Source: Raillietiella orientalis
Lineage: Eukaryota
Assembly: GCA_036172245.1 (NCBI GenBank)
Contig: JAYWIR010000023.1
Coordinates: forward strand, 2,790,001-2,854,000
DNA: 64,000 nucleotides
Reading direction: 5' to 3'
Within the stretch, counting starts at the first letter, position 1. Every line of letters begins with the position of its first letter. The notes beneath the pieces were generated by a model that saw only the letters and a program-made list of their open reading frames with translations, did no database searches and was not told the DNA's origin. The position numbers and the translations under genes were made by a program. Shown piece after piece: positions 1-64,000 of the stretch.

Positions 1-1449
1 TATCCCTGATTTTGGATGGTTGGACAAACCGAGGAGAAAGTTTGCTCTTTGAAAATGCACCATTTCATTGATTTTGCGCTGGGATTAGACCACGTTTCTA
101 TTACTTCTGATCATCCATAATACTGTTTCTTGCTGCTTGTTTCTTATGCAACCCAATAGAACGTACAGTGGTAGAAAAATTGCATCGCATTAGTATTGCG
201 TTTGGATTTATTTCCGCTCCTAATTCTCATCTGAGAGACCCCAAAAGATTTGTATACCCCATGTTACTGCTCGTTTGGCGTTCCTGTTCTACGTTTTCAT
301 TCATAAACTTCCAACTTTCGTTTTCAACTTATTTCCTGATTGAGGAGTATGGAAGGTGTGCAACAGTATGAATGTCAGGTAATGCACACAATGAGTGAAC
401 ACAGGTTGTTTTGTTTCGTGTACTCTTGCTGTCTTCGGACGGACGGAGCAAACCGGCAGTTTATTCTGAGACTCTACCGAGAACATCCACTTTTCGTTCC
501 TCTCGCTTTCGTCGTAAATCTGTACCACCAGGGAATTGTAGAAATTTTCATTGGAGCTAAGACCTCTCGTCAGGAGCACACCAGAAGCTTTGATTTGCAT
601 CGCTCGAAGATGCACAGTTCGCTACCAGAACGGTTCCAACCGCATCGCATCCTAGCATTAGTGTGTGGCGTCAGTATATTAGTAAACTTGACCGCTTGCA
701 TCCTATGTCCATCACTCTGAGAGTTGGAGCCGCAAAAGCCAACTTGGGAAAGTACGGTGTTCCATTGAGAAGCATCCGGGTCAAGGGAAAGCCATGTCCT
801 GCGTCGGAGCACACACTTTTCGTTCAGGCGCTCGTGTCCCAGGAATCACCTGCAGTTCTCCCACTTCACGCTGCTCGATACAATTTGCTGCCCGTGAGAG
901 TGGTGGCCGCAAGAAGCGGTGTGGGTCGAATGCGGAGGAGGCTTGTAGGTACGGGAAGAGCCCTCGAGGCACTTCCTCAGTCGCCGAGTGAACAATTTCA
1001 ACTCGATCTCCAAGAAGCACAGCCCATTTGGCCGACTTCGTTAAGTTTCCTTGATACAGGGAAAAAAAAAAACAGGAACTTGTGACTCAAACCGACCAGT
1101 CCCGGGAGGAGATGGTTCAAAGCCCCGACAGGACCTAGCGCTGCAAAATGGAGGCTTGAGTATGTCTCCTGTCCATGCGGGAGCGCGGTTGCAGCATTGG
1201 ACGAAGCACGAGAGGGAGTGGTTTTCACCCTGTGAAGCCGGAACTTTTACTTAAAAAAATAAACCACAAGTCAAAGGGAACAACAGTGTCCCCTAAAAAC
1301 AAGAGATGTCCAAAAAACAGAAGTTCATCGGGGATGACCACCAGCACGCAGACAAATAAATAAATAAAAAAAAAGTGAGGGTAGGGGCAGGGGTCTTTGG
1401 TTTTCTTCGTTCCTTTTCTTCTAGAAGCGGTAGTATATGGTAGCAATCT

Positions 1450-3050
1450 CACTGATGCCCTCTTTTGGTAGATGAGACCACCTTGCAGCCGTCCTCATCA
1501 AGGCGGATGCCGTGCTGGTGACCTTTTGTTGCGAACGTGACTTGAGCACATGGCGGACTGTCACTATGTCGCAGATGTCTCTCGTTACGATCACATCTCG
1601 ACTTCAGCCCGCCTTGAGTGAAGAAGCGCCACAGCAAGTCCGAAGCAAGGAAGATTCTGTGCATTACGCACTCCCGAAGCAAGTTTCCGCCTCATGTCCT
1701 CCAGGACACTGCAGTCCAACAGGAGGTGCGGGAACGATTCCATCGCCCCGCGCCTCGAACAATTCGGAGGAGGCAACTCTCCCGGAAACCAGGTGTGATT
1801 GCACCGTAATCCCCTCAGTGCACAGACAGCAGCACATCCCGTTTACAACGGAGCGGGAACACGGAAGTGTTCGCTCACAGGGAAGGGACACACCAAGCAG
1901 GTCACTCCGCCGAAGGAGTCCTTTCGCCCAGAAACAAGAAATGGTGGTTGGCTGCTGTCGTTGTTTGCCCTGAGGGCCGACAGTGCTGCGGTAAGGCGTG
2001 TGACTGCTATCCGTGACCACTGGTTCCGGTCTTGCAGGAGATCTCCGAGAAGTTTGCAGAGGAGTTTCTGCGGAGGACGAAGTTCCTCTGGTCTCACTTC
2101 CAAAGTGGAAACCCAGGATTCCAAGGCCTCCTGCCGCCAGGCTTTCTAGTTTTGAGGACGGCTGAAGGTCCACGGGGGAGCTACCAGAAGTGGGAACAGA
2201 TGCCTCAGGGGATAGCCAAATCCAGTCAGTCTATGACGGTTGCGCAGCAGCAGCGAAAGAAGTCTTGTGCTTCGAGAGCAAGACGGAGCACTCCAGGGAC
2301 AAGTCCACGATTTGCCACAAAGGGTCAAAAGTCGGGACTGCAGATGCAGTCCGATCTTGTGAATGACCAGGATGTCCGAGCCAGAATCCTATCATAGCGC
2401 GCCCAAGTCTTTCATTCGGATATCCGGGAAGGAGAGAGGCCCAATACAGATAGCTGCGTTTCCGTATTCCTGCGTTCCCCGCGGAGGAATACTGACTTTG
2501 GTAAGAGCACTAGCGGTAGGATGTCTGGGAGCCGGAGAGCCAAGAGGTGCTCTGAGAACATGGGGATCCTTCGCACACAGGCGCAGAATGTGGAGAAAAG
2601 GATGGTGTCGCCAGCATCTAGCATAGCTGGGACACTTATCTACAATGGGCACATCTTGGGTCACTGCGCAGGGTGAATAACTGACGGCGAGATTCAGCAG
2701 GACAACAAGATGATCGATTGTTGTCTTGTGCTGTGGGGAATGCCCCCTCTTATGTTTGTTTAAACAAGGTAAAAGATATAACCAGGCGGTTGCATGATTC
2801 CGCTTCCCAGAGCTGAGCATGCCTTGGAGCTTCTAACCCCATCAGCATCATGTGACAGAGGATTCAGGCCATCTAGCCCCTCTGGCGAGCTATCCAAGTC
2901 CTCACTCCATGGCGCCGCTTGTTTTTGCACAAGAATTTGTTCAACTGAAAGGAAACCGCAAAGCAAGCGAAGAATAACTGATGTGAGCCAAATGTCAGGA
3001 TGTCAGTCGGCAGATGTAACTACTCCGTGTGCAAATGTGCCATGTAGGAA
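1450..3050 (-). mobile_element. Decayed L1/Tx1-like non-LTR retrotransposon, 3' part of ORF2
   Basis: Minus-strand PNCSRRGAMESFPHLLLDCS (ORF 1591..1776) matches the C-terminal CxxC...HxxxxC zinc motif of LINE ORF2. Upstream fragments are frameshifted. Boundaries approximate. Confidence 0.55.
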
Positions 3051-3699
3051 GTAAAGCGAACCGTGAACACTCGAATGAACTTTGAGTGCATGCCTGAGAA
3101 ACAGATAATCAGGAATGTTTGCCATGAGCGGTGTCCGGAAGAGGATTCCGAACTTCGTCTCCGAGAAATTCATGTAGATGGAATGGATCTTTGAAACAGT
3201 CCGGATGCAGCGGATGAGAACTTCAGCGAAAAAAAATTCACCCACGAGCTTTTCGAACGCTTAGCTTTTTTTCGTTCTTCCTTTTCTCACTCTCCTCACC
3301 CGCATGGAAACGGCGGCAGCACGAATCCCCTTGTTTAACATACGCAAAGAGCCTGTCTATACATCACTTTGATCCTTTTGAGCCGTTTGAGGTGTACGTG
3401 GTGCCCAGCTCTTTAAAGTCTGAACCAGTCACTGCTTTTCTCGTCCTCTTGATGGTGTTTTTGGTACGCTGTTGTTACCTTAGCATTAGGAAGAAATCTC
3501 GGAAGAGAGAAGCAGACTTCTCCTTCTGGTCTCTGCAAAAATTTTCTTCTTTTCTTTTAGAGGAGCAATTTTTTTTTTTTTTTTTTTTGGGGTGGGGGAG
3601 CCGAAACTTGCAAGGAGAATAAGAAGAAGAAATACACATTTTCCTCACGTCATCTGATAGGGAAATCCACAATGTTCCATTCCTCAGAGTGGGTCTGGA

Positions 3700-3817
3700 G
3701 AGTTCCTAGCGCCGTTTCGATCGGAGCGAATTTCCACCAGCTTACGTCCAATACCATTACGATCTGTGGCCAACCGGTCCCAGTCCACACTTACACGTCC
3801 TGCGCAACGAGAGGATG
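3700..3817 (+). mobile_element. Short fragment resembling a gag-like LINE ORF1
   Basis: Reads LTSNTITICGQPVPVHTY, similar from memory to arthropod LINE ORF1 segments. It ends at the AT-rich insert. Confidence 0.25.
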
Positions 3818-4130
3818 CGTAGAGCTAGTGGTATGGATTTACTACCAAACCCAAACAAAGTTATTCATGGTCATAAGCCAGATTGGATGATTTTGGATTT
3901 TCTAGCTAATGGTACTCAAGTAGATCTTACTGCCAAAAATATTGATCAAGCTACAGAGGTAGCAAATGGCATTGCAAGTCGTTATTTTAGCACTGAATGT
4001 GTTTTTGTAAATGTGCAGGATAAGAACTTTGCAGAGCAAGTATATAAATTCATTAAAGTTTGTATTGATGGCTCTGATTCAAATATATTCACGTTTGAGT
4101 TAAAATTTCAGTCAAATCGTTTTAAATATA
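3818..4130 (+). pseudogene. Internal fragment of a probable bacterial (endosymbiont-like) hypothetical protein gene inserted in host DNA
   Basis: About 104 stop-free codons: RRASGMDLLPNPNKVIHGHKPDWMILDFLANGTQVDLTAKNIDQATEVANGIASRYFSTECVFVNVQDKNFAEQVYKFIKVCIDG...FKY. Hand count gives 93 G+C in 290 nt (3841-4130, ~32%). Codons mostly end in A/T. Both edges show an abrupt compositional change. Confidence 0.6.
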
Positions 4131-4440
4131 TGTCCCACCAGCGGGGATCGCGGAGGAAAATCCACTTGCTCGGTCTCCACTAACAGTGGCACTTAAATGC
4201 CAACATTCACTGTCGATCTTGATGGCTCCGCACGTAGCAAACAAATCCAAGGAATCCAACACAGAGCAATGATGATTCGACTGTATGAATTCCCTGCACA
4301 CTGCAGGTGATTCAGTCAAAGTTTTTCAAATCATTCCTCACCTGTCCCTTAGGGTTCATCTACTCCAAGAAGCTGACTGGTCTGTCTCGGGCGAGGTAAT
4401 GGCACAGCGAATGCCCGAACTCCTTACTTCAACGCAGAGC

Positions 4441-5110
4441 TTTCTTTTTTTTGGCTTCGCTAAGCACCTCGAGAACCGGCGCTCGCCTGGCAGCTCGCGA
4501 AACTCTTTGACGCTGTTCCCCTCCACCTGAGGGCGCGCGTTGACGCTTCGAGTTAGGGAGTACCTCAAGCAGGGGACCGCCAAAAAAGAACAGGCCCAGG
4601 AAGGGCTCCGGAGAAAGGAATCCGTTCCTTTCACCCCTGGGAGGGAACTCCGAAGGGAAATCTGAAGGGAATCTCTCCCTGTTTCCGTCCTGAGGAATTC
4701 CCCAGAGAAGGCCGTTCCATTTTTTCTCCTCCGAAGGCAACCCGGAAAGGATCTGTTCTTGGAATCTCGTCTCCGGAGGGAAACCGCAATGAAACCTCTC
4801 CTTGTTGGTGCTCCTCTAAAGAGAACCCCGAAGGAGCGCTTCTAAATTTTTTTCTCTGCAGGGTCGCTCCCCAAAGGGAACAGCGCTCTTCTTGACACAC
4901 TGGAAAGGTATCAATCCGACAGCCCCATGGTACGAGATGGAGAGGGTCCTCCCTGAGTAGAGGGAACGGCTCCATTTGCACAACCGGCGGGAAACCCCGA
5001 AGGGAACTGGGCTCCTTGCCTTCTGGAAGTACCCCGAAGGGTCAACTTCCAATCCCGGCCAGTCAACGGAGGCATCCGGATTCCGGGTTCCACCAGTGCT
5101 GCCCCCGGCA
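4441..5110 (-). mobile_element. Long tRNA-derived SINE family A, 5'-truncated copy with A-tail
   Basis: Its reverse complement aligns by eye with 37280-37972. Shared segments include GATCCTTTCCGGGTTGCCTTCGGAG and the terminal GAGGT(G/A)CTTAGCGAA followed by poly(A). It also aligns with 42465-42580. Confidence 0.7.
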
Positions 5111-6050
5111 GGTGATCACGTTGGCGAGGAAAAACGGATGATCTCGTACCGGCCCACAAAAGGTAGTGCCTGGTTGCAGGGAACCGTTTGCACGTGGAAG
5201 AGGATCCAGGAGCCAAGTGCGGAACAGGTGCGACGTTTCCTGTATGCTCTCAACAACTGCACGCTCCGGGAGATCCTGGAAGATCTCGTGAAGAGTGCGT
5301 GGGCGAGCAGAACCTCCTTCGCCGCCGCGCTGTCTTCCCTTAGGGAACACACTTGCAGTAAGGCTGCTGCCTTACTGCAAGATAGGAGGTCACTGTGGAA
5401 ATCTCCGGAAGGATGAAAGGACTAGGAGAATGGACGATGGACCAGCTCACCAACGCTGCGACCCCAAGTGCTCTACCTCATAGACTTTTGCGCTGAGGAG
5501 TGCCACTGGGTATTCCGGAGGAAGACAAGCAGTGGCTCCCAGTGCTCATGAACATCCGCACCCTCCCCTTAAAGTGGAAGGAGTCGGCATTGATGCTGCT
5601 GCACTGGTCCTCCCGTGCAACGTCCGCCGGCATCTGTGGACACGGATGTGTGTGGATCCGAACTGTGCAAGGTGCGGGGAGAGGGAATCCCTTCCGCACC
5701 TCCTAGTGGCTGTCTTGCCCTCCGACCCTTTAGGGACGCTTTGCCCCGACCCTCGGAATCCCCGTCAGCAATCCCAGGGATGTTTAAAAGAGCCTCTTCC
5801 TGCGCGACGCCCTTACACCGGCAGCATGCCCAGTAGCATTTTGCTACCCACACGGCGGGTTCGTGGCTGCATGGAGCAGCGTCAGAGGAAGCCAGAACGA
5901 CAGGGAAGCCATCTATTCTGCTGTCTTCTTCATGAGGACAGCATCCATATGGCCCCATCTATGAGCCTCGCAACAGGAACTTGCCGGCATCCTTACAAGA
6001 ATACAGAAGACACCTTTCAGCACACAGTGATCCCGTTCCAAAGCCCCCCT
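5110..6050 (+). mobile_element. Decayed L1/Tx1-like ORF2 C-terminus
   Basis: Reads WKESALMLLHW/LPCNVRRHLWTRMCVDPNCARCGERESLPHLLV (5575-5710), a zf-RVT-type zinc motif with frameshifts. Confidence 0.65.
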
Positions 6051-6246
6051 TTTTTTGATTGTATGCTTTCTGATTTATTAATTTTTTAATTTTTCTTAAT
6101 TTCTTAATTTTTTTTTCTTTTTGTTTGTCTCCTCCCCCTGTGCTGCCGAGGGGAATCCCGCTGGCCTGCATGCCAGTTCCCGGCAGATTCTTTCTCGTCG
6201 TTATAAGTAACGTGGCAGGATCAAACGTCCTGCCACAGACATGTAT

Positions 6247-6247
<1 letters not shown>

Positions 6248-6281
<34 letters not shown>

Positions 6282-6425
6282 ATAAACGCCCTGGCGTGAC
6301 CGGGTGTCAACCAGTGCCGCCCCTGGATGTAGGCCAAGCAGAGTCATCTTGCGGGAGGGACTCGAACCCACGAGGCACCCGTTTCTCTGGCATCGATCCT
6401 TTATTTTCACCCCGTCACGGCAGGG
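6248..6425 (-). mobile_element. Short tRNA-derived SINE-like element (family B) with a 30-nt A-tail
   Basis: Minus-strand Pol III B-box GGGTTCGAGTCCC (6357-6369) lies ~80 nt before the T30 run at 6248-6277. The A-box is poor. Confidence 0.45.
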
Positions 6426-6599
6426 TATTTATTGTAAAAAAAAAAATATTTGCAAAAAAAAAAACAGTCATATGAAATATAAAAATATCTTTCTTCGTAG
6501 TGGCTTCACACCATCACTGCGAAGGGAAATGCCTCGGAGGCGCTGCTTCTAGTGAGCAGCTCCCCGATGAGGTCCCCTCGGGAGAAGTAGGGGAAGGCA

Positions 6600-7950
6600 A
6601 GGATCACAGATTTCTTCCTAGCGTCCTCAACATCATCCTCTTCAGGGTGTTGGCAACTTCCTCCTTTTGTTTGCAGAGATGTGGCCATCTTGTCTCCTTC
6701 CTCGCGAAAGAGCAGGCAATTGCGATGAGCTCATCATTCGACTGCCTCTTTTGGCGCGGCTTCTCGCCGCCGCGATCGCATGGAGGTAGCACAAAGCTGC
6801 AAGGGAAGCTGTAGCGACATCGAGTCGCGCGCGAAAAGGCACTTCAACACCCCTCTGTCGCTGTCTATCTGGAATGGGAGGGCCGCAGCAAAGCTTTCCA
6901 GACACTCAGGAGGGCAACATAATCCAACAACAGGAGCGGGCAGGTTTCCCTTTCCCCGCACCTGGCACGGTCTGGGCCAGTACTTCCTCTTGTCCAGTGG
7001 TGGAGTGCGTTTTGCATAGGATCTTCCAATGCAACAACCGCAATGCCGAGTCCTACCACTTCAGAAGGAGAAGCGTGGAGCTGTCCACAAACATTGGGGG
7101 GATTTCCGACTCTTCAGGAGGAATGTCTAAGAGGGAACACTTAGGACTAAGAGACGAATTCCTTTAGGGAGGTCGGCAAATGCTTGGTGGATCGATACTT
7201 CCCCAGTTGACGCGCCGTCCAGCATCCCAGTTGCTCCTTTTTTCCCACGATCTTGCAAGATACCACCTTGCGGGAGCATCACCATTTCCACTTCTTTGCA
7301 TGGCATCAGCGTGGCCTCGAGTGAGGTGTTCCGCCCGCAGATGGTCTTCCGTGGGCAGTCCATGATTTGCTGGAACCAGCAGAGAGCGTAGTTCGAGAAT
7401 CGCAGGCATCGCGATTGCTCTGGTCTCGTGACGTTTATTTTCGCCCATGCCTGAACTGTTTGCTATTTCCAGGTACTACAGTTGGTAGGGAGGCAGGAAA
7501 TTCACCTGTTCTCCTAAACCAAGGCAACCATTTGCCGGAGTTATTACCCGCTTCGGGGCAACTGTCGGTGGCTATGCACGAGGAACGTACCGAGTCCTTC
7601 GGCACCAGCTGCTTGCTTGGCCAGGAGTTTGGCTAGGACCCACCAATGTGTGGTCCAGAATATCGCGGCTAGAGCTAGTCTTCTACACTGGAGCTGACGC
7701 TTCACCCTCTTCAGCGTACGAAGGCGCTCATAAGTCCTTCAAGTGGACTCGGGACCTCTGCATTCCTCAGAAGGCTTTTCGTAGAAGATCCTCGAAGGAG
7801 GTTTTTTTACATCTCCGGAAGGGGGGCAAACAAAAAGGAAGTCACGAACATGTTCCTCAGGACAGTCCGTAAAGGACAGTCCGTCCTTTCCCCTCAACGC
7901 TTGGTACCGCTTCAACATAGAATAGATCATGGCATCGATCATCGAATTCT
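6600..7950 (-). mobile_element. Decayed L1/Tx1-like ORF2 C-terminus
   Basis: NALHHWTRGSTGPDRARCGERETCPLLLLDY (ORF 6865..7059) parallels the motif at 5620-5710. It is in the opposite orientation to that copy. Confidence 0.6.
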
Positions 7951-9959
7951 TTGTGTGCTATAAAATCATGGACTCACACGTAATCTATTAGGTGAATTTG
8001 ATGGAAAAATGGGGGAAAAAAACTGATGGAATTTTCTTTTGAAAGAACATACGTTCAGCACTCGATGTGCTTAGATTTGCCTTCAGACAGCATTGGACCT
8101 GAGGACTGCATCATCGTGCTCCTGGAGCATCTCGGGACCATTTTTTTCCAAGTTCCTGAAAACCATTTCTTTGTTTGCTCTTTTGGTAACAGGAGGCAAG
8201 TGATGATTCTTATGAATTGGTGTTTTACTTCTGTGCATGGTGGTGTGTCTGAAAGCTGTCCGAGCAAATCAACTGCTATCAACAGCGCGGATTAAATTTT
8301 CACGAAGCACCGATGAGATGGGTAGGTGAGAGAGGACATTCATCTTCTGCCAGTGTGTCGTCACGTGTTGGCTGTATCTTCCAACTGGATGTGGATGTAC
8401 TGCCTCCTTCCTGACAAGTTCACGCAGCGGATCCGTCGTCGCAGCGTTCCAGTCTAATCTGAAGACTCTGTTCTGTCCGGTTTATTCGCATCTCGCTATC
8501 CGATGATGCGACGTAATTCAAGCACGCGATGCACGAACCGGAATAAAGGCAGGTGAGTTAGGGGGAGAATTCCGGAAGTGGAAGGAGACGAAGATGAAAC
8601 GAAACGGGTACGTGAGCCAGGGTAAAAATCGGAGCACACAAACCACTGCTCCCGCAAGCGCACAAAGTATTTGGGGAATTTTTCCTTTCGTTTTCTGACC
8701 TTTACATCAATTTAAGCGCCGTGAGGAAAAACGGAATGTGAACAGCGTGGAACCAGAAATTTTCCTATTCCTTTCTTTTCTTTCCTTCTTTTTTTAATTT
8801 TCATTCATCATCTCGTCTTCGTGGAAAGAATCGTTTCGGAATCCTGCTGAATTTCGTCTCAAAAACTGAGCGCATCATTTTTTTTTTTGTTTTTATCCGT
8901 CTCCGCCATCGGGTGCTTTCGTCATCCAAGTTTTTGTAAAAAGTCAAGTATCACTCGAAGAAAAGAGCGAAGACGAAATTGGCTCGCAGCCTCGCATAAA
9001 GTTGGTCCTGAATTTCGATTTTTATCACAGAGGAAGCACAGACGCTGACCGCTGAACCCACGGAGCAACGCCGCCAACGTCAGAACGCTCCGTTGGTCAG
9101 TGGATGCTATGGAAACGGAAGCTTGAAAAGGCGCTGCGATGAGAAACGCAGACGCGACATCAGTAGTGGAGATGACAGCAGATAGGGAAGGGGCAACAAG
9201 AGTTTCGATGCACGTCGTGGTGCTGTTCGTTGGAAATCAAACCCAGGAAATCCGACGGGAAAATTCCTCCAAGTGCCGCAAACGGATTCATCCCTGTGGA
9301 CTCTCAAGTCTTGATAGGGAGCAAAGAGGTGCAGATTGCAGTTGCAAGGACGGTCATCTGGACTAGCGCTGCAAACGTTCTTACTGTTTCGCTTGCTAGG
9401 AATCGCGGACGTGTCTTTTTTCCCTTGTCGTGTCTTTCGTATTTATCTGCGGTGCAGCTCGTCCTAATGACAGCAGCAAAGTCCACAGTTGCAGCAATTG
9501 TAAGAGTAACGCAAGTTATAGTAACGAATTCAGTAACAAGTGACCAACATGGTTTCTAGGAATACAAGGCTGATTTTGCTTCTTGCAGAAGTTCTTGCAA
9601 GAAGAGCGGAATAAGCTCTGGTCACCATCTTGACGCCATCTATGATTTTCGAGAGTCAGGAGCGGAGCACATGCGAACTTCTTTCACGAAAGCGCATCTT
9701 GAAAAGCCTTCTTTCACAGAAGACTCTCCAAGATGCGCGTCCATTCGCTGTCCTGAAGTCGAGAAAAACTCCCAGTGCACGAGTCACGGTTCTCGGCTTC
9801 CCCGATAGATGACGCGAAGGGTACGAAGTCTTTTCAGGAGGTGCGGTTGTTCTACGAGACCATTACGGCAATCTTCGGTGAGCGTAATTGTTGGTGGAAG
9901 AGTGAGGAGGATGGGAGTTTTCGAATCCGCCTGGCAACTTGGCGATTCTGCTCATAGGT

Positions 9960-10092
9960 ATGTATGGTCTCGTTTGTTCTTGTGAGTGATTGGGGAGGCG
10001 TTCCACGTAAGTATATTTGTAGTGGCAGAGGGAGAGTAGTATTAGGGCTGACTTTCGCTGGAGGGTTTCAATGACAGGAATTAGGTGATCAG
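9960..10092 (-). mobile_element. Short CR1-like ORF2 C-terminal fragment
   Basis: IETLQRKSALILLSLCHYKYTYVERL resembles the CR1 pattern LExVQRRATxxI..L...YxERL. Confidence 0.3.
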
Positions 10093-11799
10093 GTGAGCTC
10101 AATTTCGAAAACCGGGAGAGAAGGGTTTGTTGACATAGTAGTAACCGTTTATTTGGATTTCAAGGGGCAGATGCTTAGTTACCGGGTTATGGATGTGTTT
10201 CGAGCGGGCACGGAAGTTTCCTTTTTGTTCAGGCAGAATCGGAAGCGGTCTTTGCGAATTCACCAGAAATCCCCGGAATTCATTTGGAAACGCGCCCTCT
10301 CTGGACATCGGGCAGAGAGACTTCGGACGAGTTCCCGGTGAAGGTCTAAACAAGGCAAGAGGATTTCGTGAAGGGGTGTATCCTGAATATGGATGTGCGC
10401 TTTTTCCCTGAGCCCTTGGAAACTACTGCTAATGGCTGAAGAAGAAGACAAAAAAAAAAATCCATTCCAAGAGAATGATGGCAGTGTACCTTAGTGGCAA
10501 TACAGTGTGATCCAACACGGTACCACTCTTTCCAAATAAGAGCGGGCTATCCCCTTGTTCGTCCGTTAATCACTTGCCTATTCTTCAGGAAGTTTGGTTT
10601 TGCGGAGCGGGGGCGTGCGTCTTCAGCAAGCCGAATCCTCGCTGGTATCGGCGTCGGGTGCAAGTCGGATCCTGGCATCTGTACGAACCGGATGACGAGC
10701 ACTTCCTGACGTGTGCGCCGTCGAAAAGCGCGCGCCGACGAGGGCGATTTCGGGAGCTCCCTTGCTTGCTGCTGACCAGCCGACAAAATCAGTAGCCACC
10801 GCTCGTGGCCGTCGATCCACGAACGGGACCGCTTCCCACATGGCGTTGCCGCCCACGCTGCACTTCTCGGGAGGAGGAGGCGTAGGAAGAGGGGGGGGGG
10901 GGGGGGAAGGAACAGCGTCATCGATGGGCGGTCCAGGAACGCAACCTGTCTGAAATTATGCGTTAATGAGTGCCGGGATTTCCGTGACCGCAATTTGTTG
11001 CTTCGATTTCGATCGAGTCTATTGGAATTTTTTTCATCCTCACTCGCACGCATGTGTGCGCGCGTGTGTGGCAAACCTCCCACACATCCAATCCAGAGTG
11101 GATGCAACGGCGTGGCCAGAAGGGGCACTTCGCGCGCAAGGCAGGACTTCTCATTTGCCCGCGGGGAACCAGTGTGGACAGGGTGACTGACGATGTATTT
11201 TTCCGGGACGGAAGATGTTTCTCCCGCACGGGGAGGGGCGCTTCGGGCCGCATCTTCTTCCCCTACCCCCTACCCCCCTTCTCTCCCACCGCCCCTTCCT
11301 TCTGCGGAACCGAGGAATTTCAAGTCCTCACTGACTCCGAACAAGGATCAGTGAAAGAGGAATAGTTCTTCCCATCCTCCGTGAAACGAGATTTTTCCTG
11401 ACGCCATGATGCATCTGTCGTCAACGGGTTGCATCCTGTCGGGGAAACAAACAGGCAGCCTTCGAACCGGAATCCACAGCGGCGCTCCACCCTACAACCC
11501 CGTAAGCAGCACCTAATTATTGTTGTCATCGATACTACCGAGGATGGCCACTCAGGGTCTTCGGGCTATTGGCTGAAGCTATTTCTCCTCCGAGCGTGAC
11601 CGAAAAATAATGAATCTTCTTGTGAGGTAAGTCGCCCGATGAAGATGAGCTGTTTTCCCATCTGGTGTGATTGACTCTGGATAGATTAGGTGGGGATAAG
11701 AAGAGGAGCTTAGAGGACTGGATAGATGGGCGGGTGGCACCACAGCTACCTCTTCAGTGACGTGTAAAGAAAAGGGAGGTTGGGTGGCGGAGGAAACTA

Positions 11800-13100
11800 G
11801 CCCGCACATTCGTCCAAAGAATGCTCTGCGCCCATGTGGAGCAAGAAGAGCCATGATGCAGTTCGGCAAAGAGTCCTTGGATCGGACGCTACACTGCATC
11901 CGTGCTTGCCGCGGCAGGATCAAGGAGGAAATGGGTTTCGGTGCGCCGGCAGCTCGCTGCTCGGCCTCCGGGTTGAGGCATAGGTGGAGACCGTTTCCGG
12001 GGATTCCAATCACCTCCAGCATGCATCCGGAATCTTGCAGCGAGGAGGAAGTCGAGCCAAGGCTGCCCCTCTCGGAAGAGGGGCAGAGATGGGAGCGAAG
12101 CGAGCGTTCCTGCCGCCGTCATGGATCCGAGTGTGGCAGGTGGCAGGAGGCAAAGTCCACTGCGATTCCGGAGCAGGTGCTATTCAGAGGGGAGTTGCTG
12201 AGGAATTCCCGAGCCGACATCTTGGCCGGGATCTCCGAGGAGTTTCGCATTCTCGGAGCTTGCCGACACCGTGAGGCAGGCTTTTTGATCTGCGGAGAAC
12301 GACCACTCGGAAGTTTCCTCGCACCATGACACGGCTGTGCATCCAGAGCGGCTCTCCCGAAGCGCTCTCCTGAGAGCCCCTGTCGGGAGAAATTGCCCCC
12401 CTCTGGTGCGAATCCTTCGCAACAGATGTGGACTGCACGGTTTCTAAGAGGCAAGTTTCAGGGTTCAGTGGGTCGCAAACTGGAGCGTAATCCTTCCAGA
12501 CTCGCACTCCTCATCGGCATGGATCCTTGTGGTGCACGCTCGGAATCTGTGACCGAAGTCAATGCACGGATTGAGGTCGTTGGGTACCGCTCGAATCGGG
12601 GCCGGAGTTGGCCGTGAGGAAAAATAGGAGTCTGGATGAGAATCCCATACCAGAGTTCGTTTCTTGCTGCATCCTTGCTGCAGGTTCGCCGCCGGCTCCT
12701 GCTTTGAACTCGTCCTTCTGAGTGGAGCACGGCGCATCAGCTGCTTCTCCAAAACCAACCAAGTATTCCAGAGTATGAGCAGATGCCTTTGGGTGGGTGT
12801 GCGGCTCCACGGAATTTCCTCGCCTTCCAGTGGGTGCCAGGAAGGAGACCCATTTTCCCTCCCCCAATCCATGTTTCGGTGTGGCGAAGATGCTGCTTGG
12901 TGCAAATCAGGCCGCATCATCATCATTGGGCTTCTTCTTAAGCGGAAAATCCACTTGAGGTTAGCTTGCAGCTTTGAGCGAAGTGCTGCGGCTCGTTCAG
13001 GGAAGGGGGTCTCAAGGCAATCCGTCGGTGCTGAGCCCCGGGTCAACTGTTCTCCAGGCACCCCGGCGGCGTGGGTCCTCTCTTCTAGCTTGTTGATCCG
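11800..13100 (-). mobile_element. Decayed L1/Tx1-like reverse transcriptase region
   Basis: Collinear fragments: SVTDSERAPQGSMP (GVxQG motif, ~12520-12560), KLLG.P (YLG motif, ~12240-12250) and GDWNPRKRSPPMPQPGG (post-RT PxxxGGLG region, ~11965-12015). Confidence 0.4.
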
Positions 13101-16100
13101 CAGATGAGCTTCCGAGAACCGCAAAGATTGGGCTCACCACGTGCGGAACGCCTCCCTCTGCGCCTCGCGGGATTCACATGCCTGCAGCGTCTCTCCTTCC
13201 GATGGACCACTGCGTTCGGAGGAGCCCTCGTGAGATGCGATTAAGTAACGAAGGTGGAAAGGCTGCTGGAAGTGTGCCAGTGCACTTCACGAAGGCCATG
13301 CCTTCCTCAGGTGACGCAACGGCTGCTCGCGCAACGCGCCCGCCTGTGTCGCGGAGCCCATCTACCACTTCGGGTGCTTCTCCAAGGAGCAGAGGCTGGC
13401 AACTGGAAGAGAGGAGGACACCTCCAGGCGCGCACCAATTCGCTTCGAGCACACGAACGGTCACGCACCGAGCGACTCGCCGTGCTCAGCGGACGACGAT
13501 GAGGGCGAGGGAGGGCAGGGAGATTTTGCGCTTCCTTAGACGCCGCCAAGGGTCGATCGTGGTGGTTTGTTTGTTGGGGGTCGGCAGGTTTCCGCGCCTC
13601 CCGGGCGACAGAGGGAAAAACAAAGGAAAGCAAAAAGGGAAAAAGAAGAGATGAAAGCACGGTCAGATGAATCTCAATCCGTTTCTCGTTTCGCTGGCCG
13701 GACCCCGTCTGGTTGAAGCGGAAAGAAACGTCTGATTCAGGTTATGTTGGCTGGGTCAGACACGGAGCTGCTGCTGTCAGCGGCGTGCGAAAATGATTGG
13801 TAGCCGCAGAAATCCCGAGTTCTTGCGATGAGTTCGGAAAAGCATTAGGAAACAAAGATCTTCCAGGCATCGCTCTCGATCATGAATTCCGAGCATTTGC
13901 TTCTGGGAGAGAGATCGCTTTTGTGAATGAGTGGGGGTCTGCTCATACATCTTCGTTAGCATGTTGGTCCTTCCCCCCCATTCTTGTCGCTGTTGTTGCC
14001 AGCAACCTCGTCTGCGACTCCTTACGATTTGGCAATCTCGAGTTCAATAACAGATACGCGTAACTCTGCATGCGCGCTCAAAGGTTGACGTGAGATGTGT
14101 GTTTTATTTCAGCCGTTTAGCAGCTTCGTGAGCTTTTCGAGTTCCATCTGACACCGCGCATCCATCACGCGCGGTGCAGGCATAAAAATGCATTCCGCTT
14201 GAGGAAAAGATGGAAGTTGCGGAATAGAAGGAAGATTTTCTTTTCCGCGTCGGTTTTTTTCTGAATCGATCATTCTCTGAAGCTGGAAAGTGACTGCTCC
14301 AACATTCGGGGCTGCGATGGATACCTTTTTTTTTTTTTTTTTTTTTTCCCCCTCCTCGGAATGGCTTTTGAAAAATGCCATGTTGGAGTCCAGTCTTCAA
14401 TTACGCTTGACGGAAGAAACAAATACATGCCTACAATGTAGTCATAGTCACGTTCGGAATAATCGATCGTTGCTATAGCTGATGGAAGAACCGTATCAGT
14501 AATAACACAATGCTATTAATAGTAAGGCATTCTTTTTCCCCTGTTTTCTTAGCATAAGGATGATTTCCGAGAAGAAAAGGAAGAATAAGAAGAGGAAGAA
14601 GAGAAGAAGAAAAAAAAACATATCAGACACTATAATTTACCCACCATCTCGACCCAGCTATTAAACCCAACATTAACTACTAAAATAAACGCCATCCACA
14701 TTAACCGTTTATCCGCAACTGGTGATTTTTTTCCTCTCTGTAAAGATATAATGTTGAACTTGCTGGGCGCAGAGATTGGCTGGGAGAGTTCGGTGTTTAG
14801 GGACAATTTTTTAATACCGAATTGCCCATCATTCATCGGGACGCTCATTAGACATCTGCGAAGCGATTTCTTGGTCCCCTGTTCTGCCTACATTAAGAAG
14901 CGAGAGACCAGGGATGGAATGTTCGTTTCCGCTTCTTGCGCAAGTCCAGTCCCGGCCTCGCGGATCGGCCAGGCCGATAACGCGTCGCCGTCGTCGTCGT
15001 CGGGAGCTCGCCCGGGGGCACGTACTGCGAGTTTCGTGGGACATGGCGGCGATCCCGACGGCGAGTGGTCGACGTGTGGACGGGGGCGCCTTCTCCGCGA
15101 GAGCGGGAGAGCGCGGTAGAAGGGAGACAAATGCGAGTCGGGTCCGGAGCTCGCGGCTCCCCCACGGATAATCTGCATGCCATCAATCCCCGCAGAAGAC
15201 TGCTTGCTCTCTTTCTTTTCCTTTCTCCTCTCCTGCTGCTTCGACGTCGGAATTTTCCATTTCCAGAGGTTTCGCTCGATATGCAGATCTGTGTACGTAC
15301 GTTTCGGACAGCAGACTCTTTTTTTCCCCTATGCGCTTGTACATAAAGGCATTCATATCACATACATGTGTGTCTCTCTCATAAAGTACACACATCATAC
15401 AACCATCATATGTTAATTATTTATTTGTAACCATAGGGTAATGCTGTCACCTTCAAGATGGCTGCCTAATTATAAGAAGGCAGTAAACATTTAAGGGTAG
15501 ACTATCAGGGGTGGTGGGTAGAATATGGGCGGGGACTCTGATGTTGTTTGGTTAGAATGCAGACACTGAGAATTAAGCACCTTTTTTCTGCTGTACACTG
15601 GACCACATTCACCTCGCACCCTATCTCCCTCCGGGTTAACGTGCATGCCGTAGGCAGCAGGACTGTCGAATCTCGTTCAGCATTTTTTCCTGTCGAAACA
15701 CGCGCGACGGAAGGGGTGAGCCTCGTAGTGAGGTTTCAATCTCCTCCGAAGGCTTCAAGGGAAAAGCCGGAACGGACGCAAGGGCGTCGGTGCCAGCAGA
15801 GAGACGCGCGCGCACCAGCATCGGGCTGAGCGAGGAGGGACAGATCGATTCGATGCGTTCCATTCCTGAGGGGAGCATCGGTAGACCTTTTTTTTTTTTT
15901 TTTGGCCCAACACGCCCACACGTTGGTTGACCACCTCCGTGCAGCATGCTGATTTTCCATACCCATGAGACGGCATTCACGTAGGCCCTGCAACCGAGGG
16001 GCTTGCAGTAACGTGCAGTGAGAACTCTGGGAAAAGGAGGGGGGAAGCGCCGTATCCGTGGCAGGGGGAAATCTCCTCGAGTCTGCCCGATGACTGCCCA

Positions 16101-16764
16101 CAACCTCTTGGTGGATGCCGCTGAGAGGCTTTGATGCTCCGGACCGGATGAGCCACCCATCTCAAGTCCGACTTCGCGGGCGCGATCAGCATGGCGGCCG
16201 AAAATGCAATCCGAAAATACACGGCGAGTGAACGTAAAAATGGTTCGTCAGAATTTGAATTTGCTCAGGGGCCCCCACCCGCAGCGGCGTTGAAGTAGCC
16301 GCTGTCCTGGAGGACAAGGTGCATGCGATCGAAGGGGTCTCGAAGAGGGGTGCAATTAAGCGATGAATGAAGCAGAGAAGGGGGATGGGCTGAATCTTCG
16401 GCCCGAACACGTACCGAGGAATCCCTGCCGCAGGAAGAGGCGGGAAGGGGGCAGCGGGAGAACGAGCAGGTCGTCCTCCCTTTATCGGACGCGGTTCCCG
16501 GGATTGCATTCAGGGCTTTCCCTGCGTTTTGGGTTCTGGGGGGCGCCATCTCCCGGCTAGCGAAGTGGCGGTGGTGGCCTTCCGAGCGCGCGCGCTCTCC
16601 GCTCACGCTAAGGGCGATCGTTCATCCGGCTCGGAGCCGGAGCGCCCATCCTTCCCTCCTCTCCTGTCGCGTTCTCACGGTTTGCGCGCGCGCGGGGCTC
16701 CGTTTTAGACGACGCGTCCCAGCTTCCAGAAATTCCAGGTCCCCTTCTCTTCCCGCGGTAGGCG

Positions 16765-17140
16765 GTGGTGGTGGTGGCTGTCGACCTTGATAGTGCAGCG
16801 GCACTCCAGGCTGCAGCGGGACCACCCGCCGCAGCCTGGGGTGGATGCCGGCAGGCGGAAGCTCCTTCGGTCAGGGAAGAGGTGCGCTATCGTCGACTGG
16901 GGACGAGTGCAGGACACCAACCCCTCTCCGGGCACGATCTTCCTCTCCAGGAGGCGGCTGCCTGCTCGCAGGAGTGACCCGAGGTTATCGAAGAGGCACC
17001 TCCCCCACACCAGGTGTGTGCCGCGCGTGCGCGGCGCCCCAGGGGGAAGAGTGGTTCTCCGTGGACGCAGAGGTTTCCGCCTCCTCGTGCGGGTGCTGGA
17101 GTTCCCGGGGATCTCCCCTCCATTGGAGGTTCCAGGTCGT
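16765..17140 (+). pseudogene. Decayed trypsin-family (S1A) serine protease, C-terminal half
   Basis: Across frameshifts and in canonical order: WMPAGGSSF (CLP region), GKRCAIVDWGRV (GWG motif, 16883-16903), LQEA, QVCAA (CAG motif) and GKSGSPW (GDSGGPL motif, 17044-17064). Confidence 0.5.
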
Positions 17141-17499
17141 CAAGAGAGGGAGACACCCCGCGCCGAACGAAGTCGACACGCCCCGTGGCGGGGTCCCGGT
17201 TCCTGCTCACTGGGTCGCGCGGTCTGTTCAGGACGACTGACCGCAATTACTCGGGGGGCCTGATAAAGGATACCGGGGGTAGACAATAGGGGAAGTGTCC
17301 CGTGAATGAGCCTATGGGGACCAAGTGTTTGTGGGCTGTGCCCCGGACGGATCGCGGCGCATTCTTTTGGCGAGTCGCTCCCGGCAGGGGTCCATTGTCC
17401 TCTTCCCAGGGGGAAAAAAAAAAAAGGTCATAAAGAGCGACGAAGTCGCTCCTCCTCGGAGTCCCCGTCTCTCCCACTCGCCTCCCCCGCATCCCTCCC

Positions 17500-19000
17500 G
17501 GCATCTGGCCCTCCCTAATTGGCGGTCAACGACGGTCCCGACCTTTCGCCTGGACCTGGCATGCGCGTGACGGGGATTGCTGCTCGCGGGCGCATCTGCA
17601 AGTCTCCACTGCCGGGCGCGGCTTTCCTGGGAGTCCTTATCCCCGGGGTGTGGGCAGCATCCCGCCAGGGGGATGGCATCAAGCTCGGGAGCGAAAGGCA
17701 CGCGGTTGTGTGGAACGGGCGGCCGCGCCTTCCGCCCGCCGCGTCCGGGAAGGACAAGGCGACCATCACGACGTGCTGGCGGCCCTGGGTAAGGAAAGGA
17801 GGGGAGGAGGGGCGGATGCAGCGGATCCTCTCTTTCCTCTGCCGAGGGGAGGGCACCAGGGTCCGTCAAAGTGACTGCCGTGGGACGTATCGGGATGAGG
17901 CGAGTGACGAAGACCGGAAGATCCCAAGCAACGGGCAGGATCTCATCTTCCAACGGGAGGAAGGGGCTGCGCTGCAGCGCTCGCTACTCCAGACTCCCTA
18001 TCCCACAAATCCTCCCCGAACGTCCTGCGAGACCGCGCAGAGTCCTGTGAAGACAGGTGGGACGGAGAAGGCAGCCAGATGGGGCCGTCCTCTGGTGATG
18101 ATCAAGGATCATTGGTTGCAACCCCAGGAACAGCTCCTGTAGACATAAGAGTGAACCCTTAGAAGGGGTTGGGGCCCACATCCTTAGGAGACGGTGAACC
18201 GCGAAGGGCGAGGGAGCCCTTTCTACGCCATCAGCAGAAGAGGAAATCGTCTTCTTCCGTGCCCGCCCTGCTCCTGGAGGGAAAGGGACCCGTGAAGGGG
18301 AGGCACTCCCCACAGAGGGGGGTCCCACCCTGGTGAGTGGTTCCCGAGTGGGGACCAAAAGTCCTCTTCCTCGGTCGTGTTTCTCCCGATCTGCTCCGGT
18401 GGGGTCACTCCGGACTGCTTTCTCGAGACACTTTTTTCCCAAGAATGGCCCCGAAGGGCAGTTCCTCCTGCTGGGTTCCTCCATCCTTCATTCCGCTCCC
18501 TCCAGAGAGCTCCCGCCGGAAGGTCAAGTTTCTTGCTATTCGTGAGAGGCTTGGGGATGGCCTAGTAGCTGCCGTTTCTTCCCGCGGGAAGAAGCCCGTC
18601 GGACGGGCGGTGGAAGCAGATTCGCCTTCAGAGGCGAGGAGACGGGGTAGGGGGCTGGGAAAGAGAGGGAGAGAGGAAGGCGCGAGGCCCCACCTGCAGT
18701 CGCTCTTCTTTTCTGCACCAGATCTCTCGGGGTAGAGGGGCGGGGAAAGCCTTCGCCCTTGTCCTTCGAACGCAGAGAAGAGGGAGGAGCAGCGGAGGGC
18801 AAAGGGCCTTCGAGGAGTCTCTCCGACAACGGGCCGCATCCCTTGCCTGTCTCCGCAGCGTTTTTTGGAAACGGTGGCGACAGCGATAAGTGATGGAACA
18901 GAATCTCCACCTGAGGTTTCCGATATCTTCAGGAGAGGTGAAGACTCCCTCGTCGCTGTAGGAGCTCCCGAACATCCGAAGGGAAGGACGAGGTCAATCC
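17500..19000 (-). mobile_element. Decayed I/R1/Jockey-group LINE reverse transcriptase
   Basis: Collinear fragments: SASTARPTGF (SAPGPDG-like), AILGKKVSRESSP (PILKPGK-like) and DGVERAPSPFAVHRLLRMWAPTPSKGSLLCLQELFL (DxEKAYD...G.LL..I..FL-like). Confidence 0.45.
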
Positions 19001-20739
19001 ACTTCTCCCCTTCCCTTTCCCTTCTCCATCCCTGCCCGTCTCAGGCACTCCTTCCCTGCGGGGACAGGAGGTGAAGGTTCGGTAAGGAACGGGAGAGAGA
19101 AGGGAACGTCCCTTCTCGCTGCCCTTTCCTACCTTTCCTACCCCCTCCGGAAGAGTGGAACCGGGAAGAAAAAAGGAAAAGACAAAGAGACAGGCGGGAA
19201 GGGGAGGGGGGAAGAGAGTTGGACTCCAAAGAGCGCCCGCCTACATGCCGGACGCCCACCCTAGAAGGTTCCCACCCGAACTCCACCCGCAGGGGCCGAA
19301 GGGGCGTGGTACTCTTTTCTCCTTGAGGGGAAAAGGTTGGATCCCGGCTGGGTTGACGTGCGCGGGCCGCCTGTCTGAGCGACCGCGGGAAGGGCGTCAC
19401 CGGACTTCTGCCGCCACTGCCGTCCCCTTCGGGAGGGGAAACAGCGTTACCCCGACGAGATTGCCCGTAGGAGCGCTCCCTTCCCCTCTCATCCCGGAAC
19501 GACGCTCCGCCGGCGTGCTCCCGTCAGGGAGACGCTAATTGGAGGGGGAGGGCGGGGGACGCGGCGCCTTTGCATCATCCCGGGAGCGTCCGACAGCTGG
19601 ATCAGAGCGAGGGAACTCTCCATTCCTCTTCCCTCCTCCCCCTTCCCTCGTTCCCTCATCCCTCCGCTCGTGCATTTGTCGGCGGACGGTTGGGACTTTA
19701 ACGGGACCGGGAGAACGGCGGGACGGAAGTCCTCCCTCTCGGGAGCCACGACCTGGAAACGGAAGGACGGCGGCTGGACTCTCCTTTCACTCGGGTCCCG
19801 GACTTTAGGCAGTGGAGAGAACTCAACGAGAAAAGGGGAGAAGAGGGAGGAGGGAAGGGGGGGATGAAGAGAAAGAGCATGGATCTCGCCAGAAGTGAAC
19901 TGTAAGCAGGGAAGGAAGGGGAGGGGGAGGGAAGGAGGAGATCGACAGAGATTCCCTATCCCGTTCCTGGTTCTCTCTTCTGTCTCTCGTCGGGAGGGAA
20001 GGTTCTCTCTTCTCGGGGGGGCGCGCGAGGGATGGGGTAGTGTGGTGGTGGACGGGTTCACGGATTATTTCTTGTCGCCGTCCGGGTGTGGAGGGGAAAT
20101 GGCGAGGAAGGCAGGCATCCGCTATGTATACCGCTGCCTGGCCCGCGCCTCTCGTGAATTTTCGCTGCAGCTCGGATGGGGGAGTTGGGGGGGGGAGGAG
20201 GAGGAGGAGGAAGAGGAAAGGGAGAGAAAAGGATGGAATGAGGAGGGGAAGGGGGAGGAAGGGAGGAGGATGAATGGAGGGGAGCGATAGCAGCGGGAGG
20301 CGGCAGCGGCAATCGGCTTCCCGGCATTCCCTTCCTCCTCCTCTCCCTTCTCCTTCCCTCCCCCTCTCCCCCCCGGGCTGCAACGGAGGCGCATAAGGGC
20401 AGCCATGCGGGAGGTCGCGACCTCCCGGCGTTAGCGACGACGCCAAGGGCGAGGATCGCGACACCTGCAAGGGGGACGCTGACAGGAGCCCCCTCGCCCC
20501 ATTTGTCACCTCTTCGTGGGAGAGGGGGTGGGGACCGCGGGAAGGCGTCGCAGGACGGCGGCTCACCGGGTGGCGCCGCCGCCTCTCCTGCCACCTCGGC
20601 CCCCTTCCGCTGCCAGCCATCAGTCCGCCTGCCTTTCCTTACCTCTCCCTGGAAGCCGGAGGATAGAAGGTTGCGGGGGGAGGAGGGAAGGGGGAGAGGG
20701 GGAGGGGAGGGGCGTGCGAGGGTTCCGGCGACTTTCCCC

Positions 20740-21300
20740 TCTACCCACGCGGCAGCGGTAGGTCTTCCTCGCCTCATCAGCGCCGCCCCGCGGCGGGCGC
20801 CCTGATTGCTCCGGCACTCGCTCGGAGGAGACGATCCGGCAACGAGACGATTCGTCCGTGACGACGGTCCTACTCCCTCCTTCTACCACCTGGCGCTTCC
20901 TTCTCCCCCGATGCTGTGGGGGTGCGGGGCGTTACCCCCTCAGACAGCCGTTGCAAAAGACCTCTCTCTGCTTTCCTCCCCTCTCCAAGGGTTGGACTCT
21001 TCGCTCCGCCCCTAAGAGAGATGACTAGGAAAGAGGCACGTCCCTCACCTTTCCTCCTCCTCCCGCTTGCTGATGTCTTTCCAGACCGGCGGCGTCTTCT
21101 TCAGGGAAGGGAGAGGGGGAGGATTCCGCCATCCCGCCTTCCATTTTTCTCCCTCCCTTTATCCTCCCTGTCCCCTCTCTCGAGGTGAGACGGAGATCCG
21201 GATCGGCTTGCAGAGGACCGGATTTCCAGGGAGAGGCGGGATGAGCTCCATCATCCCGGAGATGAGTCTTTCGCCTCCTCATCCGGGACGGTCTTGTCCA
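20740..21300 (+). mobile_element. Possible highly decayed LINE RT fragment
   Basis: Weak collinear echoes only: LISAA (DLSAAFD-like), RRFVRDDG and PLADV (FADD-like). Confidence 0.25.
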
Positions 21301-21999
21301 TCGCGTGGAGAACGATCGGAACGCGGCGAAGATGAACTTCGCGGGGAGGCCAAAGAGGGGCAGCGGGTCGCGCGTGCGCGGGGAGAGAGCGGAAGCGTCG
21401 CTTCCCGGGAAAAGGAGGCACTCTTTCTAAGGGAGGAGGGTCCAGCGGGACCACTCAGGGACGTTGACGGGTGATGAAACGTCTTACCTCGATTTGCAGC
21501 TCCCGGTCCCCTACTACCCGGGATCCAACCCCTCCCGCTCTCGGAGTAGGCCACCCGATTACAATTGAGGAAGCTGGAGGCTCCGCCTCTCTCGTACTGT
21601 AAAGGATTCTCCTAAAGGATGACTCTAACGTCAGAAAGGGAGCACAACTAAAAAGAAGGAAAGACGGACGCGCTGATCCAGAATCTTTTTTTTTTTCCCT
21701 TTCCCTCTTCCTTTCCAGGGTGAGGAGGGATGGTCGTTGTCTAGAGGCAAGCAGGTAGAGAGAAGTAGAGACAAGTAGGCTGAGATCCGGAGGGATCGAA
21801 CGCAGATGCTTCTCCCACACGGTAGTTCTCTCCCCGTCCCCATGTCCTCCTATTCTTTCTCGCATCACATCGCCTCTTCGCGGAAGCGTTCGCGCCCCCG
21901 ACGAATGCTGCCGTGGGGGATCCCTCCGCGGGGATTCTGAATCTCCGGAAGAGACGCTCACGGCCAAGGCGATTCGGTCCTCCGGAGTTTTTTCGGCAG

Positions 22000-22125
22000 G
22001 ACGCGCACCTCGGGCTGCGCGCCAAGATCGAGGTCTCCTCCATCTACGAGGCTCGCATCTGCAGCCGCCGCTCGGCGTGCCTCCGCCGCCAGGCGGCGGC
22101 GCTGTGGGTGTGTCGCCGGTGGTAA
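22000..22125 (+). CDS. Probable isolated coding exon or exon relic, product unknown
   Basis: Follows the acceptor-like TTTTTTCGGCAG (AG at 21998-21999) and reads DAHLGLRAKIEVSSIYEARICSRRSACLRRQAAALW. 35 of the first 36 codons end in G/C. No partner exons were identified. Confidence 0.35.
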   Translation, partial: DAHLGLRAKIEVSSIYEARICSRRSACLRRQAAALWVCRRW

Positions 22126-22899
22126 ACCTGGGTGGCCGAGGGAGTTCCGCGCCGTTGCGGGCGTTTCGTCCTGCCTCCAAGGAAGCGATGCACTCTTCCT
22201 CCCTGAGGCAAAAAAGGCGCGGAGAGCACGAGAGCACAGGGTGCGACCGTCCGCCTCCCGTGGAAACGCGCAGCGCTTGCCAGAGGCTTTCGAGAGCGTT
22301 CCGTGAGGGAGAGAGAATGGGGAGAGGGGGAGGGAGGGACAGAGAGAGAAAATGAGAGAGACGGCAGCGCCACCCACTCGAGAGGCGAGGAAAGCTCTTC
22401 TTGTTCCTGGTTTCGTTTTTTCGCGGCGAGCGGAGGTTTCTTGGACGGGACCTCACAGGCAGCCGCTTCTCAGAGCCTCTCTGTCCCGAGCCCACTTGTT
22501 TCGGATGGGCGGGACACACCCCTATTGCTGCTTTGGGTGGGCCAGTCACGATTCAGCTGTTCTCGAAAAGAAGGGAGAGAGAGAGAGGAAGAAGAAGAAG
22601 AAGAAGAAAAAAAAAAGAGGAGGAGGAGCGGGAGGATAAAAACGAGAACCGTTTCCATGGGAAACGGAGTAGGAGGGACAGTTTCTGAAAGAGAGGTCGG
22701 CAGCAGACGTGTTCAGCTCCCGATCTCCAGCCCTGTCTGCTCCAGTCCGGAGGTGATTCGGTGGAGGCACCGCCAATGTCCCGAGCTCTCCGCCACCCAA
22801 AGCAGCTTAGGACGCGCGCGTCTTCCACAAGCAGGGACTGATTTATTGGTCCATTAATTCGGCAACCCATCGGGCGTTCAACCTCGAGCTGCATCCGCG

Positions 22900-25700
22900 T
22901 GAGAGAAGAATCCAGCGACTCCAACGCTGGGTGACGGAAGGGGGGATCATTGGGCCGTTTGCTCCCCGGGGGCTCGCCGCCACAGCCTCCTACCCGGCGT
23001 GGCTTCGGAGATACCGCCATCGACAGCCTTCAGTCGGAGAAGCGGCTGTCCTCCTCCTCTCTGCTCTCCCTGAACGCAAGGTGTCGGGCCGAGTCCTGGT
23101 TCCTGCGTGACACCGCCACTTGGCCTCCGCCTCTGCTGCCAGGGATGAGCCAGCGAAGGAGACAAGCATCGGCAGGGACAGGGCAGTTCTGCCCTGAAAG
23201 AGAGTCGCAGACGGCCGGGTTGGCGCACTTGAGAGAAGCGCTCCCTTGCGGCTCAGACAGACGCGTTATCAGGGTTTCGAAGGCGGGAGGCGGAGGGACG
23301 GGCGACCGTGGGAGGGAACCGCACGCCCCACGAAACCCCCACGAGGTCTCTTCGTGAAGGCACAGATCTTTTCCGACTCTGCGAGGAGAAGAAGACCTTG
23401 GTCTGGGCTGCAGAGCAGGATGTTTCCAGCGAATCTGATCTGCAGGTGAGAAGCTTTCCGATAACGAGAACTAGAGGGAACAAAGGGCTGCACGGAACTC
23501 GGAGACGAGCTGGGAGCAAGCTGAGATCTCCAACAGGTTCCCCATGGGGACCTGCAAGGAGGATACAGTGTCCTGCTGATCTTCTGCTACCATTCCTTCA
23601 TCCTACGATTCTTTCGGTCCTGACAGCTGTCAATAGGGAAGGTCAGGGTTCGAGTGGACAGGGGACTGATCTCTCATCAGCAAATTTTTCGTGGTTAGGA
23701 GAGACTCGAGGTCTGAACCTGCGTTTACCACACGATGAGCTCCCTCTTATTCCAGAAGAGCTAATGACCCTTGTTTCTACGCGGATAAGGATCTTGCCAA
23801 ACTCTCCACCGAAGATGACCGGCAGCCAAGAAAGACTGCTGCAAGAAAGGCTGCCCCTGCCACCTTCCCCGGATGGCTAACCTGTCGCGGATGCTGCAAG
23901 GAGCGCGGTAAAGAAGCATAGTGGCACATCAAGTCCCGGGATTAAACAGAGAATCGAGGGCATGAGGTGATCAGCAGTTCCAGATTGAGAGCCGAGGGGC
24001 TTCCCACCTTCCCGTCCTATCTAAAAGTTCCTCCAGTCAGGGACTCGGGAACACGACCATGTCGATGAACCATACCGATTTTGTCCTGGGTTCTCCGACT
24101 GAGAGCGTCCTCTTTGCAATCCCAGACTGCCTCTGTGACAGAGCAGGGACCGGACTCTTCGGCTCTCCCTTATCGATCCTCGCTGCTTGGCAACCGAAAA
24201 AAGTTCCCATTCCTCTTCTTTCTTGAAGGAGAAGCGGAAAAGAAGGATCCTTTTCTCCCGAAAGAGGAGAAGGAGGGGAACATGATCCCGCATCCTTGGA
24301 GGATTTTCAGAAAGTCCTGGGGTGGCTTTGAGATGTCAGGCTTTCTTGCACCCGTCTCACAGCAAATGGATCAGAACCTGATGCTGCGGCCTGGTAGACC
24401 ACAGCAACAGGTTGTGCTGTAGTACAACCTGATAATGCAGTTCACGCAAAAATAACCACAATGATCTTCTTTCCGAATAACGTTATGGCAAGGGTTCAAT
24501 GATTTACTGATGCTGATCAGAGCAGCAGGACACTCACGCGAGGTTCCGAGGATTCTCGAGTCACAGATGAGAAGCAGTTTCCACAGTGCGCGAGAGAGTA
24601 TTTCGTGTTTCATCAGGACCATCCGCCTGTGCAACCACAGTGCCGCCTCTCGACGACAGAGTCCAATGGATGCTTGGCTACTCTTCTCAAGGAAGAGATC
24701 AGCTGACCTTTTCGCGACTGCAGCGGGCATCCCAAAAAGTCCTTCCTCAGGTTCTAAAGGGAGCATCCATCAGATGTCGCGTTTCATCATTTTGCTTTCC
24801 GCACTCCCCACTTCGGAGATGCACTGCAAGGAAGAACGGAAAAACCTGCCAAGTCTGACCATCTGGTGAGGTCAACCTGCTCTTCTTGAAGTGAGCCGCT
24901 CGTAAGCTTCGGATGCCGGAAAAAGATGCCCGGCTTATTCTTCTTACTGCTGCTTGGAATCTCCAAGGGAACTGTGCAAGAACGCGAGCCCGTGACCTTT
25001 GGATTTCCGCGTTGGGCATACAACTTTTTAAGCATCTTTTCTTCCAACCATGGTAATTATGTGCAACCCGTGGGGCTGCTCGCAGGAGTTCCTGAACGCC
25101 CTTGTTAACCTCAGTGTCTGATTTCAGACCTCAGTGTTAATGTCAAAAAGCAAAACAAAACAGAAAAATATTCAGCAGTCCTTTTTAGCCCTGAAACGAC
25201 AAGCTAGGATGCAGGCAAGGAACTTTATTTCACTTCTCGGTGTTCTTGCGCGTCGGTGGAGAATCCTCGCTTCCGGGTTTGCCGTGCCTTCCGTACGGAA
25301 GCTCAGTGATCCTGCCTTCCCTTTTCGACCTTCTTCCGGTGTGTTCCTCAAGACTAAAGCGTGTTCCACGCAAGAGCATTGCTACTCCGTTACATTCGTT
25401 CTCTCGAGGCGAAGCTGTCGTATCCCCACCAGCAATAGCGACCATCTCATGAGGAACGCGGCTTAAGGGGCGGAATGGATGCTGGGAAACCCATGCCCGC
25501 TCACGCTACGGGAACTTTTCAATGGCTATCCTGTCGAGAGAAACGACACCCTCCCTGGCCAGCATAGGGTGCCTGCATCAGGCCTGCTCGCTTGTCTGGC
25601 TCCCTGAAGAAAGCAAGCACGCGAGAGTTCCCTTGGCGCTAATGCCACCGTACTTTTTGATTCCTTCACCCTTGAACTGCCCTCGAAACTGCAACGGGCT
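22900..25700 (-). mobile_element. Decayed L1/Tx1-like LINE (endonuclease, linker and RT; possible ORF1 remnant upstream)
   Basis: Collinear motifs: LWKLLL (WKLN, ~24570-24590), IPGLDVPLCFFTAL (SPGPDGLPxEFY, ~23900-23943), LRVPCSPLFPLVLVI (GVRQGCPLSPLLF, ~23460-23505) and ARHLAFRE (WxxRxLSxxGR, ~23065-23090). Confidence 0.65.
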
Positions 25701-28700
25701 CCTCAACGAGCGGTAGCTTCACCTCCCTCTTCCCCGCCCCTTGTGAAGCCTCCGGACTTCAAGAGGAGCTGAGTGAAAGAGTGCGATTGCCACACTGGGT
25801 ACCAGCGAGGTACAGCCCTTCCCCTTCCATTCTTCTCGCGGAGACACGTCCGGAGGAGAAAATGGAGGAAGCGCAGGGAGAAGGGAAGGGAGGGTTTCGT
25901 TGCCCGGGCGACGGACGAGAATCGATCCGAACGCGCGACGGTAGAAGGAATTCTCGGAAAGGTGGGTGTGGTGTGGTGTGAGGTGAAAGGGAAGGGGACA
26001 CCTGGACGCTCCGGGGTCTTCGATGCACCCTTCAGGAACTTGCTCCAGGGTTGGCTTCCGCTTCTCCCTGCATCGCGCTCCCGGTGGGTACTGAGCCACC
26101 GGGAAAGAGTCTTCGAAGGCCTTGCCACGTCTTCGGACGAGCAGAATTTCATGCTGTAAGGAGGGAAAGACCTCTGCCGCGTGCGATATGTTCCTCACGC
26201 ATGCGTCGTGGCTCACGCAAGGCTGCAGCCGCTCTAGCACGAGGTAAGCAGGAAACCCCAGAGCTCGTCAGCATCGTGCAGGAGCAGCCATCCTGCCTTT
26301 GGAGTTAATGAGAGAAGAGCGTGAGAGCAGCCGCATCGGAACACGAGGAGAGACGGCCCCGCGACGCCATTTTGAGCGTTTTTCCTCCTTCTTCCCTGCT
26401 CCCATTCATCCCCACCGTCCAGCGTGCGACGATGCCGCTTCGCTTCGCCTCTGCTTGGACAGAGGTGGTTGCAGGAGGGCGAGAGCGTTCAGCGGTCGCT
26501 TTCGCGACACACCAGGAGGAGAAGGGGAAAAGTGGAGGAGGATGGAATCATCTCCTGCCTCGCCATCTCCGACGTCAAGGCGCCTCGGGATTTTTCCGCT
26601 CCCGTTTCACGATTCCCCGTCCTCCCGAAGTGGTTTCAGAGGTGCGGCCGCGGAGGTCCGATGATCGCACAGACTACAGTGGCCTCCACCTCTCATGCTC
26701 TTCGCGTGTTGAGCGACCTCTCGGGTGCAGCGTGGACGGAAGGGTCATCCCTGTCCCAGGGCCGGAGGCTACTGCAGCAGTGCCACTCCTGCGCCGAAAA
26801 AATCTCACAGCCTGTCCGCCTCCGGTCACTCGAAAACCGCCCCGCGCGCGCAACTTGCTCTCCGGCAAGTCGGATGCGGGAAGGGAGCAGGCATGGGAGC
26901 GAGGAGGGGGAGACGATCCCTTTAGGGCGTCGAAGGAGGGCGTGAGCGCGGGTATCCCAGAGAGATGGCTCGCCGGCGGCCTTCACTGTCGTACCATCAC
27001 GAGCTTTCCTGAAAACGGATTGGCCTACGGTGCGGGTCTGCTAGTCAGATGACTCCCGACGCCTAATGAAGGGAAAGGGAGAGCCATCTGCGGTGTGAGC
27101 GGGGACTGCCGGAGGGGTGCTCTGGAAGCGGCCCGGAGGGCCGAGCAGTGGGAGCTGTTGTTCAATTGGTCAGCGAAGGAGTGGCGACCGACGGCGCAGC
27201 TGCAGTCGGGAAGCTTGCCCACCGCAAGTAATGAAGAACGCGGAGTCATGAGCGGGAAGTCAATGGTGTAAAACCCGGAGCGTGTCCGAGAGGAGGAGGA
27301 GGAGGGCATGCGGACCAGGCTGCACTCCATCGAGGTTCCTCCAGCTCGTGGGAAAATGTGCCGCACAACGCCCGCTCAACCTCAGGAGGTGGAAGGGGAG
27401 GGGGCAGAGGCGGGAGACGCGCAAACGAGGCATGGCGGCGACCCGCGGTGCACGCGCTAACTCCTTGGGGCAGCTGGCGCGCCAGCTGCGGACGGCGCCC
27501 TCGCAGGAGTGGGCGTGGGAGCACCCACGTGGGAGCTGGCGACCTGGAGAGACGCGAGGACGCTTGCGCCACGGGATGCCGCGAGCCGTGCGTCCAACCG
27601 CCAAGAGCACGAGGAAGAAGCTCTAGCGGGACGAACCCTTTGCACCTTTCGCGGGAAGGCGTGGAGCACGGTGCCTGCCTCCGTGTTCAAGGTCGTCGTC
27701 GCACCGAACAGGTGGTCTCCTGTTCCCGGGAGACGGGTGACTTCTTTTGATGCCGGCTTGCATTTCCCTGGAGGCCGGGGATCATCACTCTCCTCCCTTG
27801 TTCGAGATGAGTGTTCCTTCGCCCCTGCCCCTCCCGCTACCTCCGTCTGCTCTCACAGCCCGACTTCTTTCAGGTCCTCCCTTCCGAGGCATCCCACCTA
27901 TCCCGAGAACCCGTTCGGCTCGATTTTGAGCGCGGAAGGGGAGGGGGGTAGGGAAGGCGAATGGGAGGTTGTCACCAAGATCGGTCCGTGGGGCGATCCG
28001 GCCTTCAGGATTCGACCTTGTCAGGCTAGAAATTTCGTGGGAGAGTCGGTGAGAGCAGCTTTCCGTGCGTGCACGCACGTGCGCGCGCGCATGTGTGCAT
28101 AGGGAGTAGGAAGAAGGGGTACGCGCTTCGAAAGGCCCTTTTCCCCAGGCAGAGTGGTCGCGGCCATTCGCCTCTTCCCTGGGCAGATAAACGTCAATGG
28201 ACTCATTTGACCGTGACTACCCGGGGAAACTTCCGGAGAAGGCCGCCGCGGCTCTTGAGCCCTGCTTCGATCTTTCTCCTTACAGCTCCCTCTTTCGGAT
28301 GCTCCTGGTGGGCAGTTCCACTCCCCCCCTCCTCACTGAGGCCTCAGCAGCGAGGCCCCGTGAGGCTGCAGCCTCTGCCTGGCCTCTGTGCCGCCGATTT
28401 CGTCGCCAGCCGGAAATGGAAACGCCGTCGCCGCCATCAGCCTGCACCCGCGTTGGGTCCCGCCTCTCTTGCGGGTGGTCTTCTGGTTCGTAAGGCGCCC
28501 TTCCCCCCTTCCTCCCCGCACCCTTTGGTGCACGCAACGGATGGGCGGACGCGAGTTTGCGCAACTTTCCAGAAGCCCATGGACGAGTGCTCGCTCGCTG
28601 GAGGCGAATTGCGCAAGTGCGGCGAATGGACTCTCCTCCCGACGCGGCCGTCCGTGCCAGGCGGCTCCCTGGAGATGCGAGAGGCGAAGAGCACCAACGA

Positions 28701-31249
28701 TTCGCAGGAGGATTCAAAGGAAGGGAAACGGTGAAAAGATGGGCAGATCTACGGGAGGAAGGGAGAAGGTGTCTCGGTGACTGCCGAGGGACGAGAGATG
28801 TTCTCTGCTGCTTCCGGAAACTTTCTTTTCCCGTACCCGGAGGGAGGAAGGGAGGGGGGGGGGGGAGGAGGGAAAGGGACGCCGTGCCACGCTCGTACCG
28901 CCACTGTTCGTTGCCAGAACGCCCGGTGAGCGCGCAGGGTGCTATCCTGCGTAGGGGGTCAGCGTTCTGCGCCGAATTGCCGCGCCTTTCACGCACCGCC
29001 ACACATTCTGAAGGGAGGAATTCTGCACCGGGGACAGCCGCCTGAGGCACTCAGGGGGGTCGACGGTGCTCGCCTCTGTGCGTGAGAGCTCCTCGCGCGC
29101 GCGCGGTGCTCTCGCAGCGGTCGGTACGCGCGTCGCGAGGCGCGCGTCGCTGCCGGGCGCGTTCCACGTCGTTCCAGGGCTCCGGACGCCGCTGCTTGCA
29201 CATACACTCTCCTCCCCTCCCCCCGCTCCTTTGCCTCTTTCTTCTCCTCCTCCTAGTGCTGTCAACGATCCGCAGATGGCGCGCGCGTGCCATCACTCGT
29301 TGCTGCTGCAGGAGAACACCTGCTTACGGACTCTCCGCTCGTGTGGGTGGCAAGACGAGGAGGGAGCAGGAAGGATGGTGGCAGAGGTCGAAAAAAAAAA
29401 AACCTGTGGAAGGGTGGGTCCTCCCTTGATCTCCTGCGCCCCCTCTCCCGAGGAAGAGTGCTGCACGGCGGGATGCACGGAACGGAGGAGGAGGAGGGAA
29501 ACGGAAGGCGGGGAGGGGTATAGCACGAAGGGCTCAGGGACAATGAATCGAAAATCGGGAAGCGGAAGGGAGTCCCTGCTCTTTCCAGGAAGAGGATCTC
29601 TTTCCCTCCTCTCGCCACAACCCTCTACTCGAGTCCCGGCAGCTCGCAGTCGGAAGCCGAGGATGGAGGTGGCGGGAGCGAGGGGGCATCGCCTCAGGGA
29701 ACGGGAGGAAGAGGAAAAGGAGCAAGATGGGGAGAGCAATCGCCCGGCGGCGGCGAGTCCCTCTCTGACCGGCTGTTGCGCAACAGTCACAGCGTGCGCA
29801 CGCAGCAGCGGGAGGACGCGCGAGGCTGCCTCTCTCTCGCGCGCCTCTTTTGTCTCCCTTGACAACCGTTCCGCTCCCCGTGGTGACGGATGGGTGTTTT
29901 GTCGACACGAGGGAGGAGGAAGATGGCGTCTCCCGTCTGGGCGGACGCAGAGGGCAGGCGACGAATGCCGGCGGGAGGTCCGCGCGGGACCGCCGCCAGC
30001 GCGCGCGGCCTTCGGCGGGGATCGGCGCGCTCGCCTCCCCCTCCTCCTCCTCCTCCTTTCGCTGCCGAGATGATTATCTCCATCTTCCGTGCCGGCGCTG
30101 TCTGCCCCGAGGGGGCGGACGAGGATGGAGCATCCTCCTGCCGTCTGTGGATCTCCTCTTCCCCTCGGTTGCCCTCCACCTGTCCTCCTCCTCCTCCTAA
30201 CCTCTGTCCTGCCGCCGTCGCTGCTAGGCAATGGTGCGACCGCGGCCAGCAACGGTTCTTCAAGGTTCGAGAGGGCCACAGAAGCGGGGCGGGAGGTGGG
30301 GAGGCGAGGGAGTTGGCATGGGAAGGAGGAGGGGAGGACAAGGGAAGGAGCAGGCAGGTGTGCCCTCCCCGTGGGCTCGCGGACCAATGAGACGGGGGAG
30401 GGCGGGAAATACGCGTGCGCATGCGCGCGGAACGGGGTCTCTTCCAGGCCGCCGGCGGGGGGAAGAGCCAGAAAAAGGAAGCGGGATCCTCTCCCACCCC
30501 TCCCTCTTCTTCCTCCGGCGGAGATTCCCTCTCCTTATACTTCCGCGAGGGGAAAAAGCGCCGGGAGCACCGTCTCCGTGAGGGGGCGGGAGGGGCGCGA
30601 TTGCTTCATCGCTGTTGATGGATTGTCCCCAGTTCGGGTCGCAGTATCCGTCGTTTCTTGAGCGGGGGAAAAATAGGTGGGCGTACGGGGAGGAGAGAAG
30701 GATGAGGGGAAAAGGAGGAACTCTTTCCTTTGCTCTTCCCCACTACGCTCCCGTTCCTTCTCCTTCCCCTCTTCCTCTTGCCCCCCTCCCCTCCTTTGCG
30801 GGAGAAAGGAACAGATGACTCACCTCATAGCCTCCCTTGCCTTCCTCCCTCCCAATCTCTTTCATTGACCCTTTGGCGAAGTGAGCGAGAGGAAAGAGAT
30901 AGGGAGAGACCTCCGCTTGCTCCCGCCGGCGTCGACGCCGCCTCCCCACGGAGCGCGCCTGACTGACTCGACGGGCGAGTCACAGGGGCGCGGGGAAACC
31001 CCCTTGAGGGGGTCGAGGCAGCAGCCCGACGCCTGGGCGCGACGGCGCCAACGCACGCGCACTCACGCAGGCGGCGGTAGCAACGGAGACAGGGGAGGAG
31101 AAGTGGAGGAGGAAGGGAGAGGGAGGAAGAAGAGGAGGAAGGGAAGAGAAGAGGATGAGGTGGCATAAAGGCGGTGGAGCCTCCTTGCTACTGAGGATGT
31201 GGCTCCGGAGAATGACGCGCGGCAGGAGAGTCCCGGCCTTTGTCGAGGG

Positions 31250-33100
31250 ACTTCCGGTGTGACATGGCAGCGCTGACGGGGAGGACCACTTTATCCGTCT
31301 CGGACTCCGCCGCAGGGATGCGTCTGGGAGAACGCTCTCTCCCTTTGTATACCTCCTCCTCCTTTCCCTCCTTCCTGGAGGGATTGCCCCGGGAGATGCA
31401 TCGCAATCCAGGAAGCAGAAGGACGCCATTGCTGGGGACCGCCTTCCCGCTATTCCGGGGCACGGGAGGAACAAATTTCTCTCCATCCTGCTCTCCTCCC
31501 ACGTCCTCCTTTTCTCTCACGCATGAGCCCCTTTGCATCTCCTCCTCCTTTCTGGATCGCCGGGGGAGGGAGTTTTCCCGGAAAGGAGGAAGAGAGGATT
31601 CCGGGACTTCCGGCGACCTTCTGGGACCTTTCCTCACGTAGAATCCTTGAGCTGCGGAGGCAGACATCGTCTCCTCCTTCCCTCTGAGCGTCTTTGGCAC
31701 TCTGCCGAGGATGCGAAAGGGAGGACCCGAGTCGCGCGGGATGCCCGGAGGGAAAGCAGGAGTAGCTGGAGTCGACCCGCCGATGAGACTCTGGAGCTAT
31801 CGAAAGGCCAGGCCTTTGGAAGATAAATAGAAGGGGCCATAATCCGCCGTCATGGCGACGGAGGTCTCCGATAGGAACGAGAGTGCGGCGGCGGGCGTGG
31901 CCCACATGTACGTGCGTGCCTCCAAAGAGTTGGCGCTCTCTAAAAGCCTCCCCTGCCGCCTCGCCTAACAGAGGTGCCTGGGGGAGCTCTCAGAAGTAAC
32001 TCTTGCACCGGTGGGGGGCTGGGGGGCGAAGTGGAACCTCCGCGGAGGAGTTAGCGGCTACTCGCCCGCAGGCATCCTGCGCGGTATCGGAGGTAGGAGA
32101 GCCATCCCGTGGAAAAGGGAGAGCAGGGGAGGGGGATCCTCCTTTCCACCGAACAGGGAGGAGTCCTCTGACCACCGGTTGTTTCCCTCAGGAGAGAGCG
32201 ACCCCTCCCGCCTGTGGGCGCTCGCCCGCCGCTGGTGGAAGAGACCCGCTGCGTCTCCTATCGCGTCTAATCTCCTTGGTTACCGCTGCTTTTTGGCGGA
32301 AAAACGGAAACTTTTCTGTGCAAGGAAGCGGAAATAATATGGGACAATGGGTCTCCCCGTTCCTGCTGCTGCGGAGGAAGGAGGGATGATGCGGTCGGGA
32401 GCAAATGGACCAGAAGCGGCGTCGGCCTCGCAAGCCTCCTGAACGCGTCGGCGGTCGGAGGCTCCTGCGCAGGGGAGCCGCCCTCTTCCCCCCTCCGTCA
32501 TCTCTTTCCTCCGTCTAAACAATCCCTTCCAGGGAAGGAAGAGGGGAAGGGGATAGAAGGAGGCAGGATAGTGCGCGCTTTCCTTGACCCTAGCTCATAT
32601 AGGAAAAGGGGATCCGGGAACGCTAAGGAAAGGAAGGGAGCTCGCGGCCTCGCCCGATTCCGTGAGACGAGGGGCTTCCCAGGTGGACCTGATTGTCAGG
32701 GAACGATCCGCACGGAAAGATGGGGAGACAGAGGCTCGCTCGCTCCTTCCCCTTACTTCCCCTCTCTCCAGGTCTCTTCCACGAGGAGGTGCTGCCTTTC
32801 TGGCCCGAGGCTCGAGAGCGGACGAGCAGAGGACGATGATGAGGAATACAGTGGACAGGAGGGGGGAAGGAGGAAAAGGGGAGTGTCCTCGCAGCCACTT
32901 CTCTTTCGAGAATCCCTAGAAAGCCTAGGAGATCGGTTCCCCTCTACCCTTCCGAGCGACCTCCCCGTTGCTGGAGAGGGTGCGGCGCGTGGGCCGATCT
33001 ACTTCCAGTTCGCGACCACTGTCCCACCGCCGCCTCTCGGGAACGGCCCGCTAAGGGGAGGGAAGATTTTCCAAGGTGCTACATCCTCTGATTTTTCCGA
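31250..33100 (-). mobile_element. Decayed Ty3/gypsy-like LTR retrotransposon pol (RNase H followed by integrase)
   Basis: Motifs in gypsy order: RSLGRVE..EREVAA (SRxL..E..Y...EKE), VHCIPHHRPLL (TDHRPL), SDTAQDACGRVAAN..VPLRP (integrase zinc region), TADYGPFY (SDNGPQF), HRRVDSSYSCFPSGHPARL (H..SSPY.P.SNG.AER) and GSPGIL (SPAELL). No LTRs seen. Confidence 0.5.
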
Positions 33101-33479
33101 ACCCACCTCTAGACCCTCCTGAGCGCGGTCTCTCTGGAAACGTTCCTTCAGCTCGGTCACGCCCCTTGTTCCTTCTGCGGTGGCTCGGCACCGGCGGGAT
33201 AGGCAGGGGGGCGTTCTCGGACCATTCCCGAAACTCCGAAGGCTTGAGATTCCCTGATTACCCGGGTCTTCGGGTCATCCGAGGGTTAAAAGAAGGGAAA
33301 GGAGAAGGGAGAAGAGGAGAACAGGGTAAGAAGGATTCGCAACCTCTTTCGCCCCAACCGGTCCAGCGAGTAGGGAATAAAAAAAGAGGGAGGAAATCGA
33401 GGAAAAAAAGGAAAAAAAAGTCGGCAAAGGTTAGTCCGAGGAATTATTGATAGGGCCGCGAGGAAATGGGAATTTAAGA

Positions 33480-34400
33480 GGAACGGACGGATGCACGCGG
33501 AGCGACGGCCGTATAAAAAATTTATGTGGCGAGAGTTCCCTGAAAATCGTAAGGGATGTGCCGCGACGGGAACGACTGGATTCCTAGCGGGGAGAAGGGG
33601 ATTCCCGAAACAAAGACGCAATACGCTGCGTGAGTGCGGAGCATCGGGAGGAAGGGAATGGGGATCTCAGGAGCTTTTAGGTCGGGAGAGAAGGGCCATT
33701 AGCAGCTGGGAAGCCCAGCCGCAGCACCGAGGAGCTGGGAAGGGGAGGGATATCCCGGCGACTTGGCGTGGCTCGGCTCAGAGATCGCTGGGAGAAGAAA
33801 GCGCGGCGGGCATTCCCGCTGGGAGGAGGGACCTTTCGGGAAAGGCGCGCAGGGAAGGAAGAAAGGGGGGAGAGGCGAGCAAGGAGGAAAGATCCGTGAA
33901 GGTCCGCCGGCGTCCCTGAGGGGTGGACGAGGGGATCGGGGAAAGGTCCCTCCGTCCAGGAGCGCCCGACCTCGTGACTTCCTGTCGGACGGACCACGCG
34001 CCCTCGGAAGGACAAGTCTGAGGTCGGCGAAGGATAGATGCTTCGAGCCGCGTCCGCAAAGCCGTCGTCGGGATGATCCCGTCGTTCTGTGGCACAGACC
34101 CAAATCCCGAGCCGCAGAAAACGTCTTCTCTCGCACCGTGCTGGTCCTGCCCGAATTCCGTGGGCGGTAGGAGGCGACGGCGGCCTCCAGGAGAGCGTCG
34201 GAAGGAAATGGCAGCTCCTGGCACGCGCGACCGGCTCTCTCCCTGCGGGACTAGCTTCGTGAGCGCGAAGGCGAGAACCGGGAGAGACCGGAGACGGGCC
34301 GGTGGAGGGACGGCTGAAGGGTCCTCCTCGCCCGGCTGCCAGCCGCGCGGACCTGCCTGAGCGAATCGCCTCTCCCCTCCTGGAGAGAGCGTAGCCATTC
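33480..34400 (-). mobile_element. Decayed CR1/Jockey-like RT and 3' end
   Basis: VLAFALTKLVPQ (DFxKAFDxVPH-like) followed by ARDLGL...HLSFADLRLVL (GSVLGP...FADD-like, ~34015-34110). Confidence 0.45.
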
Positions 34401-34949
34401 GCACGTTAGAAGAACCGGCGCTCGATCATCCGCAGCCTTTCGGGCCAGTCCTTCTGTCCTTCATCATTCTCGGCCGTTTCTGTGGTAACCTGCGAACCTT
34501 ATCCGTTTCTGGCGTCTGATTGGAGCCCGCTGAATTCCATTAAGCGGTGCCCAGCATCCCGCTGATCCAAAGAGAGAGAGAGAGAAAAAAAAAAAGCGAA
34601 AACAGAAAAATTCTACAAAGCAAAAGAGAAGAAGGCAAGGAAGGAAAAAGAGAGGGGGGGGGGGGGGGAAGGAACGTAGATGTTCCTTGCACATGCTCCA
34701 TGGCGACCCAGAGCGGGCTCTTTGCCGCCTGTTTACTCGGTGCCGTTGCTCAACATCCCGCCCGGTGCTTTCACTTAACGAGGCTCCTTTCGAAATAGGG
34801 AGTGCTGCGGGAACGCGAAAAGTCTGAAGAGCCGGGAGAGTTGGGACGGCGTTTTCTGCGAGGCTTCCTCCGTCACGTGGGATGGTCTCCGGGAACCACT
34901 CTCGAAGAGAGCTCCTCGCCTGCTTGTCCTCCCGTGGGTTACTACTCCG

Positions 34950-36100
34950 GCTGCTTCGGCGCGCGCCGACGCCAGCCACAGCAGTAGCAGCGACTTCTTC
35001 CTGAGTCTCCCTCCGGACCGCCTCTAAGAAGCGCCGCTCTTCCTCCCTCGGCGGGGCGATCCTACAAAGCATCCACTGTCGAACAAACAACTTCCGGAGA
35101 GCGGGCGGCGCGAGCGCCCCCGTCGGTGTTGCGACACGTGGGACGAGTGAGAGGTCGGGTCGGCTGCGCGGTGAATGGCGATTTGGTCCCTGGAGATCGA
35201 TCGCGAAGATGATTCCTGGTTGACTACAAGCCAGGCTGATCGAGGCGACGGCGTTCCTCGAGCTGAGCACCCCACGTTAGATGACCACTTCCTGGCTCCA
35301 CTGAGATGACAGGGGGTGCAGGAAAATTTTAACCTCTCCCGGAAAACTCTGACGAAGCTGCGCATCGCCCCTCCTGCTCTTGTAAATCCGCCCACGCTCC
35401 CTGTGGACACGTTCGGGAACGTGTCCACAGGCGTGTCCGGAGGCGTGACTCAACCAAGGCTGCTCCTGAACATCCCGGGTTATCGCGGGACGGGCCGTCC
35501 CAGCAAAGATGAAAAGGAAGAAAGCGAGACCCAAACAAAACGCATCAAAACAAAATATGATGAAGATGGGAAGAGGAAAAAGAGGCTGCTGGGAGGTCTA
35601 CTCCCTGGGGAACGGTATTTCGGCGAGGGTACTCATCTGGCTTACTTTGGGCGAAGTCTCCAAGCTTTCTGGAGTCATCCCTTCCACACGGAGATCCGGG
35701 ATGCAGGCCAGCATGAGCTCCCTCTGCTTGAGAATCGGGAGGGATGCTGCGCACTCGAGGACATCATCCCACATCCGTCGGCCAAGAGAAAGCCGCCGCT
35801 GTCGAAGGATTTCTGCCTCGTCACGGAGAGAGGTTTCCAGTTTACCGTAAGATTGTGAAGAAATGAGTCGGCACAGCGCAGCTTCCGGGACTGATCCAAC
35901 AACAACAACAACAAAAGGGAAAAAAATTTCGAGCACTAATGCCTTGATTTGACGATCTCCGTTTCATGTGTTCAAGAACGCGTCCAGTCTCGTGGTAGGC
36001 GGCAAAGTTGCCTTCCTCAGCATCGGATTCTGGGGCGCGCTGCTCGCTTATTGGCCAGCTGATTCAGAAAACAGCTGGGTTCGTGGAACGTCTCGCGTCG
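34950..36100 (-). pseudogene. Decayed eukaryotic (RNAi-type) RNA-dependent RNA polymerase relic
   Basis: Collinear motifs: RKATLPPT (35992-36017; RKVxVTPT), GGFLLADGCGMMS (~35758-35798; FSDGCGxIS), PASRISVWKG (~35679-35708; PSAFQIRxxGxKG, ending ~35 codons after DG), LRP, GVLSSRNAV (~35247-35273; VxxxRNP) and GRSRRPLSGSCLFDSGCFV (~35063-35120; GxRP...SGxDLDGD). The catalytic motif is broken. Confidence 0.45.
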
Positions 36101-37088
36101 TCCGATTCCCCCTTGGAGCTTGGCTTCTTGGAGCGGCGGCACCGGCGCGTGCGTTCCAGCCTCCGCTTCATCTGCCTCCCACCTCGCTTCCACGATTGAA
36201 AGAGCATCCACTCCGTGGGGAGTTCGAGTGTTCGGAATGAGCCGGCGGAGACGGCCTGGAGTCTGCCCGGCTTGGCCGCAGCGTCGTCACGCTCCTGCTC
36301 GACGTGCAACTCGAGGCTGACGCGCTCGAGGCTGCGCCAGTCCAGAACAGACGAACGCTGCACACGCCGAACGTCGAGGTCGGCGGAGACGGTAGAGGAC
36401 TGCCAGAATGTTTGGTCTGGTTTCCGAGGCAGTCGGAAGCTCAGAGACGTGGCTCCGAAACGATTCTGCTCACGTCTTCGGCGCAGACAGGGAAAAGGTC
36501 CGGGGACGTCAACAAGTCCAAGACGGAAGACAAAGACTGCATGGCCGCTTTAATGGTCGGCAACTCCTTCTTGCTGAATCCATTGTCGGAAAGCAGAAAG
36601 GCCCCCAAAATTGAGCCGTATCCGAGGTGGTCGATTTCGAACGAGATGGACGATCAGAAAGAAAGAAACGAGTCGTAAATTTAAGAGATGTTTTACGCTC
36701 ACTTGTTTGCAATAAATAATAAAAATCGTAGCTTCAAGAAAAATATTTACAAGATAACATCTTCAATTGTGATGGATGATTCTTCAGTTACGATCAAAAC
36801 AATTTCTGTTTCTTTTGAGGTCAGAGCGAGGGAAGGAAAGACACACAGACAGCGACTGAAAACAGATTCCTCGGAGTTTAATTTTTTCTTAAACACGAGG
36901 AAAATAGTGAATAAGGAAGGATTCCCTCCACGCCTGCGCAGCGAACGTGTGGATGCACTTGGTCGCGGCTCGTCAGATGGCTAGTGTGGAACGCCTTGTT
37001 TTGCCTAGGAGCAACTGTGCTCTGAGCGCTTCCTTCCATGCTGGCCAAGCCACGTTCCACGTGGCTGTGACGTGACTCGGAAACTGAC

Positions 37089-37972
37089 GCCCGCGTCGGA
37101 GACTTTGTGGTTAAGGCTTCTGCACGTGGCCCCATGCGTCGTGGTTCGAATGCTCCAGCAGAAACTGACGCCACTGCGTCGTTGGGTTCCGAGTTGCTCC
37201 TGCAATGGCGGGGTTGGTTGGCCGAGACATTCGGGCGTGGCACCGGTGGTGGCTTAAGCCGCAGACCCCCGATGAAGGCCGGAACAATGGGAGTCGACCT
37301 TCGGGTCCTCCCAGGAATAAAGGAGTGGGAGTTCCCCCTCCTGTCGTGCAATGGAGAACCTCCCTCCGGTTTCAAGATGGAGTAGGAGTCCTCACGGGCA
37401 CCTCTTCAGTTGTTCAAAGGAGCAGACCACCCTGTTGCGGGGGGTCCCTCCGAGTCGTCGCCTCTTCACAGAGTGCACAAGGAAGCAAGCGAGAGCGATT
37501 CCCTGCGGGAAGCTGCAGCGCCCCTTCTGAGTTTCGGAAGTGTCCCTTCGGGGTTCTCTTCAGAGGAGTGAACAGGAGCGGTTCCCTTGCGGGTTCCTTC
37601 CGGAGAAGAAATCCCTACTAGCGATCCTTTCCGGGTTGCCTTCGGAGAAGATGAAATGGAGAGGACAATCCTCCCCATTAGGAGGGTGTCCCTCCGGAGA
37701 CAACCAGGGTGGAAGGTGCGATCCCCCCCCATCCGGGGGGATCCCCTCCCCAAGCGTGAGAGGAACGGACTCCGAGCCCTTCCTGGATTCATAGGGCGAA
37801 CCCCCATCCCAGGGTGCCCCTATCCTAAAGAATTACACTGAAGAATTATACGCCCCCCTGCGGGGTTGTCGCAAGGGAGTGGTGTGGAAACTTAACAGTG
37901 TGTTTAAAAGAGTCACGTGCGCCGCAAGGCACGCGACCGGCTCTTGAGGTACTTAGCGAATCAAAAAAAAAA
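37089..37972 (+). mobile_element. Long tRNA-derived SINE family A, apparently full-length copy
   Basis: tRNA-like head (TGGTTAAGGC ... B-box GGTTCGAATGC at ~37143-37153). The body is shared with 4441-5110 and 42330-42790. It ends GAGGTACTTAGCGAATC followed by A10. Confidence 0.7.
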
Positions 37973-39959
37973 CTCTAAAAAAAAAAGCTGGAAGGAAAAC
38001 AGCGAAGATAGAAGAAAAAGAACCCAAAGATTTTCATCATCCTAGGTCAATAGTAACGATCCTCGCGGGGTGGCTACTGGCTTTTTTCAAAAAAAAAAAA
38101 AAACCGACGTCCAAAACCAGCCCTAGAGCCTATAGCTGCATGGTTTCTGGTTGCAGCGGCATCTTTGCTACTGCGGCAGTGAGAGATGATTTCCTAGGAT
38201 GAAACCAAGGAATTTCATCGATTCTGAGCACCCCACATAGTGTATTTTTCTCGTATTCTGGCGGGTAAACGGGTACAGCATAAAATCCTCAGTAACGTAC
38301 GCTCAGAATAAACAGCGAAAAGGCGTCCGTTCTTGAGTGCTTCCCTGTTTGCAGCCGAAAGTTGCGTGCCGTACTGTACGCCGCTCGGCATGTTATCTTC
38401 CCTTTCACTCACTGCGCACGCCATCACGGATCCAATTTCTGGACACAAACATATAAATGTGCTTGTGTGTAAAAGTGTAAATGTATGTATACACTTCATG
38501 TTTCTGTACTTCATTTTCCTGTACACAGGAGGGAAGAGGAAACTTCGACGGGTGCGTGAATGAGATTTGGCTTCGTTTAACACAGATGAACAGGTGCGAG
38601 GTTGTAACACTGTTTGCGAGATGTGCAGAAATCGGAACCTGGGTCCTGCATTGCAAACTGCGACTGCAGTATGACCTAGTGACCACTGGCTCCCTTTTGC
38701 TAGGCGAAGCCGATAATTCCCATCGGTACCCAGCCATGCCGGGAAGAGATTGGAGGAGCCGGAAGAAACCAAGGTCCTTATCTACGAGCAGGACACCTAA
38801 CGGGACTCCCAGTGTCCTGCCTGGTTCATCGTCTGCTGCTGCCCAGCGGTTCCGCTTTTCGAAAGTTCAAAAGTTATCTGGGTGGGATCTTCTTCCTGCC
38901 CCTGTCTGTCCGTCGAGGGAGGAGGTTGTGTGCGCTTCCGCGGCGAACACCCCAGGGTTGAAGCTGCTGCTGGCTGGGGCCTCGGACGCCGAGCGATCCG
39001 CGACGCCTCCGATGCTGTCGTCGACTCCCACGTCTACCCCCTCCTCCCCCCCGCCTCGCAGTCCCGGTGCCGAAAGCATCCCCCACCGCTTCGTGACGCG
39101 CGCCGGGCATTCCTAAACTCCCCAAAACTCACGGGAATGCGCTCATGAGTCGCGCGCTCCAGACGAAAATCTCAATTTCTCCCTCCTCCCCCGGTTCAGA
39201 GAGACGCATCTCTTCAAAAACAAACATCTCGTCTACACCCTCGTGGCGTTAATGTGGACTCTTCTGCTCTCCGGCTGTCTGTGCGCTCCCGAGCGGGGGG
39301 AATCAATGATCCGCCTCTTCGACCACTTGATGTGCAGAGTCATACGTAGTTCTGCAGATGATGAATGAGGATTCCGGAGCCTGCGGAACCAGCAGCAGGT
39401 CGATTTTTAAAAAACTGTTATTTTCCTGTTGACAAGAACACAAATGGAATATCTTCCCACCTGCTGGGCCTTCTTTTCGGATTGAAACGCCAAGCTCCCG
39501 TTCGGGAACGCTCCTTGGATGCCTGAAGAGTTTTCCAGCCCGGAGTGATTTGCGACTCATTAATCGCATCTCGAGAGATGATGTTTTCTCGGTTCGGATG
39601 AAGAGGGAGCGAGCGAAGAATCCGAGGTATGCTGGGACGCGGAATTCATCTTGCGTCTTCAGACGAGACGGCCCGGATGAGAAATCTCCTCCGGCTTCTC
39701 GAGGCTCGTGCGCTCTCCCCCCCTTTCTTTCTGATCGGGCGGGCGGGCGGGGGGGGTGGGGCAGAGACATCCTGGAGGAGGTCAGCGACGTGGCCTTCCG
39801 GTTGCGGGGCATCGGGAGGTGTGACCCGGCAGGGAACGCGCCTTGCCCTCCAGGAAGCGTGATCGCTCCTCGAGATTTTTTCGGGACGAGTGCACTCGCT
39901 CGACTTCGCTCGAGATGGATGCGAGCACGACGAGAAGAATGAAAAAAATCACGCAGCTG

Positions 39960-40800
39960 GAAGCTGGGCAAAGAATAGCAGTCGGTCAGTCAGAGGGTTT
40001 CCCGGAGATTTTCCCGAAAGAGGCGGAATCCGTTTGCCTTGCGCCGGAGGCAGACTGGGCGCGAGACGCACGCCCCGTTTCGTTGCTTCCCTCCCGTAAA
40101 GCAAGCTACGGGACTCCGATTCGCTACGGCGCGTTCCGGGAAGGCTTAGGGGAATCCCTGGCAGCGAGCCGTGAACTCGACCGGTCCCCACGCTTGCTCC
40201 AGGACCCATGCGTCACCCCGTGTCCTGCGATCCTCTGGCGCATCATCATGGATCCGCAGCATCCGTCCTGTGAATCACGTTGGCTTTATTTCAAGCGAAC
40301 CAGTAGCAGAAAAGGAGAGAGAGAGAGAGGGGGGGGGGGGGAGAGGACCTTAGACTGCAGGCGCGCTCCACTCGTAGAAATGCGAAGCGGACTTGGAGGA
40401 AAGGAAGATGAGGATACGAGAGGGAGTGAAGAGTGGACCAACTTTTCAGCCAGGCGGAGTCACCGCCGTTCGGACGTCTGGGAAATGCACTGCCTGGGAT
40501 ATCGCCACCGGAAGCAGCGGTGATGACCAAGCCGGCGCAGGCCCAGTTGAGGAGTCCCGACGAGATCATCCCGATTATCCAGCTTTTCCATTTGGGGGGG
40601 GGGGGGGGCTTGTTTTTTTTCCAAACCTCCTTCCTTGGATACTCTTTCCCATCGATGGGAAACCGGCTGGTACGGTGGCGCCGGTATGCGCACCCGGGAA
40701 GCGTGGCCGCCCCTCGCGCCTGCCGGTATTCTCCGCTGCCGGAAGAGGTCGAGCGGCAAGAAACGACAGAGAAATGGGGGGGCGAGGATGGTTTTCTTCG
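39960..40800 (+). mobile_element. Decayed LINE RT (Jockey/R1/I-group-like)
   Basis: Collinear: GFPEIFPKEA...ARPVSLLPSRK (RPISLL), PDEIIPIIQLF and HPGSVAAP (PQGSVLxP). Confidence 0.5.
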
Positions 40801-41469
40801 TGGAGGCAGCATCCCGTCCGTGGGATCACTCGCGCTCTTGAGGTCAGCTCGCTATCCAGCGTTGCAGAGGAAAGAGGTCGGCGAAATCCCCCCCCCGATG
40901 CTGGAGCAGTCGGAAGAGGAGGAGGAGGAGGAGGAAAAACACCATCGTGCAGACTTCCGACCCTGAGCTTTCCAGAAGTCCACGTTCTCCTCCCACCTCC
41001 TCCTCCTCCTTCTCCCCCCCTCCTTCAACAAGACACGTCCATCCAATCAAAACAAACGGTGGGAACGAGTCATTTCCTTCACCAATAAAATCCTCCCGTC
41101 TCGGTAGCTTCTTGGAGTCCCATGCTGAGGCGGGATGCTGCATTTTGCGCCGCCGTCCTTCCTCTCGCTTTTCTCGGCGGGTTCCCCGTCGAAGGAGGGC
41201 GCGCCAGCTTTTCCCGCAACTGCCTGAGTCTTCCCGGAGAGCACAGGCACGGAGGCGGCGTTCCGTCTCCCCCTCCGCACGCACGCAGAACTACACTTGC
41301 GCGGTGCGCGGGGGGCTCTCGAACTTGCTCCGGCTGCGCGCGCAAAATCTCGCATTGTCGGTTCTCTGCGCGGGCTAATCCTCGGGATCACCTTGCCCCG
41401 GTGCGGCGAATCACGACTCTCTTAGAGCGGGATTAGCCCTGAGGGCTCGCTCCCACAAAGGAATTAGCA

Positions 41470-41760
41470 TCCGGTCACAATGGACCTAACGAGGTAGCGG
41501 CAGCCGCCGCCGGACCCTCGCCGAATTACCGAGCGGATGGCACGGGAGGCAGAGTTGAAAGCGTCCGCGAGGAGATCGCGTCCCTTCCAAACAGGATCTG
41601 CGCATACGTGATCTGGGGAAGGAATGGGAGGCTCGCGCGATCCCTCCGCTCCGAACCAGGGCAGCGAAAGAGCTCGCCCAAACGTCTTTTGCATTCAGAG
41701 AGATGACATCCTGCATCCGCCGATGCTGGCCGGAGATACGGTTGCGTCGGGAGGAGGGGG
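41470..41760 (-). mobile_element. Decayed LINE RT N-terminal fragment
   Basis: PSPDHVCADPVWKGRDLLADAFNSASR resembles GPDxI....K.....L..LFNxSL. Confidence 0.3.
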
Positions 41761-42329
41761 GAGGCGATGAGACGATTTCGGATCTGCAGAAATTCAAGCA
41801 CGCGGAAACTGGATGCAGGTTGGATCCCGTGCTCTCTCGCTCTCTCTTCTCTTGGGAGAGGATTCTCCGCTCGCGCCACTTCCCGATTCCATGGGCGCGG
41901 TTCCTTCAACTCGCGCCGTCTCCGCCGCTCGCCTGGCTGGTGGGCCGAGGCGGCGACCACCCGCCAGGAAGCAAGGGGAACGGGGGGGAAGTCGCCTCGC
42001 CTCGCGCGCGCGCCCTTGCTGCAACTGCGATTTTCGAAAGCATCCCGGAAGGCAGCGCCTCCACCACCTCTGTCTGGGGTCCATTCGCCAGGAAACCCAT
42101 TCCATCGCAGTCCGTTCGGAATATGCTCTGAGCACTCAGCTGTTTTCTTTTGTTTCCTTTTATTGGGGAGTGGGGGGGGGGGGGATGGAAGAGGGGGGAT
42201 CTGAGGGTTGGGCTGGAAAGTCGGCTGAGGGTGCCGTTTGCGTTTTGCAAATTCAGCCTTGAACAGATGCCTGGGTGGAAGACCTAGGTCCGGGACGCAG
42301 GAGGAACTACTGTCCTCTTCTTTCACGTT

Positions 42330-42790
42330 GCTGGAACGTGAAAGAAGCAGGCCAAAGGCCTTTGGTCTCTTCTTTCACGTTCCGACTTTCTCCGAAGAGA
42401 GCAGCTCTTCTTGAACTCTGGAGAGCTAACCCCCGAGGGATCGAAGAGCTCTATGAAACGCGATGGAACGGTTCCATGTTCACCTTGAAGGGAACCGGTT
42501 CCTCGGATCCTGGAAGGACGCCGAAGGGTCAGCTTCCAATCCCAGCAGGCCAACGAGGTCATCCGGTTTCCCGAATCCGCCGTTGCAGCACCCGAAGCCT
42601 ATTAGGCCAGCCAGCGTCGTCCTGCGGGGGAGGAGGACTGGAAACCCCACGACGCACCCAACTTCTCGGTGGTCGATCCTTTATCAAGTGGGGATTCGAA
42701 CCCGCAATGCTTGGCACCGCGCGCGGAGACCGCAGTCATGTGGCCGCCAATGCGGATCTCTCCTCCACAGCAGGTTCGACGCAGAGCCAC
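42330..42790 (-). mobile_element. Long tRNA-derived SINE family A, copy lacking the 3' part
   Basis: Minus-strand B-box GGGTTCGAATCCC (~42691-42703). 42465-42580 matches 4965-5095 (CCGAAGGGTCA(A/G)CTTCCAATCCC). Confidence 0.65.
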
Positions 42791-43560
42791 CTCTTTTGAG
42801 AAGCAAACAAGAGGAACGGGGAGCTGCAACCATAGTGGGTTGTCCGGCGCGCCCACTTGCCAAGCAGCAAAAGGTCTTTCAGACAAGACTGAGCGGGGTC
42901 CGGGAAGCCTGGAATTCCCCCCTTCCTTTTCCTCCTTCCCTACTGGGACCCGACGCAGTTTCGGCATGATCCCAGGCACCCTGGAAAAACGTCCGAGCCC
43001 CAGAAGGAAGTTTTCGGTTCTCCTCTCAGATGGAATCCACAGGGCCAGAAGTGAATCAGGGAGGCGAACGCCCGGTTATCGATCGCCTCCGTTCGAGTGG
43101 AAACTCTTGAGAACCGATGCAGCTAATTGTCCCTCGGGAGTTCCTGTTGTGGTCTCCTGGAAAGGCCATTTCTCCAAGGTGGACTTTTGGGGGACAGAGC
43201 GTGACTGCGGACAAATAGCGCTCTGGAGCGTGGCTCGATTCGTCGGTTCCCGCCTAGCAGTGGCTGATAGAAGTAATGGGTGGCGAACCCGGACTCTGGA
43301 TCCTGGATCCCTTTTCACGAACGGCGTCAAATCTGCCCCATCGTACGAGAAGCTAACAAAAATCTGCCACATCTTCCGGACCGAGGTTCTTTCGATAGAA
43401 GAGGAAGAGGAAGAAGAAGAAGAGGGAATTCCACAAGGACTCAGGAATGAAAGTGCAGGAAGCGTTTTTTGGAAATTACCTAAAAGGCGAGCCTGTTTTC
43501 TCAGGCGTGGTGTGCGGATGGCTCTCAGAAGGCGCTTCATGGCGGAGCATGCCGCACTTT
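42790..43560 (-). mobile_element. Decayed I/R1/Jockey-group LINE linker and RT N-terminus
   Basis: TSVRKMWQIF (linker), NRAFASL..TSFWGSD (N.PF...APGPD-like) and GKWARRTTHY (GK...SYRP-like). It abuts the SINE A copy. Confidence 0.35.
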
Positions 43561-44689
43561 TTGGCTCCTGCGATCTTCCGAACGAGGAGACCCATAGGAT
43601 TTTTTTCCCTACCTTGCTAGGCGGCGGAATTGAGATTTCAAGCTGGAGTCTGTAACTAATTGTATTGCGCTTGTTGAGCGAGGAGACGAAACAAGCCCTC
43701 GTTGGTGTCCTTGTTTCGGCGATGGTTAAGCAATGGCATTTGTGTAAAGCCTATAATCGAGGAGGAGAAATTGCGGATCTGGGAAACAGGGACGGGAAAA
43801 CGTAATGAACTCCAGGCAAGAGCTATTAAGACGAAACCACACAACAAACACGGCCAGTGCTTATTTTCCTCCTTGTCAAAACTGTCAGATCTTCTGACAG
43901 ATGATCTCCATGCGTCATTTTCCAAATATAGGTTATTCTCCTTTTCCCCTTCATTACCGAATTCCTCAAACTCCGAAGAAATCTGTCCACTTTCTCGGGA
44001 GAATGGCTTCGATGCAAATAAGTGAATCTGTTTGGCTGCAAGGAGAAAAAAAGAAAAAAGAAAAAACGCCTTCGAAACCGGCAGTCCGTCGAAACTACGA
44101 AGCAGGCAGACGGACAGCAAGGTCTGAAAATACAGAAAGCTCGAAACAGGCTGGGAAGACGAATTCGGGATGCTCAGATGCGGACGCAGGTCCGGTTGCT
44201 GCGTTTCCCGAACACCGAATTGCTAAACCGGGATATGTTTAGCTCCAGCATCAAGTCATCTTCCGTTGAGAATCAACTGCCGAGCATTCCTTTACATGAA
44301 TCGAAACGCCGTTCCTCATTTCTCCTTTCATGTTCGTCGCTGGCGATGATGACATATTCAAAGAGGTGATCCCTGTGTCACAGACTGTCACGCACTCCTT
44401 CCACTGAGTCACACTCACGAAAAATCAAGGCAGTTTGTCACTTCAGGCTCGTTTCTGAAAGAAGGATGAAGACAATTCAAAAATGAAATTCAGCCCTTCC
44501 TGTAGAAATCTGTTCCTGGTAATGAAGGCAAAAACGAAAAAAGCACACAAAAAAGAAAACACCATCTTCATTTCTTCAGCAAAAAAGGCTATTATTATTT
44601 TAGATCCGCTTATTCAGAGGTGAGGTAGATCTGCAATCTAATAATGAGTAATACCTGTGGTCCGTTCTTGCTAAACCCATGCTTGTCCT

Positions 44690-44950
44690 TATAATGGGCC
44701 ACACAAGAGAACATGGTAATTTGGTTTTCTGTCGCAACCACATATTAATACTTTTGTATCATGGACATCCATTTTTGCGTCTGGGACGCAGGATGCAAGC
44801 CAACGATTTCCGTGGAACGTTTCCCCTGTTTTGCAGATGAGGAGGAGTGCGGGCTTGATTTTGATCCGAACCCACAGGGATACCTGGTCTTGGATGAGAA
44901 TCAAAAACCAGGGCTCTCTTACAATCACTTCTGAATCAAGTTCTTTCTTT
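44690..44950 (-). mobile_element. Decayed APE endonuclease fragment of a CR1-like LINE
   Basis: VSLWVRIKIKPALLLIC...KVLICGCDRKP resembles the LWVxI...GDFNxP pattern. Confidence 0.35.
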
Positions 44951-45899
44951 CTTTTTGAAACGCACACACCAAATATGTGAAAAAGGATCCCCGCTGAGCT
45001 TAAGCCTACTTTTGTTGGCTTTCTACTGCCATTAAGATTTCCCAAACAAAAATGCACGTAAACATCCCATTCCAGGAGTTCAAAATGAAAAAAAAAAAAA
45101 AAAAAAAAACGGTAACTGTTAGTTGTAGTAGTCGTTTGCAGACATCGCACGGTCAACTGAGAACAGTGTGTTTCTAACCCTTCTTTCCTGCTGGAGTCAT
45201 CCACATGCGTTATTCGGGCGCTCGGTGAAAGAAGGAATTGATAGCAAGCTCTGCAAGAGGAAACATTGAAAGTCCCGATTGTTCCCTTGCCTCATCGGAT
45301 TGTTCTTCTCGTATAGTTGTTTCCATGCAGTTTCCATAGCACATTTTCATCATCTCGATCGGTCTCCTTTCTCGCAGGAAACAGAATAGAATGCCACGTT
45401 CATAGCTGTCCAAAGGGTCAGAGCAGACTAAAAAACTGTCTCAGAGTTTTGCACTACGTGTTTTTCCTCTGTTCATTTCGGAGTGGGACAATTTTGATGA
45501 AAAGATGTCGTTCCTATCCTTAAGAGAGTGGTATTTGTGGATCCATGCCTCTGCTCTAGTGTGGTCAGTGTTTTCCCCCATAAATCACACGATCGCTTTT
45601 GGGTTTTGTTACCATATTGCACCCCGGAGTACTTGAGGGAGAGAGGAATCAAAAGTAACCGAATGATATCGTGGAGCACAAGGTCAGAGATAATCAGGAT
45701 TCGATCAAAGTAACTAGACTAGTGAATTCTGGTTGCAGCAAGCAAAATTAAAAAAAAAAAAAAAAAAAATGGCAAACTGCATAAAAAATGTGTTGAAACC
45801 TCCACGTGAGGGCATTTCACAAACAAACAGACAAAAGAGGAACAGGGAGAGATGATCAGACAAAACGCCCAACATCTGGAGTTCTTTCAAGAGCGCAAT

Positions 45900-46376
45900 T
45901 TCAAATGTGGACAATGCACATGTTGCACGGAGCTCTTAAGGATAAGCTGCAAATGCATCATCTTCGGATCAAGGATCTCGTTCTCATAAACGTAGACTGA
46001 CACAGGATGGCAACCGATTGAAATCTGCCATTTTTCGAAAGAGTTACCGAGGCTGATCCACATCCAGATTCAGTTCCAAAGTGCTTAAGACAGCTGAGAT
46101 TCTGGGCAGAAGAATTTATTGGAAGCGTATTAGGAACAGCATCGTATTAACATGTTAACTCGATGTGTCATTATTAATCATTTTTATCATGGTGGGGCTA
46201 CAAGCGCCGAACGAGTGAGGATGCCCAAAACTCTTGGTGATTCTTTGGAATGTTTCCTCGCTGAGGATACAAATCTGCACTGCCAAGGGTTCAGACACCT
46301 GAAAAAATTGGGAAATTTCGGAAAGACAGGTCTGCGGTCAGAAACGGACTTGGTAGTCTTTTTCGACACTAAATGA
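45900..46376 (+). mobile_element. Decayed CR1-like RT fragment
   Basis: LECFLAEDTNLHCQGFRH...ETDLVVFFD resembles QHGFR...D.I.LDFxKAFD. Confidence 0.45.
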
Positions 46377-47754
46377 GACGCACAGACAAAACGAACTGTA
46401 AAATCTCATGATTTAAAAATAGTTTTTACCTTCTTCAGCAGACTGTAAATCGGTGAAAACGGCGCAGTTGTGATTCGCCTTTGAGACGAGAAGCAATTTG
46501 TGATTGAATTGAACCTGAATTTGGGTCAAAAAAACACGGCTGATGCTCACAGCGCGTAAGCACAGAGGGATGTTGAGAACATGTTTTTTTTTTTTTTTTT
46601 CCTGAAAGAAAATCATGATTGCAACTGGAAACATGTCATTTGACTGTTCTTCAACTGCATGTTTTTGCAGTACTTTTCCGTGTCCTGTTGAGAGCTGTAG
46701 AAAAAAAAAAAAAAAAGGAAAAAAGAATTTCCTAGACTAATTACCTTACTCCTTGGTAATGGTAGTTCGTATGAGAAGCCATCTTCATTTACGAGACCCT
46801 GTCGTCGACCACAACCACTTTGCAAATTTGACGGGTCCTCTCGTTTTCCTAGACCACAACTGTGTTGAGGGGCTCCAGACTTTATCGAGATAGGAATCAG
46901 TGGAAATTTTCCTGGGGAAAGAGGTGATCTCATGGTGTGTCGGTTCTTACAGTGCGGGCCTTTGGAATTCCACGCAACTGTCTCATTTCATCCTTTGAGG
47001 ACGCCAGTGTTTCGATTCCAGAATTTGCTTGCAAATGCAATTTCTGAACGCAGGAAGGGTCGTTTCCTTTTCTAAACACAAACGTCCGAAGCAAGTGGCG
47101 TTTATAATAACACGGTGAAGCACCAGAAAGAACAACAGCCAATTTACCGGTTGGGAGTATTCGGTAAATTAGTTGTTCGAAGAGCTGATGTGAGCTTGAG
47201 GGGCACGAAGGGGAAGGCAGAAGTCAAGCGCTCGAGCTGACTTCGCTACTGTTGGAATTAGGACAACAGAAAATACCAAGGAATGAGATGTTTGATCCTT
47301 GTCTCGAGGCGAAATTTACTGCCTCGGTAACTTGAGCAGGAAGAGCAAACAGCTAAAATGTCAGTCAGTGGGAAAAGAGCTCGAAAAATAATAGCTGGGA
47401 AAATCATTTCGCTCCAGAGTCTTTTCTTGGGAAAAATCCAGCTGGGCAGTTGCTTGCACGGGCTACAATTTCTTGGGATAATCGTGTGTTGACAACCGAA
47501 TCTTCCTGATGGAAATAAATTGATCGGTTGCGAAAGAATCGGAAAATCTGATTATCGCTGGGTAGGGTGGTCTGTCTCGTTGAACTGGAACCAACTGAAG
47601 ATCATTGGCATTGTGTAGGGGAAAAAAAAAAAAAAATGAAAGTTGCAGTTTTCTCCATGAAAACGAGTGAAGGTTGGATGGATCGCACCATTCCAGCGGC
47701 CGAAATCGTTCTGCCGCTCCTCGGGGTCTAGCACACCAGCTAATCTCCAGAATT

Positions 47755-47774
47755 GTGTGTGTGTGTGTGTGTGT
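47755..47774. repeat. (GT)n microsatellite
   Basis: Read directly from the sequence. Confidence 0.95.
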
Positions 47775-48789
47775 TTTTACGCAATCGCTTGACCGTAAAA
47801 CCAGAGATGCTAGTGGTACATGAATCCAAAACTACAACCAGTTCTTATCGGTTGTACTCATTATGAACCGGCTATGGACAATAATAAATATTATGGACCG
47901 ATAATCAAAAAACAAATGGGAAAGGCGATATCTGCGTCTCTGCAGACTCCTGACCATTGCTGATCATCGGCGGTTAATGGCTCTTTCCGTATGCACCTCG
48001 AAGTGGCTGCACAGAATTTCGGCAGGCATCCGCAGTGCAGCGCAGGGCACCCCAAAACAGATACCAAGGAACATCATCATGCTCCTTTCTCTCAAAACAA
48101 GGGAGCGAGGAGCACGATGATGTTTACATCATATTCAAGATTCGTTTCGAGGTGCATCAGAATTTGGTGTTTTCCAAAGACAATTCGCATACGCGCGCGC
48201 GCGTGTGTGCGTGCGTGCGCGCGCGCTCGTGCTCTGTTATCCGATCACGAGGAATATATTACGACGAGAGTTCAATACAGCTGCACACTAAATGGAAATC
48301 AAATAAAAGAGCAGACCCACCATGTGATGCGCATCCATTCGCGAACTGGAACCGCGCGACGGAAAATAGGAAATGCGAGCGGCGACGCTGCACCGCCAGC
48401 TCCCACTTCCCTGAAAGTCTCTAAAGAGAGAATCCATAAGAAAAATTAAGAAATGGATCGAGCTGCTTTAAAGGGTGTAGAATTTTCCAGAATGAATGAG
48501 GCAAGGACGAGAGGATCGTTCAGGCAGCGGCTAACACGGAAGTGCGATTCCCGAGGGCAGAATGTCTCGAGAAGGAATGTGTTTTTGAAGGTGTAGACTC
48601 TAGTGTCCGACCAGGGGCGCGATAACGTCTATGTCAGATTCTAAGATGCTGGAAAAGGTGAGTCGAAAGCTCCTCTAGCTTTTTCAGACAGGGGGTCCAC
48701 TGTGACCCATTCATAACGTCAGATCTACCTCTGACATTGTGAGTCTTTGCTTGATAGTGGAAAAAAATAAATAAACAAATAGAAGTCTC

Positions 48790-50150
48790 ATGGAAAAAGA
48801 TTCATCTCAGAGCGAATGAGTGAATTCACCTCAGCATGCTTCTCCAGGCATAGAATGGAAACGGATGAGGTCAGGATCAGGATTTCGCCATCGGATACTT
48901 CAAGCCGCCTTTGGAGATGGGAGCCACTGTTGGAGGAAAGATCGAATGCAAGATGGACTCCTTGTTGCTTCGGCTTTTTAGAGATACCCATTTTTTTTTT
49001 TTTTTTTTCTCTCATCGCTCTTTCCTAGAGCTTCCGCTTTTGTTCTGCTCACAGAAGCTTCCACGTGCCCTTCTTTTGTTATGATAATGTTTGATCGAGA
49101 CCGCCATTCGGCAGACATGGAGTCCGTTAAGTAATCAGCAAGTCTCTTGCGATTTCAATCGCGGGCTGCGCATCCTTTCTCCCGGGCAAGGATGGATAGA
49201 GTTTGCTTCGATACTCGGAGGCTGTTTTTAGTGGGTTCATCCCACCGTCGATGCTTCCATCAATTGGGCTGGCTGATGAGGTTGGAGCTAACCTGGACTG
49301 CGCTTTCATTGCTATTGTTCCCCGCATGCGTAAGAGAGGAAAGCAAAAAAAAAAAAAGAAGAAAAAAAATGCAACAGCCGTTTCCTGTGACACACGTGCA
49401 GCTAAGCATTCGCGGACGGCCTCATTGTGTCCTTCGCCAAAACACTCCTTGACCCATTGCTCTCCTTGAAGGAACGAAGTAACTTGCCTATTATTCGCCT
49501 AGGGAGCAGAAGGTTGAACCTACAGCTTCTCAGTACAATCCGTGGGATAGATTTTGAAATTGTCCTGGAGAATTTTAAGCAGCCAGTTCTCCATTCTCGT
49601 GGTTTGTGGATTGAAACCGTTCGTGGGGTCATCGTTGAAGTTGTTGGCTGCTAGCCAGAATCGAGTGCCCTCTTTGCCCGCTCATATCCTCGCTTCCGTT
49701 GAGCAGCGAGGCTGCTGATGAGAAAACGATACTCTTTTGCAGACATTTTCTTTGACGTTATCCAATTTTGTCCCTGCACGAGGTCTATCGTGTCTGTTGA
49801 GCATCTTGCGCTCCGGAATCGAATGTTTGTTCGGACCATTTACGACCTTTCTGAAGTGACCTGAAACAGCGTTATTTGCCTTCGTAGAAATCATAAGTAC
49901 AAAGGAAACAGTTTCTTTTCTTTCAAACGCATCAGTAGATGATCTGGCTAATTACGTGGAACCTGTTTGTTTGGTAGAAGGTTTCGTGATTGCAGAAGGA
50001 AGCTGCCTCTGGCGCCCTCCTCACAAGGTGTTACCGGGAAGAGCATGGACTGTATCTGTGAGGTTGATTCATGAGCAGATGGAATTCATCAGCTTATTCT
50101 TCCAACTTAGACCTTCTGCATTCCATCGGACGATGAGCAAGACTCCTTCC
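48790..50150 (-). mobile_element. Decayed, internally deleted CR1/Jockey-like LINE
   Basis: Collinear: LIVRWNAEGL..K (endonuclease start), EYRFLIS, LKFSRTISKSIP...LLRSF, MNPLKT and GVHLAFDLS...NSLIRSE. Confidence 0.45.
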
Positions 50151-52639
50151 ATGGAGCTCATTTGCTGACACATAGCTGAGAATTCAGCTATTCGGTGCCA
50201 CACTCTAAACCCTACGTGGTTGAACCAGATACCTTGGGGAGAAGCTGGGAATAGGCGTGGCATCTTTGTCTAAAAAATGAGGTTCTTCGAGATGGAGAGT
50301 ATTCTACTAGGCGGTTTTAGCAAGAATAGAAAATCGAGGTGATCCTGATGGGATGCGAGGAAGTTCAGAGATCTCTCATCCTTCATCTTTCATCCATCAT
50401 CCATTCTTACCAGTAGTATAGTAACTTCCTGAAGAATGGTATGCCATGCAAATTGCGCTGCTTCGGGTCGTCTTTCTTCAAATCACCGGGAGAAATAGAT
50501 AGAATTCGATCGCATTTTTAGCAATTCCTTGAATGCTTCTAAAGAGGAGCGCTTCTTTCGCGTCCACAGTTTCGAGTTGAAACAGTGCCTATGAAGACGG
50601 TCAGAAAGTCGAAGATGGCGTCTCTCTTAATTACGTCGTAACGAACCACATCCAACGTTGTGAACGGAGAGGACTCCATAGGAAAGAGGGAGACTCGTGA
50701 AAATGTGACCCTTTCAGCACTGCTCCGGACAGAGGAGACTCAGAGCAAACGGAAAGAGCCGTCTCAGCTCTTTCATGCTTGGGTTTCTCAGAAGGAATGA
50801 ACTGAAGCGGTAACAACGGTATCCGGAAAAGGATTCACAACACTTAGGATGGAGGCAAGGGAGCTTACTACATGCCTTTTCCTTTCCGTACAGTGGTCGT
50901 CGTCAGAATCCCGGACCAGATGAAAAAAGTGGATAATCGATGTCCGTAAGTCGAAGGAACTTTACTTACAAAGTAGGAAAAAGAGTGGGATTATGACCCT
51001 TGGATAGGGCTATGGAAAAAACAAAAGAACAAAAAACCTAGTGGTGGCAAAAATAAGTTTGAGGACGCATCTTGCATTTTTCCAAAGTGTCCTTCCCAAC
51101 GTCACGCCCATTCCATTTCGAAAATAACCTCACATTTCGAAATCAAGCCGATCCCTACATCGGTACAGATTTTTCATATCGGAAAAGGAAATTCTAATCT
51201 TCGCGGTCAGAATTAGAGCGAAGTGCTCCGAGCATTTCTCACGGCGAATGTCTTCTGGTTCACATCGGTCACACTTGCGACCCCGACTAAATGAAGAATG
51301 GAGGTTCCTCTTCATTTAGTCGTGAAAATGACTGCGCAGAGCAAAAAGAATCAAGTTCCTTAAAACAAGTCACTTGTGGGGAGCTTTGGAAATGAAAAGG
51401 CAAAGCAAAGAAAGCCAGATGCAGCAAGCTTTCCGAACAAGATTGAAACAAACTTCAAGATCGGTTCCCTGGAGTCTCATCAGACTCCATCCTCCTCAGA
51501 TGCTTACACATACGCTTTCGAAACATTCAGACGAGCACTTGTGCCTATGAACCGAACAGTGCGGATTGAAGATAGTTTTGGGGGTTCCTGCACAGAAGAA
51601 GTGCTGATCCTATCAGAACACGCGAGACATATCGTTCTCTTATCCATGATCCCCCCAAAATCTGGTCACCCAAGCCCGAGATTCCCGAGTTGGTCGGCTC
51701 GCCGCCCTGTTTTCACTTACTGAAAAGATAGCTGCAGACAACAACTTCCACGCTTGTGTTCGCGGAAGTGCAGGCATTCACAGAGATGCGGTTTCAAAAT
51801 ACCGTTGCCATGTTTTCTGAAAGGGCATCTGCAATCAAGAGTACTTGGCTTGGAATGCAAGAAAGGGTGCTACTGCATGTCGCAGTGCTTGTTCTTCGAA
51901 GATAGACCAATGCTTAGGAGGTTCCAAGAAATCTTACTTCTCAGGACGTCTCCTGAAACCTAAGGAATAATCTCTACAGAGGAGGCATCTTTACGACAAA
52001 GATCGACTTGTTTGCCAGCCAGTGTCCGGATTTTTCTCGAGAATTTTGTCTAATCTTGGATACGGTGCAGCAGAAACTGCGAAAGGAAGGTGAATGATGA
52101 TGCAGCCGGGAGGAAGGATGAGAAAACGATCAACAGCGCTCTCTGCATTGTGAAACCAGTGAAAGACAACAGTAAACACGCTTCAAAATATGGTGAATGC
52201 AAGGACGAAGCCATCGATGCTTTTAGAAAAAATGTGCTGTGAATGCATCTTTTGGCTTTTTTACCGAGGTTCATTTTTCTGAAGTATTTCAGATTCTCCA
52301 TTGGAACATTTGTCTCGGAAGGCTGATGTTGGCCAATGAAGCATCATTTTGGAACCTGAGAAATGTGTTTCAAAGAAACGTTGCTGGAGACTACCCTAGT
52401 GTTTTCCAACAAGCTACAAAGATAGAATTATGTTCTGATAAACACCTTTATTCTATCTATACTTCTTAATGTAGTGATAGTAAAGGAAAGTCTTCTCTCT
52501 TCCAACATGGAAATCCCCTAAGGAGAAAAACAAAAAAAACGTTGTCTTGGAGATTGTAGCACCAGATTTGTAGCACCAGATTCCTCAGTGTGCAAACAAC
52601 TGTAAAAGGAAAAAACCAAGACATGCCTTGGATCCGCTG

Positions 52640-55950
<3,311 letters not shown>

Positions 55951-56949
55951 AAGTGTTTCCCATAATTTCGGTGTTTCTTTCCTAGACTGCCGCGCTTACT
56001 TGCTACGGGAGTGTATACTTTCCTACGACCGGCTGTCTCTCTTTCATCACATCCGCGCTCCGAAACAACTCAATCATCAGCCAAACATCGCAGCGTCGGG
56101 AATGCTTTGCAGCATCCACTCTTTCCAAGATGATGTTCAGCGATTCATCAGTAATAAACGATAGGCATTCTCCATGCTCATCAACTGACGATCGAAGGAC
56201 CTAGGTTTCATCCCGTCAATTAGAGAATGCATCCAACATCCTTTGAAACAACGGAATGGGTGACAGCTGAACCCTTTAAGTGGCTGGATGAATGAATGCG
56301 GTGGGATCTATTCTTAGAGATTCAGTGAGCTGGATGCTGGACCGGGCGCCATGAAAATTTATCCGTGAAGTTTGGAAACCTGCGTAGCAAATTGATTTCT
56401 TGCCTCTCTAAAAGTAGCAGTGCCTATAAACGGCAACGCTATAACGGAAAACCAATCAAACCATATCTCAATGTGCTGCCAATTTCTCATCAGTTCGATG
56501 CTTTTTTCTTTCCTTTTTTTTTCTTTTTCTTCTTTTTTTGCGTGTGGAATCAAAAAATTGGTTCCTCTTTTTTGGAAAATACTCCCAGTTTATTAATAAA
56601 TAACAGTCCTGCGAAAGTTCTTGTCATGCTGCTTCCGATACTGAAAGCTGCCTTCTAAGAAGGGAAAAAACCCAAAGCGTACCGAGTGCGATGCTTGGCG
56701 AAGAGATTAGGGTACGAGGAAACGGATAACTTGTAATTTAGAGCTGTAATTAGAAATTCAAAACATGAGGGGATTCATAATTCATAACGCAATTAGAACC
56801 CGAGTGTTCGAAATTCCGGATGAAAAATTGTTCCCGGGAATGTGATAAATTTCGATTTCATCTGTTTCGGAGAAGGAAACACTCTTCTTGTTTATGTTGG
56901 TACATTATCATTACAGTACGGACGGCGATTCGGCTTCGTCCCAGTTCGA

Positions 56950-58900
56950 GTGCTCACCGAGTAAATTATAGCTGGAGAGCTAAAACGGATGGTGGATTTC
57001 CTGGAAGACTCGCTTGATGTCCCTTGCGTCTTGAAATATTTCCGTCAAGAAGGCCGTGCTGTTAAACTTAGACTTCAGGTCCGCTCACAGATCCACCGGG
57101 TGAGAATGGACACCGCCAAAAATCTGAACGCACCATCTTTTTTTTTTTTGTCCCGGCGCGACATCCAGGCAGTTCCTGACACGATCTCCTCCTTGAGAGA
57201 GCGAGGAGATCAAAGATTCAGGTTCCCCGTTCTTGTAGCAGGAGTTCTGCACAGAGACCAGCTAACAAACATCGTGGTCTCCAGCGCTACGAGGTCGCCA
57301 TGGGATTTCGGGCAAGCTTCTTTGAAGCCGACCAGCTCTCCTAGTGCCGGTCGTCAAGGATTCGTCTTGTCAAAGAGAGGCACGAAGAAATGGCACGGTT
57401 CCCTTGAGCAAGGGTGCGGGAGCGCGAGAGCTTTCTACTGTCGGGCTGTCGTGAGGCAAACGGGAAGAAAAAATGGCAGCCATTTCCTCTCAAAAAATGC
57501 AGCGAAGATGAATAGAAAGAACTGAGAAGCTGGATTCGACTGTTGGGATTGAAGCAGTCCAAGGAATAGCTTTGTTGTTGATTGGCGCGCGCGACCTATT
57601 GGATTGTCAAGAAGACGAAGAAACCAGGAAACCACCTCGGGCAACCGATAAGGAGAGAAGCAACCAAGAAGTCGAAATTTGCGATTTCCTGTTCTGGAAA
57701 ATTCTGATTGCAACAAACGGAAAGCGCATAGGAAAAGGACACGATCTCCTTTTTGCAAAGGCAGACTTGTGGGAATCGAAAGCCAACATCCACCGCAGCA
57801 GCCGCTTTCATGGAAACCAGGTCGTCCGATGGAAAAGGGATCGGTTGATGGAACGAGAGCTGCCGCGCCGCGCCAAATTGTACACTCTGGTTTCAAGCAG
57901 GGAAGACCTGAATGCGTGCTGTGGCAGCCTATCGCGCCAGTCGGAGCTGCCGCCATGCTCCAGAAAGAGGAAGAGGGAGGATTCACGTCGGGACCATTCA
58001 CTGAGAGCACCTCTCTGAATCTCTTCTGACGGTGCTGAGCTCCGTTTCCCGTCACAAGCGCAGGAAAGGAGGCAGCTGCCCAAGACGCCGACGCCGACGG
58101 GATTCTTCGTAAGGCAGAAACGCCAGCGACCCCAACGTCATTCTCGCGATAGTCCCCGGGAAGGACGCGAGCGCCTTCTTGACCTTCGCCGCCCCGCTAC
58201 CTCGACCGGAGGAACTATGTTAACTCCGCCTCTACCGTAGGAGAGTTTCTTGAGCACGCAAAGCTTCTCCTCCAACGCGGACTCGGACGGGTTCTTCTGA
58301 ATCGCTGGTCGGCGCCGGAGACGTCGCAGACAGCAGGTGGCTCTACATTCCGACGTCCAGCTGGCGCAGGATCTCAGGAGGATGGATGGCCGAAGACGGA
58401 AAGCTGAGGAAGTTCCTCTGGAGCAGGAGGAAGCAGTCGGTCAGCTGCGTCATCTCCAGCGGCTGGTGCTGCACCGGTCGCTGAGGTTCCCGGGCTGCGC
58501 TCCGAGTAGCAGTTGGCTCAGGAAACGACTTTGGGATCCCTGTCCGGCTCCCGAGCGACGAAGGGGACGAGTAGGAGCAGCGGCACCCGAGCGAGTTGCT
58601 GCGACGCGCCCTCATGGGAGCAGTGACGCAGGTGGGAAGCCTGTGGAATCTCCGATGGGAAGACCCTGTCGGGCAGGCGGTGTCTCGCCCACTCGAGGCC
58701 ACCCTGGGCCTCCCAGTCAGCCATCCAAGAATGCCCTGCCGAGACTTCTGGGAGGAGCGAGCGGCCCACGGTGGCGGCGGCGGCTCATCGGCGGCGCGGA
58801 TCGACTTCCTCGCTGTCGGTTCGGTAGCTGCGCTTTTGAGAGCCTGGCTTGTGGGACCTCAGACGAAGACCTCAGTCTCCGTCTGAGGGTCACCGGTCCC
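56950..58900 (-). mobile_element. Decayed L1/Tx1-like LINE 5' part (possible ORF1 plus endonuclease)
   Basis: EVLSVNG (TLNVxG), FRLLGCFSPYRLPEVVSWFLRL...KLFLG (NVYAP...FF...GDFN) and PWRP (WRLN). The ORF1 assignment for 58060-58900 is weak. Confidence 0.45.
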
Positions 58901-58999
58901 GGAATCGTTTTCTTCCTCCTTGGCTGCCATTTCTCCCGGACGGGGGGCATGGCAAAGGAAATGACTTGGATTTGACCATGGATGGGAGGGGAAAGCTTT

Positions 59000-61900
59000 T
59001 TGCCTGCTTTCCGAGGACAAGGTGATGCCAGTCATCAGAGGTATCAGTAATCATTCAAATGGTCTCGCAGCTGTGAGGGTGACTGAATAAGAATGACGAG
59101 GGCATTCTGGGTAGCAGGCTCTTCCCGTGATCTTCAAAGAGACTTGATCTTTTAAACAACCTTGGCGCTGAGGACTGTCTTCTACAAGATTTTCCCTTCA
59201 GTCTCTTCGTTTTTCGGTCTACCTATTCAAGTTTGGATCACTGGGCAGATGATTCATCTTCTCTCATTTGGGAGATGGTGATCTTTAGTTCCAACGGCTT
59301 CTCGGAAGAAGATTCCTGGGATTAATGCTCGAAAAAAAAAAAACATCCTTCTGAGATTTTTGTATGTCGATATTCAAACGCATTGTATCCAAGTGTACGG
59401 GGTGAGCAATCCCAACACTGCGAGGCAGGGATAGTTCCGCGTCTGGAACATCGTCTTTCATCCGCGGTTCCATGTAGTTATTCTTCCTACCTCCTCCTCC
59501 CCTTCAAAATTAGAAGAGAGAGAGAGAGAAGGACACTTGAAAGCGTGGCATCTCCTGAAACCTGAAGAGAGAGTTTAGCAGCTCTTTGATCGCACTCCAG
59601 AGAGAATTCAGCAGCCCGCAGACCGAGGGAGACCTCGACAATGGGACAGACCAAGAGGTAGACGGGTTGCTTGCGTCTCACTCCCTCAAGGTGGAGGAAC
59701 TCGAGGCGCAAAACGCAAAGCTCACAATCAGATGGAGATGGAGGATGGTGTTCGGTATTTTCCCTGAAAAGAAAAATTTGCGGCTTCCATAGCGGAGTTC
59801 TATCGTTTCATCTCATCGCATTTTCAAAACGAGCCCGACATGCAAAGCGCGAGTTGATCCACGTTTCGCATCACTATTTCTTGCCCGGACAGACTCCTAT
59901 GCTTCCACTTGGCTGAGGCGAGTGCAGAACCAGTCCTGGAGTAGAACCTGCCAGACTCTCTGTCGGCTCTTTCCTCCCTTCCATCCGTGAACTTTCTACG
60001 GCTCCTTGGTCGTGGGGATTTCTTTTCTTAAGCGCCTGATCCTTGGAGCTCCGAAGCATCACTTGTGGGGTTCCAGGATTCCTCAGTGGTTCACGAGAGA
60101 ATGAGATCTGATCACCGAACCGTTTCCCTACAAGGAGTGCATCCAGTCGGAAGGGTCGTGGTTCGCTGGAGACCGGGAGAATTTCCAAGTCACGCGGTTT
60201 CCTTTTCGCCTTCCGATCTTCACTGGCAGCTTTACAGAGCACTTGCATAGGAGGAAGAGGGAGTTCCCATGGGACCCACCCTTTCTGAGAATCTCGTGGC
60301 TCGCGGGAAAAAATTCTATTCCCATGTCCGTTTCATTGCAGAAGTTCCGTTTGCTCCTTTCTCTTCCTCCTGCCTGGCTCAACACCCGCACCATTTCTGT
60401 TCTACGGTTTGTTCCACCTCTGGTCTCTCCAAACAAGCGTCACCTCACAACCATTCCGTAGTGGCCAGCGAGAACTCCAGTCCCAGAGGTGCCCTGCGCG
60501 CATCCCATAGCGTTCCTTCCCCTTCCCCTCCTTCCCAGTTTTCCTGCTTCTCTTTTTTCACAAAATCATAAGCACTCATGACGTGGTTCCCGCACCCAGC
60601 TCCTCGACCGGGAATCACGTGGGCAGAGGAGAAGACTGATCGCTCACGAGCGAAAGACGATTATCTTCGACCGCAAGATTCTCGTTCTTAGAAGCGATGA
60701 CCGCGGATGAGAGCGCACCCGAAATGCGCCATCGCCATCTGCGCTTTTCCGCTGACCCATCAACGGTTGATGATGAAGGCGCAAAGAAGGAGCTGCTAAT
60801 GATCGAAGGGGACCAACGACTCGGTGGCAACTACTGCAACCACCAGATGGCGTGATGGGATTTGGCTCCGGACCCATTCGGTCTGGAGCTGGCCGATTGA
60901 AACTTCTCTTTCCGCAGATGTGGGTGGTTCATTATGTGGAAGCTCGCGCTCTCTCCTACGTATTTCTTTCCGCTGCCCCAGCTGTTCGTTGGGAATGCGA
61001 GCCAGAAGAAACTTCCGAATAGGAGTCCGTGACCTCGCGCTGCTGGCTGGGCGGGGAGACATCCGGGATCGGTAGGAAGTATTTCTTCCAGCAGAGCGAC
61101 CGAGACTCCCAGGAATAGCGGCACCACGTCTCGCAATGAGGAAAGTCTGCGCCCGGGAACGAGAATTCTCGAACAAGACTTCCGTGAGGAAGAGAGTGCC
61201 GGGGCTCTCTCGGAGCATGGAGGGAGCAAGGAAGGCATCACCGGTCGGAGGAGGAGGCAGGAGACAAAAGCGACCTCCGCTGAGCCTCCTTGCATCCTTC
61301 TACCGCTCAGAGAAGAGAGCAGAACGGTGACGATTCGCGAAGGAAGACTTCTGGGTTCTTCCAGTGGCTCAGTGGTGGTAGCGGTGGCGACAGTTTCGCT
61401 TGGGGGATCATTGTGACGGACTCCGGGGATAGATGTGAGTCTCGACCCCCAAGGTTTGGATCGGGGACTCGGAGTTCACCGTGTGACCAGAGGTACGAGT
61501 GAGGTCACAGCTTCCAGAGACCGCAGCACCGTCGGTCGTCTCATGTGCACCGCTCAAGTCCAGCATGCTGGGTATGGCGGCGGCAGCAGAGCCTGTGAAC
61601 CTCCTCTTCCGCAAAGCTCCCTTCTCGAGGGAGGATCCAAAAGGCCGCGAATCCCTTCTAGGGAAAGGAACGTTCCAAGCCCACTACAGGCGCGCAGGAT
61701 CAACCCCGGAAGGGCGCCTCGCAGTAGCTCTCCTCTCTGAGGGAGCACCTGATCCTCTTTCACTTCTCGCCCTCCAGGTCCTTCGGTTTCGAGGGCTGAC
61801 GTGGTCAAGTGGACGTGCCCCTTCTCATACAAGGACTCGGAGTTCACCGTGAGACCAGAGGCATGAAGAAGGACCTTTTTCCAGTGGACTCGCCCAGGTA

Positions 61901-62100
61901 GGTTCTGGATAGCAGACGTGGCCACCGTGATGGAAGGCCTGCCGAGAATCAAGTGGGTGCATGAGGCGCTCCTGGATGCTGGACTCCGGGGACATTTGAG
62001 GGCAACTGCTGAATGAAGGAAAGCGGCGGCCTGGATCTTTGAGGATCTGCTCGGTGGCCACGGCGCTCTCCATACCAAGGGGGCTTCTCTGCCTGATTGC
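59000..62100 (-). mobile_element. Decayed L1/Tx1-like LINE (ORF1, endonuclease, RT N-terminus)
   Basis: SSTVDGSAEKRR..AVIASKNENL (endonuclease start), EILRKGGSHGN (GGDFN), GLRAAEFSLECDQ (linker) and ELKITISQMREDESS (EL..AI..M...KSPG). Confidence 0.5.
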
Positions 62101-64000
62101 TTCCTTCAGGCGTTCTATTTCGCTGAGGTCCAGCGGGGGGAGGGGGGAGAACGCCGGGTTTTGCAGCCTGGATTACTCGCTCCCATTCGCGTACTCGCTT
62201 CGATGACGAAACAAGAAAGGAGAAGGGAAGGGGGGAGAAGAGAGGACGAACTTCTCTGTTCATCCGTACTTTCCACGTAAGAGGAAGTGACGGAGCGCTT
62301 TTTTGCACGCCCCTCATCCCGTGATCTTCCTTCTCGACGAGCACAATAGGATCGGAGTTTCCTGAATAATCGCTCATGTAGCAGCAACTTTTCAGAGTTG
62401 GAACACCGCGTCCTCCTGGCGTGGAGCCTGCCGCCTTGTCCACCGCCTCTTTTGCTCCGAGGACGGCGCTTCCCTCTGCCCGCCTCCCCGCTCTCGGCCT
62501 TCCTCCCCTCCCCCCTTTCCTGTTTTGCGCGCGCGCTTCGCCTTTGTTTTCCAGAACAGAAAAACGAACAAGCGCAAAGCAAACAAACAGGCGGACATGC
62601 GGGCGGGCGCGCGCATTTCTTCCCCCGGTCGCGCGCGCGGGGTGGAAGGGGCTGATCGATGAAAGGCCGATCCCAGGCGAGCGCTTCCTGGTGGTGCCCG
62701 CCGGAGCCTTCCGAAAGTCAGGTTGACGAAGGAGGCGACGGGAACAGATCCCCACTGCGAAAGATCAAGAGACTAATCATCCTAGATAATGGAGACGTTA
62801 AAAGAGGAACCCTCCATCCGCGGGGAGATGGATGGGAGGATGCGCTGACGAGCGAAACACCCGGGCAGCGGCGGCAACCCCGAGGACGGGTTCGTCCGCG
62901 GGAAGGAAAGGGGAGGGGAGGAAAGGGGGAGGAAGAAAAAAAAAGGAGGGAGGGAGGAAGAGAAAATGCGAGCTCGAGCTCCTGAAAGTGGATCATCCCC
63001 TCCTCCCCTCGCATCCCTTTTTGCTGTGCATAATGGAACGGCGGCGACTCCGCTCGGAGTCTGCGGCACGCGATGATGGCCGGGGCGATCTTTTCGGTAG
63101 GAGGGTGCGTGCGTGCGTGCGTGCGTGCGTGCGCGAATGCCTGCGCATCGCTGCATCTGCAGCCAGAGGTCTTTCCAGACGGGGAGGCAGCAGCTGGAGC
63201 CTTTTCGTCCTACCCTGAGGCATCACCCCCTTCCCTCCTCTCCTTCCTCCTTCCCCTTCCTTCTCCCTACCTCCTCTCCCCCTGATTCCCGCGAATCAGA
63301 GATGGAGGCAACGCTCGCCCGAGAAGGCGCTCCTCCTCGTATAGAGCGGGCTGCACCCCCCGCGCCCGTGGAGGAGGCAGGCAGGAGCGCCTTTGCATCC
63401 CCCTTTTCCCTCTCTCGTCTCCTCCTCCTCCGCGGGAGGGCCGAGGACTGGAGAGCGCCCACCGGGGATGCGCTCGCTCGCCCCGTTCACGGACCGGCCG
63501 TCCAGCTGGATGGTCGACCGCAGCGTCCTGATTGATGGTCCCGCCCTCGCGGTTTCGCTGGGATTCGAAGGTGGCAGCGGAGGAACGAGGGAGACGGGAA
63601 GAGGAGAAAAGGAAAAGGAGGAGGAGGGGAAGGAGATTATCCCCATGAGATCTGCAGGCCGATGGGTGGATCGCTCAGACCAGGTTTTGCAGGGAGGGTG
63701 ATGGAGCGAAGAAGCCACCCCTGCCATCGATTCCCGCGAGGCTTTTGCCTCGAGAAAGGGGTGAGGGAGGGGGGAATCCGGGAAACGTCACGGGAAGAGA
63801 GGCTGCTTCTGTGCTCGTTGCCGGCGCGTCCCGAGAGGCGCCGGCGAGTGCGCCGCGGGCGTCCTTTCCCCGAAAGCGGCGGGAAAGAGAGCACTCCTCC
63901 CGTGGCGGGACGCCAGCCGCGGCGTCCCCGCCTTGCTAGGAAGGTTGCGTTCTCTCGACCCGGGATGCTGCGGACTTTTTCCCCGGCGGCTCGGGGCGGA

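Follow-up and report, generated by a model that had tools for sequence, protein, structure and literature searches.

The fragment and its chromosomal surroundings

The window, a 64,000-nt stretch of the Raillietiella orientalis genome, corresponds to positions 2,790,001 to 2,854,000 of contig C23, which is at least 2.85 Mb long in a 210-Mb genome of 491 contigs. At window positions 3818 to 4130, on the plus strand, lies a 313-bp insert that Wolbachia alignments, gp10 of phage WO, and PHROG 21102 identify as an internal fragment of a prophage WO gp10-like gene (codons 216 to 319 of 410, plus one base). Its GC content is 32.9%, compared with 50.9% at 3590 to 3817, 49.7% at 4131 to 4440, and 54.0% for the window, and the lowest-GC 313-nt stretch within the 64 kb begins at 3819. 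The insert comprises 104 open codons without a stop or an indel, with a third-position GC content of 21%. The first-pass annotation had described about 310 bp at about 32% GC with sharp edges, A- or T-ending codons, and about 104 codons free of stops and frameshifts; these features all held up, and the Wolbachia match ends at both edges.

On both sides of the insert, the adjoining DNA is single copy and has a GC content of about 50%. Neither the host-like left flank (3590 to 3814, ~51% GC) nor the host-like right flank (4184 to 4440, ~50% GC) had a paralogue or an empty site in the genome. Searches of the immediate flanks against 30 reverse transcriptase loci, Pfam, and PDB sequences gave no significant retroelement match; judged only by eye, the left flank resembles an R2-type reverse transcriptase relic. 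Against 29 loci retrieved with the endonuclease-like motif of contig C9, the flanks gave one 36-nt match (~3560 to 3595), which is a poly-T run, and matches against 17 longer stretches (E = 0.006 to an AT-rich stretch; P = 0.005 on the wrong strand) were judged to be due to chance. High-copy repeats begin 310 bp away from the insert. The repeat at 4440 to 6050 (plus strand) has copies dispersed across the genome, which identifies the contig as host DNA. First-look searches with it returned 4,067 and 3,395 candidates, 40 of which were scored in each case; the copies listed were 68 to 90% identical, the long ones 69 to 82%, and the part at 5120 to 6050, which contains stops in all three plus frames, was 77 to 82% identical to the long copies. 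The 3′ part of this repeat carries what we take to be a decayed LINE-type CCHC motif. The earlier description of frameshifted retroelement relics beside the insert fits the decayed repeats at ~4440 to 6050; the DNA that touches the insert gave no significant retroelement match.

Comparison of window positions 1 to 40,000 and 42,001 to 62,000 with eight genomes revealed no further clear Wolbachia DNA. A match at 6248 to 6286 was a poly-T artifact. A weak, gapped 52-bp match at 39931 to 39982 (83%, E = 1e-4) to the beginning of a small WO gene, which in Wolbachia genome G014 lies between a methylase and an ankyrin gene, may be a tiny scrap or may be due to chance. At ~2430 to 2640 (plus strand), the translated window weakly resembled the endonuclease-like end of elements from the same genome, which are presumably of the R2/NeSL type; E values within a small local set ranged from 3e-4 to 0.04. 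Long open frames encoding an endonuclease plus a reverse transcriptase, up to 1,810 codons in length and often clustered, occur on many contigs (L123 to L152), and this points to recently active LINEs. A small contig of the genome carries one full-length 18S gene of eukaryotic type, and a survey that yielded 15 matches from the 11 of 47 candidates scored also revealed partial 18S rRNA copies on C30, C23, C20, C8, C19, C15, C1, and C21.

At the left junction, the boundary can be placed only to within 3 nt. The in-frame ATG at 3815 to 3817 corresponds to GTT in the closest Wolbachia copies and to ATA, a single substitution away, in more distant ones and, judging from this comparison, probably belongs to the flank. 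At the right junction, no Wolbachia match extends beyond 4130 in 60 genomes of the genus, and the frame reads through into the flank (4131 to 4183) as far as a TAA at 4181 to 4183. The open frame spans 3710 to 4183, and the ATG-to-TAA portion forms a 122-aa open reading frame that appears to be a chance chimera. The suggestion that start and stop both derive from host-like sequence was thus correct for the stop and probable, though ambiguous, for the start. A search for target site duplications (at least 3 nt long, no more than 5 nt from a junction) found none, although the flanks are old, and the insert showed neither a terminal repeat nor a poly-A tail.

The donor gene

The insert aligned without gaps to a Wolbachia locus (L008:1018-1330) with 94.9% identity (297/313), and the match ended exactly at 3818 and 4130. 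Within the Wolbachia genus, 22 of 60 genomes matched the insert; the best match, also gap-free, was in genome G014 (95.5%; L053/L075), and the best matches spanned the same region. Of 65 pattern matches in a species-level collection of genomes, 2 could be confirmed, each from a record titled Wolbachia. L008 belongs to uncultured Wolbachia sp. WOLB0025 (90% amino acid identity) and a second locus, L009, to the Wolbachia of Tyrophagus putrescentiae (82%). Three of 50,697 phage records matched, all of them WO; gp10 of the wKue phage (BAA89636.1) ranked first, with 74% amino acid identity to the insert peptide over 105 residues. The peptide also matched the profile of PHROG 21102, a family of unknown function, with an E value of 5.9e-42 over profile positions 215 to 317 of 405. 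A representative-protein search gave 41 relatives, mostly near 410 aa, that were matched in the same internal region. The likeness to a Rickettsiales or phage WO-associated hypothetical protein proposed in the first-pass annotation was thus confirmed by the PHROG profile, by WO gp10, and by the Wolbachia contig.

The closest donor loci share gene order with WO gp10 of wKue, and the donor gene sits between what we take to be terminase, methylase, and resolvase-like genes on one side and gp9, RhuM, and RepA on the other. The donor gp10-gp9 pair (L008:373-2677; L205:7500-9803) is conserved and slightly overlapping, and relatives of about 410 aa occur well beyond WO. What lies in the window matches the family profile but is a fragment, neither full length nor placed beside gp9 as in WO. 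Prophage genes are exchanged between strains, so the affinities of the insert would not fix a supergroup for the donor. The insert is most likely a piece of prophage WO DNA from an unsampled Wolbachia strain.

Searches for function gave little. Pfam returned nothing significant for the insert peptide and no family for the donor protein. A word-indexed protein search at 58 to 186 aa returned no candidate for the peptide, since the donor protein is 410 aa long. The ESM Atlas gave unnamed bacterial clusters only, with GAPS4b_N at 0.76 as a lead and no more, and among the 28 members of the donor alignment one matched PADLOC and one matched NCBIfam, both weakly. The model of the donor protein was confident (pLDDT, 86.7), and in fold searches it resembled CENP-N, RdgC, and KA1/TBP-like folds only weakly (TM-score by query, ≤0.29; Z, ≤8.2), so we assign no function; a DNA-binding role, based on the modeled likeness to RdgC and CENP-N, would be a guess. 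A third protein match within the host genome (C20; 38%, E = 1e-8) was set aside, as no gp10-like frame was seen there and there was no DNA match to the fragment.

Substitutions, the second copy, and the history of the two copies

We compared 31 Wolbachia or WO rows with the insert and dropped 4 that were less than 68% identical without gaps, leaving 27 full-length homologues, 21 of them distinct. Six letters of the window copy (3846, 3851, 3906, 3959, 3968, and 3992) were absent from all 27 and also from every covering contig of four public sequencing runs. All six are nonsynonymous, five are A>G or T>C, and they hit invariant positions; the letters at 3835 and 4024, private relative to the four closest rows yet present in other Wolbachia, were not counted. 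The nonsynonymous-to-synonymous ratio of 6:0 differs from the 78:96 seen for differences between L008 and L009 (Fisher P = 0.009), an excess that is inflated because demanding absence from all homologues discards synonymous changes seen repeatedly in diverged copies. Relative to the four closest rows, the ratio was 7:1, and dN/dS from the insert to L008 was 0.32, compared with 0.14 to 0.23 among three Wolbachia copies. The substitutions as read from the alignment do not suggest purifying selection, and together they would make a moderate case for relaxed selection on the insert. There was a weak trend from AT to GC (both copies together, 9 of 9 transitions, P ~ 0.03; window copy alone, 5 of 5, P = 0.15). 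The closest copy, that of G014 (in L205), is itself frameshifted just downstream by the loss of one base, so part of the decay may predate the transfer and have occurred in the bacterium.

The intact frame might be taken to mean that the locus is a new functional chimeric gene, running from the ATG at 3815 to the TAA at 4183 and expressed as a 122-aa protein, and the open frame at 3710 to 4183, with an in-frame ATG right at the left edge of the insert, speaks for such a gene. The frame was kept open in only 24 of 20,000 shuffles. However, after six random changes it is still open in 77% of cases, and no A>G or T>C change introduces a stop into this sequence, so that the open frame is expected by chance at such divergence and says little about age or function. 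The private changes fall at invariant positions, and the piece is cut in mid-domain: it starts inside the strand at 210 to 226 of the donor model, ends before the strand at 323 to 327, and cuts the region at 155 to 282 that the fold matches span, so that any product is unlikely to fold like the donor. Since the donor start, the donor stop, and about three-quarters of the gene are missing and the cuts fall inside predicted domains, a working protein is not expected, and we regard a functional chimeric gene as scarcely credible.

A second, overlapping piece of the same gp10-like gene lies at 416,219 to 416,511 of the 5.1-Mb contig C9 and has two indels, an insertion of 10 nt and a deletion of 8 nt. 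This piece forms the end of a mosaic some 0.8 kb long (L002:999-1792; C9, ~415,720 to 416,510) that also contains two out-of-order IS5 pieces, 78 to 80% identical to Wolbachia copies, and an 87-nt piece 97% identical to a Wolbachia locus. The IS5 part was matched by 32 of the 60 genomes of the Wolbachia genus, and plasmid records gave no match to the mosaic. The two gp10-like copies have unrelated flanks and differ in extent: the window copy reaches 42 nt further 5′ and the C9 copy about 19 nt further 3′. When a WO stretch of 3.45 kb from Wolbachia was compared with the assembly, it matched only these two scraps; no neighboring WO gene was carried along beside the insert, and no other part of L008 matched the genome outside them.

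Formally, live Wolbachia or phage WO reads spliced into a host contig could account for the insert. Five public runs were listed, none of RNA and none from the host, each with a fraction of 0.05 to 0.06 of the words. All eight pieces in the contigs from the four runs examined stop at or inside the insert; at 3816 and 4130 their loose ends carry on into further Wolbachia gene sequence, and none spans a junction or reaches the host flanks. A copy without an indel, 95 to 96% identical to known strains, could moreover come from an unsampled live strain. However, the host and Wolbachia flanks have no sequence in common at either junction, no longer WO stretch is present in the assembly, and the C9 copy, with its two indels on a long contig, has two private changes (C3906 and G3959) in common with the window copy. 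An assembly artifact is thus very improbable.

The insert is nested among Wolbachia copies, is coassembled with host DNA on both sides, and is truncated with private changes; it is very probably a real, nonfunctional nuclear Wolbachia transfer (nuwt). Its private divergence of at most 1.9%, compared with about 20% between copies of the neighboring repeat, makes a fairly young insertion the best reading. We infer that the piece is physically integrated and is not expressed. WO-region DNA would have been released from Wolbachia in a germ line cell, and the 313-bp piece would then have been joined into a chromosome, most likely via end joining of a double-strand break, the route known in general from organelle and symbiont insertions; after integration it would have drifted without selection. 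The proposal of a “young, nonfunctional capture” in the first-pass annotation fits this evidence, although the open frame offered in its favor says little about either age or function and, given the C9 copy and other scraps, the insertion is not a lone event.

How the two copies are related is about evenly balanced between one nuclear ancestor and two captures. In the tree, both group with G001/G014 at 98/96, and the window-C9 clade has values of 91/81, below the starred support level. Descent of both from one earlier, longer nuclear insert, with the window copy being secondary, stands at slightly under an even chance. The clade is consistent with it, as are C3906 and G3959, common to both copies and absent from all 27 homologues and the covering read contigs, and nuwts are known to duplicate (PMC12693587). 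Against a single insert, neither copy contains the other, the flanks are unrelated, the clade falls below starred support, and the C9 letters at 3929 and 4087 are also seen in other Wolbachia copies. In the other history, to which we give an even chance, a single resident Wolbachia/WO lineage already bearing C3906 and G3959 was the source of two captures made at separate times, with the window copy being the younger. Since the split, the window copy would have gained two changes and no indel and the C9 copy seven or eight changes and two indels; this asymmetry is suggestive but not significant (two-sided P = 0.07 to 0.18). The differing ends and unrelated flanks agree with separate captures, and gp10 can be broken within Wolbachia, but no sampled Wolbachia has C3906 or G3959.

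In a broader version, an unsampled Wolbachia lineage long resident in the host gave up the same WO gene on two separate occasions, and the two copies would form, with the many other small inserts of the genome, a dated series in which phage WO is an overrepresented donor. We consider this unlikely; if it were true, whether phage lysis or phage particles feed nuclear transfer would become testable.

Known nuclear Wolbachia transfers and other scraps in the genome

Functional Wolbachia-to-host transfers comprise entire genes or large genome parts; the f element of Armadillidium is an example. The window insert has the same donor genus and direction of transfer, whereas it is a quarter of one gene and is probably not expressed. 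Compared with WO gp10 of wKue, it holds only codons 216 to 319 of 410 and has no neighboring WO gene. It more closely resembles the published nuwts of nematodes and arthropods: a short, truncated piece of a Wolbachia gene in host DNA, with related copies elsewhere and no sign of function. In Onchocerca, nuwts are reported to average 434 bp, to have been duplicated inside the host genomes, and to be associated with repeats (PMC12693587), and for the woodwasp Sirex noctilio 12 short Wolbachia gene remnants are reported (PMC8962096). The donor of the window insert is a phage WO gene, and such genes are also among the donors in Dictyocaulus viviparus, for which WO phage matches on 15 scaffolds are reported (PMC4046930). 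Unlike these nuwts, the window copy has as yet no indel or stop and is a single unrearranged piece, in contrast with the mosaic on C9.

Transfer of symbiont DNA to a host is a well-known event, and both WO-derived and duplicated nuwts are already in print (PMC4046930 and PMC12693587). Taken alone, the insert matters little, adding a small relic of Wolbachia infection to those already known. The low private divergence indicates that the host lineage carried WO-bearing Wolbachia fairly recently, and the clean edges make the insert a good marker for junction PCR. Its greater value is as part of a set: with such inserts catalogued across the whole genome, the donor strain could be placed and any overrepresentation of prophage DNA tested.

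IS5-like scraps were seen on C47, C55 (L015; ~489,400 to 490,150), C22 (L016), C12 (L017), and C19 (L019); by eye, C22 also holds other IS-like pieces. On C47, an AT-rich block of about 2.8 kb (~1,254,400 to 1,257,200; L046) contains a frameshifted IS5 and an IS630-type scrap. The block also holds a 366-codon stop-free frame (L014:375-1472), which lies between two IS5 5′ ends; judged by eye, the C55 scrap seems to carry the start of this frame as well. The C47 frame matches the Pfam MavL macrodomain with an E value of 3e-106 and is 88% identical to a genome of the Wolbachia genus (G037). As an effector-like gene that seems to be unbroken within a nuwt, it is of greater interest than the gp10 scrap.
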